Assembly: GCA_050246315.1 (NCBI GenBank)
Contig: JBFWWG010000001.1
Span: 128,001 to 192,000, forward strand
Length of the DNA: 64,000 nt
Reading direction: 5' to 3'
Source of the DNA: Nitrospiraceae bacterium
Lineage (GTDB): Bacteria > Nitrospirota > Nitrospiria > Nitrospirales > Nitrospiraceae
Part shown: piece after piece, positions 1 through 64,000 of the stretch
How the letters are laid out: every line of letters starts with the position of its first letter
Numbering within the stretch: the first letter of the stretch is position 1
Translations under genes and position numbers: made by a program
Notes under the pieces: model-generated
Seen by the model: the letters and a program-made list of their open reading frames with translations, nothing else
What the model was told of the DNA's origin: nothing
The model's database searches: none

Positions 1-1
1 C

Positions 2-2461
2 CGTCCGGCTGCTGCCCGGAAGGCATTTACGGTCGCATTGACGTTCAAGACCGACCTGGCCGACGCCTATCTGGGTCGAGCGACGGCTGCCGCCCGCATG
101 GGCGATGAGCAACGGATGACAGCGGATCTCGACATCTACAAGAAACTTGGCGGGTGGTTCGCGACACGCTCTGCCAGATCGACCGTCGAACGCGAACTCA
201 ACGAACACAAGATCAGAGGATCAGCCGATCGATATCTGAAAGAATTGCAAGAGGCGGCCGCATCAGACAAACCGTTCGAACGGCTGGTCGAGATCGCAAC
301 AAAAGTCCATCGCGCGAAGGGGGAGCACCGGCTCCGTTACGACGAACTCCATCAGGATCGCCTTCGCGTTCTCGACGAGGCCGTGCGGGACAATCCCAAG
401 AATCCCGACACACTCGTAGACCTCGCGACCTATCTGGTCGAGGAAGCCGACATCCGCGGCGAAAAAGTGGAGCCTCGCCGCGCGCTCGAACCCTATCGGT
501 TCCAAGTTTCACGCAATCAAGAACTGCAACGAGCCATCCGCATCGCCGAGCAGGCGCTGGGAATCGATCCCAAGCATGTCGGCGCCATCATGCAGAAGGC
601 GATCGCCCTCACGGGGTTGGGTGATCTCGACCAGGCGGACCACCTGGCGGATCAGGCTTTGACCCTGTCCGGGAATCATGCAGATGCCCTGGCGCTCTAC
701 GCCAGGTTCCGCGCCATGCGGGCGAACCACATGTCGAATGAAGCCTGGAACCTGCGACAGGAGCGCTGTACCAGTTCAACGCACCAGGAAACCCGAGACG
801 GCATCGTCTATGATGTGACGATCACCACTTGCATCCCACCTTCGCAGGCCGACCTCCAGCGCGCCGCCCAACTCGATGCCATGGCAGCCGAACTGCGTCG
901 TCGAGCGAGGGCCGCCATGGAGAAGGCCGTCGGTGTGACCAAGGGAACGGTCGAGGGATGGCTCCTGCAGGCCGATTTGGCCTTGTGGGACGGAAAGACC
1001 GACCAGGCGCAGGGCGCGTTCGAACAGGCGGTGAAGCTCAATCCAAAGTCGCTGGCGGCGCATCAGCGGTTGGTTCAGCACTACGCCCAGACGGGACAAC
1101 AGGTGAAAGCCGAAGAACAGCAATTGGTCTTCACCGGTCTCTTCCAGACGACGGCCGCGCCGTTATTGAGACTGACATGGAGAAACGCAGAAAGAACCGC
1201 CTGGCAGGCCGCCAGAGGATATCTTGTCCGGGCCTGGCAGATCGATCCTCAAGACGCTCGTATCGCCGCCTACTCGGGGGTGGTTGCCGAGGCATCGGGC
1301 CAGGCGGAGGAAGCGGCAGCCGACTATCGAATGGCCCTCGCGCTCGAAGAAGCGCGCTTGCAATTGGATGAGCAAAAACCCGAGACCGGCCGGGCACTCG
1401 GTCGCGATGCGATGGAATTCGGCCTGGCAACGCAAGCGCGCTTTCACCTTGCCAAACCTCTTCAGAAAAACGGAACCTTTCCGGAGGCGCTCGCCCATTA
1501 TCAAGCCGTACTCGACTACGAGAAGCGAATGCGCCCCGGATTCGAATCGCGTGAAATGTTTACGGCGCTCTGGCCGGACCAGCAACCGGAAGGGGGCGCA
1601 TTGGTCGTCGGACCGAACAACGCCGCGACGTTGATTGCCGATGCTCACCTGCAAACCGGGAAGATCCTCTCGGCCATGGGCAAGCACGATGACTCCATCG
1701 AACATTTTCGAGCGGCCGCCATGCTCGGCCCCCTCAAGATGGCCGGCATGCCGCAGATCGGCGACGGATACGGCAATACCAACTTCGGTGGAGTCGCCGG
1801 AGTCCCAGCCAAGGAAGCGCAGATCCTCCTCGCCAAGGAATTGATCGCCGAGGGCGATGCCGAGGGCGCGCAAGCCGTGTTGTTTGAGGCGGGAAACGGC
1901 GTGCCCGATCACCTGCGCCAGCAGATCAACGACATCAACATGGCGATACTTCGCCTGCCCCCACGCCCCTCTCACGACTCCTACGCCGACTCGGAGGAAG
2001 AAAAGACCCGCCTCGCAGAGCTTCGGACGAGGCAGGAGCAGCAAGTTCGCGAGCAAGAAGAGCGACATGCCGCACGGCAGGCGCAGCGTGAACGCAATCT
2101 TGCCCGCCGCACGTTGACGGGCCTGCCGCTTCTTGCGACGGTCGTCCCAAGTCTGGTCGGCCGATGGGAAATGATTCCGGACAAACCCGCGACTCCGAAA
2201 CGACTGCTGACCATCGGGCCTGATTCACGTTACACGCTGGTTGCCTCCGACGACAGCCCAACGATCCGCGGAACGGCATACCTTCAGAACAAGCAACGAG
2301 GGGGGAGGCGCGGTAAGTCGGAGCCGTCAAGCGGGCAGATCATGCTCTACGACGACCAGTCGGGACAGGTCGGCTCGATGTGGTTCGAGATGACCGGTGA
2401 CGATGTCATGCAACTGACCGGGGCAAGCGGCACCAAGTATGCCGCGAAGCGGCAGCGATAA
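2..2461 (+). CDS. Large TPR-repeat protein with C-terminal coiled coil and small beta domain (5' end outside window)
   Basis: Frame open from base 2 through the 38..2461 ORF; many TPR-like helical motifs (AYLGRA, ALGIDPKH, AVKLNPKS, AWQIDPQD). Confidence 0.75.
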   Translation, partial: RPAAARKAFTVALTFKTDLADAYLGRATAAARMGDEQRMTADLDIYKKLGGWFATRSARSTVERELNEHKIRGSADRYLKELQEAAASDKPFERLVEIATKVHRAKGEHRLRYDELHQDRLRVLDEAVRDNPKNPDTLVDLATYLVEEADIRGEKVEPRRALEPYRFQVSRNQELQRAIRIAEQALGIDPKHVGAIMQKAIALTGLGDLDQADHLADQALTLSGNHADALALYARFRAMRANHMSNEAWNLRQERCTSSTHQETRDGIVYDVTITTCIPPSQADLQRAAQLDAMAAELRRRARAAMEKAVGVTKGTVEGWLLQADLALWDGKTDQAQGAFEQAVKLNPKSLAAHQRLVQHYAQTGQQVKAEEQQLVFTGLFQTTAAPLLRLTWRNAERTAWQAARGYLVRAWQIDPQDARIAAYSGVVAEASGQAEEAAADYRMALALEEARLQLDEQKPETGRALGRDAMEFGLATQARFHLAKPLQKNGTFPEALAHYQAVLDYEKRMRPGFESREMFTALWPDQQPEGGALVVGPNNAATLIADAHLQTGKILSAMGKHDDSIEHFRAAAMLGPLKMAGMPQIGDGYGNTNFGGVAGVPAKEAQILLAKELIAEGDAEGAQAVLFEAGNGVPDHLRQQINDINMAILRLPPRPSHDSYADSEEEKTRLAELRTRQEQQVREQEERHAARQAQRERNLARRTLTGLPLLATVVPSLVGRWEMIPDKPATPKRLLTIGPDSRYTLVASDDSPTIRGTAYLQNKQRGGRRGKSEPSSGQIMLYDDQSGQVGSMWFEMTGDDVMQLTGASGTKYAAKRQR

Positions 2462-2473
2462 ATCCATGTTGCA

Positions 2474-2515
2474 CCTCGTAGAGGGGTCCTCGTAGAGGGG
2501 CCACACGTAGAGGGG
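2474..2515. repeat. Three tandem CGTAGAGGGG-core repeats
   Basis: cctcgtagagggg / tcctcgtagagggg / ccacacgtagagggg directly after the TPR stop codon. Confidence 0.7.
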
Positions 2516-2727
2516 TCTTGCAATCCAACACCGATCCCACCGGTGAATCCAGCTTCTTTTAGCACGGCAATTTACACATTCACCGCTTCGTGCAGACTCT
2601 GCGAAGGCTAGGAATCGCCCCGTCGACCAATCTTTGATGTAATGAGCCTGCCTGCGTGGAGGGCTCCATGGCCCAAGACCTCACCGCTTCGACAGCTTGC
2701 GCTCTTTCGTCGGCAGGGCGCCCAGAG

Positions 2728-3135
2728 CTAATGGCTCAGGCGAGCGAGACACTCGACCAGCGAGATCATCTCGCTCCCGGCGTGAGACTTGAGCGCGAGC
2801 AGGTGGTGGTCTCCCGACACAACCAGATCCGCTTGTGCGGCGACCGCGCATTCCAGAATCCTGTTGTCGGGTTCGTCTTGCAACACGTGGAGCGACGGGC
2901 GTGGGCGCAGGACCGTCGCCGCCTGACTGCTTTCATGGATGACATCCCTGACCTCGGCCTCAGCCCATTCGAATTTGGTCTGCAGCACTCTCGCCGTTTC
3001 TGTCGGGATGGCGACGGAGGTGACGAGTTGAAACGCGCCACGGATCGCTGCAAGGTACGCTTCCTCAGCTTGTCCGCCTGGGATGGCGAGGGCGGAGACG
3101 TAGATGTTGGTGTCGAAGACGACGCGCACAATCAC
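2728..3135 (-). CDS. PIN-domain toxin (VapC-like, PIN_3 type); start may be GTG at 3129
   Basis: VVFDTN, DEPDNRILECA and VSGDHHLL PIN motifs. Confidence 0.85.
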   Translation of the reverse strand: MIVRVVFDTNIYVSALAIPGGQAEEAYLAAIRGAFQLVTSVAIPTETARVLQTKFEWAEAEVRDVIHESSQAATVLRPRPSLHVLQDEPDNRILECAVAAQADLVVSGDHHLLALKSHAGSEMISLVECLARLSH

Positions 3136-3374
3136 CGGCCTTCAAACACCAATTTCTCGACGTCGGCCTCCGTAAGGACGCCTTGCTTGCGGGCTTTCTT
3201 CACCCCATAGCGCTGGAGCTCATAAACTCGTTCTTCCCGGCGACGACGTTCGTAGCTGGTCAACATGTCTCGAAACAACTGACTCTTGTTCTTGGCTTCC
3301 GCCTTGGCCAATTTATCGAAACTCTCTGCGAGGTTCGAGGGAAGGGACAGCGTGATAGGTCCGCGAGGAGTTTT
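3132..3374 (-). pseudogene. CopG/RHH antitoxin lacking an in-frame start codon
   Basis: Manual translation KTPRGPITLSLPSNLAESFDKLAKAEAKNKSQLFRDML...VLTEADVEKLVFEGR*; stop overlaps toxin start; AGGAG RBS upstream but in-frame TAA at 3375-3377. Confidence 0.75.
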
Positions 3375-3913
3375 TTATCGGTCAACTCCTGGATGATGAA
3401 AGAATACATGGGCGTCGGCAAGAGGTCACCTCCGGTGGAGGATTGGCTGAACCCTCACGGCTTGCCGCACGACCTCAATGGATTTCCCGCCCAGCCCCTG
3501 GCGGAACATCTCATCCGCGAGCGGGCCGAATTCCGAGCGTCTGAGAATCACGGACATCAGGGACTACGGACTGTCGTCTGGAAGGTCGGAGGGAATCGTA
3601 AGGCCACAGAGCGTTGCGATATCGAACGCCGGCGTGGTCAATGAAATGAAGAGGCGGATCCACTTGCGGAGTCGAATGCCCTATACGCTGAGGATATTGG
3701 CTCGGCTCGAACAGCCCACGGGTTAGGAAAACAGGTGCTCCGAACCCACTGGAGATGTAGAGGTAGAGGTCCGGCGGCGCAAGGAAGAGAGGTTACGCCT
3801 GACGAGCCGGCGGCTCAACCAAGCAGAGATCGAATCAAATTGTGGTATTTCTCCGGCGGCGTCAATGAAGAGGGCTCCGCCCGATGAGCCGCCGGTACAC
3901 GTCAAGCGAGAGT

Positions 3914-4000
3914 TGGTGCCGAAGCCGGGATTTGAACCCGGACACCCCGGAGGGCGCTAGACCCTGAATCTAGTGCGTCTGCCAGTTCCGCCACTTCGGC
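3914..4000 (-). tRNA. tRNA-Leu(CAG)
   Basis: 87-nt cloverleaf: GCCGAAG/CTTCGGC acceptor stem, CTAGA-TTCAGGG-TCTAG anticodon arm, long variable arm, TTCAAAT T-loop, encoded CCA. Confidence 0.97.
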
Positions 4001-4007
4001 CCCATGT

Positions 4008-4126
4008 GGATGCTGAAATAAGCCTACAACGGCGTTCTCACTTCGCTCAAAGCATCAACGTACCAGCGAAGAGTACGCTTCAGCTTCTCGCTTGCTGCGG
4101 CCTTGTTCTAGGCTTATTGAGCATCC
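4008..4126. mobile_element. MITE-like palindromic element (~120 bp)
   Basis: Imperfect terminal inverted repeats GGATGCTGAAATAAGCCTACAAC and GTTCTAGGCTTATTGAGCATCC; no coding capacity. Confidence 0.7.
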
Positions 4127-4300
4127 CGAGCGCCACCCTCTGTATTCCTTGCGGCCTCCCTCCAGCCCAGCTTGAACAACCTGTTCGGAAGCAATGCGCC
4201 GTTCTCGCAATGCCGACCGCGATCCGATAATGCGGCCTGATTATGGCGAAGGGCCGGAGGTTCCGTCAAGGTGACGCAGCCACTGCCTTCGCCTTCATGA

Positions 4301-5791
4301 TCATGACCCAACCGGCGCACCGCTGGATCGATCCGACCTGTTGAGCGGCGCCTCACGACTGAGATCCCAAGTGCCGGTGAGAACAAAGTCGCGGGGATCG
4401 CCGCTGAGCACGATGCGTTCGCGTGTGATCGCCGCAGCTCCCAACACATGCGCCGCCGGAATGTGCGGGACTTCATCGACGACCAGCACATCGAATCGCA
4501 CCCGTGCAAACAGAGGATCGGCCAGGACGCGACCCGCGGTCGTAGCCACGATCCGCTTATTTTGAACAAAGGCCTGCCGGTTGGTGCCTTCTTCGGCCGC
4601 GAGCAGCTCACGGATCTTTTTGGTACCGCCCAGCCGGACGACCTCCTCCTTCAGTTCCTCATATTCCGGACGCATCTCGCGCGGTACCGCCGCCTCCGGC
4701 ACCAACTCGTCGATGCGCGCCTTGGCAATATCCAATTCCTTCATCAATCCCTGGATCTGCTCATTGTAAAGCTGGCGGTATTCGCCCAGCGACTCGACGT
4801 TCTTGCCGACCGATTGCATCGCCAGCCGTTTCCAAATCGGCAAGCCCTCATACTGGCTGACGATCTGATCGATTTCAGTCACCTTGGTTCGGCACTCCGT
4901 CAACTGCGTCAGCAAGCGCCATTCGAGCAACCGGACCTCGTCCAACTCCTGCTGCTTCTGTGCCTTATAGGCCAGGATCGGCGTCAGTTCTCGGAACCGC
5001 TCATACTTGCGCCGCAGGGCCGCCTTGTCCGCCCGGGACTTGGCAAAAAACTGATGCATCTGCGCTTCGAACCCCAGCTCCGCCATAAGGATGCCCTGCC
5101 GTTCTCGCTCGATCGCCACCTCATACCGGGTCAGATAGGTCTTGTAGGTCAGACCTGACGCCTTGAGGCTCTTGGCCAGGCTTGCGGTCATGTCATCGGA
5201 CATCCGATGGTCGGGGCTGATCAACAGCACGCGCTTATTGGCCCGCACCAGCTCGACCAGCAGGGTCGCCAGGCGACTGCGCCGTTCCGCCAGATGGTCC
5301 GCCCAAACGGTTGTTAGCACTGAAGTTCCGGCTGCCCTCAGGTTTTGGGCCGCCTGTGCAGGATCACCCTCCAGCAGGCCGGTCAACCGTTCAGCCGGCC
5401 CGAGCGTATAGGCCGAAGCCTTGGCCACGATGTCGGCAAGACGCTGCGCTGCGGCATCGACAAAGGCCGTGGTGTCGGGCACGATGGTCACTGAAGCCTG
5501 CTGGGCGCCGAGATCGTCCACGATCTGGATCAGGGCCTGCGAGCCCTCCTGCGCGAGTACCAACCCTTCCGTCGGCTCCATCCCTTCGGGCAAGACGATG
5601 CTCACGGGCACGTCATCAAACAACACACCTCCCGGCGCCAGGTCCGCTCGATACAGGTGCAGGGTCCCGACCGTGGCCTGCCGGTTGAGCTGTCTCGCCT
5701 CGACCGGAGCATCGAACCGGACCGCATCCGGTGAATGGCGCCAGGCCCTCAACTGGGTGGCGCACTGCTCAAGAGCGGAGAGAATCGACAT
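4301..5791 (-). CDS. Upf1/DNA2-like (AAA_11) helicase-related protein with degenerate Walker A and no second RecA domain
   Basis: KRVLLISP, IVATTAG, FDVLVVDE, IVLSGDP motifs with a coiled-coil insert; no GxxGxGKT. Confidence 0.65.
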   Translation of the reverse strand: MSILSALEQCATQLRAWRHSPDAVRFDAPVEARQLNRQATVGTLHLYRADLAPGGVLFDDVPVSIVLPEGMEPTEGLVLAQEGSQALIQIVDDLGAQQASVTIVPDTTAFVDAAAQRLADIVAKASAYTLGPAERLTGLLEGDPAQAAQNLRAAGTSVLTTVWADHLAERRSRLATLLVELVRANKRVLLISPDHRMSDDMTASLAKSLKASGLTYKTYLTRYEVAIERERQGILMAELGFEAQMHQFFAKSRADKAALRRKYERFRELTPILAYKAQKQQELDEVRLLEWRLLTQLTECRTKVTEIDQIVSQYEGLPIWKRLAMQSVGKNVESLGEYRQLYNEQIQGLMKELDIAKARIDELVPEAAVPREMRPEYEELKEEVVRLGGTKKIRELLAAEEGTNRQAFVQNKRIVATTAGRVLADPLFARVRFDVLVVDEVPHIPAAHVLGAAAITRERIVLSGDPRDFVLTGTWDLSREAPLNRSDRSSGAPVGS

Positions 5792-5999
5792 GGCCGAGAT
5801 TCAACTGACAACGAATACGGAAGTGAAACCACTCGTGTCCTTCGTGAACTGAGTACAATACTGAATTGTCCCTCCACACGTCCAGCCGGCGCCGGACCGC
5901 GCTCGCCCATCCCCGCGATAGCAGGTGAGTGGAGAAAGGATTGATCAGTCGGCAGGCAGTCGGAGGGCCCTGCCCCTCCGACCGATCCTCGTCATCTCG

Positions 6000-6029
6000 T
6001 TGACTTTCGGAGCCTTGGACCTGTATTGT
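6000..6029 (+). promoter_or_regulatory. Putative sigma-70 promoter of rplI
   Basis: TTGACT-N18-TATTGT 34 bp upstream of the rplI ATG. Confidence 0.45.
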
Positions 6030-6063
6030 GAACGGTCTTTTCACCAGTTAAGGAGCGGGTGCT

Positions 6064-6546
6064 ATGAAGGTTATCTTGCAAGAAACACTGGAAGGCATTG
6101 GCAATCTCGGCGACGTCCTGGATGTTTCCGACGGGTTTGCGCGCAATTTCTTGTTGCCACGCCGCAAGGCGGTGGAGGCCAGCACCAGGAACGTGAAAGA
6201 GTTCGAGCACGCCAAGCGGGTCGCGGCCGAGCGGGCTCAGAAGGAACGGTTGGAGATCGAAGCCCACGCCAAGAAGATTTCGGCGGTGTCGCTGACGATC
6301 CCGGTCCAAGTCGGCAAGGACGACAAGCTGTTTGGATCGGTCACCAACAAAGACGTTGCCGATGGATTGACCGCCCATGGTTTTACGGTCGATCGCCGGA
6401 AGGTTCAATTGGCCCACCCGATCAAGGAATTGGGCACGCACACGGTGGCAATTAAGCTACCTCGGGATGTCACGGCCACCGTCGCCGTGCACGTCGTGAG
6501 AAAGCAAGAAGAGACCGAACCCGAGGCCGCCCAGGCGGCGTCCTAA
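6064..6546 (+). CDS. rplI: 50S ribosomal protein L9
   Basis: MKVIL...[39 protein letters not shown]. Confidence 0.97.
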
Positions 6547-6613
6547 GATCCGAGCCAGAACGAAAACAGCCGAACCACCGCCAACTCCTACGATTCAACT
6601 ACAGAGGCCAGGC

Positions 6614-7876
6614 ATGAGTGACGCGATAGGATCTCTGGAGGCGCTGAAAGCGACCGATCTCGACGTCTATGAGGCGATTCAGGCGGAAGAGCATCGCCAG
6701 CGCGAGAAGCTCCTGCTGATCGCCTCGGAAAACTTCGCCAGCCCCGCCGTGCTGGCCGCCCAAGGCTGCTTGATGACGAACAAGTATGCCGAGGGCTATC
6801 CAGGCAAGCGGTACTATGGAGGTTGTCAGCACGTCGATACGGTGGAGACGCTCGCGATTGAGCGCGCCAAGCAGATTTTCGGCGCCGAGCACGTCAACGT
6901 CCAGGCACACTCTGGCTCTCAGGCCAACATGGCGGCCTACCTGGCCGTCCTCAAGCCGGGGGACGCAATCCTCGGGATGGATCTCGCGCAGGGTGGACAC
7001 CTGACCCACGGCAGCAAGGTGAATTTTTCCGGGATTCTGTTCCAGGCCTTCTCCTACGGGGTCGATCGTCAAACCGAACAGATCGATTACGACGTCGTTC
7101 AGAAGCGAGCTGAGGAATGCCGGCCCAAGATGATCGTGGTCGGCGCCAGCGCCTATTCACGGATCATTGATTTTCCTCGCTTTCAGCAGATCGCCAAGTC
7201 CGTCGGCGCCTATCTGTTGGTGGACATCGCACACATCGCCGGCTTGATCGCGGCCGGGCTCCATCCGAATCCCATGCCCTATGCCGATTTCGTGACGACC
7301 ACCACGCACAAGACCCTGCGCGGCCCACGGGCTGGGATGATTATGTGTAAAGCTGAGCACGCGAAGGCCATCGACAAGATCGTCTTCCCAGGACTCCAGG
7401 GCGGACCCCTCATGCACGTCATCGCCGCGAAGGCCGTGGCGCTCAAGGAAGCCCTGTCTCCGGCCTTCAAAGCCTATCAGCAGCAGGTGATCGCCAACGC
7501 CAAGGCGCTCGCGGAGGGGTTGCTCGCCCGCGGCTACAAGGTCGTGTCGGGAGGAACGGACAACCACCTGATGCTCGTCAATTTGACCAACAAGGGCGTG
7601 ACCGGCAAGGAAGCCGAAGCGGCCCTGGATGCCGCCGGCATCATCGTCAACAAGAACGCCGTCCCCTACGACGAAAAGCCCCCGGCCACGGCGAGCGGCA
7701 TCCGGCTCGGGACGCCGACCGTCTCGACCCGGGGCATGCGGGAGACCGACATGCGCCAGGTCGTGGACTTCATCGATCGGGTGATCCAGCGGCCGCAGGA
7801 TCAGCCTTTGCAGCAACAGATTCGGGCTGAGGCCAAGGCGCTCTGCACGAAGTTTCCGATCTTCCATCAGTATTAA
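6614..7876 (+). CDS. glyA: Serine hydroxymethyltransferase
   Basis: [35 protein letters not shown] (PLP lysine). Confidence 0.98.
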
Positions 7877-7917
7877 CGCGATCCTGACGCTTCGAACCCT
7901 GAGACGAGGCGCGCTCG

Positions 7918-8382
7918 GTGAAGTGCCCGTTCTGCGACGCGCTAGAGGACAAGGTCGTCGATTCGCGGATGGCCAAGGAAGGCGAGTTGATTCGCCGCCG
8001 CCGCGAGTGTTTAGGCTGCAAGCGCCGGTACACCACCTACGAACGGGTCGAAGAGACCCTCCCGCTCGTCGTCAAGAAGGACGGACGCCGTGAGCCGTTC
8101 GATCGCGGCAAAATCGTCGCCGGCCTGAAGCGGGCCTGCGAAAAACGCCCCATCAGCATGGCCACCATCGAAGCGGTGGCCGACCACATCGAAAAGCGTA
8201 TCCAAGAACTCGGAGAAACGGAAGTCGCCAGCCGGACCATCGGCGAAGAGGTCATGGAGGCGCTCCGCGAGTTGGATCAAGTCGCCTACGTGCGGTTCGC
8301 TTCCGTCTACCGCGACTTCAAAGACATCGACCAGTTCATGGATGAGCTGAAAACTTTGGCGCGCGAGCGCCGCGAGCGGTAG
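7918..8382 (+). CDS. nrdR: Transcriptional repressor NrdR
   Basis: MKCPFC...VVDSR...IRRRREC..C zinc ribbon, ATP-cone, [10 protein letters not shown]. Confidence 0.97.
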
Positions 8383-8468
8383 GCGGATCCAACCTATCAG
8401 TTCCCTTCGATCTGCGGTAGAGTACAGGCCCCTGCTGCAATGCAGGATACGTGACTGACTCGCGACCG

Positions 8469-9644
8469 ATGAAGACCACGAAATCCAAGGCTCGGAACAC
8501 TCAGCGAAGACGGCTCTCGTCGAAGCGGCTGCGGACGAGATCACCACGCCGGCGGCGTGAGGTTCGGTCCCGACAGGAAGCCACACATGTGGCGATTCTC
8601 GGCGCAGGACAGGGAGGGACGGCGATCATCGAAATTCTCGCGCCGGACCCGCTGGTGAAGATCATCGGCATCGCGGAGACCAATCCCGACGCCGTCGGCT
8701 TGAGTCTTGCGCGGCGGCTGAAGATTCCGGTGACGCGCGATTTCCGCAAGCTCCTGACCATGAAGCGCGTTGATCTAATCATCGATGTGACCGGCGATCC
8801 CACGGTTGAAGCCACCTTGCAGGATTTTTACCGGATGGGCGTCACGGTGATCGGCGGGGCCAGCGCGAAGTTCATGTGGCAGTTGATCGAGGCCCGCATC
8901 CGGGCCACCGCGGAAATTGAGCAAACCCTCGCCAAGTACCAGTCGCTCTCCCGGCTGTACGTGAAGGAAGCGGCCACGGCGGTCAGCGAGGAGCGGACGC
9001 GCATCGCCTGTGAGATTCACGACGGTCTGGTGCAGAGCCTGGCGGGCGTCAACTTTCGGCTGGAACTGTGCCAGGAGCTGGTGGGAAGAGACCCGGCTGC
9101 CTGCGAGGAGACGCTGCGCGAGAGCAAGGACCAGCTCAAGCTGGCGATTCAGGAGGCTCGCCAAGTGATCTTCAACCTGCGTCCGCTCCACTACGATAAG
9201 ATGGAGTTGGTTCCGGCCCTCACGAACTATCTCAAATCCTACGAAACCCAATCGCGCATCAAGACGGGGTTCTCGGTATCGGGCGACGAAATGGCCCTCT
9301 ATCCCAGGACCAAGATCTTCCTCTTCCGCATCGTGCAGGAAGCGCTCAGCAACGTGGAAAAACACGCCAAGGCTCAGCACGCCACCGTGCACCTGCGCAT
9401 CGATCCCGATCACCTGACCGTCACGATCACCGACGATGGAATCGGATTCGATGTCGAGGCGATCGCGCGCGATCCCGAGAAGTGGGATCATTTCGGGCTT
9501 CGTGGTATTCTGGAGCGCGCCCGCCTGGTCGGCGGCGAGGCCGGCATTACCTCGAAGCAAGGGCAGGGCACGAAGATCGTGATCGACGTCCCCATGGTTC
9601 CGAAGGAGGCCGTGAGCAATGGAAAAGACGACGGAAAAGATTAA
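8469..9644 (+). CDS. Soluble HisKA_3 sensor kinase with N-terminal Rossmann-like domain
   Basis: VAILGAGQGG; EERTRIACEIHDGLVQ H-box; QEALSNVEKHA, DDGIGF, GLRG ATPase boxes; start position approximate. Confidence 0.88.
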   Translation: MKTTKSKARNTQRRRLSSKRLRTRSPRRRREVRSRQEATHVAILGAGQGGTAIIEILAPDPLVKIIGIAETNPDAVGLSLARRLKIPVTRDFRKLLTMKRVDLIIDVTGDPTVEATLQDFYRMGVTVIGGASAKFMWQLIEARIRATAEIEQTLAKYQSLSRLYVKEAATAVSEERTRIACEIHDGLVQSLAGVNFRLELCQELVGRDPAACEETLRESKDQLKLAIQEARQVIFNLRPLHYDKMELVPALTNYLKSYETQSRIKTGFSVSGDEMALYPRTKIFLFRIVQEALSNVEKHAKAQHATVHLRIDPDHLTVTITDDGIGFDVEAIARDPEKWDHFGLRGILERARLVGGEAGITSKQGQGTKIVIDVPMVPKEAVSNGKDDGKD

Positions 9645-10302
9645 GGTCCTGATTGCTGATGATCACCGGGTCGTGCGGGAAGGACTCGCGGCCATCCTCA
9701 AGACCAAGGAAGATATCCATGTCGTGGGGGAAGCGCAGGACGGGCATGAGGCGGTCGAAAAGACCAGAACTCTGATGCCGGACGTGATCCTGATGGATGT
9801 CAGCATGCCGAGAATGGGCGGCGTCGAGGCGACTCGGCAGATCAAGAGGGAATTCCCTCACATCGGCATCGTCGCCCTGACGATGTACGAGGAGCAGCAA
9901 TATATCTTCGATCTCGTGCGGGCGGGAGCGACGGGATATCTCCTGAAGGACAGCGACTCCTCCCAGATCGTGGCTGCGATCCGGGCCATCTATCGAGGAG
10001 AATCGCTGATTCATCCCTCGGTGGCGAGCAAGATCCTCGCGGAGTTTTCCCTGATGGCGCAGAAGAAGGGGAAGAAGTCATCCTGGGTGGAGCACGACCT
10101 CACGGAACGCGAGATCACCGTGCTGCGGCTGGTGGCGGACGGCAAGACCAACAAGGAAATCGCCAACGCGCTCGATCTCAGCGAGAAGACCGTGAAGAAC
10201 CACGTCCGCAACATCTTCCACAAGCTGCAAGTTTATGACCGCACGCAGGCCGCGATCCTCGCCATTAGAAAGGGCCTGATCGAGCTGGAGCCGCGTCCCT
10301 GA
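9619..10302 (+). CDS. NarL/LuxR-family response regulator
   Basis: IADDH receiver, DVILMD, LTEREITVL...GKTNKEIA...KTVKNHV HTH. Confidence 0.95.
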   Translation: MEKTTEKIKVLIADDHRVVREGLAAILKTKEDIHVVGEAQDGHEAVEKTRTLMPDVILMDVSMPRMGGVEATRQIKREFPHIGIVALTMYEEQQYIFDLVRAGATGYLLKDSDSSQIVAAIRAIYRGESLIHPSVASKILAEFSLMAQKKGKKSSWVEHDLTEREITVLRLVADGKTNKEIANALDLSEKTVKNHVRNIFHKLQVYDRTQAAILAIRKGLIELEPRP

Positions 10303-10566
10303 GAACCTGTAGCGTATGCCATTCGCTCCTCCCATCTCCTCAGCCATCTCCCAAGGTGACCAAGTCGAAGCTGATCGACCATCGCCATGTCTCCATCAAG
10401 TACTGCGCCCAAGCTGCGGAGGAAGTGGAGACCCTCGCCAGCCCCATCGCCAACTGGAGCAGGCCATTCCCTGATCTCGTCCATCCTCGCGCCTGCGATC
10501 CGGCCATCAGACAACAGCTCCCGAGACACTCCACCGTGGTCGGGCAATCCTCAATTATCGCGCGCC

Positions 10567-13500
10567 CTATCCTGACATGCCATGTTCCCCACGTTCCCTC
10601 CACCACCGCCACATGACATAGACCGGCGGGATGACGAACAGCGTGAGGATCATCGCGGAAAACACTCCGCCGACCTGCGGTGCTGCGATCCGTTTCATCA
10701 CATCAGCTCCCGTGCCCGTGGCCCACATCACCGGGAACAGGCCGATCACGTCCACAAACCCGATCATCGCCATCGGCCTGATGCGTTCCACGGCCCCCGA
10801 CTGAACGGTGTCAATGACGTCTTGCAACGTTTTGAGCCCGCCCGCCGCCTTGCGCCGTGAGCAGGCCTCGTCCAGATAGGCCAGCATGACGGCGCTCGTC
10901 TCCGCCGCGGTCCCGACCACGGTGATCAACCCGACCCACACGGCGATGCTGACGTTGTAGCCGAGGATCCACAGGTACCAGACGGCGCCCACCAGTGAGA
11001 GCGGCACACCGACCATCACCATGCAGGTTTCAGCGACCGAGCGGAAGGTGAGGTAAAATGCGACGAAGATGATCATGAGTGTGAGCGGCACCACAAGCCC
11101 CAATCGCTCTTTCGCCCGCTCCATGAACTCATATTGACCGGACCAGAGGATTGTGTAGCCTGGCGGCAAGTACACCTTCGCCGCCACGGCTCGCTTGAGG
11201 TCTTCCACATAGCCGCCCACGTCGCGGCCGGCCATATCAAGAAAGACATAGCCGGCCAACATGCCGTTTTCATCCCGGATCATTGGAGGACCGGATACGA
11301 ATCGCAGGGTCGTGAGCTGCGCGAGCGGCACCTGAGCGCCGGTCGGCGTATCGACGAGGACTCGCTGGAGCTTCTGCGGATCATCCCGAAACTCCCGCAG
11401 ATAGCGCACGTTGATCGGATACCGTTCGCGTCCCTCGATGGTGGTTGCAATGTTCTCGCCGCCGATGGCTGACTCGATGATCTTTCCCACATCCATCAGC
11501 TTGAGGCCATAGCGGGCAATCTCCTCGCGGTTGATGTCGATGTCCAAATAGTAGCCGCCGAAGACCCGTTCCGCATAGACGCTGCGGGTTCCTGTGACTT
11601 CTTTGAGCACCACCTCCAACCGTTGTCCCAGTTGTTCGATCTGCTTGAGGTCCGGACCGAAGATCTTGATCCCTACCGGCGTCCGAATTCCCGTGGTCAG
11701 CATGTCGATCCGGTTCCGAATCGGCATGGTCCAAGCATTGGTCACACCGGGAAACTGAAGCGCCCGATCCATTTCATCGATCAGACCCTCGTAGCTGAGC
11801 CCGGGCCGCCAGCGCTCGTTCGGCTTCAGTTCGACCACGACCTCCATCATGCTGAACGGAGCCGGGTCTGTGGAGGTTTCCGCCCGTCCGGCTTTGCCGA
11901 ACACCCGCTCCACTTCAGGAAACGCTTTCAGCTTCCGGTCCATGATTTGGAGAAGCCGCCCGGCTTCGGTCACTGAGAGGCCGGGCAAGGTCGTGGGCAT
12001 ATACAGAATCGTTCCCTCGTAGAGCGGCGGCATGAACTCCGACCCCATCCGTTGATAGACCGGCACGGTGCTGAGCAGCAGTCCGCCGGCCAGCAGGACG
12101 ACGAGACCTCGGTGATGCAAGGCCCATCGCAAGAGTGGCGCATAGATGCCTTGCAGACTTCGGCTGACCGGATGGCGCTGTTCCGGGAAGATCCGACCGC
12201 GGATGAACGTCGGCAGGCAGGCGGGGACCAAGGTGATGGCGAGCACCGCGCACGCGGCGATGGCCAGGTTATTTGTCCAAGCCAACGGCTTGAACATCCT
12301 CCCTTCCTGCGCTTCGAGGGCGAAGATGGGAATAAAGGAAATGGCGATCACAAGGACTGATGCGAAAATCGCCGGACCGACCTCCTTCGCTGAATCGATG
12401 AGGACCTGCACCCGCTCGCCCCTGCGGCCATCCCGCTCCCACTCCTCCAATCGCTTGTGGGCGTTGTCCACCATGACGATGGCAGCATCGACCATGTCTC
12501 CGATCGCCACGATGATCCCGCCGAGCGACATGATGTTGACGCCGACTTGCAGCAGATACATGGGAATGAAGGCGATCAGCACCGCAACCGGCAAAGTCAG
12601 AACGGGCACGACCGCCGAACGCACATGCAGCAGGAATGCGACGATCAGCACCCCCGTGACGAGCAGCTCTTCCAAGAGACTCTCGTTGGCCGTGGCGATC
12701 GATTCTCGAATCAGATCGTTGCGGTCATAGGTACTGACGACCTTCACGCCCTTCGGTATGGAGGGCTCCAGTTCCTTGAGCTTGGCCTTCACCCGTTCGA
12801 TCACGGCCAGCGCGTTCTCCCCGAACCGCATGACGACGATGCCGCCGACCACCTCGCCTTCGCCATTCAGGTCGACGAGGCCCCGCCGCATGTCCGGCCC
12901 GAGCCGCACGGTCGCCACATCTCGCAACAGAATCGGCGTGCCGGTTTCATTGACGCCCACCGCGATTTTCTCGATATCCTCGGTCTGCTTGATGTAGCCT
13001 CGTCCTCGAACCACGTATTCGATTCCCGAGAATTCCACGACGCGGCCGCCGACATCGTTGTTGCTCTGTCGAATCGTTTCGACGATCGAAGGAATTGAAA
13101 GGCGGTAGGCGAGGATCTTGGTCGGGTCTAAATTGACCTGGTACTGGCGGACAAAGCCGCCGATGCTCGCGACCTCAGCCACCCCGTCCACCGCGCGCAG
13201 CCAATAGCGTAGGTGCCAATCCTGGAAGCTGCGCAGCGAGGCGAGGTCCTGTTGTCCCGATTCATCGACGACGGCGTACTGATACACCCATCCGACTCCG
13301 GTAGCATCCGGGCCGAGCTGCGGCGTGACTCCTTCCGGCAGTCGGCCCGCCAACTGGTTCAGGTATTCGAGCACACGGCTCCGTGCCCAATAGATGTCGG
13401 TGTCGTCCTTGAACAGGACATAAACATAGGAATAGCCGAAGTCGGAGAAGCCCCGAACTACCGTCACCTTTGGAGCGGACAGCAGCGCCGTGACGATCGG

Positions 13501-13701
13501 ATAGGTGATCTGATCTTCGACCAAATCAGGGGAGCGGCCGGGCCACGTGGTGTAGACGATCACCTGCGTATCCGACACATCGGGCAACGCATCGATCGGC
13601 GTCTGCCACAAGGCCCAGAGGCCGATGGCCGAGAAGGCCAAGACCAGCAGGAACACGATGAAGCGATTTTTCGCGCTGAATTCGATGATGCGTTCAACCA
13701 T
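10567..13701 (-). CDS. cusA: CusA-family Cu/Ag RND efflux permease
   Basis: DALPDVSDTQVIV, GPDATGVGWVYQY, IGDMVDAAIVMVDN, EFMPPL, TDPAPFSM; start set at MVERIIEFS (alternative 13764). Confidence 0.92.
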   Translation of the reverse strand: MVERIIEFSAKNRFIVFLLVLAFSAIGLWALWQTPIDALPDVSDTQVIVYTTWPGRSPDLVEDQITYPIVTALLSAPKVTVVRGFSDFGYSYVYVLFKDDTDIYWARSRVLEYLNQLAGRLPEGVTPQLGPDATGVGWVYQYAVVDESGQQDLASLRSFQDWHLRYWLRAVDGVAEVASIGGFVRQYQVNLDPTKILAYRLSIPSIVETIRQSNNDVGGRVVEFSGIEYVVRGRGYIKQTEDIEKIAVGVNETGTPILLRDVATVRLGPDMRRGLVDLNGEGEVVGGIVVMRFGENALAVIERVKAKLKELEPSIPKGVKVVSTYDRNDLIRESIATANESLLEELLVTGVLIVAFLLHVRSAVVPVLTLPVAVLIAFIPMYLLQVGVNIMSLGGIIVAIGDMVDAAIVMVDNAHKRLEEWERDGRRGERVQVLIDSAKEVGPAIFASVLVIAISFIPIFALEAQEGRMFKPLAWTNNLAIAACAVLAITLVPACLPTFIRGRIFPEQRHPVSRSLQGIYAPLLRWALHHRGLVVLLAGGLLLSTVPVYQRMGSEFMPPLYEGTILYMPTTLPGLSVTEAGRLLQIMDRKLKAFPEVERVFGKAGRAETSTDPAPFSMMEVVVELKPNERWRPGLSYEGLIDEMDRALQFPGVTNAWTMPIRNRIDMLTTGIRTPVGIKIFGPDLKQIEQLGQRLEVVLKEVTGTRSVYAERVFGGYYLDIDINREEIARYGLKLMDVGKIIESAIGGENIATTIEGRERYPINVRYLREFRDDPQKLQRVLVDTPTGAQVPLAQLTTLRFVSGPPMIRDENGMLAGYVFLDMAGRDVGGYVEDLKRAVAAKVYLPPGYTILWSGQYEFMERAKERLGLVVPLTLMIIFVAFYLTFRSVAETCMVMVGVPLSLVGAVWYLWILGYNVSIAVWVGLITVVGTAAETSAVMLAYLDEACSRRKAAGGLKTLQDVIDTVQSGAVERIRPMAMIGFVDVIGLFPVMWATGTGADVMKRIAAPQVGGVFSAMILTLFVIPPVYVMWRWWRERGEHGMSG

Positions 13702-13705
13702 ATTC

Positions 13706-13780
13706 AGTGCTGAGTGCTGAGGACGTGAGTGCTGAGAAGAAGCCGGATCCTCCTCATTCCTCATTCCTCATTCCTCATTC
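13706..13780. repeat. Heptamer tandem repeats (AGTGCTG x3, TCCTCAT x4) between cusB and cusA
   Basis: Directly visible. Confidence 0.85.
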
Positions 13781-15028
13781 CTATTTCATCCCGGACATGC
13801 CGCCCATGCTTTCGACAGCGGACTTGAGCCGGCTCTCGCTGTCGATCAGAAAGTTGGCCGAAGTCACGATATGCTCGCCTTCGTTCAGTCCTTCCAGCAC
13901 CTCGCACCAGTCTCCCGTCTTCACCCCGGTCGTGATCAGGCGCGGTTCCAGCCTGCCGCCCCCGTGATGGAGAAAGACCATCTGCTTCCGGCCCGATTCG
14001 ATGACCGCTTCTTGAGGAATCGCCAGCCGCGTACCCAAATCGACCCGTAACTCGACGTTCGCGTACATGTCGGGCTTGAGTTTCTCGTCGGGATTATCCA
14101 GCTCGAACCGTACCTTGGCCGTGCGGGTCTTGGGGTCTAGGGTGGGATAGATGAACCCGACGCGGCCAGTCAGCACCGTCGCCGGATCGTATGAAAGCGA
14201 GACGGCCGCCTTCTGACCTCTCTTCACGAAAGAGAGCTCGTATTCGTAGATGTCCGCCAAGATCCACACATGCGAGAGATCGGCGATGGTATACAGTTCT
14301 TCCCCCGGCTCGACATGGGCCCCTTGCAGGATTTCTTTGCGAATGACGGTGCCGCTGATCGGTGAATGGATCGGCAACGTCCTCGTCACACGTTTGGTCT
14401 GCTCCAACTCATGGATATGTTCGTCGCCGATATCCCATAGATGGAGGCGGTGTCGGGTCGCTTCCAGCAGATCCTTGGACCCCAACGCGACTTCCGGAAA
14501 CTCACTTTCCCCGAGCTGCTTCCGGCTTTGCAACGCCAACAGATACTCTTCCTGCGTCGCGACCAGATCGGGGCTGTAGATCGTGAAGAGCCGCTGACCC
14601 TTTTTCACGTGATCGCCATTCGCGCTGACGAAGAGCTGTTCGATCCATCCATGAAACTTGATCGTGACTTTGGCGAGACGCCGCTCGTCCACCGCCACCC
14701 GCCCGACGGTGCGAATGGTCTTTTCCAGGAGTCGGCGCGCCACCGGCTCATACTTCACCCCAACCGTCTGCAAACGTTCGTCCGGAATCGTCACCATGCC
14801 GGGAGGTTCAGGACTGGGTGCTACGGCCTGAGGCATGGGGCCCGGCCCGACGTCCCCTGACCTCTGTCCAGGCCGGTTCTCCGGCATCGACATCCCCGGC
14901 ATGTCGGTCATCGCGTCCTGCGTGGAACCTGCGGGTGGGAAGATTCTAGGCCATAGCCACCACGAGCCCGCTCCGATCACCAGAAGCAGGAAGACCAGCA
15001 CCGGTGGCGTCAGGCGGCGACGGTTCAT
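13781..15028 (-). CDS. cusB: CusB-family RND membrane fusion protein
   Basis: Met-rich termini, IYSPDLVATQEEYL, IYPTLDPKTRT, SANFLIDSES. Confidence 0.9.
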   Translation of the reverse strand: MNRRRLTPPVLVFLLLVIGAGSWWLWPRIFPPAGSTQDAMTDMPGMSMPENRPGQRSGDVGPGPMPQAVAPSPEPPGMVTIPDERLQTVGVKYEPVARRLLEKTIRTVGRVAVDERRLAKVTIKFHGWIEQLFVSANGDHVKKGQRLFTIYSPDLVATQEEYLLALQSRKQLGESEFPEVALGSKDLLEATRHRLHLWDIGDEHIHELEQTKRVTRTLPIHSPISGTVIRKEILQGAHVEPGEELYTIADLSHVWILADIYEYELSFVKRGQKAAVSLSYDPATVLTGRVGFIYPTLDPKTRTAKVRFELDNPDEKLKPDMYANVELRVDLGTRLAIPQEAVIESGRKQMVFLHHGGGRLEPRLITTGVKTGDWCEVLEGLNEGEHIVTSANFLIDSESRLKSAVESMGGMSGMK

Positions 15029-16365
15029 GATCCCGGCTTCCTTTCGGCCATCGGTCCTTCGAGGGAGCCCCCTGTCACCGCTTCGAGCCGGGCCACAGCT
15101 CGCTCGTGGTTCACCATCTCGCCGTGCAGCTCCAATTGACTCTCCTGTAGAGTCAGCAGGCTGTTGAGCAGCGTCAGGAAATCGACTTTCCCCACCGCAT
15201 AGCTCGCTTGCGCCGCCTGCAGCGCCAATGCAGCCTGGGGGATGATCGCATCGCGCAGGATAGTGATCAGCCGTTCAGCCCGCTGCGCCTGCACGAACCC
15301 GTCTTTGACTTGAAACAATACCTCTTGGCGTGTCGCGGCAAATTCCTCCCGCGCCCACTCCAAGCCGGCACGAGCTTCTCGCACTCCCTGCTTTTGTTTG
15401 CTCTCGTAAAAGAGCGGGATCCTGATTCCGACGATCACCTGATACCCGTTGTCGTTGATCTTGTCGTTTCGAAGGCCGAGCGCCGTGATGTCAAAATCCG
15501 GATAGTATTGACGTTTGGCCAACGAGACGGACCGTTCGGACCGGTCAATGCCTTTTGCCGTCGCCAGCAAGGCCGGAGAGAATGCCTCGGCGCGCCGGTT
15601 GAGTTCGTTGAGCGGGATCGTCAGGATCGTGGTGTGAATTTCTTCCGGCGTCCCAAGCGGGTCGGAGGGAGGCCGATTGATCAGGCGATTGATCGCCGCG
15701 TGCAGACTTTCTTTCTGTTGATCGAGCACCGCCAGCCGGTCGAGCACACGCGAGATCTCGACCTGCGCTCGAAATACATCCTGCTGCGCAGCCTGACCAA
15801 CGCCGTACCGTGCCTTTGCGGTCTTCTCAAAGTGCATCAACAGCGCCTTGTTCTTCTCGACAATGTCGATGCTCTTATGCACGAAGTGCAGGTTGAAATA
15901 GGTCTCCTTTAATTCCGTGATCCGCTTCAGCCGGGTGGCCTTGAATTCCTGTTCCAACCGTTCGGCCTCGCGCTGGGCGACCTCTCCTTTGAGACCGAGC
16001 TTGCCCGGAAAGGGAATGTCCTGTCCGAATCCATAGACGGGTCCCTCCAGGACGGGAGGCACCATGGGCATCCGCTGGTATCCCAATTGGAGCCGAGGGT
16101 CCGGCAGCGCTTGGACCTGCGGGACGACCGCGAGCGCGGCCTCCCAGCGCCGCCGGGCGGCCCTGATCTCGGGATTCGCTGCCTCCAGTTCTGCGATGAG
16201 ACCTGGAAGGGCGAGATGATTTTCATGATGCGAAGGGCGATCTCCATCGGATGGCATCGCTCTTCGATCGTCCGCCCCGTGACCCGAGGAGGACGAGAAC
16301 GCGGCGATTGAAACGAGGCTCAGAACAACGAACCAACTTGGGTGGGCTGCGGCAGATCGTTTCAC
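15025..16365 (-). CDS. TolC/CusC-family outer membrane efflux protein
   Basis: Signal peptide, ANPEIRAA, QDIPFPGKL, YYPDF, YAVGKVDFLTLL; GTG start with GGAGG RBS. Confidence 0.88.
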   Translation of the reverse strand: MKRSAAAHPSWFVVLSLVSIAAFSSSSGHGADDRRAMPSDGDRPSHHENHLALPGLIAELEAANPEIRAARRRWEAALAVVPQVQALPDPRLQLGYQRMPMVPPVLEGPVYGFGQDIPFPGKLGLKGEVAQREAERLEQEFKATRLKRITELKETYFNLHFVHKSIDIVEKNKALLMHFEKTAKARYGVGQAAQQDVFRAQVEISRVLDRLAVLDQQKESLHAAINRLINRPPSDPLGTPEEIHTTILTIPLNELNRRAEAFSPALLATAKGIDRSERSVSLAKRQYYPDFDITALGLRNDKINDNGYQVIVGIRIPLFYESKQKQGVREARAGLEWAREEFAATRQEVLFQVKDGFVQAQRAERLITILRDAIIPQAALALQAAQASYAVGKVDFLTLLNSLLTLQESQLELHGEMVNHERAVARLEAVTGGSLEGPMAERKPGS

Positions 16366-16456
16366 GAGGACACCTCCAGACGGCGTTGGCAAACTGAAAC
16401 ACCGCCTGCTCAGCCCTCTAGGCCGAGCGGCGAGCGAACGAACTGGAGGTGTGAGA

Positions 16457-16795
16457 TCAGATCCGGAGGACCGAGGAAGAATCTATGGAGATGGGCACAA
16501 TGGACAAGACACTCCTCCGAGAGCAGGGTGTCGGGACCGAGAGGAGAGTTAGATCAATAGACGGATTCTGCAGGATCATGACCTGATCAGTAGCCGCGAC
16601 CGCGCCATTTTTCACCTGGCGTTCCGGTGAGGAGATCGCCGACGGCGGACAGATGAGCGTTCCCTCCATCGGGCAACCCATCGGCTCTTCCAAGACCGCC
16701 ATGGGTTCGCCGGCTAAAGCGACAGAGGGGACGGCGCACATGAGCCCGACGACCTGACAGAACACGAACACCAACAGAATCGCGGCCGGCCTCAC
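16457..16795 (-). CDS. Small exported Cys/Met-containing protein leading the cusCBA operon
   Basis: GAGGAA RBS plus GTG; hydrophobic N-terminus with FCQ..LMCA, GCPM..ICPP, C-terminal SSSVLRI. Confidence 0.6.
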   Translation of the reverse strand: MRPAAILLVFVFCQVVGLMCAVPSVALAGEPMAVLEEPMGCPMEGTLICPPSAISSPERQVKNGAVAATDQVMILQNPSIDLTLLSVPTPCSRRSVLSIVPISIDSSSVLRI

Positions 16796-17053
16796 GTCAA
16801 TTCCTCTTACTGTCGAAACCAGACCAGGCATCGAAATACCTGCGAATTCATCTTCGTTATCCTCTATCAAATTCAGGAGGTTCGTCAAGCTGGACCGTGG
16901 CCCGTGTACGCACTCAGCCAGGTTCACTGCTGCTCGGGAGCTTTCCGCAGCCGGCATTTGGAGCCGGGGTTCCCGTCACGAACCGTCTCATAGACCCTCT
17001 ATTCCAAGAACAACGAGATCGGATCGGGATGAATGTGCTATTCTGTTACCACT

Positions 17054-17530
17054 ATGCCATCGATGGGTGAACGTTCTACCCGGTCTCGCAGAGCCCTTCT
17101 CCTCTGGGTCTCCCTCTGGCTGCTCATGGTGCCATGGGTCCATGTCCACCCGGAAGTCGAGCACAATCACGGCGATCCGGCCCATGCGCACCATGCCATC
17201 ATGCATACGGTGTTCTCGGCACCATTAGAATGCGAATCTCACCAGCCACACCATAATGGCACCCATCGAAGCGTCATTCAGCAGCCGATGCAGCTCACCG
17301 GCCACCATGGGCACGTGTCGGTCCATCCCGAAATTGACTATGTGCTCGCCTCAGCCTCACCGTGCCCAACCATCGACAAGGTGATCCTTAGCCTCTCTAC
17401 CATTGAAGCCGCACCATCAACGGGTTCCTGCGGATTCACCAGGGTCGATGCGACTCGCTCAATCGCGCCGACCATTCTGGCTCTTGCGACCTCTCTTCCC
17501 CTTCGGGCTCCACCGGCTCCTCTTTCCTGA
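17054..17530 (+). CDS. His-rich exported leader protein ending in a RAPP motif (DUF2946/CruR-like architecture)
   Basis: Signal-like LLLWVSLWLLMVPW, HVHPEVEHNHGDPAHAHHAIMH, C-terminal LPLRAPPAPLS; start uncertain (17033/17054/17063). Confidence 0.7.
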   Translation: MPSMGERSTRSRRALLLWVSLWLLMVPWVHVHPEVEHNHGDPAHAHHAIMHTVFSAPLECESHQPHHNGTHRSVIQQPMQLTGHHGHVSVHPEIDYVLASASPCPTIDKVILSLSTIEAAPSTGSCGFTRVDATRSIAPTILALATSLPLRAPPAPLS

Positions 17531-17636
17531 AACGGTTTTCTTCATCCTGTGATCCGGTGAAGCAGGACGTCCACTCGGACATCTTCGAACCATCACCGAT
17601 CCGAGATCCGCTTCACGAAAAGGAAGGAGGAGTCCC

Positions 17637-17890
17637 ATGGTCGTTCGACTATTCATGGCACCCTGGCTCCTGTTGTTCAACTCTCTGTCCCTGTGGAACG
17701 AGGACCGAGAGGCCGAGCCAAGCCCGGCGCCGTACAAACTGAACACCATCATCGATTGAGCGATTGCACGCTGCGGGCACACCTTTACTGTGCAGCAACC
17801 GCTGGTGTGGCCGGCCAAGCGGCAGGGGCGAGGAATGCCTCGTCCGTGAGGATGAGCAGGGGGACTGGAAAGCGAGGAGCGCCGTCATGA
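17637..17890 (+). pseudogene. Remnant of a CzcC/TolC outer membrane factor gene
   Basis: Strong AAGGAGG RBS; MVVRLFMAPWLLLF...YKLNTIID*AIAR...TVQQPLVWPAKRQGR; TGA at 17757-17759; an ATGA overlap joins it to czcB. Confidence 0.55.
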
Positions 17891-19071
17891 CCTACGGCAT
17901 CAAAGGGTACAGGTGGAACGTGATCGTCGCGCTCGCGACGCTGATGGTCGGGTGCGGCGAGCGCGAGCCGGAACAATCCACGGCGCCGCCGGAGAACCAA
18001 GCGACCGCGACCAGCGCGATTATCCAGGTCGTCCAACCGCCGGCGGCTGTGCGGGACCGGATACGAACCGAGATGGTCGTCGTCCGAACGGTGCCGGAGA
18101 CGGTCACAGCGCCCGGCGAAGTTTCACTGGACCTGAAGCAGGTCGCCAAAGTGACCTCCAGGATCGACGGACAGGCGGTGCGGGTCTACGCGCAATTGGG
18201 CGATCGCGTCCAGGCCGGACAGCCGCTTGTCGCGATCGGGAGCCTGCAACTGGATCAGTTGGTCGAAGAGTATCTCGTTGCGAAAGCGCAAGCCGACGTG
18301 GCCGAGAATGCCTTCCGGCGAAGCGAGCGGCTCCGGGCGGATCAGATCATCGCCGAACGCCGGTTTGTTGAAGAACGAGGGCGGCACCTGGAAACCAAGG
18401 CGCGGCACCAGCACATCCGCGAGAAGCTCATGAACATGGGCCTGACCGCCCGAGAACTCAAAGAATTGGAGCAGGGGACTCATGAGCAAAGCCATCGCTA
18501 TACCCTCACGGCGCCGATCGCCGGCACCGTGGTGGCGCAGAACGTCGTACTGGGCCAAGGGGTGGCGCCGGGCCTCGAATTGTTCGAGGTGGTGGATACC
18601 AGCCGGGTCTGGGTATTTGCCAACCTGCCGATCGAACAGGCGAGGCGATTCAAGGTCGGAGACCAGGGCACGATCGTGCCCAAGGGCGCCGAGCCGTTGA
18701 TGGCTCCGTTGACCTACCTTTCGCCGGTCGCGGACGAAAAGACCCGCACCATCCGCATCCGCTTAGAGGTGGCGAATCAAGAAGCTCGGCTGAAGCCGCA
18801 AGAATATGTGGACGTTCGCTTGTCCTTCGATGGAGAGCCGGTCCTCGCCGTTCCAGTCGGCGCCGTCACGATGGTGGGCAACAGCCGCGGGCTGTTCGTG
18901 CAGCGGGAACAGGGCTATGACTTTGTTCCCGTACAGACAGGACGTGAAGGAGACGGATGGGTGGAAATCATCCAGGGAGTCGCCCAGGGCGACCGTGTGG
19001 CCAGCGACGGCGTCTTCGATCTGAAGAACGTGCTCCTCAAGGAACATATCGACTCGGGAGAAGAGAGGTAA
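17887..19071 (+). CDS. czcB: CzcB-family RND membrane fusion lipoprotein
   Basis: Lipobox LMVGC, AKVTSRIDG, APIAGTVV, VDTSRVWV, DEKTRT. Confidence 0.87.
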   Translation: MTYGIKGYRWNVIVALATLMVGCGEREPEQSTAPPENQATATSAIIQVVQPPAAVRDRIRTEMVVVRTVPETVTAPGEVSLDLKQVAKVTSRIDGQAVRVYAQLGDRVQAGQPLVAIGSLQLDQLVEEYLVAKAQADVAENAFRRSERLRADQIIAERRFVEERGRHLETKARHQHIREKLMNMGLTARELKELEQGTHEQSHRYTLTAPIAGTVVAQNVVLGQGVAPGLELFEVVDTSRVWVFANLPIEQARRFKVGDQGTIVPKGAEPLMAPLTYLSPVADEKTRTIRIRLEVANQEARLKPQEYVDVRLSFDGEPVLAVPVGAVTMVGNSRGLFVQREQGYDFVPVQTGREGDGWVEIIQGVAQGDRVASDGVFDLKNVLLKEHIDSGEER

Positions 19072-19072
19072 G

Positions 19073-22000
19073 ATGGACCGGTTGCTCGACCTTTCGCTCC
19101 GCTATCGCTTCTTCACCGCCGTGTCGATCCTGCTCGTCATTGCCAGCGGCATCTGGTCCCTCACCCATCTCACCATCGACGCCGTACCGGATCTCACGCC
19201 GGTCCAAGTCCAGGTCCTCTCCAAAGTACCGGCACTCGGTCCGGTGGAAGTTGAACAGTTCGTGACGTTTCCCATCGAGAGTCAACTGAGCGGCCTCCCC
19301 GGACTGCGCGAACTGCGGTCGGTATCCCGCTATGGCCTGTCGGCCGTGACGGCTATCTTCGAGGACCGCACCGATATTTACCGCGCCAGGCAACTGGTGA
19401 GCGAGCGGCTGTCGCGGGCGATCGAACGCATCCCGCCCGAATACGGTCGTCCGATCCTCGGGCCGCTGACGACCGGCCTGGGCGAGGTCTACCAATTCAC
19501 GCTGAAGGGTCCTGGTTACAGCCAGATGGCCTTGCGCACGATATTGGAATGGGACATCGGCATGCGGCTGCGCGCCGTGCCAGGCGTGGTCGAGGTGAAC
19601 ATCTGGGGAGGAGAGACGCAGCAATTCCAGGTCCTGGTCGATCCTGCGAAGTTGCTGGCCTATCGACTGTCTCTCCGGCAGGTCTTCGAGGCGCTGAAAC
19701 GGAACAATGCCATTGCGGGAGGGGGGTATATCGAGCATCTACGTGAACAGGTGCTCATCCGGGGAGAGGCCTTGGCAACGAACGTCACCGACCTGGCGAA
19801 GATCGTGGTGGACCATGGGCCTGGAGGGGTGCCCATCTTTGTGAGGGATGTCGCCGAGGTGAAAGAAGCTCCGGCCCTGCGGATCGGGGCCGCGACGGCG
19901 AATGGTGAGGGCGAGGCGGTCATCGGCATGGTCCAGATGCTCGCGGGCGAGAATGCTCAACAGGTGGTGGAACGTGTGAAGGCGCGGGTCAGAACCATTC
20001 AAGACTCGCTGCCGGCCGGCGTCACCATTGATCCCTATTACGACCGGACCCTGTTCGTTTCGCAAGTCATCCGCACGGTGCGCCACAACCTGCTCGAAGG
20101 CGGTCTCCTCGTCGTCGCCGTCCTCTTTCTGTTTCTGGGAAATCTGCGGGCCGGCCTGATCGTCGCCTCGGCCATTCCGCTCTCGATGCTCCTCGCCTTT
20201 ACCGGCATGGTCCAGGCCGGCCTGTCCGGCAACCTCATGAGCCTCGGGGCGATCGATTTCGGCCTCCTAGTGGATGGATCGGTCGTCATGATCGACAACA
20301 TCCTCCGGCGCTTAGGAGAGAAGCCTCTGAAGACGGCGGAGGAGCGGATTCGCGTGATTCATGAGGCTGGTCGCGAAGTGTTGCGGCCGGTCACGTTTGC
20401 GGTGGGGATTATCATCCTGGTCTATCTGCCGATCCTGAGCCTGACGGGGATCGAAGGCAAGATGTTCCGCCCGATGGCCTGGACGGTCATCCTGGCGCTG
20501 GCTGGCTCGCTGGTGCTCGCTGTCACCGTGACGCCGGTCCTCGCCTCATGGTTTGCACGGAGCACCGGCCGTCACGAAGAGCCGAGGCTGCTGCGTCTGC
20601 TTCGTCTGATCTATGAGCCCTGTTTGGCCTGGTCGCTTGCGCGCCCTCTTCTTGTGACCGGCTTGGCCGTTGCTGTCTTCGCGGCCAGTCTCGTCGTCGG
20701 CGCCACCCTCGGGATTGAGTTCGTCCCACGGTTGGATGAAGGGGACATGGCCGTTCAAGTCTGGCGCCTGCCGAGCGTCTCGCTCACCGAATCAGTGGCC
20801 ACCTCGCTCCAGATCGAACAGGTCCTGCGTCGGTTTCCCGAAGTGGTCCAGGTCGTAACCAGAACGGGCAGCCCAGAGGTCGCCACGGACGTCATGGGCG
20901 TGGAACTGTCCGATGTCTTCGTGATCCTGAAGCCTCGACGAGAATGGACCACGGCCGCCACGCGGGAAGCTTTGATTGCGGCCATGAAGAGCACGTTGGT
21001 CGAGAACGTGCCGGGCATCGGTCTGGGCTTTACGCAGCCGATCGAAATGCGATTCAACGAGTTGATTGCCGGGACACGCTCCGATGTGGCCGTCAAGATC
21101 TTTGGCCAGGACTTAGACACCCTCCGGCAGAAAGCCGAGGCCGTGGCACGCGCGATCGAGACCGTCCGAGGGGCTCAGGACATCAAGATCGAACAAGTCG
21201 CCGGCCTCCCGCTGATGCGCGTCATCATCGACCGCGATCAGATCGCGCGATATGGCCTGACCGCCGACGACGTATTGACGCTGGTTGAAACAACACGCGT
21301 CGGCCGCGTGGTTGGAACGATTGTGCAAGGAGCGCGACGATTCGAGCTGGTCGTGCGGCTGCCGGAAAGCGCCTCCACCGGCCCCGCCCCGTTGGGGACT
21401 CTGCTCATTCCCACCGCGCATGGTGAGTTGGTTCCCCTCTCCCGAGTCGCCGTTATCCGCATGGACAGCGGACCGGCACAAATCAGCCGCGAGGCCGTGC
21501 AACGGCGCATTGTGATCGAATGTAACATCCGTGGGCGCGATCTCGGACGCTTCGTCGCCGAAGCCCAACGCGTGGTCGGGCGGACCGTCGCCTTGCCGAC
21601 CGGCTACTACATGACCTGGGGCGGGCAGTTCGAACATCTGCAAGAGGCCTCGATCAGGCTGGCTTTGGTGGTGCCGGTCACCTTGGCGCTGATCCTGGCC
21701 GTCCTCTCGGTGATCTTCGGGGCCATGAAGCCGGCGTTCCTGATTTTCTTCAATGTTCCGCTGGCGCTCTCCGGCGGTATCCTGGCCTTGGCCCTTCGGG
21801 GTCTCCCGTTCAGTGTTTCTGCCGCGATCGGCTTCATCGCCTTGTTCGGCATTGCCGTGCTCAACGGCGTCGTGTTGGTAAGTCGCATTCGCCAACTGGA
21901 GGCGGAGGGCCATCCTACGGATGAGGCCGTCCGGCAAGGGGCACAGGATCGGCTGCGCCCTGTCCTCATGACCGCCTTGGTCGCAAGTCTTGGCTTTCTC

Positions 22001-22171
22001 CCGATGGCCTTGGCCACGACCATGGGCGCGGAAGTCCAGCGCCCGCTCGCCACCGTCGTGATCGGCGGATTGGCGACCTCGACGATCCTGACACTGCTGA
22101 TCATTCCCGCCCTCTACAAGCGAACGGCAGAACGGAATCAACCGCCCAAGGCGCCATCCGCCCTGGTATGA
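19073..22171 (+). CDS. czcA: CzcA-family heavy-metal RND efflux permease
   Basis: IDAVPDLT, EVEQFVTFPIE, MSLGAIDFG, EFVPRLDEGD, RLRPVLMTA, GAEVQRPLATVVIGG. Confidence 0.93.
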   Translation: MDRLLDLSLRYRFFTAVSILLVIASGIWSLTHLTIDAVPDLTPVQVQVLSKVPALGPVEVEQFVTFPIESQLSGLPGLRELRSVSRYGLSAVTAIFEDRTDIYRARQLVSERLSRAIERIPPEYGRPILGPLTTGLGEVYQFTLKGPGYSQMALRTILEWDIGMRLRAVPGVVEVNIWGGETQQFQVLVDPAKLLAYRLSLRQVFEALKRNNAIAGGGYIEHLREQVLIRGEALATNVTDLAKIVVDHGPGGVPIFVRDVAEVKEAPALRIGAATANGEGEAVIGMVQMLAGENAQQVVERVKARVRTIQDSLPAGVTIDPYYDRTLFVSQVIRTVRHNLLEGGLLVVAVLFLFLGNLRAGLIVASAIPLSMLLAFTGMVQAGLSGNLMSLGAIDFGLLVDGSVVMIDNILRRLGEKPLKTAEERIRVIHEAGREVLRPVTFAVGIIILVYLPILSLTGIEGKMFRPMAWTVILALAGSLVLAVTVTPVLASWFARSTGRHEEPRLLRLLRLIYEPCLAWSLARPLLVTGLAVAVFAASLVVGATLGIEFVPRLDEGDMAVQVWRLPSVSLTESVATSLQIEQVLRRFPEVVQVVTRTGSPEVATDVMGVELSDVFVILKPRREWTTAATREALIAAMKSTLVENVPGIGLGFTQPIEMRFNELIAGTRSDVAVKIFGQDLDTLRQKAEAVARAIETVRGAQDIKIEQVAGLPLMRVIIDRDQIARYGLTADDVLTLVETTRVGRVVGTIVQGARRFELVVRLPESASTGPAPLGTLLIPTAHGELVPLSRVAVIRMDSGPAQISREAVQRRIVIECNIRGRDLGRFVAEAQRVVGRTVALPTGYYMTWGGQFEHLQEASIRLALVVPVTLALILAVLSVIFGAMKPAFLIFFNVPLALSGGILALALRGLPFSVSAAIGFIALFGIAVLNGVVLVSRIRQLEAEGHPTDEAVRQGAQDRLRPVLMTALVASLGFLPMALATTMGAEVQRPLATVVIGGLATSTILTLLIIPALYKRTAERNQPPKAPSALV

Positions 22172-22215
22172 CCAGTGTGTCGTGCACTCGTCGGTCTCAC
22201 CGGCTACTGCCGACG

Positions 22216-22228
22216 TGCAAACTTTGCA
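22216..22228. promoter_or_regulatory. Palindromic putative enhancer site TGCAA-N3-TTGCA (#1)
   Basis: TGCAAACTTTGCA about 100 bp upstream of a -24/-12 site. Confidence 0.65.
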
Positions 22229-22326
22229 TCTCCTTTCCTTTCTGATCATCCCAGCCCCTTTTTGAAGTCTGATCACGCTCACGCAATGTGTTGAAAGTGC
22301 TCGCGACCATCTCGGGATGATGGCCC

Positions 22327-22342
22327 GGGCATGTCTGTTGCT
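22327..22342 (+). promoter_or_regulatory. Putative sigma-54 promoter
   Basis: GGGCATGTCTGTTGCT (GG-N10-GC); IHF-like site with one mismatch at 22284-22296. Confidence 0.6.
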
Positions 22343-22404
22343 CACACTCGTTGCTGAAGATCGTCTCACGGTCACTGAGACGAAATTTTCAGGGATAGCA
22401 AGGG

Positions 22405-22551
22405 ATGAAGCCGCTCACCTGTGCCTGCTGCCATAAGGTATTGACCAGCGCACGGTGGGACAAGAAAACAGAACAATGGTATTGCGTCCAATGCGTCCCG
22501 CCGCTGCCACCGAGTGAGCCGCCAACGGCCAGATCGAGGGCAGTAAGGTAA
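22405..22551 (+). CDS. 48-aa CxxC-x17-CxxC zinc-finger microprotein 1 (not in ORF track)
   Basis: MKPLTCACCHKVLTSARWDKKTEQWYCVQCVPPLPPSEPPTARSRAVR*. Confidence 0.55.
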   Translation: MKPLTCACCHKVLTSARWDKKTEQWYCVQCVPPLPPSEPPTARSRAVR

Positions 22552-22608
22552 GCCGGACGCAACCACCGATGGCCGGAGATCCCATAGTCCAGACTACGAA
22601 GGTACTCA

Positions 22609-22788
22609 ATGAACCTGCCTGAAGCGGCCTCGTTGGAGCCACCTGACAACCCGTGCGAACGCTGCGAGCGTCTCTCGCCTCAACTCTTTTTTGACGGAAC
22701 CAGCCGGCTCCTGCTCTGTCCGCACTGTTTGGAGCACGTGAAACAGGAACAAGCCTGGTCGCTTCTCCGTGACCCGGAAACCGCGTAA
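22609..22788 (+). CDS. 59-aa CxxC-x17-CxxC zinc-finger microprotein 2 (not in ORF track)
   Basis: MNLPEAASLEPPDNPCERCERLSPQLFFDGTSRLLLCPHCLEHVKQEQAWSLLRDPETA*; GAAGG RBS; ends 6 bp before the next ATG. Confidence 0.65.
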   Translation: MNLPEAASLEPPDNPCERCERLSPQLFFDGTSRLLLCPHCLEHVKQEQAWSLLRDPETA

Positions 22789-22794
22789 AGAACC

Positions 22795-23133
22795 ATGGCC
22801 GGAGTGTTTCACCCATTCTCTCAGTCCAATCCCGCCTATCGCGCGCAAATTGACGAAGAGGAGGCCAGACTCTGCCGCCTCATCAGCCGCCATCCGGGCA
22901 GTCGCTCGCTCTCCGCCTATCTGATCTTCCTGCTGGCAGCCAATGACCGTTATGCCGCCGCGATTCGCGAATGCCGGCGAATCCTGAGCCTGTATCCGAA
23001 AGACCCCGTTGCGCTTCTGTGGAAAGAATTGGTTCGGCTGAGATGGCATGAGGCCGCCAGGCGACGGCGCATCCGGCGTCCCGTTCGTCGAGGTCGGCGA
23101 TGGCAGCACGTTTCGCCCGATGCTTGTTCGTAG
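22795..23133 (+). CDS. Small TPR-like protein with Arg-rich tail
   Basis: YLIFLLAANDRYAAAIRECRRILSLYPKDPVA resembles one TPR. Confidence 0.55.
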   Translation: MAGVFHPFSQSNPAYRAQIDEEEARLCRLISRHPGSRSLSAYLIFLLAANDRYAAAIRECRRILSLYPKDPVALLWKELVRLRWHEAARRRRIRRPVRRGRRWQHVSPDACS

Positions 23134-23181
23134 CCGGAATGACGGGCCCGCGCATCTTGAACCAGAGCTGGAGCCATCGGC

Positions 23182-23194
23182 TGCAATCTTTGCA
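23182..23194. promoter_or_regulatory. Palindromic putative enhancer site (#2)
   Basis: TGCAATCTTTGCA about 120 bp upstream of a -24/-12 site. Confidence 0.65.
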
Positions 23195-23313
23195 GACACT
23201 TCCGATACGCACACTCCCGCCCGGCACCCCCGCTTTCATCCCAGTGATTCACGATACCGACAAGGATCGACAACTCAACAACATAGTCCGTCATGGCTCC
23301 GCTTTCATTGGCA

Positions 23314-23329
23314 CGGCATCGGTGTTGCT
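23314..23329 (+). promoter_or_regulatory. Putative sigma-54 promoter
   Basis: CGGCATCGGTGTTGCT (GG-N10-GC), 30 bp before ATG 23359. Confidence 0.6.
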
Positions 23330-23358
23330 TTACCGATGCCGGCAGTGGCGAGGACACG

Positions 23359-23868
23359 ATGCTCAGCGACTGGACTCGTATCGATCTGGCGACGAGATTG
23401 GGCGGGATGAACCGGACGCTCGACCGCCTCGTCGGAAATGAGTCGAGTCGGACGCTGCAGGAAGCCCTCGACGCAGCGATGGGACGAATCGTGCTGGGCG
23501 ATACGAACCAAGCAGCAGCCGTCCTTGAAGCGGCGGTCCAAGCCAATCCGTCCTGGCTCCGTGGATATTTGCTGCTTGCGACCATCTATGAATACGAACA
23601 CAAAGCCGATCTGGCGGCTACCTACATTGAACAGGGCCTGGCCGTCTGTGCCAGGAGTTCGTCCACGCTGCGTTTACAACGTTGGGGCGAGCGAGTCGGT
23701 TCCATTACCGGACCGCTCGCTCGGGATCGCATCATCCAAAACGCCCAGCGCCTGACACGATATGAACGCATCTTCAAACAACGTTTGGCGATGATTCAGA
23801 TCCGGCGTGGCTGTTGGGATGAGGCCTTCGCACAGTGGGAGGCCATCGAAGGAGAGCACGACGCGTAA
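23359..23868 (+). CDS. TPR-containing protein
   Basis: GAGGA RBS; AAAVLEAAVQANPSWLRGYLLLATIY and LAMIQIRRGCWDEAFAQW TPR-like motifs. Confidence 0.7.
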   Translation: MLSDWTRIDLATRLGGMNRTLDRLVGNESSRTLQEALDAAMGRIVLGDTNQAAAVLEAAVQANPSWLRGYLLLATIYEYEHKADLAATYIEQGLAVCARSSSTLRLQRWGERVGSITGPLARDRIIQNAQRLTRYERIFKQRLAMIQIRRGCWDEAFAQWEAIEGEHDA

Positions 23869-23931
23869 CCTCGCACTCGGAGTCGCGAACCACAACACCG
23901 TTGCACAGAGGGCGCCAGGAGACATGAGATC

Positions 23932-24129
23932 ATGACGGACAGTTCACTCGTAGCACAGGATGGCTCACCGACAGGATTCGTCGTTTGCGACCGATGCGCG
24001 CGGCGTTCCCGCGCGCTGGTCTCCGACGAGCTCAGTTCGCAGGAACTTTGTCAGGATTGCTTCACGCAGTTGACTCGCCGCCGTGCCGTCGTCAAACAGC
24101 CGGCCGCCCCCCACAGGTCATGCGGCTAA
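23932..24129 (+). CDS. 65-aa CxxC-x17-CxxC zinc-finger microprotein 3
   Basis: CDRC-ARRSRALVSDELSSQEL-CQDC; GGAG RBS. Confidence 0.6.
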   Translation: MTDSSLVAQDGSPTGFVVCDRCARRSRALVSDELSSQELCQDCFTQLTRRRAVVKQPAAPHRSCG

Positions 24130-24223
24130 CGACGTGACAGGCCTCCGAGCGCATCACTCGCGGACCTTGCATGTGTACAGCCTCGTTCGGGCGTGTTAGC
24201 ATACATACAAGGTCCGACCATCG

Positions 24224-25633
24224 ATGTTTCGGCCTGCTCCGATAGCGACGTTCTTCCGCGGAATTCCCTACAGGCTCATCGCCTCTGTTGTTCTCATCCT
24301 GGCCCTTGTCGTCTCCGTGGTCTTGCTCCTCAGCTTGGAGCACGACAAACTCTTGCTTCAAGGATTCACCGACGGCCACCCTGTCGCTCGTGAAATGTTC
24401 CCCGCTTTGTGGCAGTCGCGTCGCGATTTGATCATGGTCACCGCGCTCCTGTTCCTCGTCAGCGCGATCGGGATCGCGGCGGTCATCACCTGGCTACATT
24501 ACGACAGCACGAGGCGGACTCTGGAAGAGGTGAAAGGGTTGGCCAGGAACATCCTCCAAAGCATTCCGACCGGCATCCTGACGATGAATCACGGCGGAAT
24601 CATCACCGCGGTGAATCCCACAGCCGAGGCGGTGCTGAAGCGCGCCTCGGCCGACTTGCTGGGCAATTCGTATGAAGCGGTGTTTGCGGAGGGGGAGACG
24701 ATCCGAGAGGTCCTCGATGGCGCACTCCGCCGCCATCGGCATGTGAGTCAGAAAGACCTGCCGTACGACGGCGCCGATTATCGAGATCGCACCATCCGCG
24801 TAAGCACAGCCGAACTGACGGGAGACGGCGGGGAACCGACCGGGGTCATCCTACAGGCTCAGGACGTCACAGACTGGCTCGCCTTGGAACAACGCGTGCG
24901 GGTGGCAGAGAAGCTTGCAGCCCTGCATACCCTCTCAGCGGGAGTGGCCCACGAGTTGCGGAATCCCTTGAGCGCTGTGGATTTGAATCTCCACCTATTG
25001 GAAGAAGACCTCCGGGATAGCGGGACATTGAGCGGACAGGGATCCCGGTATCTGCATGTGCTGAATGCCGAATGCCGCCGGCTGTCGGCGATTCTCGACA
25101 ACTTTATGAAGTTTGCCCGTCCAGGGTTGTTGGACTTGCATGAGGTCGACGTGACGGCGCTGATCGAGCATGTCACGACACTGATGCAATTCGAGGCGGA
25201 GGAGCGAAAGGTTCGGCTCGAACTCGATGTGGAGCAGGAAATCCCCCGCGTGATGGGAGATGAAACGGCCATCAGCCAGGTCCTGCTGAACATCGTGGTG
25301 AACGCTCTGCATGCCATGCCGAACGGCGGGCTCTGCCGCATCACCGCGGGAGCACAGGACTCGGTCGGCAAGCGCTGGGTGGCCCTCTCGGTCACGGATA
25401 CCGGAATCGGCATTACGAAACACGAGCTCTCGCGTGTGTTCGAACCGTTCTACACCACCAAGCCCGACGGCACCGGACTCGGTCTCGCGATCGCCTATCG
25501 CATTATGCAGGACCATGGCGGCACCATCCAGGTGTCCAGCGTCCCCGGAAACGGCACCACCGTCGTCATGACCTTCCCCGCGGCATCACGGCATCCCCAA
25601 CCCATTTCCCAACCCGTCCCACTCGTATCATGA
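24224..25633 (+). CDS. Membrane-bound PAS sensor histidine kinase (NtrB/AtoS-like)
   Basis: Two TM segments, PAS (ILQSIPTGIL...VNPTAE), AHELRNPL, NALHAM, DTGIGI, GTGLGL. Confidence 0.93.
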   Translation: MFRPAPIATFFRGIPYRLIASVVLILALVVSVVLLLSLEHDKLLLQGFTDGHPVAREMFPALWQSRRDLIMVTALLFLVSAIGIAAVITWLHYDSTRRTLEEVKGLARNILQSIPTGILTMNHGGIITAVNPTAEAVLKRASADLLGNSYEAVFAEGETIREVLDGALRRHRHVSQKDLPYDGADYRDRTIRVSTAELTGDGGEPTGVILQAQDVTDWLALEQRVRVAEKLAALHTLSAGVAHELRNPLSAVDLNLHLLEEDLRDSGTLSGQGSRYLHVLNAECRRLSAILDNFMKFARPGLLDLHEVDVTALIEHVTTLMQFEAEERKVRLELDVEQEIPRVMGDETAISQVLLNIVVNALHAMPNGGLCRITAGAQDSVGKRWVALSVTDTGIGITKHELSRVFEPFYTTKPDGTGLGLAIAYRIMQDHGGTIQVSSVPGNGTTVVMTFPAASRHPQPISQPVPLVS

Positions 25634-26988
25634 AGCCGGGCGCGCGCATCCTCGTCGTGGACGACGAGGTCAACATTCGTGGGGCGCTGGTGACGATGCT
25701 TGAAAGGAAGGGATACGCGGTACACGGGGTGGGAACCGCGGAAGAGGCGCTGGAGCAGTTGAATACCTCGAATGTGGAATTGGTCATCACCGATCTGAAG
25801 ATGCCCGGTATCGGAGGCATGGCATTCCTTAAACGTCTCAGAGAGCACTGGCCTCAGACAGAAGTCGTGGTGATGACTGCCTACGGATCAATCGACACGG
25901 CCGTCGAAGCGATGCGCGGGGGAGCCTACGATTATCTCACCAAACCCATCGATCGCGAACGATTTCCCGTCGTGGTCGCCAAGGCACTGGAGCGCCAAGC
26001 CCTGGCGAGCGAGAACCGGCAGCTCCGCGACCGTCTCGAAGCGAGAACCCGCTTCGACCAGATGGTGGGCGAGAGCGAGCCCATGCAACGGATCTATACG
26101 CTGGTGGAGATGGTCGCGGACAGCGATGTCACCGTCCTGCTCACCGGCGAAAGCGGAACCGGCAAGGAACTCGTCGCCCGGGCCATTCATCACAAAAGCC
26201 CAAGGGCCGACGGGCCGTTCATCACCATGAACTGTGGCGCGTTACCCGAGAGCCTCTTTGAAAGCGAGTTGTTCGGATACGAGAAAGGCGCATTCACCGG
26301 CGCCGTGACCACCAAGATGGGGCGGTTCGAACTGGCGGACGGCGGCACGTTGCTCCTGGATGAAGTGGGGGAGTTGTCCCTGAAGTCACAGGTTGATTTC
26401 CTGCGCGTCTTGGAAACCAAAGAGTTCAGGCGACTCGGTGGAACCAAACTGATCACGGTGGACACGCGCATCGTGGCCGCCACAAATCGCAATCTTGAAG
26501 AAGCCGTCAAGCAAGGTGGCTTTCGCGAGGACCTCTATTATCGTCTCAATGTGGTGCCGATCCGCCTCCCGCCGCTCCGTGACCGGGCGGACGATATCCC
26601 GTTTCTCATAGAACGATTCCTGGCGGAGTTTTCAGCCCAGCACCATCGTGTTCCAAAAGAGGTGTCACGGGAGGCGATGCGATTGCTGCGGTTCTATGCT
26701 TGGCCCGGGAACATCCGCCAGCTTCGGAACCTCATGGAGCGGTTGGTGGTCACGGTGAAAGACATCATCATCCAACCGGAACATCTGCCCGAGGAGATCC
26801 GAGTCAGCCAGGAGGACGTTCGCACCATGGTGGTGAAGCTCGGGACATCGCTGGAACAAATCGAGCGCGACGTGATCCGGCGGACCTTGGCGGAGGTGAC
26901 CAACCACCGGGAGAAGGCCGCCAAGCTCCTCGGCATCAGCTTGCGGGCCTTGCAGTACAAGATTAAGGAATACGGCATCCGAGACTAG
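25630..26988 (+). CDS. Sigma-54-dependent response regulator (NtrC family)
   Basis: Receiver domain, GESGTGKE, GAFTGA, FREDLYYRLNV, WPGNIRQL, Fis-type HTH. Confidence 0.95.
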   Translation: MKPGARILVVDDEVNIRGALVTMLERKGYAVHGVGTAEEALEQLNTSNVELVITDLKMPGIGGMAFLKRLREHWPQTEVVVMTAYGSIDTAVEAMRGGAYDYLTKPIDRERFPVVVAKALERQALASENRQLRDRLEARTRFDQMVGESEPMQRIYTLVEMVADSDVTVLLTGESGTGKELVARAIHHKSPRADGPFITMNCGALPESLFESELFGYEKGAFTGAVTTKMGRFELADGGTLLLDEVGELSLKSQVDFLRVLETKEFRRLGGTKLITVDTRIVAATNRNLEEAVKQGGFREDLYYRLNVVPIRLPPLRDRADDIPFLIERFLAEFSAQHHRVPKEVSREAMRLLRFYAWPGNIRQLRNLMERLVVTVKDIIIQPEHLPEEIRVSQEDVRTMVVKLGTSLEQIERDVIRRTLAEVTNHREKAAKLLGISLRALQYKIKEYGIRD

Positions 26989-27101
26989 CCCGTTCTTCCG
27001 CCGGCCCTTCTGCCCCTCAATCGATCTTGGAGGTAAACGAGACAGGCTCGCTCGCGCAACAGGGCTTCCAGTTGCGCGCGGGACGCCGTATTTGATCCTG
27101 C

Positions 27102-27158
27102 TGCAAGAATTGCAGTCCGTCCTGTGGGCCGACTCATGAGCCCCATGCAATTCTTGCA
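27102..27158. promoter_or_regulatory. Pair of palindromic putative enhancer sites (#3, #4)
   Basis: TGCAAGAATTGCA (27102-27114) and TGCAATTCTTGCA (27146-27158), starts 44 bp apart. Confidence 0.7.
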
Positions 27159-27264
27159 TGAATCCGATGTGGGGTCGGGGAATTCGATCAGCGGTTCCTG
27201 GCATCGGCTGCACAAGCCCTTCATTTCCTTCAGGCCAGCCCATTACAGTCGCATGTTCATTCTG

Positions 27265-27280
27265 CGGCATCTCCCCTGCA
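27265..27280 (+). promoter_or_regulatory. Putative sigma-54 promoter
   Basis: CGGCATCTCCCCTGCA (GG-N10-GC). Confidence 0.55.
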
Positions 27281-27310
27281 AAGACGCCATGGCGGACATC
27301 TCCGTCGGCC

Positions 27311-27601
27311 ATGACGATGAACAGGAACATAGGCTCCGCCCGGACCCAGCAAGCCGGTCCACAACAATGTGAATCCCGGATCGACCGCGTGACACGGCTT
27401 CAGAATCTGCTGAACGCCTGCCCCACGGATCTGCTGACGCGATTCGAGATGGCCGCGCTGCTTGAGGAGCTCTCCCGGTATGAAGAGGCCTTGATCCACT
27501 GGAAGGCGGTGCTGAGCTGCGACCCGAACAATCTCTCGGCGCGGGAAGGGATGGCCCGGTGCCGGCGGCTGATCGGTCATCCGTTTCAGTCGAGTTTGTA
27601 A
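27311..27601 (+). CDS. Small TPR protein
   Basis: RFEMAALLEELSRYEEALIHWKAVLSCDPNNLSAREGMARC; start chosen downstream of the promoter. Confidence 0.65.
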   Translation: MTMNRNIGSARTQQAGPQQCESRIDRVTRLQNLLNACPTDLLTRFEMAALLEELSRYEEALIHWKAVLSCDPNNLSAREGMARCRRLIGHPFQSSL

Positions 27602-27880
27602 ATGGCGAAGCAGATGGACATCGTGATTACGCAGTATCCCAGTGGGACGGCAACCCTGGTCTGGGTTGATCCGACGAGCGGATCGATTGCGACGACTCAT
27701 GCCGGCTTGCAGGCCAGACTGCGCCGGGGATTGAAGGACTGGGCAGGACGGACCGTCATTCCGGAGGAAGGTCGGGCCTTCTTGTCCGCCGTCTACGATT
27801 CCCTCTTTCTGAACGGGTACCCCGTTCGGTGGGTGAAGGTCGTGTCCCTAAGGACGGTCCGGACCATCTACCGTGTGTAG
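27602..27880 (+). CDS. Hypothetical protein (92 aa)
   Basis: ATG abuts the preceding stop; globular alpha/beta-like composition. Confidence 0.55.
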   Translation: MAKQMDIVITQYPSGTATLVWVDPTSGSIATTHAGLQARLRRGLKDWAGRTVIPEEGRAFLSAVYDSLFLNGYPVRWVKVVSLRTVRTIYRV

Positions 27881-27951
27881 CCCCAATTATTGAGGACCGC
27901 AGACGCAATGCCGGAACCGACGCATCGCCTGTCTGAATAAGGAGTCGGGTC

Positions 27952-28152
27952 TTGAAGTATCTCCGCGTCGTTTTCTTGACCCTGGTGACTGGATTCGCCT
28001 GGCCGGCCTGGCTCTCTGAAGCTGTCACTGTGTTGGACGGAGGATCGATCGTCGGCACCGTGACATTGGATGGAGCCGTGCCCAAACCGAATGGCTACAG
28101 CCTGACCACGCTTCCCGATCAGATCGACAACCCGATCGCGATTCTATGTTGA
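27952..28152 (+). pseudogene. Truncated exported protein, N-terminus of a carboxypeptidase-regulatory-like domain protein
   Basis: AAGGAG RBS plus TTG, signal peptide, VTVLDGGSIVGTVTLDGAVPKP..YSLTTLPD, then abrupt end overlapping hyfB. Confidence 0.55.
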
Positions 28153-30170
28153 CACTGTTCGTTCTGCTTCTGGCCGGGTATGCAGCCGGCATCTTCCTTC
28201 CCTTCTGTTTCCCCGCCAATTTCAGAGTCCAGAATGCCGTCGCCCATGGATCAGCCGGGTTGGCAGGAGGAGCGGGCATTCTGCTTGGTATGGTCGGCCT
28301 CCTGGCACCGGAACCCTGGATCGCTTCGGCCGACTCCACCATCCCTTTGTTGACCTTCTCGATCCGGCTTGATCCTCTCGCCTCCTTCTTCCTGCTGACG
28401 ATTTCGGCGGTCGGCCTTTCTTCGTCCGTCTACGCGCGGGGCTACGTGACCGAATGGGAGGGGCGCACCTCCGTCGCGCTCCTCGGCGCCCTCTTCAATG
28501 GGTTTCTCCTCTCCATGATCCTCGTGATCATCGCCGACAACGGGTTCTTCTTCCTGCTCGTCTGGGAACTCATGTCGTTGCTGTCCTATTTCCTCGTCGT
28601 GACCGAACATGAGCGGGCCGAGGTCCGGCATGCCGGCTTCTTTTATCTCATCATGACGCAGGTGGGCACCGCCTTCATCCTCCTGACCTTTCTACTCTTC
28701 TTTCAGCAGACCGGCTCTTTCTCCTTCGAGACCTTTCGTCATCCGGCGGAGCCGCTGTCCTCGGAGCTCAGCACGAGTCTGTTTCTCGCCACCCTGATCG
28801 GATTCGGGGCCAAGGCCGGCATCGTGCCGTTACATGTCTGGCTGCCCTATGCCCATCCGGCAGCACCGTCTCACATCTCGGCCCTGATGTCGGGTGTAAT
28901 GATCAAGACGGCGATGTACGGCCTCATTCGGGTCTATTTCGATTTTCTGAACGCCCAGTTCCTCTGGTGGTGGGGCTTCATCATCCTGGTCGTCGGCGCC
29001 ATCTCGGCCCTGCTGGGTGTGATGTATGCACTCATGGAGCACGATCTGAAAAGACTGTTGGCGTTTCATAGCGTGGAAAACATCGGCATCATCCTGCTCG
29101 GGATCGGCGCGGGCATGATCTTCCGCACCTACGGACTCCATGAGTTTGCGGCCTTGGGCCTCGTGGCCGGGCTTTACCACACGATCAATCACGCGCTGTT
29201 CAAGGCTCTGCTCTTTCTCGGCGCCGGGTCGTTGGGTTACGCCACCCACACCCGCAACATGGAGGACTATGGCGGGCTGCTCCGCCGCATGCCTTGGACC
29301 GGCCTCTTCTTTCTCATCGGCGCCGTCTCGATCGCGGCCCTGCCGCCGACCAATGGCTTTGTCAGCGAATGGCTGATCTTCCAAAGCCTCTTTCTCAGCA
29401 TGCAGGTGCCGAATCTCTTGCTCAAGCTGATGCTGCCGCTGGCCGCGGCCATGCTGGCTCTGACGGGGGTGTTGGCTTTGGCCTGCTTCGCCAAAGCGTT
29501 CGGCATTTCGTTCCTGGCCTTGCCGCGTAGTGGCCACGCGCGGCATGCGGAGGAGGTGCCTCGATCCATGCTGATCGGCATGGGTTTGCTCGCAGCCGCC
29601 TGCGTGGGGCTGGGTCTGTTCCCGATGCTGGTCGTGCCGATCCTGGATCGCGTCACGGCTTCGTTGGTCGGAGTATCACTCGGTGAAAAGGTCCTGGCAC
29701 TCGACGGCTGGGCGCTCGCGCCGGTGAACGTGGCGTTCTCCAGTCTGTCGCCGCCGGCGCTGGCCATGGTCTTGGGCTTGTCCGTCCTGCTCGGACTTGG
29801 ACTGGTTGCGCTATTCGGCGGCCGTCGCGCCGCTCGATACGGCAAAACATGGAACTGCGGCCTCACCCTCTCACCCCGCATGGAATACACCGCGACAGGC
29901 TTCGTGCAGCCGATCAAGCGGATCTTCAGCACCATCTATCAACCGACCGTCAAGCTGGAGACCGAATTCCTGGAGGAATCCCGCTATTTCGCCAAACGCC
30001 GGCGGTTCGAATTTCATATCGAACCGGTATTTGAGAAGTATCTCTATCAACCGGTCGCGGCAGGCTGTCTCAAACTCGCGGATCGGCTGCGCCCGCTTCA
30101 GGCCGGCGGGTTGCATCTGTATCTGACTTACATCTTCGTGACATTGGTGGTCCTGTTGCTGGTCTTGTAG
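28146..30170 (+). CDS. hyfB: Hydrogenase-4/Ehr membrane subunit B (NuoL-like)
   Basis: WELMSL, GAKAGIVPLHVWLPYAHPAAPSHISALMSG, LAFHSVENIG, WNCG...RMEYTATGF. Confidence 0.92.
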   Translation: MLTLFVLLLAGYAAGIFLPFCFPANFRVQNAVAHGSAGLAGGAGILLGMVGLLAPEPWIASADSTIPLLTFSIRLDPLASFFLLTISAVGLSSSVYARGYVTEWEGRTSVALLGALFNGFLLSMILVIIADNGFFFLLVWELMSLLSYFLVVTEHERAEVRHAGFFYLIMTQVGTAFILLTFLLFFQQTGSFSFETFRHPAEPLSSELSTSLFLATLIGFGAKAGIVPLHVWLPYAHPAAPSHISALMSGVMIKTAMYGLIRVYFDFLNAQFLWWWGFIILVVGAISALLGVMYALMEHDLKRLLAFHSVENIGIILLGIGAGMIFRTYGLHEFAALGLVAGLYHTINHALFKALLFLGAGSLGYATHTRNMEDYGGLLRRMPWTGLFFLIGAVSIAALPPTNGFVSEWLIFQSLFLSMQVPNLLLKLMLPLAAAMLALTGVLALACFAKAFGISFLALPRSGHARHAEEVPRSMLIGMGLLAAACVGLGLFPMLVVPILDRVTASLVGVSLGEKVLALDGWALAPVNVAFSSLSPPALAMVLGLSVLLGLGLVALFGGRRAARYGKTWNCGLTLSPRMEYTATGFVQPIKRIFSTIYQPTVKLETEFLEESRYFAKRRRFEFHIEPVFEKYLYQPVAAGCLKLADRLRPLQAGGLHLYLTYIFVTLVVLLLVL

Positions 30171-30186
30171 CAATGTCCTTCCGACC

Positions 30187-31149
30187 ATGAGCCTGATCTT
30201 TCTTCAAGCCGTCTTCTTCACCCTGGCGCATGCAGCCCTGATGCTGTCGATCGCGCCGTTGATCGTGGGCCTGATTCGCAAAGTGAAAGCGCGCCTCCAA
30301 TGTCGGCGAGGGGCGTCGATCGTCCAGCCCTATGCAGACCTGGCCAAGCTCTTCCGGAAACAGCCGGTCGTTTCCTCGACGACCTCGTGGATCTTCACCA
30401 CAGCTCCTTATATCTTCTTTGCCTCGACCTTGACCGCTGGCTTGCTGGTGCCGGTCTTCTTTTCCCAGATGCCGCTCAATTTTGCCGGCAACATCATCGC
30501 GCTCGTGTATCTGCTGGCGCTTGGCACGTTTTCCTTGATCTTGGCGGGACTCGACGCCGGGTCGGCATTCGGTGGGATGGGAAGCAGCCGAGAGGCCATC
30601 GTGGCCTCCCTGACCGAGCCGGCTCTGATACTGTCGATCTTTGCCATCGCGCTCACGGCTGGCTCGACCAACCTCAGCACCATCGTCCATAAGACCGCCT
30701 TATTGGAAGGGATTGTCATGGCCCCGTCGCCACACCTGATGGCGCTGGCCGCCTTGTTCATCGTGGCGCTGGCAGAAACCGGGCGTGTCCCGGTCGACAA
30801 TCCGGCCACGCACCTCGAACTGACCATGATCCACGAGGCGATGGTCCTGGAATATTCCGGACGCTACCTGGCGCTGATCGAGTGGGGAGCCGGCCTCAAA
30901 CTGGTCGTGTTCCTGACCCTGATCGCTAATGTGTTCGCTCCCTGGGGCATTGCGACCGTCCCGACGCCGGCTGCCCTTGCAGTCGGACTGGCCGTGTACC
31001 TCGTGAAGATCACGGGTCTCGCGGTACTGATCGGCGTGATCGAATGCATGTTCGCCAAGTTGCGGTTGTTTCGTGTCACGGATCTGCTCGGCGTCGCCTT
31101 CATCCTGGCGCTTCTCAGCCTGCTCTTCTTCTACATCCTGCGAGCCTGA
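30187..31149 (+). CDS. hyfC: Hydrogenase-4/Ehr subunit C (NuoH-like)
   Basis: RKVKARLQCRRG, FGGMGSSRE, ETGRVPVDNPATHLELTMIHEAMVLEYSG. Confidence 0.92.
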   Translation: MSLIFLQAVFFTLAHAALMLSIAPLIVGLIRKVKARLQCRRGASIVQPYADLAKLFRKQPVVSSTTSWIFTTAPYIFFASTLTAGLLVPVFFSQMPLNFAGNIIALVYLLALGTFSLILAGLDAGSAFGGMGSSREAIVASLTEPALILSIFAIALTAGSTNLSTIVHKTALLEGIVMAPSPHLMALAALFIVALAETGRVPVDNPATHLELTMIHEAMVLEYSGRYLALIEWGAGLKLVVFLTLIANVFAPWGIATVPTPAALAVGLAVYLVKITGLAVLIGVIECMFAKLRLFRVTDLLGVAFILALLSLLFFYILRA

Positions 31150-31151
31150 CC

Positions 31152-31820
31152 ATGTTCACCCTATCGCCTCACATCGGTTCTCACCTCGTGGACCTGGGAT
31201 CGGCGCTGCTTCTCCTGACCTGTTTCGCGATCGTGGCCCAGCGGCGCCTCTCCGCCTGCGTGGATCTCTTCGCATTGCAATCTCTCTTTCTTGCGATGAC
31301 CGCGGCGTTGGTCGCCTTCCTGACAGGCATCCGGCATATCTATTTTGCGGCAGCCCTGACGGTGCTCATCAAGGTGATCGTCATCCCCTCCGTCCTGAAA
31401 CGGGTGATCGAACGCCTCAACGTGACCCGTGAACTGGTCATGAACATCAACGTGCCGGCCAGCCTGCTGATCTCCGGCTCCCTGGTGATGGTCGCGTTCT
31501 TCATCACCCAGCCGATCATCCCGTTCGGGTACCTGTTGACGCGCGATTCGCTGGCCATCGCGCTGGCGATCGTCCTCATCGGTTTCTTCACGATGATCGC
31601 CCGGCAGAAGGCTGTCACGCAGTTGATCGCCTTCTTGGTGATGGAGAATGGACTGTTTCTGGGAGCGACGGCCGCCACCTATGGCATGCCATTGATCGTA
31701 GAGCTGGGTGTGTTTTTTGACGTCTTGGTGGCGGCACTGATCGCCGGAATCTATACCAACCGCCTGCAAGACGCGTTCGACAGCGTGGATACCAACCATC
31801 TCAGCGAGCTGAAAGAATGA
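31152..31820 (+). CDS. hyfE: Hydrogenase-4/Ehr subunit E
   Basis: FLVMENG, YGMPLIVELGVFFDV. Confidence 0.9.
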   Translation: MFTLSPHIGSHLVDLGSALLLLTCFAIVAQRRLSACVDLFALQSLFLAMTAALVAFLTGIRHIYFAAALTVLIKVIVIPSVLKRVIERLNVTRELVMNINVPASLLISGSLVMVAFFITQPIIPFGYLLTRDSLAIALAIVLIGFFTMIARQKAVTQLIAFLVMENGLFLGATAATYGMPLIVELGVFFDVLVAALIAGIYTNRLQDAFDSVDTNHLSELKE

Positions 31821-33343
31821 CGGCCGACCTTCCCGCGGTCGCAGTGAGCGTGCTCCTGGTCGCGCCGTTGTTGGCCGGCTGGCTCAGCCTGTTGCTTCGC
31901 ACCTCCCGGACGCTTCATCTGGTCAATTTGACCAGCATGGGATCTCTCGTCGCAGCCGAGTCGGCGATCGCCCGGACCGTGCTGGGACAAGGCCCGCTCC
32001 TGGCGTTTGGCGAGATGGTTTACATCGATGCACTTTCCATGGTCATCCTGTTCATTATCGGCACGGTCGGTCTGGCCTGTTCCTTCTACATGCGCGCTTA
32101 CATGGACGACCAGGTCGCACGTGGCGTGATCGCCGCCAGCCGGTTGAACCTCTTCTTCTTCCTGTTTCACATGTTCCTCCTGGCGATGGTGGTGGCCACC
32201 GTCGCCAACAGCCTGGGGGTGCAATGGGTCGCGATCGAGGCCACGACCCTGGCGACGACCTTCCTCATCGCATTCTGGCGAAGACGCGAATCCTTGGAGG
32301 CCGGATGGAAGTATTTGATCCTGTGCTCGGTCGGCATTTCGCTGGCCCTGTTCGGGGTGGTCCTGACCTATTACTCGTCGCTTCGGGTCCTTGGCGACGT
32401 GAGCCGAGCCTTGCAAGTGACTCAACTCCAACTGATCGCCGATCAATTGGACCCACATATTTTGAAGCTGGCCTTTGTCTTTCTTTTCGTGGGCTACGGC
32501 ACGAAAGTCGGTCTGGCTCCCATGCACAGTTGGCTCCCCGACGCCTATAGCGAGGCGCCGGCGCCCGTGGCCGCGATGCTGGCCGGCGTGCTGGAAACCG
32601 TCGCGGTTTACGCGATCCTGCGAAGCCGCGCCATCGTCGACCAGGCTGTCTCTCCCGACTTCTCGGGCGGCCTGCTCACCCTGTTCGGGCTTGGATCGTT
32701 CGCGCTCGCGACTTTTTTCATCCTCTTGCAGCACAACTACAAGCGGCTGTTCGCCTATTCCAGCATCGAGCATATGGGACTGGCCATGGTGGGATTCGGC
32801 GTCGGCGGGGCCGTCGGGACATTCGGCGGTCTCTTCCATCTTGTAAACCACGCGTTCGCGAAGTCGTTGGCCTTTTTCGCCGCGGGCAACATCCATCGAC
32901 GGTTCAAGACGGTGGAGATGGAGCAGGTCCAAGGCCTGGCTTCGGCGCAGCCCTGGTCTGCCTTCGCCCTGCTGGTGGCTGGGTTCTCCTTAGCCGCCCT
33001 CCCGCCCTTCGCCCTGTTCACGAGTGAGCTGCAGATCATGACGGCCCTCGGGACGGACGGCCTTCCGGGAGGATGGCCCTTCTCCGGGACCAAACTCCCG
33101 CTGTTGCTGTTGTTGGCTTGCGGCTTGGTCGCCTTCGGCGGGCTTCTCTTTCGCGTCACCGGAATGGTCTGGGGGACGCCGGCCAAGGAGATCGCCCGGG
33201 GGGAGGGGTGGTCGGTGGGTCATATCCCCATCATCGTCTTGGGCGCGGTCCTTATCTGGTTCTGCATGACGCTGCCGGATCCGTTTCGGCATCTCCTGGA
33301 CGGAGCGGTGAAGATTCTGCTGAGCACGAGAGGAGCAGCATGA
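31817..33343 (+). CDS. hyfF: Hydrogenase-4/Ehr subunit F (NuoM/N-like)
   Basis: WVAIEATTL, LEAGWKY, GYGTKVGLAPMHSWLPDA, AYSSIEHMG. Confidence 0.92.
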   Translation: MTADLPAVAVSVLLVAPLLAGWLSLLLRTSRTLHLVNLTSMGSLVAAESAIARTVLGQGPLLAFGEMVYIDALSMVILFIIGTVGLACSFYMRAYMDDQVARGVIAASRLNLFFFLFHMFLLAMVVATVANSLGVQWVAIEATTLATTFLIAFWRRRESLEAGWKYLILCSVGISLALFGVVLTYYSSLRVLGDVSRALQVTQLQLIADQLDPHILKLAFVFLFVGYGTKVGLAPMHSWLPDAYSEAPAPVAAMLAGVLETVAVYAILRSRAIVDQAVSPDFSGGLLTLFGLGSFALATFFILLQHNYKRLFAYSSIEHMGLAMVGFGVGGAVGTFGGLFHLVNHAFAKSLAFFAAGNIHRRFKTVEMEQVQGLASAQPWSAFALLVAGFSLAALPPFALFTSELQIMTALGTDGLPGGWPFSGTKLPLLLLLACGLVAFGGLLFRVTGMVWGTPAKEIARGEGWSVGHIPIIVLGAVLIWFCMTLPDPFRHLLDGAVKILLSTRGAA

Positions 33344-34935
33344 CGGCTGTCGCATCGGTCGAACAACAGGTCCAGGCGGCGTTTCCATTCCTCGTTCCGG
33401 ACCATCCATCGGGCAAGGACCTGGTGCGATGGCGCCTGGAGCAGGCTCAACTCGTAGAGGTCGCGCGCTGGCTTCATGAGAAAGCCCACGGCCGTTTGGC
33501 CTTACAGTTCGCTGTCGATTGCCGGCCTATCCGATCCGCGGCAGACAAGTATGAGATTCACTATCTGTTTGCGCTCGAGCCGAGCCAACCCTGGGTCCTG
33601 TTGACGATCGAATTGGCGAGGGGACACCGGCTGTTTCCCTCGATCACCCCGTCGATCCATGCGGCGCAATGGTATGAGCGGGAGATCCGAGACCTGTTCG
33701 GCCTGATCCCCCAAGGTCATCCGGATCTCCGGCGATTAATCCGACACGAACATTGGCCGAACGGCACCCATCCGCTCAAGAAAGACTTCCGCTGGGATAC
33801 GGTTCTCGGTCGGCAACAGGGCGAATACCGTTTTCTCCATATTGAAGGGGAGGGGGTCTTTGAAATTCCGGTTGGACCGATTCACGCCGGGATCATCGAG
33901 CCGGGCCATTTCCGGTTTTCCGTGGCAGGGGAACCGATCATGCAACTGGAGCTACGTCATTTTTGGAAGCACCGCGGGGTGGAAAAGCTCTTTGAGCAAC
34001 AGGTCTTGTCCGCCGCCGTTCCGCTCGCCGAGCGCATCTCCGGCGATACGACGGTTGGACATGGTCTGGCCTACTGCCAAGCGGTGGAAACGCTCCTGCA
34101 CATCGACGTACCACGACGCGCCAGGTACCTCCGCTCGCTCTTTTTAGAATTGGAACGCCTTCACAATCATCTCGGCGACATCGGCGCGATGTGCAATGAC
34201 ACGGCCTATGCGCTCGCCCATGCCCACTGTGGTCGTATGAAAGAGCGGATCATGCAGCTCAATGACCGGCTGGCCGGTTCACGGTTTCTTCGAGGCGTCA
34301 TGCGGGTCGGCGGAGTGACTCGCGATATCGACAGCACCCAGCTCGGCCATCTTGTCGATGACCTGAACCGGCTGCAGACAGACTTCTCCGAAGTGGGCGC
34401 CATTATTTTCGCCAATGCCTCGCTCACGGACCGATTGGAAACCACCGGCGTGCTGACAGAACGGACGGCCTGGGATCACGCGGTGGTGGGTATCGTCGGC
34501 CGGGCTTCTGGAATCGACCAGGATGTCCGGAGGGATCGCCCCTTTGCCGCTTACGACGAGCTACCCGTGAACGTGGCACGTTATCGCTACGGTGACGTGC
34601 GGGCCAGATTGCGTGTCCGTGGTGATGAGATTCACGATTCCATCAGGCTGATCCGCGAGATTCATGCGCGAATCCCACCTGGTCCGATCGCGATTGAACC
34701 GGACCGCATGGCGTCTCCGGGACAATGGGCACTCTCCGCAGTGGAGGGTTGGCGGGGAGAAATCCTCTACTTCGTCATGGCCGGCGAGCAGGGCCGGATC
34801 CACCGGTGCAAGGTGCGGGACCCGTCCTTCGTCAACTGGCCGGCGATCCAATGGGCGGTGCTGGGGAACATTATCCCGGATTTTCCCCTGATCAATAAGA
34901 GCTTCAATCTGTCCTACGCAGGCACGGATCTATGA
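33340..34935 (+). CDS. hyfG: HyfG/NuoCD-like large subunit without NiFe-binding cysteines (Ehr large subunit)
   Basis: WYEREIRDLFG, GPIHAGIIEPGHFRF, ERISGDT, VRDPSFVNW, DFPLINKSFNLSYAGTDL. Confidence 0.92.
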   Translation: MTAVASVEQQVQAAFPFLVPDHPSGKDLVRWRLEQAQLVEVARWLHEKAHGRLALQFAVDCRPIRSAADKYEIHYLFALEPSQPWVLLTIELARGHRLFPSITPSIHAAQWYEREIRDLFGLIPQGHPDLRRLIRHEHWPNGTHPLKKDFRWDTVLGRQQGEYRFLHIEGEGVFEIPVGPIHAGIIEPGHFRFSVAGEPIMQLELRHFWKHRGVEKLFEQQVLSAAVPLAERISGDTTVGHGLAYCQAVETLLHIDVPRRARYLRSLFLELERLHNHLGDIGAMCNDTAYALAHAHCGRMKERIMQLNDRLAGSRFLRGVMRVGGVTRDIDSTQLGHLVDDLNRLQTDFSEVGAIIFANASLTDRLETTGVLTERTAWDHAVVGIVGRASGIDQDVRRDRPFAAYDELPVNVARYRYGDVRARLRVRGDEIHDSIRLIREIHARIPPGPIAIEPDRMASPGQWALSAVEGWRGEILYFVMAGEQGRIHRCKVRDPSFVNWPAIQWAVLGNIIPDFPLINKSFNLSYAGTDL

Positions 34936-35034
34936 GAACATGAGCGGACAATCCCTGGAGGCGTATTGTCCGGCCGCCAAGAGCCATTTTGAGAGTAGGC
35001 CGGTTCACCCGAAGGTTGGTATGGAGGACGTTGT

Positions 35035-35547
35035 ATGTTCCGCATTCTCAAGAAGAGTCTCAAAACCGGCATCGTGACCGGCGAGCATCCTCCCGCCTGC
35101 ACCTCTTCTGAACCGCCGAGCCAGGAGGCGAAGGCTAAAGCAACCCCGTTTTGCCGGTCGCTCTCGATTCGCGAGGTCGATACCGGCTCCTGCAATGCCT
35201 GCGAGATGGAGATGAACGCGCTCATGAATCCGGTCTACGATGCAGAGCGATTCGGCATCCATATCGCGGCCTCGCCTCGCCATGCCGACGCCCTGGTCAT
35301 CACAGGGCCGGTAACCGTGAACATGGCGAAACCGCTCAAGGATGTGTACAAACAAACCCCCGATCCTAAGGTCGTGATCGCGCTGGGCGACTGCGCCATC
35401 ACCTGCGGCGTCTTTGCCGGCAGCTATGCTGTCATCGGCCCTGTCGATCGCCATATCCCCGTCGATGTCCGCATCGCCGGCTGTCCGCCAAAGCCGACTG
35501 ACATTCTTGAAGCTCTGGCGCAGCTAAGGACACCTCAGAGGGGTTGA
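35035..35547 (+). CDS. hyfI: HyfI/NuoB-like small Fe-S subunit
   Basis: GSCNACE, ASPRHAD, LGDCA, GCPP. Confidence 0.92.
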   Translation: MFRILKKSLKTGIVTGEHPPACTSSEPPSQEAKAKATPFCRSLSIREVDTGSCNACEMEMNALMNPVYDAERFGIHIAASPRHADALVITGPVTVNMAKPLKDVYKQTPDPKVVIALGDCAITCGVFAGSYAVIGPVDRHIPVDVRIAGCPPKPTDILEALAQLRTPQRG

Positions 35548-35692
35548 GAGTGAGATGGCTGAGAGAAGCGCACACCTCCGATGAAAAGCGAACGATCCCG
35601 TCTCTTATTTCCGCCTTTCTCCGAACGGCAAGAGCCGGCACATCGACCCACTCGAAGCAGAAGGAAGAGTAGGAGAACCGAACGTGCACGAC

Positions 35693-37090
35693 CTAGTTTT
35701 TGCGCCGACGATCCAGCATCCAGCGGGTAATCCCGAGATGCTTGGCGGCGAGCGTCTTGTTGCCCTCCGTCCGCCGCAGGATCTCCGTGATAATGCGATC
35801 CTCCAGATCGGCGAGGGAGGCTTCGCCCACTCGAAACGTGATGTGGATCTGCGCAGGATCAACCGAGTCGGCGGCGGCGCCTGTGGTGTCTGGAGATCGG
35901 ACGGCGGGCATCACATGGCTGTCCTGTAGGTCCGAAGGGAAGTGTGAAGCTTCGAGCGATGTTCCGGAACAAAACAGCACGGCGCGTTCCATCAGGTTGC
36001 TCAACTCCCGGACGTTCCCCGGAAACGGATAGCGGCATAAGAGGGCGGTCGCGCTCGCTTCCATGGTACGAACCGGCTTCCCGAGCGCGAGCGCGGAGCG
36101 GGCCAGGAACTGCTCGGCAAGCGGGAGAATGTCTTCACGACGTTCGCGCAACGGGGGCACGGTCAACGCGACCACATTCAGTCTGAAATAGAGATCCTCG
36201 CGAAACTCCCCTTTGCTCACCGCCTCCTTGAGGTTCCGATTCGTCGCGGCCATGAACCGGGCTCCGACGGGAATGGCCGTCGAGCCTCCGACACGACGCA
36301 GCGTGCGGTCTTCGAGCACTCGCAACAGCTTGGCCTGGAGCGAGAGGGGCAGCTCAGCGATTTCGTCGAACAGCACGGTGCCGTCCTCGGCCAACTCAAT
36401 CAACCCGCAGCGTCGACCGGTGGCCCCGGTGAAGGCTCCCTTCTCGTGCCCGAACAACTCGCTCTCGAACAGATCGTGAGGGATCGAAGGGCAATCGACC
36501 TCAATGCAGGGTTTGTGGGCTCTCGCGCTGTTGAAGTGGATCACGCGGCCCACATACTGCTTTCCCGCCCCGGTTTCGCCCTGCAAAAGGACCGTCACCC
36601 GATCGTTGTGGGCGAGTTCACGGACACGATCGAGAAAGTTCAGGGTGACGGCACTCTTGGCAATCACACGGTCGAGCGCATAGCGCGCCGACTCTTGCCC
36701 GCTCTGCAACCGGACTTGGCGTTGCAGGGTCAGCAATTCCGTCGCCCGACTCAGCGCATGCTGCAAGTCCTCCATATCGATGGACTTGGCGACGAAGTCA
36801 AATGCCCCGAGCTTCGTCGCCTCCACCGCGTCCTTGACCGTTCCCTTGGCCGTCAGCAGAATCACCAGCAGTTGAGGCGAGGTCTGTTTGACACGGGCCA
36901 GGACGTCAAGGCCGGAGAGGTTGGGCATAACCACATCGAGCACGAGGATGTCCGGTTCGAACGACCGGAGCAACGTGAGGGCCTCTTCGCCGGACGCGGC
37001 GGTTTTCACGAGATACCCCTGGTCGCCGAGACGCAGCGCGAAGGCCTCACGCACCGACTCTTCATCCTCGACGAGCAACAGTTGCCACAT
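35693..37090 (-). CDS. Sigma-54-dependent response regulator
   Basis: Receiver domain, GETGAGK, GAFTGA, FREDLYFRLNV, FPGNVREL, HTH. Confidence 0.93.
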   Translation of the reverse strand: MWQLLLVEDEESVREAFALRLGDQGYLVKTAASGEEALTLLRSFEPDILVLDVVMPNLSGLDVLARVKQTSPQLLVILLTAKGTVKDAVEATKLGAFDFVAKSIDMEDLQHALSRATELLTLQRQVRLQSGQESARYALDRVIAKSAVTLNFLDRVRELAHNDRVTVLLQGETGAGKQYVGRVIHFNSARAHKPCIEVDCPSIPHDLFESELFGHEKGAFTGATGRRCGLIELAEDGTVLFDEIAELPLSLQAKLLRVLEDRTLRRVGGSTAIPVGARFMAATNRNLKEAVSKGEFREDLYFRLNVVALTVPPLRERREDILPLAEQFLARSALALGKPVRTMEASATALLCRYPFPGNVRELSNLMERAVLFCSGTSLEASHFPSDLQDSHVMPAVRSPDTTGAAADSVDPAQIHITFRVGEASLADLEDRIITEILRRTEGNKTLAAKHLGITRWMLDRRRKN

Positions 37091-37094
37091 CCGG

Positions 37095-39086
37095 CTAGAC
37101 CTCGCGTTGCAACGGCAGCCATACCTCGACGACCGCTCCGCTTCCCGGAGGGCTGTGGATCGCCAATTGCCCGCCGTGCCGTTCGACGATGTCGTGCGTG
37201 ATCGTCAGGCCGAGCCCGACGCCTTTCGCCTTGCCGCTGGTGAAGAACGGTTCGAAGATACGATTCAGATCTTCCGGCGGGATACCCTTACCGGTATCCG
37301 AGAAGATCAAGAGGACGCCCATGCATCGTTTGATTTCCGGGCGGACTGCAATCGTCAGGTCTCCCCCGTTCGGCATGGCATCGATCGCATTCATCATGAT
37401 GTTGAGACAGACCTGCTGCACGTGCGCGGGGGACACCTCGACCGCAGGCAGGTCGGCCGCGATGGTCTTCCTCACATGGACCCGCTGTTTATGCAGGTTC
37501 GTCCGGAGCAATGTCAGCGTGTCGTCGATCAGTGAGGGAAGGTCGCACGGGCGGAGATCGAACGGACGCGGCCGCAACTGACCCAAATGGGCTTCCAGCA
37601 ACCCGTCGATCCGCGCCGCTTCGCGGGCGATGAGGCGGCACCGGTCTCGCGCAGCCGGCGGCAACTGTCCCTGGTCCGCAAGATGCGTCGCGAGGCTCCC
37701 GAGCCCGATCAGCGGGTTTCGGATTTCGTGCAGAATACCGCCGGCCAGTTGTCCGACCAGTTTGACCTGCTCGGTATGGCGCAGCGCCTCGAGCATCTGC
37801 TCCCGCTCGCTCAGATCGGTGAGAATCGCCAGATAATATTGTGTCGTGTCGTCGCGGTCCTTCACAGGACTCACGCTTTCCCAGACCAGAAATTCCGCGC
37901 CGTCTTTCCGGCGGTTGACAAAGCGATCGACGAACGGCTGCCCTGACCGGATGGCCTGCCAGAGGCGATGGTAGAATTCCGGCGGATGCTTGCCGGATTT
38001 CAGGATCGACGGCTGCCTCCCCAGCGCCTCCTCGCGCGGCCAACCGGTCATCCGTTCGAGCGCGGGGTTCCATTCCAGGATCCGGCCGTCGGTGTCGGTG
38101 AGCATGATCCCGTCCTGCGCCGACATGAACAGTCGGTGGTAGAGGTCGATCTGAGTATCGGCCCGCCGCCGTCGCTCCAACACCGTGGCCACCGTATTCG
38201 CCACCGAGCACAGAAATTCCTGCTCCTTCAGGGAAAAGTCCCTCACCCGCTTCGCATGCGCGGTCATCACCCCATAGACCTTGTCCTCGACCAGCATCGG
38301 CACGCACATGCCGGCGATACCTCCATGCTCGGTCAGCAATTTCGACGGGGTAAACCGGGTTTCCTTGCGCAAGTCGCGCACGACCACGGGCACCCGTTCC
38401 CGAATGGCGAACCCGGCCTGCGAATGCGTGCCCCCTTCGATCGTCAACTTCCCGATCAGTTCCTCTTCAATGCCGATACCGGCCATCACAGCCAGGTGGT
38501 CGTCCAACTCCCTCGCGATCAGGATCTTGCACAATTCCACCTCCAGGGCCTCCGCCGTGCGCCGAACGGCTTCACTCATCAAGGCTTGAGCCGGCGCGTC
38601 GCTCACCGCCAACGTGCCGATGCGGGCGAGCACCGATTGAAAGCGGGCGACTTGTGACGCCTCCTGGGCAAGCAGCGTGCGTTCCGTCACATCCTGCAGC
38701 ACCAGGAGCACCCCGGTTCCGCCATGATAGGGCACGACGTTGAAGCGGCACTGATAGATCAGCGGCCGGCCTCGCCGATCCGCAAAACGATAGGTGGTCT
38801 TGCCGCGCGTGCGGAGCGATTCACGATTCCAGACGATCGCGTCGGCAAAGAGGCGCGCGCGGGGCGTTATGGCCTGTTCGGGCGAGTCGGGCGCATCCAC
38901 CATGGCCGACGCCGGGGCTTCAATGAGTTCGCCGAACTGCGCGTTCTCGAAAATAAGAATGCCGCGCGAAATCAGGCACACCCCGCCTTCGATACAGTCG
39001 CTGACCCAGGCCAAGACTTCGGCCGCAGCGACTTCCGCGTAGGCCGGCACGGAACTTTTCGAGTTGGGACGTGGCGTGGACGGCAT
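37095..39086 (-). CDS. Soluble PAS-GAF-PAS sensor histidine kinase
   Basis: No TM segment; GAF (SQAGFAI...CVPM), PAS (WNPALERMTGW...NRRKDG), HEIRNPL, GVGLGL. Confidence 0.9.
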   Translation of the reverse strand: MPSTPRPNSKSSVPAYAEVAAAEVLAWVSDCIEGGVCLISRGILIFENAQFGELIEAPASAMVDAPDSPEQAITPRARLFADAIVWNRESLRTRGKTTYRFADRRGRPLIYQCRFNVVPYHGGTGVLLVLQDVTERTLLAQEASQVARFQSVLARIGTLAVSDAPAQALMSEAVRRTAEALEVELCKILIARELDDHLAVMAGIGIEEELIGKLTIEGGTHSQAGFAIRERVPVVVRDLRKETRFTPSKLLTEHGGIAGMCVPMLVEDKVYGVMTAHAKRVRDFSLKEQEFLCSVANTVATVLERRRRADTQIDLYHRLFMSAQDGIMLTDTDGRILEWNPALERMTGWPREEALGRQPSILKSGKHPPEFYHRLWQAIRSGQPFVDRFVNRRKDGAEFLVWESVSPVKDRDDTTQYYLAILTDLSEREQMLEALRHTEQVKLVGQLAGGILHEIRNPLIGLGSLATHLADQGQLPPAARDRCRLIAREAARIDGLLEAHLGQLRPRPFDLRPCDLPSLIDDTLTLLRTNLHKQRVHVRKTIAADLPAVEVSPAHVQQVCLNIMMNAIDAMPNGGDLTIAVRPEIKRCMGVLLIFSDTGKGIPPEDLNRIFEPFFTSGKAKGVGLGLTITHDIVERHGGQLAIHSPPGSGAVVEVWLPLQREV

Positions 39087-39199
39087 GGCTGCAATGGCCG
39101 GTGACGCCGGTCCGTCGCGTGGAGATGATCGCCCGTGTGGTGGCGCAGTATACCGAACTACCAGCGAGGCCGTCGAGAGACTGGCCGCCGCGGGCCTCG

Positions 39200-39529
39200 T
39201 TATTTCGCGAGGAAACGATCCCGCCGGCTCACCGCGACGTCCGTGACAAACATCGCGCCCGAATGCCGATTGAAGAGCGGACCCAGACCGGCCAGGATCG
39301 GTTCGACCTTCTCTTCCGGTACGACCGTAAACACGATGACCTGGCTGCTCGTGTCATTGAAGAGCAGGTGCCCTTCATGAAAGCCGTGGTGCCCTTTGCC
39401 GGACACGTTGTTGATAATCGTGTAGCCGGTTGCGCCGGTCCGGTCCAGCAGGTCAGTGACAAACTTCAACTGATCCCCCTGCACAACGATCCTGATTTCC
39501 TTCATGGGATGCAGCGTCAAGCTGATCAT
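39200..39529 (-). CDS. P-II superfamily (SbtB-like) signalling protein
   Basis: AGGAGG RBS; MKEIRIVV...GATGYTIINNVSGKGHHG...GAMFVTDV. Confidence 0.85.
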   Translation of the reverse strand: MISLTLHPMKEIRIVVQGDQLKFVTDLLDRTGATGYTIINNVSGKGHHGFHEGHLLFNDTSSQVIVFTVVPEEKVEPILAGLGPLFNRHSGAMFVTDVAVSRRDRFLAK

Positions 39530-42500
39530 GATCCTGTCCTCCTTCATCCAATTCTTCATGAATCCAGTCGGCGGCTCGATCATAGCGATAGCACTGCCGA
39601 TCTCTCGGATCGAGTGCGACGAGAGACACCCAACCCAGATTGAACAATTGTTCCAGCAGCGGATGCCGATAGATGATGCCGCGTATCCGCTCCCGTGGCG
39701 CCTCGATGATGGCCAGCAGCCTCATGGGTTCATGATACGGCGCGGGTCCATTCATCACCGTCTGAGCCGGAAGACCAATGCGCAGATCGCTCCACACCCC
39801 GGACATGACGCCCACGCGACCGGTCACATTGTGGTAGACCTTGCTGCCGCTGCCGTACACCTCGTTATCGACCGTCGAAAAATAATGCTCCATATTGATC
39901 CATTGGGCCACGACAAGCGGGGCGGTCATGATCGTTTCCAAGAGTTTCCCGGACGCATCCTGCCGGTGATCATAGGAATGCAAAAAGGCGCGGCCACGCA
40001 TGTCCACCCGTTGTGTGGCGCTTCGCCGGCCGATGACGATCAGGCTGTTTTTTGAAAGGCCCCATTCCGGGCGGACCTCGGCCCAATCATCGCTGCGCCG
40101 CCGGGCCAACTGCCGAGCGCCTCGAGCGTCGGCGGGTTGGCCCTGGGGAAACGACCCGGCTCGCTCCAGCGCGGCCTGCGCCCCGGCTTCATCGAGGTCG
40201 GCCATCAGCCGCTGGAGGTCTTTCCGGTGTGTGGCCGGCACATCCTCCAGATCGATGAGTCGGACACGGTCCGTCGTGGTGTCATGTTCGGCCGCCAGGA
40301 ATTGGGTATCGCTCGGGATCGGGATGCCCCGGTCCTGCAACAGATTCCGCACCGCAGGCTTGTTGGCCATGGCCGCGATGGTCCTGGCATTCGGCAGACC
40401 GTGGTTACCGCCACAGGCGCCGCAATCGAGCGCCGATTCATACGGGTTGTTGTAGGACGTGCTGCCGTGCGCGCAGAAGACCACGGCACGGGCAAAGTTT
40501 GAGGTCAACCCCATCAGGCGCAGCGCCGCCTCCACGAAGTAGGCCTGTTCCACAATGGAAAATCCCGTGTGGGTCAGTCGATCCAACCGTGAGGAGATGC
40601 CGCGCGGGCTGACCCGGTGGCGTTCTCGGAGTTCCTCATAGAAGACGGTCTCCTCTGCCGGCGTGAATCCCAGCGCCTTCGCCACGTCGCCGTTCGTGTC
40701 CTCGGTCTGACCCACGGCTTTCTTTCGAATCGTCTCCAACAACGTGGGTGAGAGGGCGGCGCCGGAGAGACCGAATCGCTCACGCAGCAGTTCGCGGATC
40801 ACGACCTGCTGCTCGGCCGCCACCATTTCCTCCGCCTGGGCGCGGGCGAGCTTTTCGACCGTCAAGGTGGTCGCCACAGCAGGCATGAAGATGCGCATGA
40901 GCCATCGCTTGACCTGGTCGTACCGGACCGGGAGGAGCGTGCGGCCGAACAACGGCAGGCTGAAGAACCACCCGATCGCCTCCACCATGACATAGGGCGT
41001 GACAACATTCTCTTTCAAATCGTGCAACAGCGCGCGAGCCGCTTGACTGAGCTTCGTCGCGGTCTTGTGCCGATCTGCCAGTGCGCCATGGTAGCTGCGC
41101 GGGACTTCCCGTACCTGGTTCTTGGGTTTAAGCAGCACCGGGCAATGGGAGACCGCGTGGCGGGCGGCAAAGGGTCGGTAGTCTAACGGCACGCCAAAGA
41201 AGCCGGCCAGACCCAGAGTTTCATAGCCCCCTAAGTGTTCGAGATGGCGGCGATACACTTCGGACCGGACATCGATACAGAAGACGACCTGGGCCAACGG
41301 TCGTGACGCGGCAACTGTGTCCGTCGCCGCCAGGTCGGTCGCCGTGGCTTCGGACGCCAGCTTCCTCAACACCTGCCGCCGGTGAGTGGCCTCAAGGGCC
41401 TGTAGCCAGACCGGCTTCTGCCGCGACGCCGGGAAGCTGTCCAACCAGGTGAGCAAGAGGCGAAGGTCGGAGGAAGGCGTGGATTCGATGACGGCGGGAT
41501 CGATCGAGAGGGCACGCGCCAGACGAATGAGCGACCGAGCTGCCTTGCGACGATCCTGCTGCGCGCGCACATCCACCTCCAGGTCGCGGTGCTGGCGTCC
41601 CAATGTCTCCCAGGCCTGATGGTCCAAGCGCTGCTTGCTCCGCAATAGCCGCCTGACTTCCTTGCCGATCGAATCCGGCACCTGTCCGCCGATCCATGCC
41701 CTTCGCAACCGGTAGGCGACGGGATACTGATCCACATAGCGCCGGAGCGCCTCTTCCCCACCGGCGATTCCCAGGTGGGCGCGACAGGCGACCTCCACGA
41801 ACTCTCGTTCATAGAAGAGGCGGACCGAGAGGTACTTGACCAAGTCGATGGGAAACTCTTCCTGCCAAGGATGGCTTCCCTGTTGCGCCCGCCATTTGAT
41901 GTACCCGACCCAACCGGGCATCGCCGCCAGATGCCGTGCGAGATAGGATTCCCATGAAGCCTTTGGAATCGTCATGGTCGCCAGATGTTCCAGCAGCGCA
42001 TCTTCGGAACGGTCGGAAAGGGCAAGGATCTTCGCGGAGGCGTCCGGAATGCCGATCAACCGCAACGTGGTGTCATGCTGTGCAAGCGACTTCCACGCCC
42101 GGTAAAAAGTCTGTTCCCTGCCGGGCATGGACCATCCCACTTCGCCCTCGTCCAAGAAGGCGCTGCACCACTTCACCATTTCCCGATTGATGGTTTCGAG
42201 CAGAGAAGTCCCGAACGTCCGGTCGCACCAGATACCCAGCGTTTCGTCGAGCGGCCATTCAGGCGGAAGGTCCGGGCTGGACACCCGGCCCGAGGAAGCC
42301 GGCTCTTGCGCGGATGCCGCCCGCAGCCACGACAGCACCCTTTCAACGGTCGCCGCATCCTCTTGCGCAGTCGATTCGGCGGCGAACGGTCCGTCCTCGG
42401 TCACCCCGTCGACGATGGAGAGGGTCAGCACATCCAGATGGGAAAGCGAGCGTCCGGCGAAGCACAGCCGGTTCTCGCTCGCCAGCGGCGCGAGCACCGC

Positions 42501-42764
42501 GCGAAGCTCCTTCAGCCCGATGCGTCCCTCACGAACAAAGCAACGATACTCGTCGCTGCTGAGATACCCCCGCCCGCCGAACAGCTCGGTTCCCCGTTCC
42601 ACGGCCTGCTCAAACGGCAACGTCTCCAGCCCGTGCAGCGGATTGTGATGGATGAAGGTGCGCATGGGCCAACACTGAGCGATGACCTCCCCAGCCAACT
42701 CAACATAGGACCGCAACTCCATTCGCTGCGCATCGGTATAGCGGTCACGCGTCGCCTCGGTCAT
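39453..42764 (-). CDS. dabA: DabA (DUF2309) inorganic-carbon pump, carbonic-anhydrase-like subunit
   Basis: FIHHNPL, FCIDVRSE, CAHGS, LDCGACGG, EHDTTTD, WAEVRPEWGL, YHEPMRL. Confidence 0.93.
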   Translation of the reverse strand: MTEATRDRYTDAQRMELRSYVELAGEVIAQCWPMRTFIHHNPLHGLETLPFEQAVERGTELFGGRGYLSSDEYRCFVREGRIGLKELRAVLAPLASENRLCFAGRSLSHLDVLTLSIVDGVTEDGPFAAESTAQEDAATVERVLSWLRAASAQEPASSGRVSSPDLPPEWPLDETLGIWCDRTFGTSLLETINREMVKWCSAFLDEGEVGWSMPGREQTFYRAWKSLAQHDTTLRLIGIPDASAKILALSDRSEDALLEHLATMTIPKASWESYLARHLAAMPGWVGYIKWRAQQGSHPWQEEFPIDLVKYLSVRLFYEREFVEVACRAHLGIAGGEEALRRYVDQYPVAYRLRRAWIGGQVPDSIGKEVRRLLRSKQRLDHQAWETLGRQHRDLEVDVRAQQDRRKAARSLIRLARALSIDPAVIESTPSSDLRLLLTWLDSFPASRQKPVWLQALEATHRRQVLRKLASEATATDLAATDTVAASRPLAQVVFCIDVRSEVYRRHLEHLGGYETLGLAGFFGVPLDYRPFAARHAVSHCPVLLKPKNQVREVPRSYHGALADRHKTATKLSQAARALLHDLKENVVTPYVMVEAIGWFFSLPLFGRTLLPVRYDQVKRWLMRIFMPAVATTLTVEKLARAQAEEMVAAEQQVVIRELLRERFGLSGAALSPTLLETIRKKAVGQTEDTNGDVAKALGFTPAEETVFYEELRERHRVSPRGISSRLDRLTHTGFSIVEQAYFVEAALRLMGLTSNFARAVVFCAHGSTSYNNPYESALDCGACGGNHGLPNARTIAAMANKPAVRNLLQDRGIPIPSDTQFLAAEHDTTTDRVRLIDLEDVPATHRKDLQRLMADLDEAGAQAALERAGSFPQGQPADARGARQLARRRSDDWAEVRPEWGLSKNSLIVIGRRSATQRVDMRGRAFLHSYDHRQDASGKLLETIMTAPLVVAQWINMEHYFSTVDNEVYGSGSKVYHNVTGRVGVMSGVWSDLRIGLPAQTVMNGPAPYHEPMRLLAIIEAPRERIRGIIYRHPLLEQLFNLGWVSLVALDPRDRQCYRYDRAADWIHEELDEGGQDHDQLDAASHEGNQDRCAGGSVEVCH

Positions 42765-44488
42765 CGTGGCACTCGATCGGAAATCGGCCGCGGGCGGTTG
42801 CGCGGTTCCCTAGGTCCGGAACCGGTACTGACGGCCCTCACTGCATCCTCGACATACAGACCGTTGAGAAACGCAACATAGAGGCGGGTATGGAGCGGCT
42901 CGAGCCAGGCCGGAAGTAACAGTCGCATCCCATGGGCTTTCCCATATAAGACGACCCACACGGCGACGACTAGCAGCGCCGATACCCCGACAAACGCATC
43001 GAACAAATGCTGATTCCAAGCTGCGGCTTGGAAGGATGCGGCCACCTGTCCCGGCTCCGGATAGAGGAAATGCGTGAAGGCTTCACCGGCCCAGAGATAG
43101 GTGAGCCCGATGAACGCCAGGGTCGCGATCATCACGGCTGAAACGTCCCAAGATCCGACGGCGTTGAGGCGGTAGAGGCTGAAGATGGCCTGTGCCGAAG
43201 TCACCCAAGCAAAGAACAGGAAGATGACTGTGCCCTGGGATTGGAAGAGCGGAATATTCACCAAGCCATGCGCGATCAGCAGGATGACCAACGGCAACAC
43301 AAGGGTCAGCGCCAATCCGGTGGCCCAAAGCACGAAGGAAAAGGCCGGCGTCTCCCTCACGGCATGATGGCCGGGCAGCTTGAATTCCGTCCGGGCCTTA
43401 TGGATGTTCACTCCCGAGTTGAGAAACAGCGTGGCCTTGAACAGCCCATGGGCACAGAGATGGAACACCGCCAACGCGAACGCGCCCAGACCACACTCCA
43501 TCACCATGTAGCCCATTTGTCCCATGGTCGAGTAGACCAACGTCCGCTTCACGCTGGACTGAGTCAGCATGGTCGCCGCGCCGATCAGGGCCGTGAGCCC
43601 TCCGATCACGAACATCAGATGGAGGGTCGTCGGTGCAAGGCTGTACAGCGGAGCCAACCTGTTGACCAGGAAGCCTCCTGCGTTGACGATCCCCGCGTGA
43701 AGGAGGGCCGATACAGGGGTGGGAGCCTCTATCGTGCCGGGCAACCAGATGTGAAACGGAAACTGCGCCGACTTGGTCATCACGGAAACCAGCAGGAGCA
43801 TCGTGGTCACAGATGGCACATCCAACTGCAGCCCGGCATCGAGCCATGGGACGGATTGCACCGGAGACTGCCTCACGATGGCGAAGATCTCACCAAGGTC
43901 CACCGTCCCGCAAGTCGCATAGAGCACCAGGACCGCCGCTGCGAATGCGACATCGCCGATTCCTTGGATTCGCAATGTTCTTCGACCGGCTTGGACGGCA
44001 GCCGTGCTCGCCGCACGGAACGAGACGAGCGCGACAAGGAACCATGTGACCAGATGCCACCAGAGAAACAACCACAGCAGATTGCCGCTGGTGACCAAGA
44101 GTAAGAGCACGAATGTCAGCAGCCCAAGAAGAGAGAAGAACCGGAGGTACCTCGGATCGCCGGTCATGTATCGGCGCGAATAGACGTGAATCACCAAACT
44201 GACCCATGTGATCAGAACCATCATCACGGCGGCGAGGCGGTCGACCAGCACGGAGTAGCTCATGAAACCCGAGTGGGCGGCTAGGAGGGTCACCTTGATC
44301 GACTCTCCCTGAAGCACCACCACCAGTGTCGCTACCGATGCCAGAGCCGAGGCCCAGAGCGCCGTGATCCCGATCAGACCGCTTCGCTCCCCCAGACCGG
44401 AGCCGAAAAATGGGATCGCCACCCCTGAGAGCAGAGGTGCGAACAGGGCTATTGCCAGAAAGATTGATTCCACTAGAGGCTCCATCAC
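42761..44488 (-). CDS. dabB: DabB membrane subunit (NuoL/ND5-like)
   Basis: KSAQFPFHIWLP, APTPVSALLHAG, HGLFKATLFL; overlaps dabA start. Confidence 0.9.
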   Translation of the reverse strand: MMEPLVESIFLAIALFAPLLSGVAIPFFGSGLGERSGLIGITALWASALASVATLVVVLQGESIKVTLLAAHSGFMSYSVLVDRLAAVMMVLITWVSLVIHVYSRRYMTGDPRYLRFFSLLGLLTFVLLLLVTSGNLLWLFLWWHLVTWFLVALVSFRAASTAAVQAGRRTLRIQGIGDVAFAAAVLVLYATCGTVDLGEIFAIVRQSPVQSVPWLDAGLQLDVPSVTTMLLLVSVMTKSAQFPFHIWLPGTIEAPTPVSALLHAGIVNAGGFLVNRLAPLYSLAPTTLHLMFVIGGLTALIGAATMLTQSSVKRTLVYSTMGQMGYMVMECGLGAFALAVFHLCAHGLFKATLFLNSGVNIHKARTEFKLPGHHAVRETPAFSFVLWATGLALTLVLPLVILLIAHGLVNIPLFQSQGTVIFLFFAWVTSAQAIFSLYRLNAVGSWDVSAVMIATLAFIGLTYLWAGEAFTHFLYPEPGQVAASFQAAAWNQHLFDAFVGVSALLVVAVWVVLYGKAHGMRLLLPAWLEPLHTRLYVAFLNGLYVEDAVRAVSTGSGPREPRNRPRPISDRVPR

Positions 44489-44683
44489 CGGCTTCGATCA
44501 GCAAGAAGGAGACCGCGAGAACCAGGCTTCCTAAACATGATCATAAGACACAGAATCTCCATGGTTACTTGTCTGTCTTCTCTCATGCGGCATGGTTCGA
44601 TACTCAGATCGACGTGAGGAAACGATGTGTGCCGGCGCACTCATGTGCGCCAACGCACCGGTTTATCAACGGGCCATGAGCGT

Positions 44684-44716
44684 GCTGCAATCAACCCCTA
44701 GCTGCAATCAACCCTA
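44684..44716. repeat. 17/16-bp tandem direct repeat upstream of dabB
   Basis: GCTGCAATCAACCCCTA GCTGCAATCAACCCTA. Confidence 0.7.
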
Positions 44717-45041
44717 ATAGGTAGATCGCGACTCCTCATACCAACGACTCTCGATCGGTCGTTCCGGCGGCCTGACCGGAGGCCGATGGATTCTGCATGA
44801 GGTGGAAGGATACTGTCACGAGGTTTGTTCAGCGTTGAAGAAGGCATGAAAGAGGAAAGGGGCTGCTGTTCTCGACGATGCGGGACCTGATGGCAGATGG
44901 CGCTACCATTAACCCTCTAACCCTTTCCCTGCTAAGCCAGCTCGATCACCCACAATAACCAAGACCTGAAGGGAGGAATCCGTGAAAACGCAACAGGTGT
45001 GGAGTTTTGGCAACAGCCAACTCATTTCGAGCTCATATCAC

Positions 45042-45109
45042 CAAGTCATTGATATTAAATATGTAATTTACTAAACTTCGGCTCGAACTCTATTGGCACA
45101 TAAGTTGTA
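45042..45109 (+). promoter_or_regulatory. IHF site plus sigma-54-like promoter of lpxC
   Basis: TATCAATGACTTG on the minus strand (45042-45054) matches WATCAA-N4-TTR; TGGCACATAAGTTGTA at 45094-45109 (GG-N10-GT). Confidence 0.6.
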
Positions 45110-45129
45110 TATGCCTACCAATCGTCATC

Positions 45130-46074
45130 ATGCGCTATCAACAAACCATAGCCTCTCCGATCACCTGCACTGGTATTGGACTCCATTCCGGGCAGCCGGT
45201 CACCATGACCCTGCTCCCCGCTCCTTCCAACACCGGAGTCGTGTTCCTTCGCAAGGCGGGTGGATCGGCGATTCCGTTGGGCGCCACCATCAGTAATTTG
45301 GTGGCAACGGAACTTTGTACGGCTATCAGCAGCGCCGGCACTCAGATCAAGACCATCGAGCATATCCTGGCCGCACTCTGTGGGTTGGGCGTCGATAACG
45401 TCTACATTGAGATCGACGCCGGTGAAGTCCCGGTCATGGATGGGAGCGCCGGCCCATTCGTGCGTCTGATCAAGGCCGCCGGGATCGTGCCCCAGACCCG
45501 TGCCCAACGGTTCCTCAAGATCACGCAACCGATAGAGATCATGGACAGAGGCCGTCGTGTCGTGATCGAACCGTCTCCGACGCCTAAGGTCACCTATACG
45601 ATCGCCTATGACCATCCGCTGATCGGCATCCAGAGTTACGAGTATGAATGTGCCGCCGACTCGTTCGAACGAGAAATCGCTGATGCGCGGACGTTCGGCT
45701 TCCTGAAGGAAGTGGAAGCCCTCTGGTCGCGCGGACTAGGAAAGGGCGGTTCTCTGGATAATACCGTCGTCCTGTCCGACAACGATGTGATGAACCAGAC
45801 CGGCCTCCGATTCCAGGATGAATTTGTTCGGCACAAGGTTCTGGACTTGGTAGGCGATCTCTCGCTCCTGGGCATGCCCTTCATCGGACATGTCAAAGCG
45901 GAGCGTTCCGGTCATGCCCTCCATACGTCATTGGTCAATCAGATTCTGCGTCGCCCGGAATGCTGGGTTCTTCTGTCCTTGGAGGATCAGCCGGTCGCTG
46001 CGGAACGGTCGCTCCTCCAGCCCTGCACGATTTATCACGCCTCTGCCCTGACGGCTCCGGTCGCCTCGGTCTAA
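45130..46074 (+). CDS. lpxC: UDP-3-O-acyl-N-acetylglucosamine deacetylase
   Basis: GIGLHSG, TIEHILAAL, EVPVMDGSA, ARTFGF, RHKVLDLVGD. Confidence 0.97.
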   Translation: MRYQQTIASPITCTGIGLHSGQPVTMTLLPAPSNTGVVFLRKAGGSAIPLGATISNLVATELCTAISSAGTQIKTIEHILAALCGLGVDNVYIEIDAGEVPVMDGSAGPFVRLIKAAGIVPQTRAQRFLKITQPIEIMDRGRRVVIEPSPTPKVTYTIAYDHPLIGIQSYEYECAADSFEREIADARTFGFLKEVEALWSRGLGKGGSLDNTVVLSDNDVMNQTGLRFQDEFVRHKVLDLVGDLSLLGMPFIGHVKAERSGHALHTSLVNQILRRPECWVLLSLEDQPVAAERSLLQPCTIYHASALTAPVASV

Positions 46075-46162
46075 CTCTTCGGTAAAGTCCTTCCCCGATG
46101 ACGTTCGTCTCGACCCGTATCGGGTTTCGGTCGATAAGCCGGAATTCCACCGTCCGCTGCAG

Positions 46163-46202
46163 AAAAAAATGCGCCGGAGGTAAGTGGCCTTACCTCCGGC
46201 GC
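46163..46202 (-). terminator. Rho-independent terminator
   Basis: 14-bp perfect stem GCGCCGGAGGTAAG/CTTACCTCCGGCGC, 4-nt loop, T7 tract on the minus strand. Confidence 0.85.
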
Positions 46203-46221
46203 CTGGAGCGGGGGGAGTGAC

Positions 46222-46260
46222 TTACTTCTTCTTCTTCTTCGCAGCCTTCTTCGTTGCCAA
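46222..46260 (-). CDS. 12-aa Lys-rich micropeptide MATKKAAKKKKK
   Basis: GGAGGTGA Shine-Dalgarno 5 nt before TTG; TAA followed by terminator. Confidence 0.6.
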   Translation of the reverse strand: MATKKAAKKKKK

Positions 46261-46683
46261 CGCCCTCACCTCCCTTCACACATGACGTCACGAGTGAATT
46301 GCCGTGGAACGGTCCGCCGCCGCGTCGCGCACGCGAACCGGTGCCGAAGGCCACGCGGCGTGCGGCCTCTTGGTTCGCTGAATTGAACGGAAAATCGATG
46401 ACGATCGTGACGCGCAGGAGCCGAGTTCAGGATGCAGGAATGTCGAAAAGGATGAACTGGAGTGCAGCCTACCACTCAGGTGCGCGGCGAATCCCGCATC
46501 GCTCACGCAAACCCGTTGCGTTGCGGATCGATAATTGGAAACAATCCCGAACGGACAATTAAACGAAACGCGCTTGTCATCAAGCTTGAGAAGGGGAAGG
46601 CGAGAGGCGAAACGTCGTGGTTCGTATTCGATGTTCAATCCTTTGAGTTCTCCAAAATCGGATCTCACTCAAAGCATGTGTGC

Positions 46684-46712
46684 TTTATAGCAACAGCGTT
46701 CACTGAGATCAA
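46684..46712 (-). promoter_or_regulatory. Sigma-70-type promoter
   Basis: TTGATC-N17-TATAAA on the minus strand. Confidence 0.6.
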
Positions 46713-46834
46713 CAAAAATCTCTTGCACTCGGCGGCGACGACGACTCGCTGGCTCTCTTTTCGGTCGTCGCTGGCTCATTTCACCTGAAAGTGTAGCACG
46801 TGTGGATGGTTTATCAATCGAGGCGAGGAACCGA

Positions 46835-47647
46835 ATGAGTCGCGATGCTCAACCAGAATCACTGACACACGCCATGGATACGGCGGTCGCCGCCGCGCGG
46901 AAAGCCGGCGCGCTTCTTCGTGAACAGGCGGAGTCGGGGTTCGGGATCGAACGAAAGACATCAATCGTCAACCTGGTAACCGATGCCGACCGAGCTGCGG
47001 AAGAGTCGATCGTGACACAGCTTCTGGCCGCATACCCGACGCACGGGGTGCTCGCCGAGGAACGGGGACAGGACGGCCGTGTGGAATCACACTGCCGATG
47101 GATTATCGATCCGCTCGACGGCACCACCAACTTCGCCCACGGCTTTCCCTTCTATTCCATCTCCATTGCGCTGGAACAGCAGGGAACCTGCGTCCTGGGC
47201 GTGGTCCTGGACCCGATTCATGACGAACTGTTCACGGGCGAGATGGGACGAGGCGCGCGGCTCAACGGCCGGCCGATACAGGTATCCCGTGTGGCGGTCC
47301 TGGATGACGCGCTGCTGGCCACCGGGTTCGCCTATGACATCCGGGAGGCCGCCGACAACAACCTGGACCACTTCAACCGCTTTGCATTGCGCGCACAGGG
47401 AATTCGCCGCACAGGATCGGCGGCCTTGGATCTCTGCTACGTGGCGGCGGGAAGACTTGATGGCTATTGGGAGGTGACACTGAGCCCTTGGGACTCGGCC
47501 GCCGGATCGGTCATCCTGAGGGAAGCCGGTGGCCGGATCACGCACTTCGATGGCTCCCGCTATTCCATCTACGGTCAGAACCTGGTCGCCAGCAATGGCC
47601 CGCTACATCCATCTCTGTTGCAGGTGTTGGCCGAACGGTCGAAATAG
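46835..47647 (+). CDS. suhB: Inositol monophosphatase family protein
   Basis: LVTDAD, AEE, WIIDPLDGTTNF, GSAALDL, WDSAAG. Confidence 0.93.
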   Translation: MSRDAQPESLTHAMDTAVAAARKAGALLREQAESGFGIERKTSIVNLVTDADRAAEESIVTQLLAAYPTHGVLAEERGQDGRVESHCRWIIDPLDGTTNFAHGFPFYSISIALEQQGTCVLGVVLDPIHDELFTGEMGRGARLNGRPIQVSRVAVLDDALLATGFAYDIREAADNNLDHFNRFALRAQGIRRTGSAALDLCYVAAGRLDGYWEVTLSPWDSAAGSVILREAGGRITHFDGSRYSIYGQNLVASNGPLHPSLLQVLAERSK

Positions 47648-47741
47648 GGAGGCGACCTTGCGACTGGTGGCGACCGCCCGGGTGTACAGCCCGCAGGTCG
47701 TTGGGGTATGATGCGGCTCCCATTTCATCCAGGTTGGACAC

Positions 47742-48020
47742 ATGGCGTCTCAAGGGCCTCAGAATCAGAACCACGAGCAGGGCGAATCGTCAGACCAGAC
47801 AGTGACGGTCAAGGAGGTCGAACTCCTCCGCGTGATGGTCAGTCGAAGCGGACTGGCGGTCTCCGCCGAGTGGGCGATCCATCCGCAACTCAAGCAGGAT
47901 TTACCTCCCGACGATTGGAAGGAAGTCGCCGACCTCATGGGCAAGGTGACCAATCTGGTGGGTTCTCGATTCAAGCAAGTCCTTTCCGAGGTCGAGCCTG
48001 ATCCACCGGGCAACGCGTGA
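47742..48020 (+). CDS. Hypothetical protein (92 aa)
   Basis: Plausible RBS, protein-like composition, no competing gene. Confidence 0.6.
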   Translation: MASQGPQNQNHEQGESSDQTVTVKEVELLRVMVSRSGLAVSAEWAIHPQLKQDLPPDDWKEVADLMGKVTNLVGSRFKQVLSEVEPDPPGNA

Positions 48021-48101
48021 CCGATCCGGCCGTCGCCCCGCCGTCTTCCTCTCTACCGGCCGTGTCCGTTCATCTGATCCGACAGCGTGAAGGAGGCCGT
48101 A

Positions 48102-48434
48102 ATGGAGACCTATTACCATCCCCATGACCTGGGCAAGTTCGCCGATATGGGCAAGGGAAACAAGGAACTGTGGGACAAATTCATGAGTTACTACAGCGCC
48201 GTCTTTGCGGAGGGCGCCCTCACGGAGCGCGAAAAGGCGCTCATCGCCCTGGGAGTTTCCCATGCCGTGCAATGCCCTTACTGCATCGACGCCTATACGC
48301 AAGCCGCTCTGGAGAAGGGTTCGAACGTGGAGGAGATGACCGAAGCCGTCCATGTGGCCTGCGCGATTCGCGGGGGAGCTTCGCTGGTGCATGGCGTGCA
48401 GATGCGGAACGTAGCCGAGAAGTTGTCCATGTGA
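48102..48434 (+). CDS. AhpD/carboxymuconolactone-decarboxylase-like protein
   Basis: AAGGAGG RBS; GALTEREKALIAL, QCPYCID. Confidence 0.88.
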   Translation: METYYHPHDLGKFADMGKGNKELWDKFMSYYSAVFAEGALTEREKALIALGVSHAVQCPYCIDAYTQAALEKGSNVEEMTEAVHVACAIRGGASLVHGVQMRNVAEKLSM

Positions 48435-48539
48435 GAAGGGATGATCGGACGTCAGTCGTCTACCGCCAAGCGGACCAGAGGTGTTGTTCCCTTCGCGATT
48501 GACACATACCCGTTGACGAGTGGCGAATGACGGGCTGGT

Positions 48540-49553
48540 TTACGCCGGCAGGTAGCCATTGGCCCGGAACCAGGAGATGGCGTCCCGGATCGCTTGGTCG
48601 ATCGGACGTTTGGCGGTGAATCCCAGCTCGCGGGTGGCCTTGGAGCAGTCATACTGCTGCATGTGGGCCAACATCTCGACAAAGAAGCCTGGCACCGGCG
48701 ACGGGCGCCTGAGGATCGTCCGGACTCCCCAGTCAAAGGCCTTGAAAGCCGGACGGGCGAACCAGGGTGGTATGGGAACCAGCGGAGCCACCACGCCCAG
48801 CTCCCTGGCGATCAGCCGGTTCACCTCCTGTTGAGTCGTGTTCCAATTGCCAAGCAGATACCGCTCACCGACCCTGCCCCGTTCCGCCGCGAGGATCATG
48901 CCCTCCGCCACGTCTCGCACATCAATCGCGTTGACCGGCCCATCGATATAGCCCGGCATCAGCCTTCGGGCAATCATCAGAACCACCGTTCCGCTGGTGG
49001 GTTTGCTGTCGTAGGGTCCGTAGCAGGCGGTGGGACAGACGATGACCGCCGGTAGGCCTGCCTCGGCCGCCTGCTTCACCTCCCGTTCCATTTCGACCTT
49101 GGCCATCAGATAGGGATTGTCGCGATAGCGGGTCGAAAACACGCAATCCTCATTCGCCAGTTGACCGACTTGGGCGGGATAGCCGATCGTCATCAAGGCG
49201 CTGACGAAGACCATCCGCTCGACGTTGGCGGCGCGGACAGCTTCTAAAACGTGGTGCGTCTCCTGGAGAGCTTGCCGAACTGCTGTGCCGACGGGAACGG
49301 TAGCGGGAGGGTAGTAGCCGGCGACATGATAGACCCTGGCGATTCCCTCGCAGGCTGCGGCGAGTGACCCTGGCTCGTTCAGATCGCCCGGGACACGCTC
49401 GACATCGAGCCCATGAAGGGTCGCATGGCCCTTCGCCTGCTTGCTGGATTGGATCGGCCTGGCCAGCACCCGAACATGCTCACCGCGGGCCAAGAGCGCA
49501 CGGACGAGATTGGAACCGAGAAAACCGGTACCGCCGAGGACCAGGACCCGCAT
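48540..49553 (-). CDS. NAD-dependent epimerase/dehydratase (HpnA/DFR-like extended SDR)
   Basis: GGTGFLG, YLMAK, YGPYD, DVRDVAEG. Confidence 0.9.
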   Translation of the reverse strand: MRVLVLGGTGFLGSNLVRALLARGEHVRVLARPIQSSKQAKGHATLHGLDVERVPGDLNEPGSLAAACEGIARVYHVAGYYPPATVPVGTAVRQALQETHHVLEAVRAANVERMVFVSALMTIGYPAQVGQLANEDCVFSTRYRDNPYLMAKVEMEREVKQAAEAGLPAVIVCPTACYGPYDSKPTSGTVVLMIARRLMPGYIDGPVNAIDVRDVAEGMILAAERGRVGERYLLGNWNTTQQEVNRLIARELGVVAPLVPIPPWFARPAFKAFDWGVRTILRRPSPVPGFFVEMLAHMQQYDCSKATRELGFTAKRPIDQAIRDAISWFRANGYLPA

Positions 49554-49637
49554 CCGTCTTCTCCGGGCTCTCTCTCTCGCCCGCTCCCGTGAGAGGAGAG
49601 TAGGGACGAGGAGGTGATGAAGGGGTGGGCCACCGGG

Positions 49638-49985
49638 CTAGCCGCTCACTCGAAACGGCTCAAACGCCCGATCCGCCTTGGCCGCCATATAGAAATCGCT
49701 CTCAGTCAGACCATTGATCTTATGAGTCCAGATCTCCACCTTGCATTTGCCCCAGGCCAGATAGAGGTCCGGATGGTGCCCTTCCGCCTCGGCGATCCCT
49801 CCCACCTTGTTCACAAAATCGAGCGCCTGCGCAAAATCTTTGAAGGTGTAGAGCCGCTCCAAATGCCCCGCCCCATTCAGCGACCAGCCGCGGCCGAGTT
49901 CCGTCAGGAGTTCCTGCGTACGTGCAGCCGGCAGGGGAGGCACCCCGCCCCGGCAGGGCACGCATTTATTGTCCGCCAATCCCAT
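49638..49985 (-). CDS. phhB: Pterin-4-alpha-carbinolamine dehydratase
   Basis: CVPCRGG, AEAEGHHPD, WTHKINGLTESDF. Confidence 0.93.
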   Translation of the reverse strand: MGLADNKCVPCRGGVPPLPAARTQELLTELGRGWSLNGAGHLERLYTFKDFAQALDFVNKVGGIAEAEGHHPDLYLAWGKCKVEIWTHKINGLTESDFYMAAKADRAFEPFRVSG

Positions 49986-50075
49986 ATTGCCCCCTTTCAC
50001 CTGCCGCTCCGCCTCAGATAGTCCGTCTTTTGTATGGCACCGAGCCACTCATCGCACGCGACAATACACACCCTG

Positions 50076-50528
50076 TCACGGTTTGTGCCCGCGCTCGAAA
50101 AAGAGTCCGCGATTGACGTCGCCGACGCTGACGATCCCGACCAACTTTCCTCGTTCGACGACTGGGATGCGCCGGAAATTCTTGAGCCCCATGTAAGAGG
50201 CCGCTTGCAATACGGGGTCGTTCGGCGACACGGTCATCGGGTTGACGCTCATAACCTCCTCGACCTTCTTCCCTAACACCTCGGAGTAGCCCTCTTCCAT
50301 CTCGACAAAATCGCGGCTATGGACGTTATCGTGAATGTAGTCGCCGTAGTTGGGGTAGAGGGGCAGGAGCACGTCCCGCAGGGTCACGATGCCCACCAAG
50401 CGTCCGTCGTCCTCGACGACCGGCACAGACGCAAAATGCCGACTGAGCATCTTCACGACCGCCGAGCGCACCGTATCGGTCTTTTTCGCCGTGACTACAC
50501 CGGTCGACATCACCTCATGCACAAGCAT
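50076..50528 (-). CDS. CBS-pair protein
   Basis: Two CBS motifs (VPVVEDDGRLVGIVT, IPVVERGKLVGIVS). Confidence 0.9.
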   Translation of the reverse strand: MLVHEVMSTGVVTAKKTDTVRSAVVKMLSRHFASVPVVEDDGRLVGIVTLRDVLLPLYPNYGDYIHDNVHSRDFVEMEEGYSEVLGKKVEEVMSVNPMTVSPNDPVLQAASYMGLKNFRRIPVVERGKLVGIVSVGDVNRGLFFERGHKP

Positions 50529-50649
50529 GGCACCCTCCTTTCGCAGGCTCGTCACGTCCTGAATCGTAGCGCCTGATAACCTCAGGGGGGAAAGCCTAGC
50601 ACCGGGCGGGAATCATCGCAAGGGCGGGGCCGCGGCAAACAGAAGAACT

Positions 50650-50780
50650 CCGTCACTCGTCATTCGTCACACGTCAGATGGATCGGACCGGTACGTCTTC
50701 TCATCCTGGTCTCCTTGTCGCTGCTCGATTGACAGATGACGACTGACGCTTGGCCCTTGACGCCTGACGCTTGACGACAG
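50650..50780. repeat. Oppositely oriented heptamer-like arrays (CGTCA-rich, then TGACG-rich)
   Basis: cgtcactcgtcattcgtcacacgtca ... tgacgactgacgcttggcccttgacgcctgacgcttgacga. Confidence 0.6.
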
Positions 50781-50844
50781 GTCGAGCCGCCGCGATCACC
50801 CACCAATCAGATACCAGCCTGGGAACGGCCTCACCATCCTGACG

Positions 50845-52095
50845 TTACTTCGCATCCCGGGCACAGCGGAAGCCTTCGAACCCTTCACCGGCCCGAGCAT
50901 ACTTTCGGATCTGATAGTCAATCTGCGATCCTTCCATTGGTTTCGCTCGGAACGCGCTCAGACTCCCTCGGATCGTTTTCTCGCGTTGATCGCCGGGACC
51001 GGCGGAGAATCTCGACTCCTGGTAGGGACTGGATGTCCATTCCGTGACATTCGGGTCAAGGATGCGGCCCTCGGTATCATGCGCCGCCTTTTCCCATTCG
51101 TCCTCGGTGGGCAGCCGCTTTCCAGCCCATTTGCAGAAAGCCACGGCGTCGTACCATCCCACGTCATCCACGGCTAGGTTGTGATCGCCGGACCAGTCGC
51201 GCGCTTCCCCGGAGGCTCCCGTGACAGGGCGGCCGGTCGTTTCCACAAATTCCTTGAAGCGTTTGACGGTCACCAGACTCTTATCGATGTAAAAATCATC
51301 GGCGACATAGAGACTGGCGGAAGCAGCATCGACCTCCTCGACGAATCCTCCACCGTAGACCGCTACGATCTTGGTCGGAATACGTCCGGCCCGGATCAGC
51401 ACCATCGGCGCGCCGTCTTTGCCGGTGATCTCCCTCATCGCTGTGCCTTCCGGCATGACCTGCCAGCCTTTCAACGCCACCTCAAGGATGGCCGAAGGCA
51501 CCGCATAGCCCATTCGGTCTCGGGCATCGGTCACGACACCCACAACGGTCCCGGCACGAAGCACCGGGCTTCCTGAATGGCCCTCCTCGATCAGGGCCTG
51601 AAAGGACAGCTCCGGTCCTTTGAGTCCGTTCAGACTGCCGGTCGAAACGGCCCAAGGCGCCAATGTCCGTGGAAACCCGATGAGCGTGATCGGTTCGCCG
51701 CCGGTTATCTGGCCGACGCGATCGATCGTCAGCGCGATCAGGCCTTCAGGGAGCGGACCGGAGACAAGCAATGAGGCGAGACCCTTCTGGTTCTGGCTCT
51801 CGATGCCGATGAGACGGGCGGGGAAGCTCTGTTGAGGCTGGGGATAGAATGTGACCTGCGGCCGAGGATCGCCTTCGATGACGTGGGAGGCGGTGACGAG
51901 ATAGGCGGCACCCTTTTCCAGCCGGACGATGAACCCGCTCCCGACCTTCGGCTGCTGCCCCTCGACCTGCGCCGTGATCCTTACCACACCGCTCTTGAGG
52001 TCTTCGATGTCCTGAGCCCGGAGAAACTGGGAAGGCAGGAACAGGATTAGAATCGCAACAAACGCCCTGATGAAGACCGTTCGCGAAAAGGGCAC
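50845..52095 (-). CDS. Exported trypsin-like peptidase fused to FGE-sulfatase (SUMF1) domain
   Basis: Signal peptide, [38 protein letters not shown]; start uncertain because the ORF N-terminus runs through repeats. Confidence 0.8.
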
Positions 52096-52140
52096 GCGAG
52101 TGAACCTAATCCGAAAACAATCGAGGCCCCACAACCCCGT

Positions 52141-52281
52141 ATTTCCTTCGCCCCATGTGGGGAGAGGGGAGGGGGAGGGGCACATCCTCGCGGCTCCACC
52201 CTCACCTGTTTCCTCTCCCTCCGCACCCGTTGCATTGAGGAGAGCACAGGGTACCCGGCTGGCGGACTTTTTCAACATCTT
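52141..52281. repeat. Intergenic repeat composite (GGGAGAGGG/CCCTC palindromes plus MITE-like end)
   Basis: ccttcgccccatgtggggagaggg...; GCTGGCGGACTTTTTCAACATCT resembles the end of the element at 4008. Confidence 0.55.
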
Positions 52282-52282
52282 G

Positions 52283-53353
52283 CTACTGACGTTCTAAGGC
52301 GAAAGAGCCGGAGTTGCCGTTACTGCAGGTCAGATAACCCTGGATCATTTTTCCGCCGTCAGCGACTTCGGAGGTAAAATCGCAACCCACACCCTGGTAG
52401 ACCTGCGACGCCAGGCGTCCGGCAAAGACATTGCCCTGCACCTGGCCTTGCATCACGCCGGCATCGCCTGCATTGTCGGCATAGGTGCCGCTGACCTGAT
52501 CGCCAGTTTGTTGATAGGTCGTTTGGATGACGGATGTGCCTCCCAACAGGGTCATCGCAAAGCCCTGATACGTGCCAGACACCAATCCTATTGCCGGCCC
52601 ACTTGGCGTTGCCGGCGGTGCCGTCATGACCGGTTCCAGTCGATTTTCAGGAGTGGGTTTCGATGGCGGCTTCGGTTCCTCCGAGAGCCGCACACCCCAG
52701 CTATCCAAGGCAAACCTCGCCACCACGGCGGGTACGGCGGTGTTAAACTTGGCCCCCACCTGCGTCACAATGCCCACGACCCTGCCTTGGAACAAGACCG
52801 GCCCACCCGAGTTGCCCTCATCGGCTGTGCCTGAGAAGGAGAGGGCACTCCCCCGGCGACCCGAAAGCGTGCCCGTGGTCACTGTCCACATAGACCCTTC
52901 CGCGCGTGGGAAGCCGATCAAGGTAATGGGTTCGCCTCCGCTGACGGCAGCCGTCTGGTCGAGAGTCAAGGCCACGAGATCGGCGGGAAGCTTTCCTTCG
53001 ACGAGAATTGCAGCTAATCCGGCCGGATCGCCTCCCTCCAGCCCCAGCACGCGAGCGCGGAAGGAGCGGTGCGGCGCGGCCCAGAAAAACACGTTCGGCT
53101 GTGGATCGCCTTCGATGACATGGGAAGCCGTCACGATGTAGACATGGTCCTCCTCCACCTTGACGACGACCCCGGAACCGACCCGATTCGTGCCTTCCAC
53201 CTGCGCCGTGATCTTCACGACGCCTTTCTTGACCTGGGCGATGTCCTGAGCCAGAACCGGGTCGGGGAACGAGGCGAAGTAGAGGGAGAGCAAGAGGATA
53301 GGAACGAAAGTCACCAACCGCCGAGGCAAATCCAAGTCAATCGAGTGGGGCAT
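52283..53353 (-). CDS. Exported trypsin-like peptidase with Pro-rich linker and small C-terminal beta domain
   Basis: Signal peptide, TASHV, GNSGGP; C-terminal domain with two Cys. Confidence 0.82.
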
Positions 53354-53752
53354 CCTTCTGCATCCCAATCAACGCGATGTTGGAATGACCATTGTAGTTG
53401 AGCATGATCTCATAAACCACCAAGCCGGCCAAGCACTGGCACGCGCACCAGATGACCGATGTTCGAAAAGACACCTGGAGTCTTCACGTCACACGGAACT
53501 GGCGCCTGACCTACCGAGTCGACACCGGCGAACAGGAGAACCGCGACGTAACTAGAGAGGGGTCATGCCGTGCGGATGTAGTCGTCCTGTGACATCGCCC
53601 GCACCAGAAAGCGAGCACGGACCATCAAGGTTCGGCGCTACCTCCACACGGCAGAGGCTCCGGCGCGGTAGCATGCCGTGATCTTCCCGCCGGCCGCCTG
53701 TCCATTCATGCCGATTCATTCGACACATCACCCATTCATCCCTGGCGAGATT

Positions 53753-53963
53753 CTCCGCTCGTCTTGAGCATCATTCTCGGTCGTCCTGAGCTTCATCTCC
53801 GTTGGTCCTAAGCTTCCTCTCCGCTCGTCCTGAGCTTCATCTCCGTTCGTCCTGAGCTTCATCTCCGTTCGTCCTGAGCTTCATCTCCGTTCGTCCTGAG
53901 CTTCATCTCCGTTCGTCCTGAGCTTCATCTCCGTTCGTCCTGAGCCAGTCGAAGGACGAACGG
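53753..53963. repeat. Tandem array of nine 22-bp units ending in a full hairpin
   Basis: CTCCGTTCGTCCTGAGCTTCAT; units 1-4 degenerate, 5-8 perfect, unit 9 extends to CCGTTCGTCC...GGACGAACGG. Confidence 0.92.
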
Positions 53964-53997
53964 CCTCCGGACGCACTGTTCAGAGGCTGCGGTGAGC

Positions 53998-54288
53998 CTA
54001 TCGAGTCGGACGCTCCCCTCTCGCCAAGCGAGAGACTTCCGCCCAATCCCCCCGCATCATGGCTTCCTTCTTCTTGCGGCTCCAGCCCTTGATCCGCCGT
54101 TCAGAAGCCAAGGCCTCCTCCCGGGTTGAAAACACCTCGGAGTAGAGGAGCGTTATTGGGCATCTCGTCGCCGTGTAGCCGGTCACCTGGCCGGTATGAT
54201 GTTCGGCCAGACGCTTTTCCAGATCATCGGTATGCCCGGTATAGTACGCCCCGTCGGCGCAGCGCAAGACATACACCCAGAAACTCAT
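53998..54288 (-). CDS. Stand-alone GIY-YIG nuclease (UPF0213-like)
   Basis: WVYVLRCADGAYYTGHTDDLEKRLAEH...EALASERRIKGWSRKKKEA. Confidence 0.93.
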   Translation of the reverse strand: MSFWVYVLRCADGAYYTGHTDDLEKRLAEHHTGQVTGYTATRCPITLLYSEVFSTREEALASERRIKGWSRKKKEAMMRGDWAEVSRLARGERPTR

Positions 54289-54335
54289 GGCACTCGTCCG
54301 GAATTACTGTCGTGCCCCACACATGTGTTCATAAT

Positions 54336-54687
54336 CCGTTCGTGCTGAGCCCTTCGATCAACCAACCGTTCGTCCTGAGGCTCTCGAAGGAGACGGTTGG
54401 TGTTCTCAGGACAGGCCCTTCGACTCGCTCAGGACAGGCCCTTCGACCGGCTCAGGGCGAACGGATTATGACCGGAACCTACGGGACGCAACCCTGGCTC
54501 ATGGTTCGACTAGTGTTGCGTCCCAGAAGTCCGTTCGTGGTGAGCTTATCGAACCCTGCGGTGAGCTCAGTCGAACCGCATGAACGGAACTCCTTGAACG
54601 TGCGCCCTTCGACCGGCTCAGGACAGGCCCTTCGACTGGCTCAGGGCGAACGGATTGTTACCGGAATTTGTGGGACGCTACACTGGC
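54336..54687. repeat. Two duplicated REP-like modules
   Basis: CCGTTCGTNNTGAG arms facing CCCTTCGACNNGCTCAGG(ACAGG/GCGAACGG) arms; 54416-54498 duplicated at about 54605-54687. Confidence 0.85.
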
Positions 54688-54777
54688 ACCAGGAGCCGCC
54701 GATCGGAGCTTGTTGGCCCCTTGCGAGAAACGCCGAAGAACAAGAGAAAAGGGAACAGGGATATAGGGTAAAGGGAA

Positions 54778-56136
54778 TCACCGAACGTCCTGGGCACAGC
54801 GGAACCCGACGTCGCGGTTCCTGCCCATCGGGGTGTACCAGTCCCGGTCCGTGGCTCGCAACCCGGCCGCGAGGCTGTTCCACGACCCACCGCGGATCAC
54901 CTTGCTGTCCCCCCGGTCATAATCCGAACTCGTCCACTCCCACACGTTGCCGGCCAGGTCATGAATCCCATAGGGACTCACGCCCGCCTCATGGCTCCCA
55001 ATCACCCCCAAGGTCCCATAGCCATTCCACTTTGTGTTAAACAGCGCATGCCGACTGGTGGGTTCCTCGTTGCCCCACGGGTACCTCCGGCCGTCGGTGC
55101 CGCGGGCCGCCTTCTCCCACTCCTGCTCGGTCGGCAACCGTTTGCCGTAATGCTTGCAGTAGGCATCCGCATCGTGCCACGTAACATTGACGACGGGTCG
55201 GTCGCCACTTCCCACCAAGGCGACCTGTTGCGACCATTCCTCTGGCTCCGAACGACGGGTCGCTTGCAGGAAAGCGGCATACAGCCTCGTGCTGACTTCA
55301 AACTTGTCTATGTAGAAGGCCGACAGCGACAGCTTCTGATTGTCGTCCCCATACAGGAACTCCCCTTCCGGTACCAACATCATCGGCGCACCGTCCTTGC
55401 CGGTGATCTCACGATCCAGGACCAGTTGCCGCGGTTCCAGTTTGGCCGTCTCAACAGGGGGAGGCGAGGGTTCGGGAGCGGTCGATGCCGTGCTCGTGCG
55501 TTCCCGAGCCATGATGCCGAAGCCCCGAATATACGCTTCGACCCTGTCGGCTGTCAGGCCGCGGCCGGATACCTCTGTCGCCATCACAATCCCAATGACT
55601 TTGCCTTGCCGAATGATCGGACCACCGGAATTCCCAGTGTCAACGGTGGGGGAGAAAAAGATGTCGCTCGCTAAACTCGATCCGACGCTTCCCTTGATCA
55701 CATGCCACGGGCCCGTACCTCGTGGAAATCCAATCACAATGATGTCTTCTCCGGCTGAAAACTTCCTTGTTCCATCGAGCGCCAATGCGGTGATCCCGGT
55801 CGGTAGATTCTGTCTACCCTTCACCAACAGCAATGCCAAACCTCTCATTTCATCATCGCCTTCAGCCCCGCGCAGTACTTCGGCCGGCACCAGGACATGT
55901 TTCTTGGTGAAGAATTCGACCTTGGGGTTGGGATCTGCTGCTACCACATGGGCCGCTGTGAGGATGTATGCCGCATCACTCTCCAAGCGAACGATAATGC
56001 CCGTTCCTGGCCGCTTAGACTCAACTCTGACCACCCCTGATTGCAGACCCGCGACGTCCTGAGCACACACGAAGCCACTTTGGGCCACTCCAAGAATCAT
56101 AACCAGGCAGGCCACAACAATGATTCGGACCCTCAC
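54778..56136 (-). CDS. Exported trypsin-like peptidase fused to FGE-sulfatase domain
   Basis: GTG with AAGGAG RBS overlapping the TIR stop; TAAHV, GNSGGP, RLPTEQEWEKAARG, DLAGNVWEW, RGGSW, GFRC. Confidence 0.88.
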   Translation of the reverse strand: MRVRIIVVACLVMILGVAQSGFVCAQDVAGLQSGVVRVESKRPGTGIIVRLESDAAYILTAAHVVAADPNPKVEFFTKKHVLVPAEVLRGAEGDDEMRGLALLLVKGRQNLPTGITALALDGTRKFSAGEDIIVIGFPRGTGPWHVIKGSVGSSLASDIFFSPTVDTGNSGGPIIRQGKVIGIVMATEVSGRGLTADRVEAYIRGFGIMARERTSTASTAPEPSPPPVETAKLEPRQLVLDREITGKDGAPMMLVPEGEFLYGDDNQKLSLSAFYIDKFEVSTRLYAAFLQATRRSEPEEWSQQVALVGSGDRPVVNVTWHDADAYCKHYGKRLPTEQEWEKAARGTDGRRYPWGNEEPTSRHALFNTKWNGYGTLGVIGSHEAGVSPYGIHDLAGNVWEWTSSDYDRGDSKVIRGGSWNSLAAGLRATDRDWYTPMGRNRDVGFRCAQDVR

Positions 56137-57674
56137 CGCTTGAACTCCTTCCAGAGCCGAAAGGCGCCGAGGCTGGTGGTGAACACGGCCACGATGATGG
56201 TGAAGAACACCGCCAACTTGGCGTTGTGCCACAGCGCGTCGAACGCCGTAAGCCGGTGTTTCTGAATCGGAAGCTGGCCCGTTTTCGTGCGGATCTGCTT
56301 GGCCAGGCCATTGCCGACCACCGCCAGTCCCTTGCCGTCAGGCGACAGTGCGATGCGCTCGATGGTGAATTTCTCCAGCCGCTCCAAGCCAATGGCCTCA
56401 TCCTCTTTGAGCGGCAGGCTGCCGAGATGCGGATAATCGGGGAAGCTGATCGTACCTTGCCCAGTCAGCGCGCTGACTCGCTCGCCGGATGTCTCCTGCT
56501 TGGTGAAATCCAATGTTGTCACAGGTATGCCGCTGAGGAGCGAGGTTGCCGTCTCTCGTGAGGCAAAACTCGGCGAGAGGATCAGTCCATCCGATGCCGC
56601 AGCTATCTCCATCCAGGAGACTCGGTCCGGCAGGGTAATCCGATAGGTCAGCTCGTCCTGTTTCTGAAACGGAACGTCAGTCACGCCGCGTAGCTCTGCA
56701 TGGTCGGCAATCAATCGGAACGGATCATGAATCGAGAGGGCGACGGTCTCCTGTCCCGCGACCTTGATTGTGAGCCCCTCGTGGCTGCGCCCGCGTGTTG
56801 CCAACATGACGCGCGTTCCCGGCGCCACCGGCAGGGGGTCGAGCCGGATGGTTTCCTTGCCCGCGGTGAGTCCCTCCACCGTCACCCGTGGATGGCGCGT
56901 ACTGTCCTTGACGCTCACGGTGACCTTGGAGTTCGTGGCGGTCAGGGGCTTCCAGGCCGATGGCGGAAAGTCATCCGTTTCGACCTGATATTGCGACGGA
57001 TCGGCCACTTCGATCCGTTCCGGTTCAAAGGCCATCGTGGCAAACTTCTCGATGGCGATCGAGCGGAGCCCGATCCCGCCCAAGGTCGTCTTGCCTTGCC
57101 CCGTCGCCCCGACCTCAAACTCCACCCGTTCCGTGGTCAGTTCGACTTGGACCCGCGCGGCAAGAGGCCACAGCATAAGCCCAACCGCCACGATCGCCGC
57201 TATGGCCGTCGGCAGACTCACGAGCCAGAATGGATGCATTCGTTTCCACCAAGGCCTCTGACCGATTTGGACTTGCCTTGGCGGACTCTTGACGAGTCGT
57301 TCGATATCTTTGAGGAGTTGCGAAAATCCAGGATGATCGATGCCCGCTTCCCAATCCACGAGGGATTGAAAGGTCCGTTGGGTAAAGCCGAGCGGGATGT
57401 CGCTCTTGTCAATTTTGACGGGGAGATATTTTTCTTGATTCTTGGCTTCGGCAGCTTCCGCTTGAACCCACTCGGACTCGACGGATTGTTCGGACCACAC
57501 GACAATCGCGCATTTCGCTGCTCCGAGTTCCTGCCTGATGACGGTGTTGAACGATCCGCCGGTTGGAATGTTGCGATCCCACCAGACGGACCAGCCATAG
57601 GTTCCCAATGTCTTGGCAAGCTTCTCGACCCAGGGACGGTCCTTGCTCGAATAGCTGATGAAGATGTCGCTCAT
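56133..57674 (-). CDS. TIR-domain membrane protein (TIR-TM-large beta-rich domain-TM)
   Basis: DIFISYSSKD, VWWDRNI, SVESEWVQAE; hydrophobic segments near residues 150-172 and at the C-terminus. Confidence 0.88.
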   Translation of the reverse strand: MSDIFISYSSKDRPWVEKLAKTLGTYGWSVWWDRNIPTGGSFNTVIRQELGAAKCAIVVWSEQSVESEWVQAEAAEAKNQEKYLPVKIDKSDIPLGFTQRTFQSLVDWEAGIDHPGFSQLLKDIERLVKSPPRQVQIGQRPWWKRMHPFWLVSLPTAIAAIVAVGLMLWPLAARVQVELTTERVEFEVGATGQGKTTLGGIGLRSIAIEKFATMAFEPERIEVADPSQYQVETDDFPPSAWKPLTATNSKVTVSVKDSTRHPRVTVEGLTAGKETIRLDPLPVAPGTRVMLATRGRSHEGLTIKVAGQETVALSIHDPFRLIADHAELRGVTDVPFQKQDELTYRITLPDRVSWMEIAAASDGLILSPSFASRETATSLLSGIPVTTLDFTKQETSGERVSALTGQGTISFPDYPHLGSLPLKEDEAIGLERLEKFTIERIALSPDGKGLAVVGNGLAKQIRTKTGQLPIQKHRLTAFDALWHNAKLAVFFTIIVAVFTTSLGAFRLWKEFKR

Positions 57675-57701
57675 GGGCGAGACTCAGGTCTCGATGGCAC
57701 A

Positions 57702-58475
57702 CTACCGTGCTGTAGGCCGGTGAAAGAACCGCACGGTCTGTTGCAGGGGCTGATTCGTGTCGAGAAAATAGCCGTTACAGACCAGGGAGTACTGGCCTTC
57801 CCTCGCGCCTCCCGCGTCCCACCGCACGGTGAAGGGACGGCCGCCGGGAATGCGGCGAAACGATTGTGTCATGCGCTCCGACGGTTCACCTTCCCGATAG
57901 ATTTTGCAGGACAGCCGCGCATCTCCGTTGGTTTTCATCGTGAAGAAATACCCGCCGATCTTCTCGGGCGGCTTCCTGTGATAGAGAATTGCCGGCGCAA
58001 TGTCCTCAACCGAGGCCGGCGTGTCCTTCTTGAGACGAATCAACACGCCTAGATCGTATACGTTGAGCTTCTGATCCAACTGCCGCAGCACCGTTCCCGT
58101 CGGCCAGGTGAACTCATTCACCTCATTGGCCTGCCACCGCCTTGGTGGTTTCACGTTGTTGTCGAGCCAATAGTACAGGCGGTAATCCTGTTCCCTGACG
58201 GTCAGATGAACAGGAGTCTGGCCTTGGAGGTAGAAGGCCACCCGAAGCTGGTCTGGCAGTTGCTCGGCAGGCTCCTGGTAATCGACCAGGGCGGAGATCA
58301 CCTCGATATCATAGCCGGAAACCGGCTTGGGCCTGATGCCTTCGTTGTAATCTCCGCGCTTTTGATAATCCAGGCTTGATTCGGCGCCAACAGCCTGAGG
58401 CAGCAGGAAGAGAACAAGAAGGAAAAGGACCTGTGTGAACTTGAGAACCATGGCAGACACCGAAGGGCGGGTCAT
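57702..58475 (-). CDS. Exported hypothetical protein
   Basis: Signal peptide VLFLLVLFLLPQAVGA; ends 27 bp before the TIR gene start. Confidence 0.75.
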   Translation of the reverse strand: MTRPSVSAMVLKFTQVLFLLVLFLLPQAVGAESSLDYQKRGDYNEGIRPKPVSGYDIEVISALVDYQEPAEQLPDQLRVAFYLQGQTPVHLTVREQDYRLYYWLDNNVKPPRRWQANEVNEFTWPTGTVLRQLDQKLNVYDLGVLIRLKKDTPASVEDIAPAILYHRKPPEKIGGYFFTMKTNGDARLSCKIYREGEPSERMTQSFRRIPGGRPFTVRWDAGGAREGQYSLVCNGYFLDTNQPLQQTVRFFHRPTAR

Positions 58476-58498
58476 GAGCCACAGATGCGATCGAAATC

Positions 58499-58653
58499 AG
58501 AAGTCATTTCAAAACCCTCCGCCCACCCGGTTCGATCAACTCACCGCAGGCTTCGACGGGCTCAGAGCGAACGGACATGCTCATGAAAACATCCTATTTC
58601 TCCGTTCGTGCTGAGCCTGTCGAAGCACGGTCACGAGGTTTGATATGACTTCT
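58499..58653. mobile_element. MITE-like element enclosing a REP-like pair
   Basis: TIRs AGAAGTCATTTCAAAACC / GGTTTGATATGACTTCT; internal GCTCAGAGCGAACGG and CCGTTCGTGCTGAGC. Confidence 0.65.
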
Positions 58654-58830
58654 AGCTCGCTGGCCTGGATTGGGCGGTAGTGTAGCGGATATGGGTACGT
58701 GAATCTAGCGAGCTAAAACGGACTTGGGCAGGATGAGAGAGAAATACGTGTATTTCGGGGAGCTTTCCTTAATCGCTTCGAACCGGGGGGCGCCGGATTG
58801 GGCCAGGCCTTCGTCCTGATCTCATTCGAT

Positions 58831-59247
58831 TCACGGTTTGAGATCAAAGCTCGGGCAGTGTCGTGGACGAACCAAAGAGAAATGTCGTCGATCCGTTGTC
58901 AACAATTCATTGATCTTGAGCCGTTCCGCCACGGCCACAACCGAGGCGTCCACAAATCCGAGAGCGGCGTCTGAATATTTCGCCATCACCTCGACGGTTC
59001 GCGTCAGATCGTGAATACTCAAAAATTCGACCTTCACTTCCTTTCGATGCAGGGAACGGGCGAATTCTATCTCCACGTGTGCACCTAAATGAGCATCGAT
59101 CAAATAGCACGCCTCCGGCAGCACCGTGATCGGCACAATGAGGCGTCGAGGGAGAGCCGTCAAGAACGCGACGATACGCTCATGCCAACTGTCATCCCGA
59201 TCAACCATGGCGTACAAAGGACCAGTGTCCACCAGAATGGGCTTCAT
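58831..59247 (-). CDS. vapC: VapC PIN-domain toxin
   Basis: ILVDTG, VLPEACY, GFVDASVVA, TTDRRHF. Confidence 0.92.
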   Translation of the reverse strand: MKPILVDTGPLYAMVDRDDSWHERIVAFLTALPRRLIVPITVLPEACYLIDAHLGAHVEIEFARSLHRKEVKVEFLSIHDLTRTVEVMAKYSDAALGFVDASVVAVAERLKINELLTTDRRHFSLVRPRHCPSFDLKP

Positions 59248-59483
59248 TTCTTCAATTTATGGGGAGCGGTCCAGAGAAGCTCTTCGACCCGTTCGGCAAT
59301 ATCTTTTCTCCCGCTTCTCCCGATGCCGAGAAACGATGGGAGGGCTCCTGAGCCCTGATGTCTATCGACAAATTCTTCCAGCGCGCGCCGAATGGCACCC
59401 GATAGGCTGATGCGCTCTTTCTTCGCGATGTGTCTCAACGCGTCCAACAAGGCCTCATCGGCAAAAATAGTCGTTCGTTTCAT
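59244..59483 (-). CDS. vapB: RHH/CopG antitoxin
   Basis: MKRTTIFADEALLDALRHIAKKERISLSGAIRRALEEF; overlaps toxin start. Confidence 0.88.
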   Translation of the reverse strand: MKRTTIFADEALLDALRHIAKKERISLSGAIRRALEEFVDRHQGSGALPSFLGIGRSGRKDIAERVEELLWTAPHKLKK

Positions 59484-59637
59484 GCATACACCAACGTATG
59501 CGATATAGTACAATTGTACGCATACATCGTCAAGGCTGGAAATTTCACAGGCTGCTCGTGCAACCGGCAAGAGACACGGGACTGATGGAAGCTCCGGCCA
59601 CGATGGTGGTGAACCGATGGTGCTTCAGAACTTCGTT

Positions 59638-60636
59638 TCACTCGCTCTCATCCGGAAGGCCGCCCGATTTCGCCACATCTTCCGTCTTGATCTTGTCCGG
59701 ATTGAATTTCTCGGCGGCCTGTCTCATCTTCTGGATGGTCTCATCAAAGGCGGGCGGCGGCGCGTCCTTCGGGCGGAAACGAATCGGGTTCACGCGGGCG
59801 ACGACGAAACTCTTGAGATACGGACTGGTGAGGCCGCGGGCCTTCAAGGCCTCGACCTGTTTGACTACCTGATCGTCCAGCTCCAGCACCGTCTTGGCCC
59901 GCTGCTGCCGGACCGTCATCGCCGCCTGCATGGGTCTGGTGAGGAACGCATCCACCCGTTTCAACACCGGATGATACGCGCCGCCGCTGAATCGAGGTCG
60001 CTCCTCATAACAGAGCCCCAACGTGATCAACGCCGGCTCCTCGAATTCCAGGGCATAGGTCTCTTCGGACGATTCATCGAGACGGGCGAGCTCCCGATAC
60101 ATCCGGATGACCTCCAGCGATTTCTCCCGCAGGTTATGCGCCTTCTCCGTATTGAGGGCCAGAATCTGATAGGCCGCGGCCGGCTCGGGAACCACGATGG
60201 CGGTGATGCTCTTCGCCCCCAGCGTTTTCATCGACGAGAGCCGGTGGTGGCCGTTGGGTGTCCAATACTTGATCCCGCCCTCCGCATGGGCTCCGGCGCG
60301 CACGGCGATGATTGGATCGAGGAACCGCCCCAGCTTGCTGATGACGGCCTCCAACTTGCGCACATGAGTATCCGACAGATTCCGCTGGTAGGGCGTCGGG
60401 GCGACCAGGTCGATCGGAAGCGCCGCCATGACCAGCCACTTGCCTCCGTACGGCTCCCGGTACGTCGCCAGCGCCTTGCCGCCGTCCTCTTCGATGGTCC
60501 GATGCAATGAGATCACGTCGCCGGGCGGAGCCGCGGCCTGCAACTCGTCCGCGGCCAGCCCAACCGATGCGCCGGCCGGCTTCCTACGCCGTCGTCCTCC
60601 GGTCGATGCAGCCTTCTTCGGTTTCTTTTCAGCCAT
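59638..60636 (-). CDS. ParB/Srx N-terminal domain protein with basic N-terminal tail
   Basis: PIDLVAPTPYQR, FLDPIIAVR, NGHHRL. Confidence 0.8.
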   Translation of the reverse strand: MAEKKPKKAASTGGRRRRKPAGASVGLAADELQAAAPPGDVISLHRTIEEDGGKALATYREPYGGKWLVMAALPIDLVAPTPYQRNLSDTHVRKLEAVISKLGRFLDPIIAVRAGAHAEGGIKYWTPNGHHRLSSMKTLGAKSITAIVVPEPAAAYQILALNTEKAHNLREKSLEVIRMYRELARLDESSEETYALEFEEPALITLGLCYEERPRFSGGAYHPVLKRVDAFLTRPMQAAMTVRQQRAKTVLELDDQVVKQVEALKARGLTSPYLKSFVVARVNPIRFRPKDAPPPAFDETIQKMRQAAEKFNPDKIKTEDVAKSGGLPDESE

Positions 60637-60731
60637 GGCAGTCCGCTTATGGTAGGCCATCACTCGAAGAGAAAGAAAGCCCCGGCACACTCCGGCACGG
60701 CCTTTCCTGATAGCATGAGGAGGAGAGACTC

Positions 60732-61412
60732 ATGAACCGAATCATCAAGGTCGGTCACCGCGGGGCTGCCGGCTACGCACCGGAAAATACCTTGGCCTCG
60801 CTGCAATACGCGATCAATCTGGGCCTCGACTTCGCCGAGTTCGATGTCCGCCGGTCGCAGGACGGCGTGCTGATCCTCCTGCACGACAAGACGGTGGACC
60901 GGACGACCAATGGCAAGGGCCCCGTGGACCACTTCTCCTTCCGCGATCTGAAGGCGCTGGATGCAGGCCACGGGAACTCGATTCCCTCGGTAGAAGAAGC
61001 CTTGCGCCTGGCGGATGGGAAGATCGGCCTAATCCTTGAACTGAAAGCGCCGGGCATTGCGCAGGACTGCATCGAGATCGTCCGGCATCTCCGGTTTCAC
61101 GGTCCGGTGATCTATGCATCGTTCTTGCTGGAAGAGCTGGCCAACCTCCACGATGCCGATCAGCGGGTATCGGCCATGGCGCTGTTCTCCAACCTTCCTT
61201 CGGATCCGCGCGGCATCGTCGCCAGAGTGCGTCCCACCCACGCCACCCATGTCGGCCTCCGGCATGACACCGTGACGCCGGAACTCATCCAGGATCTGCA
61301 CCAAGCCGGCCGGCTTGTCTTCGCCTATACGGCCAACGAACCGGCCGACATCGAGCGGCTCAAGACAGCCGGCATCGACGGGATTATCTCGGATTATCCC
61401 GACCGACTTTGA
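60732..61412 (+). CDS. Glycerophosphodiester phosphodiesterase
   Basis: GHRG...PENTL, EFDV, LHD..VDRTT, ELK, GIISDYP. Confidence 0.93.
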   Translation: MNRIIKVGHRGAAGYAPENTLASLQYAINLGLDFAEFDVRRSQDGVLILLHDKTVDRTTNGKGPVDHFSFRDLKALDAGHGNSIPSVEEALRLADGKIGLILELKAPGIAQDCIEIVRHLRFHGPVIYASFLLEELANLHDADQRVSAMALFSNLPSDPRGIVARVRPTHATHVGLRHDTVTPELIQDLHQAGRLVFAYTANEPADIERLKTAGIDGIISDYPDRL

Positions 61413-61493
61413 CGGAATTTGGTTAAGGGTGAGGCATCGGCTTGTTTGATTGTTTGTCCGGCTCACCCGTGAGATTGGAGAGAGAGGCCCGTT

Positions 61494-62417
61494 TCAACCT
61501 GATGGCCTGAACCGCTTGAGGAGACTTCGAGGGATGTCGAATGAATATCGGATCTGCACGGCCACGTATTTCTGGATCAACCCTGGGCGATCAAGAGGCC
61601 GATCCTCTTCACGATAGACGGCGAACTCGTAGTCCCGCCAACGGACCGCGAGCCCGATGATCCAATCCAACTCGGTCGGCCTCAGGTTGTTGCTGGATTC
61701 GCGGTCGGAGAAGAGATTGGCATCGGCATAGAGCACGACCTTGTTATTGTACAGATCAAGATCCGCATGCGCGACATAGCGAAAGAGCGCCGTACCGGTG
61801 TTGTCGGGGCGGGCAAAGTAGTTATGGTTATAAAACAGCCAGCCGGCGCCCGCATAGGCGGTCAGGTTCTGGCGGGGAAAGGTCCGACGCCACCAGGCAG
61901 AGTCTTGGATCGCCACAAAGCGGCCGGTCGCTAACACATCTCCGTACTCCTGAGAGAGCGTTCGCCGATCGAGCCCCGCATCGCGCTCGTACTGAATCCG
62001 CCAACTCCAGCGATCGATGGAGCCGGTAAACGCATAGGTGCCGTCCCACTCGGATAACTCGATCCAGCCGTTCGTCCGATCCGAGAAAAAGTTCTGATCG
62101 GTATAGAACTGCAAGTACTCCTTGTACAGGTCGGTTTCCAGATGGATCATGTGCCGGAGCCCGACCAGGCCGGTGTTGTCGGGACGGGCGGCAAAGGTCG
62201 GATTGTAGGGGAACGCCGCCGTGAGCAAATAGCCGCTGAACAACGATTCTTGCTCTGGGTCGTTGGAATCCGGCCCCTCCATCGACGGCAGCGGCCTTCC
62301 GTACTTCTCCAGGGCCGCCACCGGGAGCGGTTCAAAACAAAGCCACGCGAAGACGAGACTCGCCCACCAGGCAGCCGCAATCCGGCAATGGCGTGTTTCT
62401 CGGGTACGACCGGCCAT
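61494..62417 (-). CDS. Exported, probably outer-membrane beta-barrel protein with internal duplication
   Basis: Signal-like segment, aromatic-rich strands, two homologous halves. Confidence 0.7.
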   Translation of the reverse strand: MAGRTRETRHCRIAAAWWASLVFAWLCFEPLPVAALEKYGRPLPSMEGPDSNDPEQESLFSGYLLTAAFPYNPTFAARPDNTGLVGLRHMIHLETDLYKEYLQFYTDQNFFSDRTNGWIELSEWDGTYAFTGSIDRWSWRIQYERDAGLDRRTLSQEYGDVLATGRFVAIQDSAWWRRTFPRQNLTAYAGAGWLFYNHNYFARPDNTGTALFRYVAHADLDLYNNKVVLYADANLFSDRESSNNLRPTELDWIIGLAVRWRDYEFAVYREEDRPLDRPGLIQKYVAVQIRYSFDIPRSLLKRFRPSG

Positions 62418-62551
62418 AGGAATCCTCTGTTCGCGCCAGCGCGAGCGAGAGGATGGGTGTCGGACAGAGTGCCCAGTCCTCAAGTCACGAAGGCACGGAA
62501 TCCAGATTGTTCTTTACCAGAAATTCGCGCGAAAGATCGATGAGGAAACGG

Positions 62552-62971
62552 TTACGAGCAGGGATCGAAAATGGCTTCGCATTGGTCGGTCGCATCGGCT
62601 GAGGAAGGCACCGATTGGTACTGGGCGGCGGTCACGACATCACCTTCAAGCGAGACAGTCGCCCAACAGGCAGGGTGGATGGCCGGCACCGTGCTCTTCG
62701 ACCCCACAACCGACCGCTCAAGGATGGGCGTATGCCGGTAATAGGTCAGGAGGGCATGGTCCGCCTGGTTGGTTTCACGGAGCGGGGGGCCGGCACAGGC
62801 GAGGAGGTCTTGCCGGGACTTTCCAATAATGGCCCGCTGATTGGGAAACAGCTCGTTTTGCCCGTTCTGACTCGGAGGTGTCGCACAACCGACGAGGCAG
62901 AGAACCCCTAGGGCGACAAGTAGGAGTCGGGAGATCGCATGGCGATGAGAACGGGAGGTCATGCCGTTCAT
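62552..62971 (-). CDS. Small lipoprotein
   Basis: Lipobox LVGC; IGKSRQDLLACAG; four further Cys. Confidence 0.7.
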   Translation of the reverse strand: MNGMTSRSHRHAISRLLLVALGVLCLVGCATPPSQNGQNELFPNQRAIIGKSRQDLLACAGPPLRETNQADHALLTYYRHTPILERSVVGSKSTVPAIHPACWATVSLEGDVVTAAQYQSVPSSADATDQCEAIFDPCS

Positions 62972-63629
62972 CGGTCGTTTCCGCGGGAAACTCAACAATG
63001 AAGGGGGCAATGCATCGCCACAAACGCCACGGGCCACCGATGCTGACGAGGCGGGAGGTGGCCCGTGGTTGGCGCTTGTGACGCCAAAGGTAGCTGTTCA
63101 GTTGTCATTGAGACTCGCGCAAGGAGGAACCGTGTCGCTTCTGGCCTCGGGGGAGACGGTCGTCAATCCCAGGCGCTTGCGTTCCTCATGCACAGGACCG
63201 CTTCTCCGCTCATCACTTGCGTGTGGCTGTTCTTGCTGTCTCGTGCCGAGAGGCACAGCCGCTGGAGAATCGGCCTGCATGACCGAGCAGAAGTCTAGTC
63301 CTGCCTCGGCGAGCCAACCTGACCCGGTGGCGTCAGATCGCTCATGGCGCACCCCCTTTCATCGTGGAATGATCCGGGGCTCTATCAACAGGCGCGCACT
63401 GTTTCGTCCCCGGTACCCTTCCGATCGTATTCACCCACGGCCATCGACTTGGATGGCCCGAACTGAATCGTACCGACCCTCAGGACGCAGCCCCTATCTA
63501 CTCCTGTTGCATAGACCTGTCAACGTCGAAAATAGCCCGATCGGATGGCTGAATTTCGCAGCATGCTTCTTGGCCGCCCTCACGACGGGTCCCTAACCAT
63601 AGCGCCCGCTTCAGCGGGCAGCGTCGAGG

Positions 63630-64000
63630 CTAGTCAATCACGAGCCGCTCCCAATCGATGTCCGCTGATGGCTTGGGGCGGCCCAGTCTCATCGCTTCCA
63701 GCGCTTCCACCACCACATGCGCGACAAGCAGATTGCGAAACCACTTTCTGTTCGCCGGTACGATGTACCAGGGTGCCGCGTCGGTGCTGGTCTTCGAGAT
63801 CACATCCTCGAAGCCCCGGAGATAATCGTCCCACAGTTTCCGTTCCTCCAGATCGCCTTCGTTGAACTTCCATCGTTTCTCCGGGTTCTGAACGCGCTCC
63901 AGCAGCCGCCGTTTTTGCTCGTCTTTGGAAATGTACAGGAAGAACTTCAGAATCGCGGTTCCGCTTTCGGTCAACAACTCCTCGAATTCTCTGATCTGGT
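63630..64000 (-). CDS. ppk2: Polyphosphate kinase 2 family protein, C-terminal part (5' end outside window)
   Basis: LKFFLYISKDEQKRRL, KRWKFNEGDL, TSTDAAPWYIVPANRKW. Confidence 0.93.
   Translation of the reverse strand, partial: QIREFEELLTESGTAILKFFLYISKDEQKRRLLERVQNPEKRWKFNEGDLEERKLWDDYLRGFEDVISKTSTDAAPWYIVPANRKWFRNLLVAHVVVEALEAMRLGRPKPSADIDWERLVID

Follow-up and report, generated by a model that had tools for sequence, protein, structure and literature searches.

A window of 64,000 nucleotides from a Nitrospiraceae genome (the whole stretch of DNA analysed here) contains three very short open reading frames, termed ZF-A, ZF-B and ZF-C, that encode CxxC-x17-CxxC proteins and are interspersed with small genes for TPR proteins. 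The locus raises the question of whether such short frames are genes, whether their products form one family, and what proteins of this kind would do in such a setting. A first-pass annotation had taken them for a diversified family of paralogous zinc-finger microproteins that act as adaptors, as redox or metal switches, or as partners of the TPR proteins.

Three conserved genes with a shared cysteine motif

All three ORFs were found on the plus strand with the coordinates and peptides previously claimed (Table 1). Each has an Asp at spacer position 10 and a hydrophobic residue before the second CxxC (Tyr, Leu and Leu in ZF-A, ZF-B and ZF-C, respectively), and the two TPR ORFs at 22795-23133 and 23293-23868 both lie between ZF ORFs, as had been annotated. 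The residues preceding the first cysteine (Cys1) number 5 in ZF-A, 15 in ZF-B and 18 in ZF-C. Six-frame translation of the whole genome (4,385,457 bp) gave 17 matches to CxxC-x17-CxxC. Asp occupies spacer position 10 in three of these, which are exactly ZF-A, ZF-B and ZF-C, and the locus is the sole place in the genome where two or more matches fall inside 2 kb. This pattern is far beyond chance.

Table 1. Genes and predicted regulatory elements of the ZF locus (positions within the window)
Feature	Position	Strand	Description
UAS-1	22216-22228	+	TGCAA-N3-TTGCA, 112 bp upstream of P1
P1	22328-22341	+	sigma-54-type -24/-12 element, GGCAT-N5-TTGC, 64 nt ahead of ZF-A start
ZF-A	22405-22551	+	48 aa; WD in spacer, PPLP after second CxxC
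ZF-B	22609-22788	+	59 aa; LEPPD before Cys1, acidic C-terminal tail of fixed length
TPR112	22795-23133	+	TPR_14 E 1.8e-5, above cut-off; Arg-rich tail
UAS-2	23182-23194	+	TGCAA-N3-TTGCA, 133 bp upstream of P2
P2	23315-23328	+	sigma-54-type -24/-12 element, GGCAT-N5-TTGC
TPR169	23359-23868	+	191-aa ORF from 23293; likely start ATG 23359
ZF-C	23932-24129	+	65 aa; core C-D-R-C-A-R-R-S...F-D-D-L-S...L-C-x-x-C, basic helix L-x-R-R-R
Sensor histidine kinase	24224-25633	+	two TM segments, PAS, HisKA, HATPase_c (Pfam)
NtrC-type sigma-54-dependent response regulator	25630-26988	+	REC, AAA+ sigma-54 interaction domain (Sigma54_activat), HTH_8 (Pfam)
UAS-3a / UAS-3b	27102-27114 / 27146-27158	+	TGCAA-N3-TTGCA palindromes; conserved after regulator in related loci
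P3	27266-27279	+	sigma-54-type -24/-12 element, GGCAT-N5-CTGC
Third small TPR gene	27311-27601	+	TPR_17 E 2e-6; behind P3
92-aa gene	27602-27880	+	behind P3, leads into hyf-like operon from 28146

The surrounding DNA is ~60% G+C and has many long spurious ORFs on both strands, and two of the three ZF genes appear to be unannotated in the present genome, as would be expected if the frames were open by chance. The latter point fits an exact-sequence look-up, in which ZF-B was found under NCBI, ZF-C under Logan/ENA only and the 48-residue ZF-A nowhere. Against a chance origin stand the motif statistics, the fixed starts and stops, conservation that spans genera, and the promoters described below that stand ahead of the ORFs. 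Of the 19 related Nitrospiraceae loci that were compared (tblastn among the methods), most, from several genera, preserve the cysteine pattern, the reading frame, the offset of the start and the length of the C-terminus. The offset from the start to Cys1 is 15 residues in ZF-B and mostly 16-18 in ZF-C, and in most related loci the C-terminal length is 19 residues, or 17-19 in ZF-B. Median dN/dS values were 0.26 for ZF-A (30 pairs), 0.18 for ZF-B (37 pairs) and 0.155 for ZF-C (119 pairs), and hence all three genes are judged to be under purifying selection. RNA-library contigs from four studies also cover the ORFs: ZF-A lies wholly inside a contig corresponding to 22248-22588, ZF-B is spanned by contigs, and an identical 2363-nt contig corresponding to 22463-24824 takes in ZF-C; as assembled contigs, these are silent on strand, start, level and translation. 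The chance-frame reading is therefore refuted as far as computation goes and retains practically no probability. The three ORFs are genuine genes, conserved among nitrite-oxidising Nitrospira.

A family of single-domain zinc-ribbon proteins

The proposed paralogy was visible to profile methods. Comparison of ZF-C with ZF-B by hhalign gave 96.8% (E 2e-10), which indicates that the two are homologous, in keeping with the tblastn cross-matches between ZF-B and ZF-C in several loci. ZF-A aligned to the 81-sequence ZF-B/C profile at 76.6% (E 2.1e-5) with its four cysteines and the Asp in register, and is probably a divergent paralog. In single-sequence searches of their own genome (E<=10) the ZF proteins missed each other and found no further paralogs, so the earlier term 'paralogous' stands for ZF-B and ZF-C by profile comparison and probably for ZF-A, while single sequences do not reveal the relationship. 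Three cysteines are invariant and Cys22 nearly so (>=90%) in the 81-sequence alignment, and all four are invariant in a 21-sequence alignment of the three groups. Alignments A7 and A8, the latter comprising 12 sequences for ZF-A, serve as the family definition.

No Pfam or NCBIfam model matched any of the ZF proteins above its cut-off, and sub-threshold matches to DZR_2, Zn_ribbon_6 and similar models were seen in up to 30 of the 81 members. A search of 5.8 billion proteins with ZF-C returned 127 clusters at E<=0.01, all unnamed or 'hypothetical', and the ESM Atlas likewise gave 'hypothetical protein' clusters only. An exhaustive search of representatives of any length revealed no fusion of the domain to a TPR, a kinase or another named domain. 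Its longer matches were an ORF joining a ZF-A-like to a ZF-C-like sequence, a two-finger protein, apparently mis-called ORFs and Lys/Asn-rich tandem-repeat proteins. The ZF-B/C profile also matches proteins with tandem CxxC-x17-CxxC repeats (E ~1e-7), and these distant matches may be GATA-like. A search of literature listings turned up no paper on the family or the cassette.

Structure prediction with AF2 was poor when ten sequences were used (pLDDT 56) and was repeated with 81. The resulting ZF-C model has a core pLDDT of 86-89 and consists of two beta-hairpins bearing the CxxC knuckles, followed by a helix (residues 41-55) that is the only one and lies C-terminally; residues 1-14 have pLDDT values below 50 and are predicted to be disordered. 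The model thus shows the generic features of a C4 zinc ribbon or treble clef, with two CxxC knuckles on beta-hairpins, and zinc binding is predicted from the four cysteines. Foldseek found nothing in the PDB at E<=1e-3, and nothing was significant in a PDB profile search, whose best match was ribosomal uS14 (E 0.012). In a wide VIA-align search the highest Z, 4.0, was that of the Lsr2 dimerisation domain, and the other matches were generic zinc fingers. These Z values are within the range of common arrangements, and a family assignment from structural matches was set aside. Taken together, the three proteins are best described as one unnamed, Nitrospiraceae-restricted family of single-domain, treble-clef-like zinc-ribbon microproteins. 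The cross-genus cysteine pattern, purifying selection and profile homology bear out the diversified zinc-finger microprotein family that had been suggested.

The first-pass annotation had pointed to the cysteine spacing of DksA/TraR proteins and to the lack of other DksA features, and both observations held. DksA/TraR proteins (PF01258) share with the ZF proteins the CxxC-x17-CxxC spacing, small size in the case of TraR, and a bacterial regulatory context, and a TraR chain (5w1s_M) appeared in the PDB profile search, albeit at E 2.6. DksA/TraR proteins reach into the RNA polymerase channel with the acidic tip of an N-terminal coiled coil. The ZF proteins have no such element: only five residues precede Cys1 in ZF-A, and the N-terminus of ZF-C is predicted to be disordered. 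PF01258 matches none of the three at E<=10. A six-frame genome search with this model found true DksA/TraR-type genes elsewhere, at C1:69415-69519 and C5:190233-190337 (above cut-off), and none at C1:150405-152126. A role as DksA/TraR-like factors in the RNA polymerase secondary channel is thus very improbable.

A parallel by description is a group of small CxxC-x17-CxxC proteins in M. mazei (A00184 / A01980), two members of which bind zinc by ICP-MS and whose function is given as unknown in the published account (PMC12704099). These are also paralogous one-domain proteins of <70 residues with the same cysteine spacing. They are, however, archaeal and dispersed, and the portion of the account to which we refer describes no tie to a two-component or sigma-54 circuit (PMC12704099).

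Sigma-54-type promoters and palindromes mark three units in the locus

Three sigma-54-type -24/-12 elements were found on the coding strand. P1 precedes ZF-A, ZF-B and TPR112; P2 precedes TPR169, ZF-C and the genes for a sensor kinase and an NtrC-type regulator; P3 follows the regulator. P1 would drive ZF-A, ZF-B and TPR112 alone, an arrangement that would suit output effectors no less than feedback modulators. When both strands of the 64-kb window are scanned, P1 and P2 are the only matches to the strict motif GGCA[CT]-N5-TTGC. A loose sigma-54 consensus gave 23 matches in the window against a shuffle mean of 26.6, which is no excess, and the weight of the promoter assignments therefore rests on position and conservation. 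The enhancer-like palindrome TGCAA-N3-TTGCA has eight exact sites in the 4.39-Mb genome. Four of these are at the ZF locus, and each of the four precedes a -24/-12 element by 112-164 bp. A site also lies ahead of a formate/nitrite transporter gene on contig C7. By regular-expression search, a palindrome and promoter pair stands ahead of ZF-A/ZF-B in 15 of the 19 related loci, at the P2 position in 14 and after the regulator in 11, and the distance from UAS-1 to its promoter is the same in related loci. The genome also encodes rpoN (C5:258483-258965). The locus therefore brings together -24/-12 elements, upstream palindromes, a candidate cognate bEBP and sigma-54, the components of a sigma-54-dependent unit, and binding of the regulator to the palindromes is predicted from their adjacency. 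A minus-strand ORF with a CxxC-x14-CxxC motif (26985-27224) was weighed as a possible further finger gene and is not counted, since it overlaps with the region of the P3 enhancer and is confined to same-genus loci.

The closest genomic link is to a kinase and an NtrC-type activator

The tightest association of the ZF genes is with the PAS histidine kinase and the NtrC-type sigma-54 activator encoded directly downstream, with which they share the palindromes and -24/-12 promoters, a link that the first-pass annotation had overlooked. Among the 19 related loci, the kinase follows ZF-C in 17 and the regulator is present in 16, compared with 11 loci for ZF-A, 15 for ZF-B, 14 for TPR112 and 15 for TPR169. 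One locus (L038) has ZF-A, ZF-B and ZF-C together with two extra paralogs, and the 7 kb downstream of them contain neither the kinase nor the regulator. The association was also seen in a survey of 151 family genomes, in which up to 42 first-look candidates were scored per genome. ZF matches were found in at least 37 genomes and the kinase N-terminal region in at least 59. Among the candidates scored, a kinase ortholog accompanied the ZF genes in all 37 ZF-positive genomes and none of the 92 kinase-negative genomes was ZF-positive; in most ZF-positive genomes ZF-C lies directly, or ~2 kb, upstream of the kinase. The remaining 22 of the 59 kinase-positive genomes had no ZF match among the candidates scored, some of them being weak, partial kinase matches, and the kinase can thus probably exist without ZF genes.

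The kinase and regulator resemble the NtrC, AtoSC and ZraSR systems in domain order and in the use of -24/-12 promoters with a palindrome ~110-130 bp upstream. In NCBIfam the kinase comes closest to AtoS and ZraS, and the regulator to AtoC and NtrC. Both proteins score below every equivalog cut-off, and the pair is therefore regarded as an unnamed system. We know of no textbook NtrC, AtoSC or ZraSR system in which three zinc-ribbon and three small TPR genes are embedded.

The genes flanking the cassette are less constant than its core. A CzcB/CzcA-type heavy-metal RND pump is encoded directly upstream in the source genome. It is genus-specific (L024, L025), with unrelated upstream genes in other genera, and was set aside as a functional clue. 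The pump and the four conserved cysteines invite the proposal that the ZF proteins are zinc or thiol switches that would pass a metal or redox signal to the kinase. An accessory sensor would plausibly be of use to the kinase, whose periplasmic loop is short and whose PAS domain is cytoplasmic. The confinement of the Czc neighbourhood to a single genus speaks against such a switch, as do the CxxC-x17-CxxC knuckles, which are typical of structural zinc sites, and we consider it improbable.

On the downstream side, a hyf-like, complex-I-like operon begins at 28146. Such hyf-like complexes have been remarked on repeatedly in Nitrospira genome papers, which in the passages concerned leave their role unknown (PMC12542776, PMC5596200). 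The downstream genes vary by genus, with HyfB in 3 of the 19 loci and a CO_dh-like gene (PF02552) in at least five others, against an unchanging set of ZF-C, kinase and regulator. This variation bears on a further alternative, that the ZF and TPR proteins, instead of being regulators, serve the P3-encoded energy-converting complexes as adaptors in assembly or as chaperones. Small TPR proteins commonly serve as assembly factors. In the source genus the cassette is followed by the hyf-like operon, and in the source genome the third small TPR gene and the 92-aa gene head the P3 operon that leads into the hyf-like genes (by tblastn, the former is present in 15 of the 19 loci and the latter in 6). 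The ZF genes, however, are upstream of or within the regulator operon and outside the structural one, and they do not change with the genes they would serve. An assembly role is correspondingly hard to credit, and we rate it as poorly as the cysteine switch.

Pairing with TPR proteins

ZF and TPR genes are closely packed, with the TPR112 start 7 nt past the ZF-B stop. The long ORF for TPR169 (23293-23868) has weak TPR matches in Pfam (TPR_14 E 1e-3, below cut-off). Since P2 falls inside this 191-aa ORF, the true start is likely at 23359, and the alignments with TPR169 orthologs set in at residue 17-23 of the longer frame.

Structure co-prediction had been proposed as a check of the suggestion that the ZF proteins are partners of the TPR proteins. 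When TPR169 and ZF-C were co-folded with Zn, the ipSAE was 0.47 (runs 0.49, 0.47 and 0.45), compared with 0.01 for the best of three controls; the runs share >=78% of their contacts and the partner pLDDT is >=65. Of 157 solved complexes 116 attain the mark applied, as do 2 of 215 mismatched pairs, with 18 of the 157 complexes and both passing mismatches attaining it at <=0.60, and the co-fold thus lends weak support to a predicted ZF-TPR pairing. Gene content indicates that the two kinds of protein need not go together. In four of the 19 loci (L026, L027, L040, L041) ZF-C is kept and TPR169 was not found, TPR112 is absent from L025, and in L040 ZF-B is followed directly by ZF-C with neither TPR gene between.

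A proposed self-inducing circuit

We tentatively propose, at a little short of an even chance, that the ZF proteins are small zinc-ribbon accessory regulators of a self-inducing two-component circuit and act partly through TPR partners. The ZF genes would be transcribed from the sigma-54 promoters P1 and P2 and, in the most economical reading, the co-encoded kinase and regulator would activate P1, P2 and P3. Such a circuit would switch on its own genes along with those for the ZF and TPR proteins and an output operon that varies, being hyf-like here and CO_dh-like elsewhere. The ZF proteins may bind protein and feed back on the kinase or the AAA+ activator, in part as complexes with the neighbouring small TPR proteins.

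Small proteins that control sigma-54 activators offer a precedent for this arrangement. As reported in the sections cited, hycA heads a sigma-54 operon that depends on FhlA (PMC4987338) and HycA is the FHL repressor (PMC8487115), and PspA is an anti-activator that controls PspF (PMC4987338). The logic shared with HycA/FhlA and PspA/PspF is that of small proteins behind sigma-54 promoters beside an activator, here upstream of a hyf-like operon. By analogy, the ZF proteins could be anti-activators. None of the three has a HycA (HycA_repressor) or PspA Pfam match at E<=10, and the activator at the ZF locus differs in being a phosphorylation-controlled response regulator.

An alternative is that the ZF proteins, above all ZF-C, bind nucleic acid as the second tier of a cascade that acts elsewhere. 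The L-x-R-R-R motif on the helix past the second CxxC is nearly invariant in ZF-C and is accompanied by a Lys/Pro-rich tail, and the products of P1 are ZF-A, ZF-B and TPR112 only, as would befit outputs. With GATA-type (class IV) fingers the ZF proteins share four cysteines and a 17-residue loop; in the predicted structure the finger would likewise be followed by a helix, with basic residues in ZF-C, and the pattern CX2CX17CX2C appears in the literature, to the extent that it was covered, in GATA papers. The profile match to tandem-repeat proteins described above points the same way, and the ZF-C model superposes on GATA fingers over 35-36 residues with rmsd 2.1-2.4 and Z of just 2.8-3.1 (GATA1 3vd6_C, Z 3.1, rmsd 2.4, 36 aligned; AreA 2vus_I, Z 2.9; AtGATA18 8j48_A, Z 2.8), scores in the range of generic matches and common arrangements. 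GATA fingers are, however, eukaryotic and reside in large DNA-binding proteins, whereas the ZF proteins are stand-alone bacterial proteins of 48-65 residues. The tail is acidic in ZF-B and proline-rich in ZF-A, and a basic tail is thus no family trait. No GATA or other DNA-binding Pfam family matched; PF00320 was not among the matches of the three proteins at E<=10, nor among the 25 of 59 families listed for the 81 members. We regard nucleic-acid binding as unlikely, though less so than the switch and adaptor roles.

The accessory-regulator reading also has a more far-reaching form, in which the locus would add a small-protein control layer of a hitherto undescribed kind to an NtrC-type system. 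The three ZF paralogs and three small TPR proteins would then be the main regulon products, and exchangeable ZF-TPR complexes would set the activity of the kinase or the AAA+ activator through partner-switching feedback. Energy-metabolism modules would be gated in this way, with the hyf-like 'group 4 hydrogenase' complex, the CO_dh-like gene and possibly a formate/nitrite transporter as targets. This extension is doubtful.

Implications

Nitrite oxidation in wastewater treatment and in soils is mainly the work of Nitrospira, and to our knowledge almost nothing is known of their gene regulation. The ZF genes can now be annotated with alignments A7 and A8, and the corrected start of TPR169 is a practical gain for annotation. 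The family is a bacterial addition to the zinc-finger microproteins that escape annotation pipelines, a class that is growing. The circuit proposed here comprises an enhancer palindrome, three predicted sigma-54 promoters, one kinase/regulator pair and six small proteins, and is open to test.

Organization and conservation of the microprotein genes

Three four-cysteine microproteins, ZF-A, ZF-B and ZF-C, are encoded in the window (G+C ∼60%), interleaved with two small TPR proteins (TPR112 and TPR169) and followed by a PAS sensor histidine kinase and an adjoining NtrC-type sigma-54 activator, hereafter the kinase and the regulator. Each ZF protein has two CxxC pairs separated by a 17-residue spacer whose tenth residue is Asp; the residue just before the second pair is aromatic or aliphatic. 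Across the complete 4,385,457-bp genome, translated in all six frames, the CxxC-x17-CxxC pattern occurs 17 times; only three of these matches, ZF-A, ZF-B and ZF-C, have the Asp, and no second 2-kb stretch contains two matches. The heavy-metal RND pump upstream adjoins the cluster only in same-genus loci. TPR112 ends in an Arg-rich tail (23050-23133), the kind of which, and not the exact sequence, is kept in orthologs.

Features of the cluster, with occurrence in 19 related loci and median dN/dS
Feature	Position	Strand	Size or place	Loci (of 19)	dN/dS (pairs)
CzcB/CzcA-type RND pump	17764-22171		upstream of ZF-A		
Palindromes (UAS), exact	22216, 23182, 27102, 27146				
P1	22328		upstream of ZF-A	15 with UAS (regex)	
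ZF-A	22405-22551	+	48 aa	11 (tblastn)	0.26 (30)
ZF-B	22609-22788	+	59 aa	15 (tblastn)	0.18 (37)
TPR112	22795-23133	+	between ZF-B and ZF-C	14 (tblastn)	
P2	23315-23328		upstream of TPR169 start	14 with UAS (regex)	
TPR ORF (TPR169)	23293-23868	+	191 aa as listed; between ZF-B and ZF-C	15 (tblastn)	
ZF-C	23932-24129	+	65 aa		0.155 (119)
Kinase	24224-25633		downstream of ZF-C	17 (tblastn)	
Regulator	25630-26988		downstream of kinase	16 (tblastn)	
P3	27266-27279		just after regulator gene; palindromes 27102 and 27146 precede	11 with UAS (regex)	
Third small TPR gene	27311-27601		96 aa; behind P3	15	
hyf-like, complex-I-like gene set	28146-35547		downstream of regulator		
Fused ABC transporter	L026 7329-9017; L027 6324-8003; L040 7294-8970		about 560 aa; between ZF-C and kinase		

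With the 191-aa TPR protein as bait, matches were found in 13 of 41 related genomes. All nine non-self loci inspected (L011-L019) have a ZF-C-type ORF after the TPR gene; six of them have ZF-B-type ORFs, and the three same-genus ones ZF-A-type ORFs. The first cysteine lies 15 residues from the start codon in ZF-B orthologs and mostly 16-18 in those of ZF-C, which is preceded by an AGGAG-like site, and 19 residues follow the last cysteine in most orthologs (17-19 in ZF-B). A one-genome-per-species scan yielded 19 loci, all from Nitrospiraceae, Nitrospira or Nitrospirota MAGs, some duplicating genomes behind L011-L019 and two stopping at contig edges; window proteins served as tblastn queries. 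The dN/dS ratios (Nei-Gojobori, 35 ungapped codons, pairs with 0.1<dS<2) refer to loci picked by motif rules. The ZF-B frame of L026 is apparently broken by a frameshift at about 6100-6200, which may be sequencing error or decay.

Part of the region is represented in 20 of 23 listed RNA library runs from nine studies. Contigs from four runs of four studies were compared with the window; one of 2363 nt spans 22463-24824 and is identical to it, and others cover 22248-22588 and 22600-22943. Being assembled contigs, they document presence in RNA libraries and not strand, ends, level or translation. Conservation of the cysteine pattern and reading frame, which the first-pass annotation had proposed as a check, is seen in related loci (median dN/dS 0.155-0.26), and that the ZF ORFs are not genes is hardly credible. 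A minus-strand 79-aa ORF (26985-27224) with a CxxC-x14-CxxC motif overlaps both P3 palindromes; it has matches only in same-genus loci (65% identity in L024, 61% in L025) and is probably not a gene.

Family relationships and distribution

As single sequences the three ZF proteins do not match one another. Profile comparison of ZF-C (10 sequences) with ZF-B (7 sequences) by hhalign gave a probability of 96.8% (E 2.2e-10). ZF-A reached only 17-21% with four near-identical sequences, and 76.6% (E 2.1e-5) when 12 diverse sequences were compared with an 81-sequence ZF-B/C alignment, with the four cysteines and the Asp in register. P0125, a 121-aa database ORF, carries a ZF-A-like followed by a ZF-C-like finger, and L038 has two extra paralogs downstream of ZF-C (8273-8600), making five fingers in one locus. 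From these sequence comparisons we accept ZF-B and ZF-C as paralogs, as the first-pass annotation had claimed for all three; ZF-A is a probable, divergent member.

Among 1.84 billion representatives, profile searching returned 63 proteins at E≤1e-3, 18 of them at E≤1e-10, and a word-indexed search 127 ZF-C-type clusters at E≤0.01, of which the best 120 are all unnamed or ‘hypothetical’ and free of Pfam domains, with one labelled Nitrospirota. Within the phylum (401 genomes) at least 21 genomes have ZF matches including the window's own, besides which its family contributes at least 17 of 75, a second family at least 2 of 40 and a third 1 of 1; a family-level search found at least 37 of 151. 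These counts are lower bounds because not all first-look candidates were scored. Four distant ZF-B/C profile matches (P0146, P0149, P0156 and P0174) are Lys/Asn-rich and repeat the CxxC-x17-CxxC unit 3-4 times in tandem, with Y-x-Y-E-x-x-H-G after every copy; they resemble GATA-type fingers.

Promoters and linkage to the kinase

Sigma-54 two-component systems are textbook knowledge, and rpoN is present in the genome. An element of the form GGCA(T/C)-N5-TTGC lies upstream of both ZF-A and the TPR169 start, and these are the only two strict matches on either strand of the 64-kb window. Cross-locus alignment of upstream regions revealed a palindrome, TGCAA-N3-TTGCA, about 110-130 bp above P1 and P2; four of its eight exact genomic copies are at this locus, two of them ahead of P3, a third -24/-12 element. 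Loci without a regex pair are truncated or match one half of it only. Since the conserved sigma-54-type P2 falls inside the 191-aa frame and TPR orthologs align only from residue 17-23, ATG 23359 is the probable start codon of the TPR169 gene, whose product would then have 169 aa. A fifth palindrome, TGCAAGTCTTGCA at G000:C7:212046 (L048; TGCAAGACTTGCA on the gene's strand), precedes a gene for a formate/nitrite transporter (PF01226, E 4e-61). Here a -24/-12-like element follows after only 46 nt, a spacing different from that at P1-P3, and the site may belong to the regulon or be fortuitous.

The third TPR gene is followed by a conserved 92-aa gene without family and then by the hyf-like operon; a 66-aa ORF whose N-terminus is hydrophobic lies in the same stretch (27311-28152), also ahead of the operon. 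Other genera have, instead of this operon, a PF02552 (CO dehydrogenase beta/ACS epsilon-like) gene of 229-233 aa after the regulator (L026, L031, L034, L040 and L041). In the window's own genome PF02552 is found elsewhere, on contigs C7 and C16.

A kinase ortholog (query, N-terminal 119 residues) was detected in 59 of the 151 family genomes, including all 37 with ZF matches; the 92 kinase-negative genomes all lack ZF matches. Kin are not independent, so no statistical claim is made from these counts. Where the two share a contig, ZF-C either immediately precedes the kinase or lies ∼2 kb ahead of it. The intervening gene in L026, L027 and L040, where TPR169 was not found, encodes an ABC transporter. 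Gaps of ∼2 kb are also seen in many family genomes. In the five-finger locus L038, the next 7 kb downstream contain neither kinase nor regulator.

Predicted fold and proposed function

None of the ZF proteins scores above the cut-off of a Pfam or NCBIfam model. Likeness to DksA/TraR, suggested by the cysteine spacing, is very improbable: PF01258 finds two other genes in the genome and none of these three, and the ZF proteins have no coiled coil, bearing out the earlier remark that this element is missing. An AF2 model of ZF-C from a deep alignment (mean pLDDT 71.7; 86-89 over residues 20-50) places a short hairpin at each CxxC knuckle and a helix over residues 41-55. Fold searches matched nothing beyond generic zinc fingers (B-box, GATA, ZAD, ClpX ZBD, CsfB and FYVE; Z≤4.0), and Foldseek gave no match at E≤1e-3. 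The domain is predicted to be of the C4 zinc-ribbon or treble-clef-like kind and belongs to no named family.

We favour the ZF proteins as small protein-binding accessory regulators for several reasons: their genes are linked to the kinase and regulator rather than to a structural operon, each protein has a family-specific tail of constrained length (acidic in ZF-B, PPLP in ZF-A, a basic helix in ZF-C), and they occur alongside small TPR proteins, a class of peptide-binding modules. That they are instead nucleic-acid-binding second-tier regulators is unlikely; assembly adaptors are a distinctly less probable reading, and a metal or redox switch is equally doubtful.

The accessory-regulator reading also draws on a co-fold of TPR169 with ZF-C, which passed weakly with an ipSAE of 0.47 (best of three controls, 0.01), at least 78% of contacts agreeing between runs and partner pLDDT of at least 65. 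Of 157 solved complexes 116 attain the pass mark, as do 2 of 215 mismatched pairs; only 18 of the 157, however, pass with a value of 0.60 or under, the range in which both passing mismatches fall. The model weakly suggests that TPR169 binds ZF-C, in line with the partnership first proposed for the TPR proteins. Against obligate pairing, 4 of 19 loci keep ZF-C in the absence of TPR169, and both TPRs are missing from L040.

The genes, the promoters and the enhancer-like palindromes are observed directly; by inference, the adjacent regulator would bind the palindrome and drive P1-P3, so that the circuit would regulate itself and the ZF and TPR proteins would be among its products. The HycA/FhlA (PMC4987338, PMC8487115) and PspA/PspF (PMC4987338) systems, in the portions of these sources available, resemble it in logic only. 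In the parts consulted, papers on Nitrospira genomes refer to the hyf-like operon and to ‘FhlA’-type regulators and not to the ZF genes, and the literature searched yielded no description of the family or its three-promoter regulon. Paralogous zinc-binding CxxC-x17-CxxC microproteins are already known from Methanosarcina mazei, with no function assigned in the portion of that report available (PMC12704099), and share this pattern with the ZF proteins; what appears to be new is a bacterial family of such proteins and its placement within a three-promoter regulon.

Follow-up and report, generated by a model that had tools for sequence, protein, structure and literature searches.

Bacteria have histone H1-like K/A/P-repeat proteins, including Pseudomonas AlgP, and multivalent cations with a charge of +3 or more condense DNA. 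The ribosomal micro-proteins eL41, Thx, bS22 and bL37 are 24-37 residues long, with sequences that are fixed and specific and a position that ribosome structures have revealed; bS22 and bL37, together with bL38, are the subject of known ribosomal micro-protein work. A HARE-HTH domain and a polyanionic tail are joined in the RNA polymerase delta subunit (RpoE) of Firmicutes, and the attenuator leader peptides trpL, pheM and hisL have about a dozen codons, are rich in one amino acid and lie near a terminator hairpin.

Here we describe a micro-ORF of 12 codons in a window of 64,000 nucleotides (the whole stretch of Nitrospiraceae DNA that was analyzed, in whose positions all coordinates are given). 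The reading that we favor, to which comparative sequence analysis leads us to assign a probability of roughly 55%, is that its product would be a minimal histone-H1-like polycation with nucleic acid as its binding target, with translation and binding both predicted.

Layout of the lpxC-suhB interval

The micro-ORF lies on the minus strand between two plus-strand genes, lpxC (45130-46074, E = 1.5e-104) and an inositol-monophosphatase/suhB-like gene (46802-47647, E = 4.5e-71), and lpxC, the next gene after it, is convergent. The near-consensus promoter, perfect Shine-Dalgarno (SD) sequence, TTG-started Lys-rich ORF of 12 codons and terminator with a 14-bp stem that the original prediction had named are all found on the minus strand. 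The features are as follows:

46790..46817, minus strand: second promoter-like site, TTGATA-16(TG)-TACACT, from the promoter scan; upstream of TTGATC-17-TATAAA and conserved in the genus
46707..46712, minus strand: -35-like hexamer TTGATC, read directly; invariant across the genus's three genomes
46684..46689, minus strand: -10-like hexamer TATAAA, at a 17-nt spacer from TTGATC
46541..46677, minus strand: conserved part of the leader (5'), with a 5' hairpin and a C/U-rich tract able to pair with the SD region
46273..46540, minus strand: diverged part of the leader (3'), probably the decayed remnant of a lost first cistron
46265..46272, minus strand: SD sequence GGAGGTGA, followed by a 4-nt gap, GGCG, before the start codon
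46222..46260, minus strand: 12-codon gene with TTG start and TAA stop, encoding MATKKAAKKKKK
46203..46221, minus strand: C-rich spacer of 19 nt from stop codon to hairpin, with a CCCNCC motif conserved in the alignment
46171..46202, minus strand: 14-bp hairpin with a GCCA loop, 10 of the 14 pairs G-C, from the terminator scan
46163..46169, minus strand: T7 run completing the shape of an intrinsic terminator, with one A between hairpin and T7

The codons of the micro-ORF read TTG GCA ACG AAG AAG GCT GCG AAG AAG AAG AAG AAG TAA, with an in-frame TGA five codons upstream of the start. The composition of the product after Met was counted as 8 K, 3 A and 1 T, the kind of Lys/Ala repeat by which H1-like proteins are recognized. 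The position of the promoter TTGATC-17-TATAAA would place the transcript start near 46677. This promoter is omitted by our promoter scan, whose rule requires the -10 box to have T as its sixth base, and it is the same in both congeners (2/2) except for one spacer base. Between 45000 and 48000 we observed five terminator-like sites, compared with 2.4 ± 1.7 in shuffled sequences. An attenuator leader peptide was considered and rejected, as there is no co-directional gene downstream (lpxC being convergent) and no antiterminator pairing was found.

The predicted leader of about 410 nt holds a frame (46668-46288) of 126 aa, with an S/R-rich, junk-like translation. Because this frame has no Pfam match and is disrupted by 9- and 23-nt indels in the congeners, we agree with the original prediction that the leader contains no convincing ORF.

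Sixteen RNA-library runs contain part of the region, and four of these were examined, as contigs; stretches lacking coverage and the runs with a small share of the region carry no weight in what follows. Contigs from two studies span 46208-46825 (X1) and 46274-46749 (X5), and in two runs short contigs over the ORF reach a k-mer depth of 254-1404 versus 15-54 for the flanking contigs, with the caveat that contigs carry no information on strand, ends or level and that conserved words pool relatives. The locus is present in RNA libraries, and the depth is a weak hint as to its abundance. Since the contigs extend beyond the predicted start at about 46677, the TACACT site or a suhB leader on the opposite strand may contribute to them.

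Conservation and coding signature of the micro-ORF

We searched the 727-nt intergenic region against the window's own genome and 40 relatives, and 23 of these 41 genomes matched. The leader was matched only in the two congeners in which the region is assembled (G001 and G003, 79-80% identity), and no conservation of it was seen outside the genus among the genomes of this search with the intergenic region. By comparison, 20 of the 24 other family genomes match only query positions of about 520-645 (window 46280-46160), covering SD, ORF and hairpin, at 70-88% identity. Identity to the two congeners varies strongly along the locus, with 97.5-100% in the promoter, 90.5-92% in the first 137 nt of the leader, 72-79% in the rest of the leader, and 95-96% in the block of SD, ORF and hairpin, compared with 85% in lpxC and 81-82% in suhB. 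The first 137 nt of the leader are thus more conserved within the genus than the neighboring genes. In public sources, homologues of the neighboring gene are assigned to Nitrospira defluvii, Ca. Nitrospira bockiana and Nitrospiraceae, by which the family is identified as Nitrospiraceae.

Substitutions among the relatives follow the pattern expected of a coding sequence. The DNA search (BLAST) found 17 copies of 12 codons, representing 11 distinct DNA sequences, in which all seven variable columns (7/7) are third codon positions and no first or second codon position varies; synonymous changes of this kind were what the original prediction had expected from a BLAST of the intergenic regions of relatives. 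It had also named beforehand a lack of conservation of SD and ORF as the result that would count against it, and both proved to be conserved. The SD core GG.GGTGA is invariant in 40/40 aligned relatives.

Copies were also collected irrespective of any ORF, through the anchors GGAGGTGAG ... RAGGCCACTY (from the SD to the hairpin loop). This yielded 76 matches in 74/301 family genomes, compared with three matches for a reversed-pattern control, and in all 76 copies a TTG stands 4-6 nt after the SD and opens an intact ORF of 11-14 codons. The exact peptide MATKKAAKKKKK is encoded by 64/76 copies, while the remaining 12 are variants by whole codons or by conservative changes, for example MAKKKAAAKKKKK, MATKKKAAKTKKKK, MATKKGAKKKKR and MAAKKKAKKKKK. 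One variant has 11 residues and comes from the unpublished genome G398, which, like the unpublished G009, enters several counts as a single row, with no claim resting on either.

Across the order, a pattern for the exact peptide with a TTG start matched 155/401 genomes and its reversed control none, which places the micro-ORF far beyond chance occurrence. By family, the matches are 154/259 (f1), 0/115 (f2), 0/21 (f3) and 0/5 (f4), and the exact peptide is kept across at least 19 genera. In family f3 we observe ATG-started 12-mers instead (MATKKKAGKKKK), with two tandem copies in one genome. The micro-ORF is single copy in the window's genome, and tandem duplicates occur in three others (G348, G032 and G022). 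Judged by these sequence patterns, the micro-ORF is a genuine, unannotated and strongly conserved protein-coding gene, the translation of which we infer, in agreement with the proposal that annotation had missed a gene for a basic micropeptide here. Literature searches with peptide strings and keywords found no description of such peptides; the passages concerned in PMC9297842 deal with the uS19 tail and not with the micro-ORF gene.

The hairpin behind the ORF is conserved as a structure. Over 40 distinct sequences, 98.8% of cells are paired across the 14 pairs, 12 of the 14 pairs show compensatory changes, and the covariation score is reached by 0/500 shuffles, with slid controls only 44-53% paired; no variation is seen in the G-C pair that closes the loop or in most of GCCA. 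It is the only hairpin in the consensus fold of the locus. In the window, the 14-bp stem is followed by A and T7, which is the G+C-rich hairpin and U run of an intrinsic terminator. Because many relatives keep the hairpin without the T run, it may have a role besides termination. A contact between the GCCA loop and UGGC at the start codon was dropped as sterically unlikely.

This degree of RNA conservation raises the alternative that the locus is a non-coding RNA element, with the block of about 120 nt acting as a 3'-end-derived sRNA whose (AAG)n and hairpin bind, e.g., Hfq, or with the leader as a structured dual-function RNA. Such a reading would fit the invariant loop-closing region and the strong covariation of the hairpin, the fold of the 141-nt conserved block (z = -3.17), the raised k-mer depth over the ORF in two runs (which pooled relatives could explain) and the conservation of the first 137 nt of the leader within the genus. 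Variation in the ORF, however, shows strict codon periodicity, with a conserved start and stop and indels of whole codons only, and the leader is conserved in the genus alone. An (AAG)5 and a hairpin are present, but a search of the 100%-complete genome did not find Hfq (PF17209), while its control was found in 5/14 known genomes. No Rfam family is matched between 45900 and 47000, where the best hits at E ≤ 10 have E = 4.8-9.6, and the sole gathering-level Rfam match in the window is a tRNA at 3917-4000. We consider a non-coding RNA very improbable as an explanation of the locus.

Operon context, length series and look-alikes

In other genera, the same interval has a different layout, with lpxC on the plus strand, then on the opposite strand the micro-ORF behind a gene of 170-185 aa, and then suhB on the plus strand. 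The upstream gene ends about 45-50 nt before the micro-ORF. Its protein combines a coiled coil at the N terminus with a HARE-HTH domain at the C terminus (PF05066, E = 4e-12 and 7e-12) and keeps 84-94% identity across Nitrospiraceae. The window's genome is 100% complete, and in it the HARE-HTH protein has no match at E ≤ 10; PF05066 likewise has none, with a control found in 3/14 known genomes. The original prediction of a stand-alone transcript with a leader of about 410 nt thus holds for the window's genus and fails as a general design, the micro-ORF being a second cistron elsewhere.

The promoter of the HARE-HTH operon at three loci of other genera (L005, L006 and L010) is TTGACA-17-TAATAA/TACAAA, followed, about 20 nt ahead of the HARE-HTH coding sequence, by a TGCTTTG motif that also occurs in the window's genus. 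The first ~45 nt of the leader align with the start of the HARE-HTH cistron in other genera, and beyond them no similarity of the leader to the HARE-HTH protein was found (tblastn, E ≤ 100). TTGATC-17-TATAAA is homologous to the HARE-HTH operon promoter. From the shared promoter and the first ~45 nt, we read the leader as a decayed cistron: the first cistron of the operon has probably been lost by decay in the window's genus, with promoter, micro-gene and hairpin kept. The leader's conserved 5' part may have taken on a role. In its minimum free energy (MFE) fold, the C/U-rich tract is paired with the SD region, with a modest z-score of -2.28 on a leader for which three genus sequences exist.

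The length of the peptide is not fixed. Longer in-frame variants within the family have 16 aa (G012) or 18 aa (the three g28 genomes that were examined), and G022 has ORFs of 15 and 20 aa in tandem; the 16-20-aa forms in g10, g28 and G022 have the same GGAGGTGAG-TTGGCNAC start. In families f2/f4, the HARE-HTH gene was found in 4/5 genomes tried (65-75% identity), and directly behind it the same GGAGGTGAG and TTG/ATG GCN start lead into longer ORFs of K/A/P repeats: 63 and 64 aa with (KKAAKKKAPA)-type repeats in G028 and G025, 28 aa in G054, followed by a hairpin of the same type, and at least 21 aa in G027, where the ORF runs off the locus. The longer forms contain KKAA/KKPA/KKAP units. On this evidence, the micro-ORF appears as the shortest member of a Nitrospirales series of K/A(/P)-repeat polycation genes, of 11-64 residues, in one slot.

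Because their profile scores lie below the curated cutoffs, the members of this series are not assigned to the H1-like families. The 63-64-aa forms show weak, compositional similarity to NF038053 (E = 3e-5, 24.4 bits versus a cutoff of 80), to HC2 (PF07382; E = 0.005, 17.3 bits versus a cutoff of 40) and to the Rv3852 family (NF050153; E = 3e-4), the 63-aa orthologue falling far short of the curated cutoffs of the H1-like models PF07382 and NF038053. The profile scan has a minimum of 20 residues, and the 12-mer is too short for any profile. Among database proteins of 34-111 aa, the 63-aa form has no relatives at E ≤ 0.001 in a search that penalizes low complexity.

The operon and the length series also bear on a second alternative, in which the ORF is translated for an effect in cis (protection of the mRNA end, or tuning of termination opposite the convergent lpxC) or is a shrinking relic of an H1-like gene. 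The ORF always stands 16-25 nt before the conserved 3'-end hairpin and faces lpxC, and the longer forms in sister families would suit a relic. The SD could also pair with the C-rich spacer after the stop codon, a helix with 81.6% of cells paired and zero covariation, and in the window's genus (g1) the pairing of the C/U-rich tract with the SD in the MFE fold would be in line with such a function. Selection, however, acts on the amino acids, with four-fold sites free and first and second codon positions frozen, and the ORF has stayed nearly unchanged although the one upstream cistron on which it could act has been lost. Moreover, tandem duplications carry their own hairpins, similar ORFs occur in unrelated contexts in other phyla, and a ribosome at the stop codon would, from the known ribosome footprint, be expected to miss a hairpin 19 nt away. 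A purely cis-acting or relic ORF is therefore unlikely in our judgment.

To survey similar ORFs outside Nitrospirales, the collection was scanned with the pattern GGAGG, start, two free codons, KK, one to seven free codons, KKKK, stop, which returned at least 120 loci. Among the matches listed, 110 in-frame ORFs of 10-16 aa were counted at 105 loci, and in these residue 2 is Ala in 99/110 and residue 3 is K/A/T in 101/110, codons 2-3 being free in the pattern. Also among the matches listed, 88/110 lack any potential start codon farther than 10 codons upstream, and 14 may be the tails of longer frames. The look-alikes among the matches listed come from Rokubacteria/Methylomirabilota (often as two tandem copies), Binatia, Terriglobia, Verrucomicrobiota, Eremiobacterota, Armatimonadota, Patescibacteria and DPANN archaea. 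We found no neighbor gene common to look-alikes of different phyla in a scan of 70 flanking ORFs, neighbors varying by lineage, and no Rfam match in 20 look-alike loci. A 349-aa protein upstream of the look-alikes in Rokubacteria was tried as a HARE-HTH relative and rejected as unrelated (BLASTP, E = 19). Sampling of the window's own phylum found the pattern in 14/64 genomes of f1 and 1/1 of f3, compared with 0/236 genomes of other families and 0 for the control. The look-alike class, which may reflect either homology or convergence of low-complexity peptides, is partly defined by the scan pattern itself.

Length variation and look-alikes together bear on a third alternative, a ribosome-associated micro-protein like eL41, Thx, bS22 or bL37 that would fill an rRNA pocket. 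An extremely basic peptide with a very strong SD, its exact sequence across at least 19 genera, its single copy in the genome and look-alikes in housekeeping contexts (e.g., in CPR bacteria, the interval flanked by secA and a gene for an aminoacyl-tRNA synthetase) would all be in line with this. A ligand of a fixed rRNA pocket, however, is not expected to change between 11 and 64 residues by repeat units; ribosomal micro-proteins are fixed in length and sequence, and here we observe 11-20 aa in the family and 28-64 aa in sister families. Furthermore, no ribosomal genes adjoin the micro-ORF in Nitrospirales, the partner in its operon encodes a winged-helix protein, and the PDB sequences yielded no match to the 20-aa variant at E ≤ 10, a weak test with a short low-complexity query. 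We regard a ribosomal role as quite unlikely.

A candidate minimal polycation and its comparison with known systems

Returning to the H1-like polycation, we propose the following mechanism. The micro-ORF would ancestrally have been the second cistron behind the gene for the coiled-coil/HARE-HTH (winged-helix) protein, translated from its own very strong SD and invariant TTG, with the conserved hairpin ending the transcript. The product MATKKAAKKKKK, probably ATKKAAKKKKK once Met is removed, would carry a net charge of about +8 and act in trans as a counter-ion similar to an H1 tail, binding and compacting nucleic acid, with DNA as the likeliest target. In most lineages the peptide would work alongside the winged-helix protein; in the window's genus, where that cistron would now be the non-coding leader, it would be of value alone. 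That promoter, micro-gene and hairpin were kept after the decay of the winged-helix cistron argues for such a value of its own. Trypsin would destroy the MATKKAAKKKKK peptide.

Since the peptide persists without the HARE-HTH gene, a partnership between the two is optional at best. Nor does a fusion tie the HARE-HTH gene to the micro-ORF, as a Lys-rich stretch (at least 6 K in any 12 residues) occurs in 0/154 representatives of the HARE-HTH homologues, including the best 150 of 369. The original prediction had offered two analogies, of which the histone-like tail has gained from the K/A/P-repeat proteins of 28-64 aa in the same slot and the ribosomal one fits less well. Exact conservation of the 12-mer over at least 19 genera is tighter than a mere counter-ion predicts and would also suit a specific binding pocket, and the counter-ion reading accounts for neither the invariant TTG start nor the invariant hairpin loop.

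A broader possibility, which we put forward only tentatively, is that gene-encoded oligolysines of 10-16 residues (MA[K/T/A]KK...KKKK) form a widespread, unannotated class of free polycations that would serve as diffusible counter-ions of DNA or RNA. They may then be the peptide counterpart of polyamines, or of histone tails acting in trans, in Nitrospirales and in the phyla of the look-alikes, including Acidobacteriota, and such a class, if real, would be among the smallest conserved trans-acting protein-coding genes known. The separate idea of a polyamine substitute gained no support, since a gene resembling Spermine_synth was found (37.9 bits).

Should the peptide be produced and bind nucleic acid, every gene caller would be overlooking a 12-codon gene that is a conserved component of the chromosome or RNA biology of the main nitrite-oxidizing bacteria of wastewater and soils, and H1-like polycations could shrink to a single repeat and yet stay under selection. 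The window's genus would represent a natural experiment, in which the winged-helix partner is gone and the micro-gene stays, separating the two functions. To judge by look-alikes from many uncultivated phyla, annotation pipelines may systematically overlook a class of very small basic proteins.

With respect to the known systems, the micro-ORF resembles attenuator leaders in having about a dozen codons, a single dominant amino acid and a terminator hairpin nearby, and differs from them in its position at the 3' end of an operon. It shares with eL41, Thx, bS22 and bL37 a tiny size, a very basic composition, a design for strong expression and the ease with which it is overlooked in annotation, and is set apart from them by its repeat-driven variation in length and the lack of a ribosomal context. 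The locus resembles RpoE delta in its genetic link between a HARE-HTH domain and a low-complexity polypeptide of high charge; there the tail is acidic and fused, whereas here the polypeptide is basic and encoded by a separate gene, and the HARE-HTH domain is C-terminal to a coiled coil. Compared with H1-like proteins, the peptide is much shorter (12 residues versus roughly 100-200), and its gene is distinguished by its place as a second cistron behind a HARE-HTH gene, by the invariant TTG and by the conserved hairpin, with DNA binding in this case a prediction. What the series has in common with chlamydial Hc2 (PF07382), the Burkholderia-type NF038053 and Rv3852 (NF050153) is a low-complexity K/A/P/T composition with KKAA/KKAP units, an extreme positive charge and a length that evolves, as in H1-like proteins generally, by the gain and loss of repeat units.

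Leader segment and neighbouring features of the window

The leader that precedes the Lys-rich micro-ORF in the lpxC-suhB intergenic region is well conserved in its 5' part, with 90.5-92% identity among the three species (the genome of the window and two congeners), which is higher than that of lpxC (85%) and suhB (81-82%) in the same species.

46541-46677, minus strand: first 137 nt of the leader
within 46541-46677, minus strand: 5' hairpin

In the MFE fold, a C/U-rich tract of this segment is paired with the SD of the micro-ORF, approximately 400 nt away, and we suggest that the segment may act as a translational control element specific to the genus. For the suhB-like gene, ATG 46835 is the probable start codon rather than GTG 46802, the start taken from the ORF listing; GAGGCGAGGAA lies 5' of this ATG (window 46802-46840), and in the longer frame (from GTG 46802) residue 25 is the first one covered by the Pfam match. 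Searches with Rfam and ARAGORN over the whole window returned no match besides one tRNA.

3914-4000, minus strand: tRNA-Leu (CAG)

Coiled-coil/HARE-HTH protein

In other Nitrospiraceae, the first cistron upstream of the micro-ORF encodes a coiled-coil/HARE-HTH protein (homologues P0003-P0122), annotated at source as hypothetical or winged-helix only.

L005:1638-2195 and L009:1646-2164: coiled-coil/HARE-HTH protein gene in two Nitrospiraceae loci

We observe 84-94% identity between genera, a housekeeping-like conservation, and the protein was not found in the genus of the window's genome (g1), nor in the two genomes searched of another genus (g5).

Look-alike micro-ORFs in other phyla

Binatia-type loci (L057, L064, L093, L096, L100 and L130; ~1260-1330 in each) carry a poly-Lys ORF of 15-16 aa. 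The next ~50 nt are almost the same in all of them despite different phylum labels, terminate in the anti-SD-like CCCTCCTTA and are without an Rfam match, with an AhpC/TSA-like gene ~250 nt further downstream. In Patescibacteria-type loci (L077, L122, L115 and L084), the poly-Lys micro-ORF has secA on one side and a gene for a class-II aminoacyl-tRNA synthetase on the other, with a conserved palindromic motif (TTGGTAA...CCAATTGATCAATTGGTAA) on its 3' side. In Rokubacteria/Methylomirabilota loci (L062, L068, L071, L083, L092, L094 and others), MAKKKAAKKKKK-type ORFs, single or two in tandem, separate recG from a 349-aa gene that matches AbiEi_2 weakly, and a GGTGGGGGGTGGCGGCCTCCCACC hairpin follows each ORF. 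Lastly, L123 and L132, from records titled Bifidobacterium sp. and Verrucomicrobiota, are near-identical, sharing the micro-ORF, the downstream sequence and a PolB-like exonuclease gene, and one of the two labels probably reflects a binning error.

Follow-up and report, generated by a model that had tools for sequence, protein, structure and literature searches.

A TIR membrane protein, its secreted partner and trypsin-like proteases: a candidate envelope-surveillance module in Nitrospiraceae and Burkholderiales

The Drosophila Toll pathway consists of recognition proteins, a serine-protease cascade, Spaetzle and Toll. In the sigma-E relay of E. coli, DegS is a trypsin-fold protease with a ligand-binding PDZ domain, RseB is a periplasmic shield and RseA is the membrane substrate. 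Bacterial TIR systems known so far detect invaders in the cell interior. The same is true of the published trypsin/FGS/DGR conflict systems in the cited sections of three studies (PMC7159879, PMC8195603, PMC10907252). According to these sections, such sensing is organised around STAND, MoxR-vWA or GAP1 NTPases with effector-associated adaptors (Kaur et al. 2020, PMC7159879; 2021, PMC8195603), and diversity-generating retroelements (DGRs) diversify NTPase-centred conflict systems (Dore et al. 2024, PMC10907252).

The window analysed here, a stretch of 64,000 nt from a Nitrospiraceae genome (GCA_050246315.1, JBFWWG010000001.1, positions 128,001-192,000, forward strand), contains at 50845-58475 five intact ORFs encoding Exp257, a TIR membrane protein (hereafter the receptor), TrypFGE1, TrypBeta and TrypFGE2 (Table 1). 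The first-pass annotation had described a co-oriented five-gene series. All five ORFs indeed lie on the minus strand, but their continuity is broken by an insertion between the first and the second protease genes. The insertion contains a GIY-YIG gene, a tandem array and a REP-like 15-mer repeat (17 matches versus 0.57 expected), and is probably not part of the system. The proposed translational coupling of the receptor and TrypFGE1 was confirmed, since the TGA stop of the former and the GTG start of the latter overlap as GTGA at 56136-56133; accordingly, TrypFGE1 is most likely the 452-aa frame given in Table 1 and not the longest ORF. The longest ORF of TrypFGE2 has its signal segment at residues 68-86, and the alignment with its orthologs does not begin before about residue 42-75; the real start codon probably lies downstream of 52278. 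Signal sequences were found on Exp257 and the proteases, as had been expected of exported proteins.

Table 1 Features of the locus (positions in the window)
Feature	Position	Strand	Description
Exp257	57702-58475	-	Secreted, 257 aa, two tandem beta-sandwich (Ig/FnIII-like) domains
Receptor (TIR protein)	56133-57674	-	TIR-TM1-periplasmic beta domain-TM2
TrypFGE1	54778-56136	-	Secreted trypsin-like protease with C-terminal FGE-sulfatase (C-type-lectin-fold) domain
Insertion between first and second protease genes	53369-54777		GIY-YIG gene, tandem array and REP-like repeats
GIY-YIG gene in the insertion	53998-54288	-	Pfam 1.4e-17
Tandem array in the insertion	53752-53945		22-nt unit, 8.8 copies
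TrypBeta	52283-53368	-	Secreted trypsin-like protease with unclassified C-terminal domain of ~110 residues
TrypFGE2	50845-52278 (longest ORF)	-	Secreted trypsin-like protease with short FGE-like C-terminal domain
PIN/RHH (VapBC-like) toxin-antitoxin pair	58831-59570	-	Pfam PIN 4.7e-12, RHH_1 8.2e-7

The N-terminal TIR domain of the receptor (residues 1 to ~130) has the flavodoxin-like TIR fold and matched TIR_2 (PF13676) of Pfam over residues 4-112 (8e-25, 88.1 bits against a cut-off of 28). It is followed by a first hydrophobic segment (TM1, ~148-168), a middle domain (~171-484; 56223-57164), a second hydrophobic segment (TM2, ~487-505) and a short basic C-terminal tail. From these segments and the basic residues flanking them on the cytoplasmic sides, a periplasmic location is predicted for the middle domain, as the first-pass annotation had supposed. 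Residues 173-463 were all-beta in a structure model, and no solved chain was matched in a sequence-profile search of the ectodomain. Neither Exp257 nor the periplasmic domain has a family model in Pfam, NCBIfam or PADLOC. The TIR motif is present as S67/W69/E73. The Glu of SxWxxxE was said to be retained, and E73 was invariant among 26 aligned homologs. Furthermore, E73 aligned with the W-x-x-x-E Glu of the solved chain "NAD(+) hydrolase AbTIR" and with the corresponding Glu of PdTIR; we take this Glu to be the catalytic residue of NAD+-consuming TIRs.

Exp257 begins with a hydrophobic signal segment. When its residues 33-257 were modelled with the periplasmic domain, the complexes gave ipSAE values of 0.81, 0.81 and 0.79, against 0.00 for the best control, with 84-85 contacts and a partner pLDDT of 86-87. 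Among 157 solved complexes, 116 attained the mark used for such complex models; among 215 mismatched pairs, 2 did. The modelled interface includes, on the Exp257 side, the invariant residues K50, P51, V52, G54, D185, G211 and P214 and, on the receptor side, residues 294-299 and 393-399, the two loops in which indels tend to occur in the alignment. The model suggests that Exp257 is probably bound physically to the periplasmic domain.

Linkage was counted over 31 loci having a full-length or near full-length receptor homolog. Immediately upstream of the receptor gene, 29 of them have an Exp257 homolog, and a trypsin-like gene was downstream in 25 of the 26 loci with room. L041 and L051 have no Exp257 upstream. 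L029 has Exp257 and the receptor and lacks an adjacent protease. A protease was adjacent in 12 of 12 Burkholderiales loci, where Exp257 was found in 11, the twelfth locus beginning within the receptor gene. The Exp257 and periplasmic-domain profiles matched the identical 15 of 201 Nitrospiraceae genomes, and both proteins were degraded in G169; in Burkholderiales the system was found in 15 of 401 genomes. These counts, from the gene-neighbourhood check that had been suggested, indicate that the genes travel as a unit in both groups and that the arrangement is beyond chance. They strongly support, at the level of sequence, the view that the three core parts are inherited and lost together. That core comprises a secreted tandem-Ig protein (Exp257), a two-helix inner-membrane protein with a periplasmic beta-rich loop and one to four secreted proteases. 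Exp257, first listed as a bystander "exported hypothetical" protein, is by co-occurrence and by the complex model an obligate partner of the periplasmic domain of the receptor.

Most Nitrospira loci share the flanking genes h350, GDPD, pterin dehydratase, IMPase and LpxC, so synteny alone could hold the genes together, their proximity merely reflecting vertical inheritance in Nitrospira without joint function. We consider this highly improbable. In Burkholderiales, where the flanks are unrelated, the trio is found again at 28-45% identity, which contradicts such an origin. The identical presence and absence of Exp257 and the receptor domain over the 201 genomes, the predicted complex and the 4-nt coding overlaps, of which that between the receptor and the first protease also occurs in L024, L026, L105 and L108, likewise argue against it.

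For the cytoplasmic output, 79 representatives of the periplasmic-domain family were scanned with Pfam. TIR_2 was found in 38, SEFIR in 2, CHAT in 3 and a C-terminal AAA-type ATPase in 1 (P0154, a distant family member), and 35 had no Pfam domain. The TIR, which the first-pass annotation had treated as a fixed part of the system, is thus a swappable output. The TIR-less loci L099, L106 and L107 retain Exp257 and the proteases; the module thus has a function that does not need a TIR.

The three proteases of the window gave Pfam matches to Trypsin_2 (TrypFGE1, 1.6e-14; TrypBeta, 1.9e-17; TrypFGE2, 1.2e-12). TrypFGE1 matched FGE-sulfatase (PF03781) at 1.9e-45 (156 bits) over profile positions 5-254 of 255, whereas the match of TrypFGE2 (2.3e-21) covered only positions 23-123 of 255, and its orthologs show the same partial coverage. 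Full-length TrypBeta orthologs had 65-77% identity in Nitrospira and 35-36% in two Burkholderiales loci. Among 58 protease sequences, the catalytic His and the Ser of GxSGGP were present in 58 of 58, and the usual Asp position was occupied by Gly in 54. A Glu (54/58) and an Asp (55/58) are conserved near this position, and judging from the alignment either might replace the Asp of the triad. Within the system, variation and duplication are greatest among the proteases, with one to four per locus and C-terminal domains of the FGE/lectin, Sel1/TPR, Ig-like or unknown type.

The C-terminal 115 nt of TrypFGE1 (54786-54900) form a DGR variable-region scaffold, RGGSW...GFRCAQD, which is hypervariable among orthologs. 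The receptor of L001 is 93% identical, and inside the operon of this locus lies a cassette of bAvd and a reverse transcriptase (RVT_1). Its template repeat differs from the C-terminal stretch of the protease at 17 of 115 positions, 16 of which are template adenines. By this signature, the intact DGR of L001 is one that mutates the FGE domain within the operon, and DGR remnants were found in or near four further loci. These findings agree with the suggestion that the FGE domain is a ligand-binding module. For TrypFGE1 itself, the genome of the window offers no cognate template repeat: compared with the L001 template it differed at 34 of 115 positions, of which 16 are not adenines, and compared with the VR/TR-like stretches beside the DGR reverse transcriptases of its own genome (C5 and C3; L112 and L111) at 39 and 43 positions, 31 and 24 of them non-adenine. 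A DGR target differs from its template nearly only at adenines, as is seen in the L001 relative and not in TrypFGE1; hence the FGE domain of the window is not diversified at present.

The system could also work from the inside outwards. In that case the cytoplasmic TIR, SEFIR or CHAT domain would sense infection, the two-pass membrane protein would relay the signal to the outside, where Exp257 and the periplasmic proteases would be effectors that degrade envelope proteins or receptors, leading to cell death or an adsorption block. The variability and duplication of the proteases would fit such a role. However, 35 of the 79 representatives have no known cytoplasmic domain with which to sense, and yet proteases and Exp257 are kept, and the role better known for TIR, SEFIR and CHAT is that of an output, not of a sensor. 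The cited sections of PMC8195603 and PMC7159879 present the trypsin-like peptidase and FGS domains of conflict systems largely as effectors, but a lectin fold diversified by a DGR, as in the cited part of PMC10907252, suits a ligand sensor more than a degradative effector. On balance we regard outward signalling as improbable.

We prefer, at roughly even odds, to see the locus as an accessory envelope-surveillance conflict module in which proteases with binding domains gate an Exp257-shielded receptor whose TIR is the effector. This reading is based on the linkage of the genes, the modelled binding of Exp257, the conserved Glu of the TIR, the predicted topology, the swapping of cytoplasmic domains, the patchy distribution, pseudogenised copies (G169, L109 and L018), an empty site and the variable number and C-termini of the proteases. 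At the empty site, h350 and pterin dehydratase are 615-700 nt apart in two complete genomes without the system, against 9.6 kb here. A sensor role for the FGE domain is assumed because the DGR of L001 diversifies the C-terminal stretch of the protease. The proteases would be sensors by virtue of interchangeable C-terminal binding domains. A foreign periplasmic ligand, such as a surface molecule of a phage, predator or competitor, would bind the C-terminal domain and license the protease, which would then cut Exp257 or the receptor loops that it covers. With the restraint lost, the TIR-TM1 halves may associate, and the TIR would consume NAD+ or make a nucleotide signal, so that the cell is arrested or killed.

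Several observations count against a conflict system. Across the Nitrospira loci L002-L016, identity was 69-78% for Exp257 and 60-73% for the receptor, compared with 60-66% for LpxC and 80-88% for pterin dehydratase; a core conserved like its housekeeping neighbours is unusual for arms-race receptors. By Pfam, the flanking genes in the window are housekeeping genes and not defence islands, and the same holds for 10 of 11 Burkholderiales loci scanned, L105 alone having an integrase and a transposase. The Gly at the canonical Asp position, the representatives without a known cytoplasmic domain, the loci without Exp257 upstream or an adjacent protease, and the FGE of the window without a template repeat count in the same direction. 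So does the suggested PADLOC check, in which all matches were generic ones to TIR and protease.

The housekeeping flanks and the slow evolution of the core proteins would also suit a protease complex, anchored in the inner membrane, with which biofilm-forming nitrifiers control the quality of envelope proteins, mature them or signal envelope stress; the TIR would then be a metabolic or second-messenger signalling enzyme. In three studies, RNA libraries contained contigs that agree exactly with the window in parts of each of the five genes, although such contigs are not proof of transcription; this can be read in the same way, as can the resemblance in logic to the DegS/RseA/RseB relay and, in some Burkholderiales loci, a DUF1571 gene with a weak MucB_RseB match downstream of a protease. 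A core function is nevertheless difficult to reconcile with an occurrence in just 15 of 201 and 15 of 401 genomes, the empty site in relatives and the pseudogenes; moreover, the swapping of TIR, SEFIR and CHAT and the DGR diversification of a protease binding domain are typical of conflict systems. Such a housekeeping role thus appears unlikely.

Returning to the surveillance module, we compared it with the described systems. As in the sigma-E relay, the protease is periplasmic, has a trypsin fold and bears its ligand-binding domain at the C-terminus, a secreted protein (here modelled) sits on a membrane protein and the output is on the cytoplasmic side. In contrast, the C-termini of the proteases here are FGE, Sel1 or Ig-like and not PDZ, the membrane protein has two passes with TIR, SEFIR or CHAT in place of an anti-sigma domain, and the system is patchy and not universal. 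No PDZ, anti-sigma or MucB_RseB match was found in the five proteins, and Exp257 had no RseB-family match. The likeness to DegS/RseB/RseA is one of logic only, and that to the protease-Spaetzle-Toll relay is looser still.

The first-pass annotation called the architecture "Toll-like", which holds as an analogy only. Extracytoplasmic trypsin-fold proteases, a secreted partner binding the ectodomain (here modelled) and a membrane receptor whose TIR is cytoplasmic are shared with Drosophila Toll. The topology is reversed, with an N-terminal TIR and two passes where Toll and Toll-like receptors have a C-terminal TIR and a single pass, and the ectodomain, besides matching no solved chain, lacks the leucine-rich repeats (LRR) of those receptors in Pfam. 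Furthermore, Exp257 is a tandem beta-sandwich and not a cystine-knot cytokine, and the TIR is optional in the family; nothing points to a homology that goes further than the TIR and protease folds. A stronger proposal would make the locus an extracytoplasmic innate-immune pathway in which secreted proteases with hypervariable lectin-fold domains, DGR-diversified in some strains, recognise foreign molecules in the periplasm, free the Exp257-guarded two-pass receptor by proteolysis and so fire a cytoplasmic TIR, SEFIR or caspase-like CHAT. It would be a functional counterpart of the animal protease-Spaetzle-Toll and IL-17R/SEFIR routes, with two protein families at its base that are described in none of the searched databases. 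We offer this tentatively, as a possibility that is more doubtful than the module itself.

The TIR_2-type domain with its conserved Glu is shared with Thoeris and other TIR anti-phage systems. Models of ThsB, SAVED-TIR and retron-TIR (PADLOC/NCBIfam) matched within the TIR region only (residues 3-143 at most), with scores far under the family cut-offs (28.3 bits versus 600; 21.8 versus 220). Among the five operon proteins, ThsA-type (SIR2/SLOG or Macro), SAVED and reverse-transcriptase models of Pfam and PADLOC had no match; the operon thus has no ThsA-type partner beside the TIR gene. The NTPase-centred conflict systems, as far as the cited sections describe them (PMC7159879, PMC8195603, PMC10907252), share TIR, SEFIR-like, CHAT/caspase and trypsin-like peptidase domains, a DGR-diversified FGE/FGS lectin fold, effector swapping, patchy distribution and aggregate-growing hosts. 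The difference is that sensing is intracellular there and predicted to be periplasmic here, and no NTPase, vWA or known adaptor domain was found in the five proteins (Pfam, E<=0.01).

The system looks like an undescribed bacterial way to monitor the cell envelope. If so, the periplasm would be watched and the signal would cross the inner membrane to TIR, SEFIR or CHAT, which would be a new sensing compartment in bacterial immunity. The uncharacterised families of Exp257 and the periplasmic domain would gain a role, and DGR-diversified lectin domains would confer specificity on a protease sensor. It would then become possible to test the often-drawn parallel between TIR signalling in bacteria and in animals as pathway logic, not as single domains. 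The hosts are wastewater and soil nitrifiers, namely Nitrospira and, among Burkholderiales, at least one genome with amoC, and to our knowledge little is known of their defences against phages and predators.

A PIN/RHH pair lies within the same insertion/deletion segment as the system, yet it is not conserved with it; L001 is the only locus with this pair among the loci compared.

The window derives from a Nitrospira chromosome, as judged from the organism names in the homolog lists, and its own genome (G000) comprises 4.39 Mb in 30 contigs. On the minus strand at 50845-58475, five intact genes share one orientation. They encode Exp257, a predicted secreted protein of 257 aa; a TIR protein with two membrane segments and a beta domain between them, hereafter the receptor; and three trypsin-like proteases with secretion signals, TrypFGE1, TrypBeta and TrypFGE2. 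The intact reading frames and Pfam matches confirmed the co-oriented series described in the first-pass annotation, and the coupling of the TIR gene to the trypsin-FGE gene was evident as a GTGA in which the receptor stop overlaps a GTG start of TrypFGE1. The genes of that description stood, but it had omitted a 1.4-kb insertion carrying a GIY-YIG gene and a tandem array between the first two protease genes. REP-like repeats with the motif CCGTTCGYCCTGAGC gave 17 matches in the window versus 0.57 expected, almost all in this insertion or just upstream of Exp257 (58560-58616); the segment of Exp257, receptor and TrypFGE1 is flanked by them on both sides. Promoter and terminator scans gave counts at or below the shuffle expectation and were uninformative. 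A GIY-YIG gene near the module was also seen in L001 (L numbers denote loci from other genomes) and in several Burkholderiales loci.

Coordinates of the five genes and of features in, beside or related to the module (positions without prefix are those of the window)
Feature	Coordinates	Strand	Remarks
Exp257	57702-58475	minus	one N-terminal signal-like segment (hydropathy)
Receptor (TIR membrane protein, 513 aa)	56133-57674	minus	Pfam TIR_2, 8e-25
TrypFGE1	54778-56136	minus	Pfam Trypsin_2 and full-length FGE-sulfatase; N-terminal signal-like segment
1.4-kb insertion	53369-54777		between TrypFGE1 and TrypBeta genes
GIY-YIG gene	53998-54288		within the insertion
22-nt tandem array	53752-53945		8.8 copies; within the insertion
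TrypBeta	52283-53368	minus	Pfam Trypsin_2; N-terminal signal-like segment
TrypFGE2	50845-52278	minus	Pfam Trypsin_2 and partial FGE-sulfatase; N-terminal signal-like segment
PIN/RHH pair	58831-59570		type II toxin-antitoxin
DabA/DabB pair	39453-44488		DabA, Pfam 7e-269; proton-antiporter-type subunit
Sigma-54 two-component pair	35693-39086		beside DabA/DabB pair
DGR of L001	L001:11769-15156		within operon; bAvd (Pfam 2.8e-18), then reverse transcriptase RVT_1 (2.5e-22)
Template repeat of L001	L001:13251-13365		115 nt; after reverse transcriptase, before complete trypsin-FGE gene
Variable region of L001	L001:15034-15148		last 115 nt of trypsin-FGE coding region
Phd/PIN pair of L001	L001:16534-17240		type II toxin-antitoxin; between protease genes
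DUF1571 genes	L024:7093-7863, L026:11991-12731, L101:9196-9666, L109:5059-5445		3' of protease gene
amoC	L099:26-520		5 kb from TIR-less module copy
DGR-type reverse transcriptases of G000	C3:244985-246004, C5:67667-68677		53-54% identical to that of L001

In Nitrospira, the TIR protein commonly has homologs over its full length; the best 120 of 186 matches showed 53-100% identity, and nearly all of these spanned the query end to end. Among contigs of one genome per species, 31 loci held a full-length or near full-length receptor homolog. Twenty-one were labelled Nitrospira, Nitrospiraceae, Nitrospirota or (L009 alone) 'uncultured bacterium', and ten belonged to Burkholderiales or Pseudomonadota, with a receptor identity of 28-34% and unrelated flanks (e.g. 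RoxA-like cytochromes, DUF1571, YceI). The gene-neighbourhood analysis proposed in the first pass supported co-occurrence: an Exp257 homolog lay directly upstream of the receptor gene in 29 of the 31 loci (exceptions L041 and L051), and of the 26 loci that extended far enough downstream, 25 had a trypsin-like gene there (exception L029). Furthermore, profiles of Exp257 and of the periplasmic domain detected the same 15 of 201 Nitrospiraceae genomes, with the two genes side by side; in one carrier, G169, both were broken. The periplasmic domain was present in 15 of 401 Burkholderiales genomes, the unpublished G459 included, which contributes to this number alone. When 12 Burkholderiales loci were fetched, all had an adjacent protease gene and 11 had Exp257 (10 adjacent, one 6 kb off), the twelfth starting inside the receptor gene. 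The unit is real, and its core consists of Exp257, the two-pass membrane protein and one or more proteases, a conserved three-part envelope module that is inherited and lost together. In one lineage of Burkholderiales, the gene 3' of the protease gene encodes a DUF1571 protein, which has a weak N-terminal match to MucB_RseB (1.2e-5) and may be an extra component.

The module is accessory. The flanking gene h350 and the gene for pterin-4a-carbinolamine dehydratase are separated by 615-700 nt in two complete Nitrospiraceae genomes without the system, versus 9.6 kb in the window, where a CBS-domain gene, the system and the PIN/RHH pair lie between them. Degraded copies were found in G169, L018 and L109. 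The window and 10 of the 11 Burkholderiales loci scanned had housekeeping flanks rather than defence islands. Toxin-antitoxin pairs occur in or beside the system in the window and in L001, and neither is conserved with it. The amoC gene beside the L099 copy marks the proteobacterial host of that locus as an ammonia oxidiser. Nitrite and ammonia oxidisers of shared habitats are both among the carriers of the module.

Hydropathy placed the membrane segments of the receptor at residues ~148-168 and ~487-505. Both the TIR side and the C-terminal tail contain basic residues; therefore, the ~315 residues between the segments should face the periplasm, as had been supposed. An AlphaFold model (pLDDT 81) showed an N-terminal TIR fold and ~30 beta strands across residues 173-463, in agreement with the proposed TIR-TM-beta-TM architecture. 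Structure searches with the whole model were filled by TIR matches, none informative on the periplasmic domain, and the profile of this domain gave nothing below E 0.79 against PDB sequences. In the ESM Atlas, just unnamed cyanobacterial clusters of ~400 aa matched the domain, at a score of 0.87 that serves as a lead only. When the profile was searched against 1.84 billion representatives, 526 proteins were detected at E<=1e-3 and 382 at E<=1e-10. Pfam was then scanned on 79 of the best 150 matches, picked as apparently full-length: 38 carried only an N-terminal TIR_2, two SEFIR, three an N-terminal CHAT caspase-like domain and one a C-terminal AAA-type ATPase, and 35 were plain TM-domain-TM proteins of 345-562 aa with no Pfam domain. 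The periplasmic domain, by these matches, represents a new and modular family, and the cytoplasmic output of the module appears swappable within the immune and cell-death repertoire. Metagenome scans with the SEFIR form P0187 and the CHAT form P0278 found no relative.

TIR-less short forms were found in Burkholderiales and Geobacteraceae and, by language-model features, in cyanobacteria (the short form P0123 matched unnamed clusters of ~400 aa with scores of 0.95-0.96). The TIR-less receptors of L099, L106 and L107 still lie between the Exp257 gene and the protease genes, with 4-nt overlaps. Since such forms are abundant, the module must also function without TIR, perhaps, we speculate, through its membrane helices. 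Where TIR is present, Pfam and PADLOC detected in the operon no encoded partner able to read a TIR-made signal; hence NAD+ depletion is the simplest guess for the output.

We modelled a complex of the periplasmic domain and residues 33-257 of Exp257, together with three controls, supplying our own alignments. The ipSAE values were 0.81, 0.81 and 0.79, versus 0.00 for the best of the three controls, with 84-85 contacts and a partner pLDDT of 86-87. Of 157 solved complexes, 116 attained this mark, as did 2 of 215 mismatched pairs; the comparison is approximate because our own alignments were used. The modelled interface comprises invariant K50, P51, V52, G54, D185, G211 and P214 on Exp257 and includes residues 294-299 and 393-399 on the receptor. 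Exp257 thus probably binds the receptor periplasmic domain. In the receptor alignment A1, a subgroup of Nitrospira orthologs (e.g. P0104-P0115) has Lys/Glu/Arg-rich insertions at 294/295 and ~393-399, one of them of 12-19 residues. Both insertion-bearing loops lie under Exp257 in the model, which makes them candidate protease bait loops.

The loci encode one to four proteases, whose C-termini are FGE-sulfatase (full or half length), Sel1/TPR, Ig-like (ASH/DUF1573) or unclassified domains. An alignment of 58 catalytic domains showed an invariant His and an invariant GxSGGP Ser; the usual Asp position was occupied by Gly in 54 of them, and a Glu and an Asp close by were conserved. The nearest solved sequence relatives were staphylococcal Spl and V8-type S1B proteases, a weak match (E 0.0025). 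Across Nitrospira, conservation was lowest for TrypFGE1, at 38-60% identity, versus 60-78% for Exp257, receptor and TrypBeta.

The protease binding domains are variable and, in one relative, are targeted by a diversity-generating retroelement (DGR). This relative, L001, has a receptor 93% identical to that of the window and a truncated first protease gene (remnant at ~11600-11750) upstream of the DGR. Its variable region differed from the template repeat at 17 of 115 nt, 16 of them at template adenines, the signature of mutagenic retrohoming by a DGR. Reverse transcriptase or Avd fragments were present in or near the system of L012, L005, L007 and L014. Every FGE-bearing protease, window TrypFGE1 included, has the C-terminal scaffold RGGSW...R-[SA]-A-x-R...GFRC-x-x-D, which is interspersed with hypervariable positions. 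TrypFGE1 did not match the template of L001 or either of two VR/TR-like stretches next to the G000 DGR reverse transcriptases, with many mismatches off adenines; these mismatches ruled it out as a live DGR target and make the domain a fixed predicted binding site that was formerly, or is potentially, variable. Each of the two G000 reverse transcriptases, located elsewhere in the genome, is accompanied by an Avd-like gene and a template-like stretch.

As a working mechanism, the C-terminal domains of the proteases would detect a ligand in the periplasm, and the proteases would then cut Exp257 or the receptor loops under it; cleavage would free the TIR domain to oligomerise and consume NAD+. The nearest bacterial mechanistic analogy is DegS/RseB/RseA. 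The Toll-like architecture claimed in the first-pass annotation applied, as an analogy, to the list of parts; neither topology nor homology bore it out. Four points weigh against a classical defence role: the flanks are housekeeping genes, the core evolves slowly, TIR-less forms are abundant and the proteases lack the canonical Asp. In passages of PMC8195603, PMC7159879 and PMC10907252, FGE/C-type-lectin domains are treated as DGR-diversified sensors of conflict systems, and the systems presented there are cytoplasmic and NTPase-centred. The module belongs to this group of TIR, trypsin, FGS and DGR conflict systems; however, it differs in its predicted periplasmic sensing, its lack of an NTPase and its two new core families. 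A PADLOC check of the five genes for a known defence system returned only generic TIR and protease similarities and no module-specific model, and neither Exp257 nor the periplasmic domain is represented by a model in PADLOC 2.0, Pfam or NCBIfam. No account of the trio was found in the full-text literature searched, a negative limited to those searches, and supplementary tables of comparative-genomics papers may contain neighbourhoods of this kind.

RNA libraries of three studies contained contigs identical to the window across parts of all five genes; these are low-depth contigs and no proof of transcription, operon structure or expression level. One run contained a joint skipping 54466-58598, which spans Exp257, receptor and TrypFGE1. 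We rejected it as a deletion variant, because only 28 letters lay on one side and the joint fell in repeats. Elsewhere in the window, the DabA/DabB pair, next to a sigma-54 two-component pair, is a probable inorganic-carbon uptake system.
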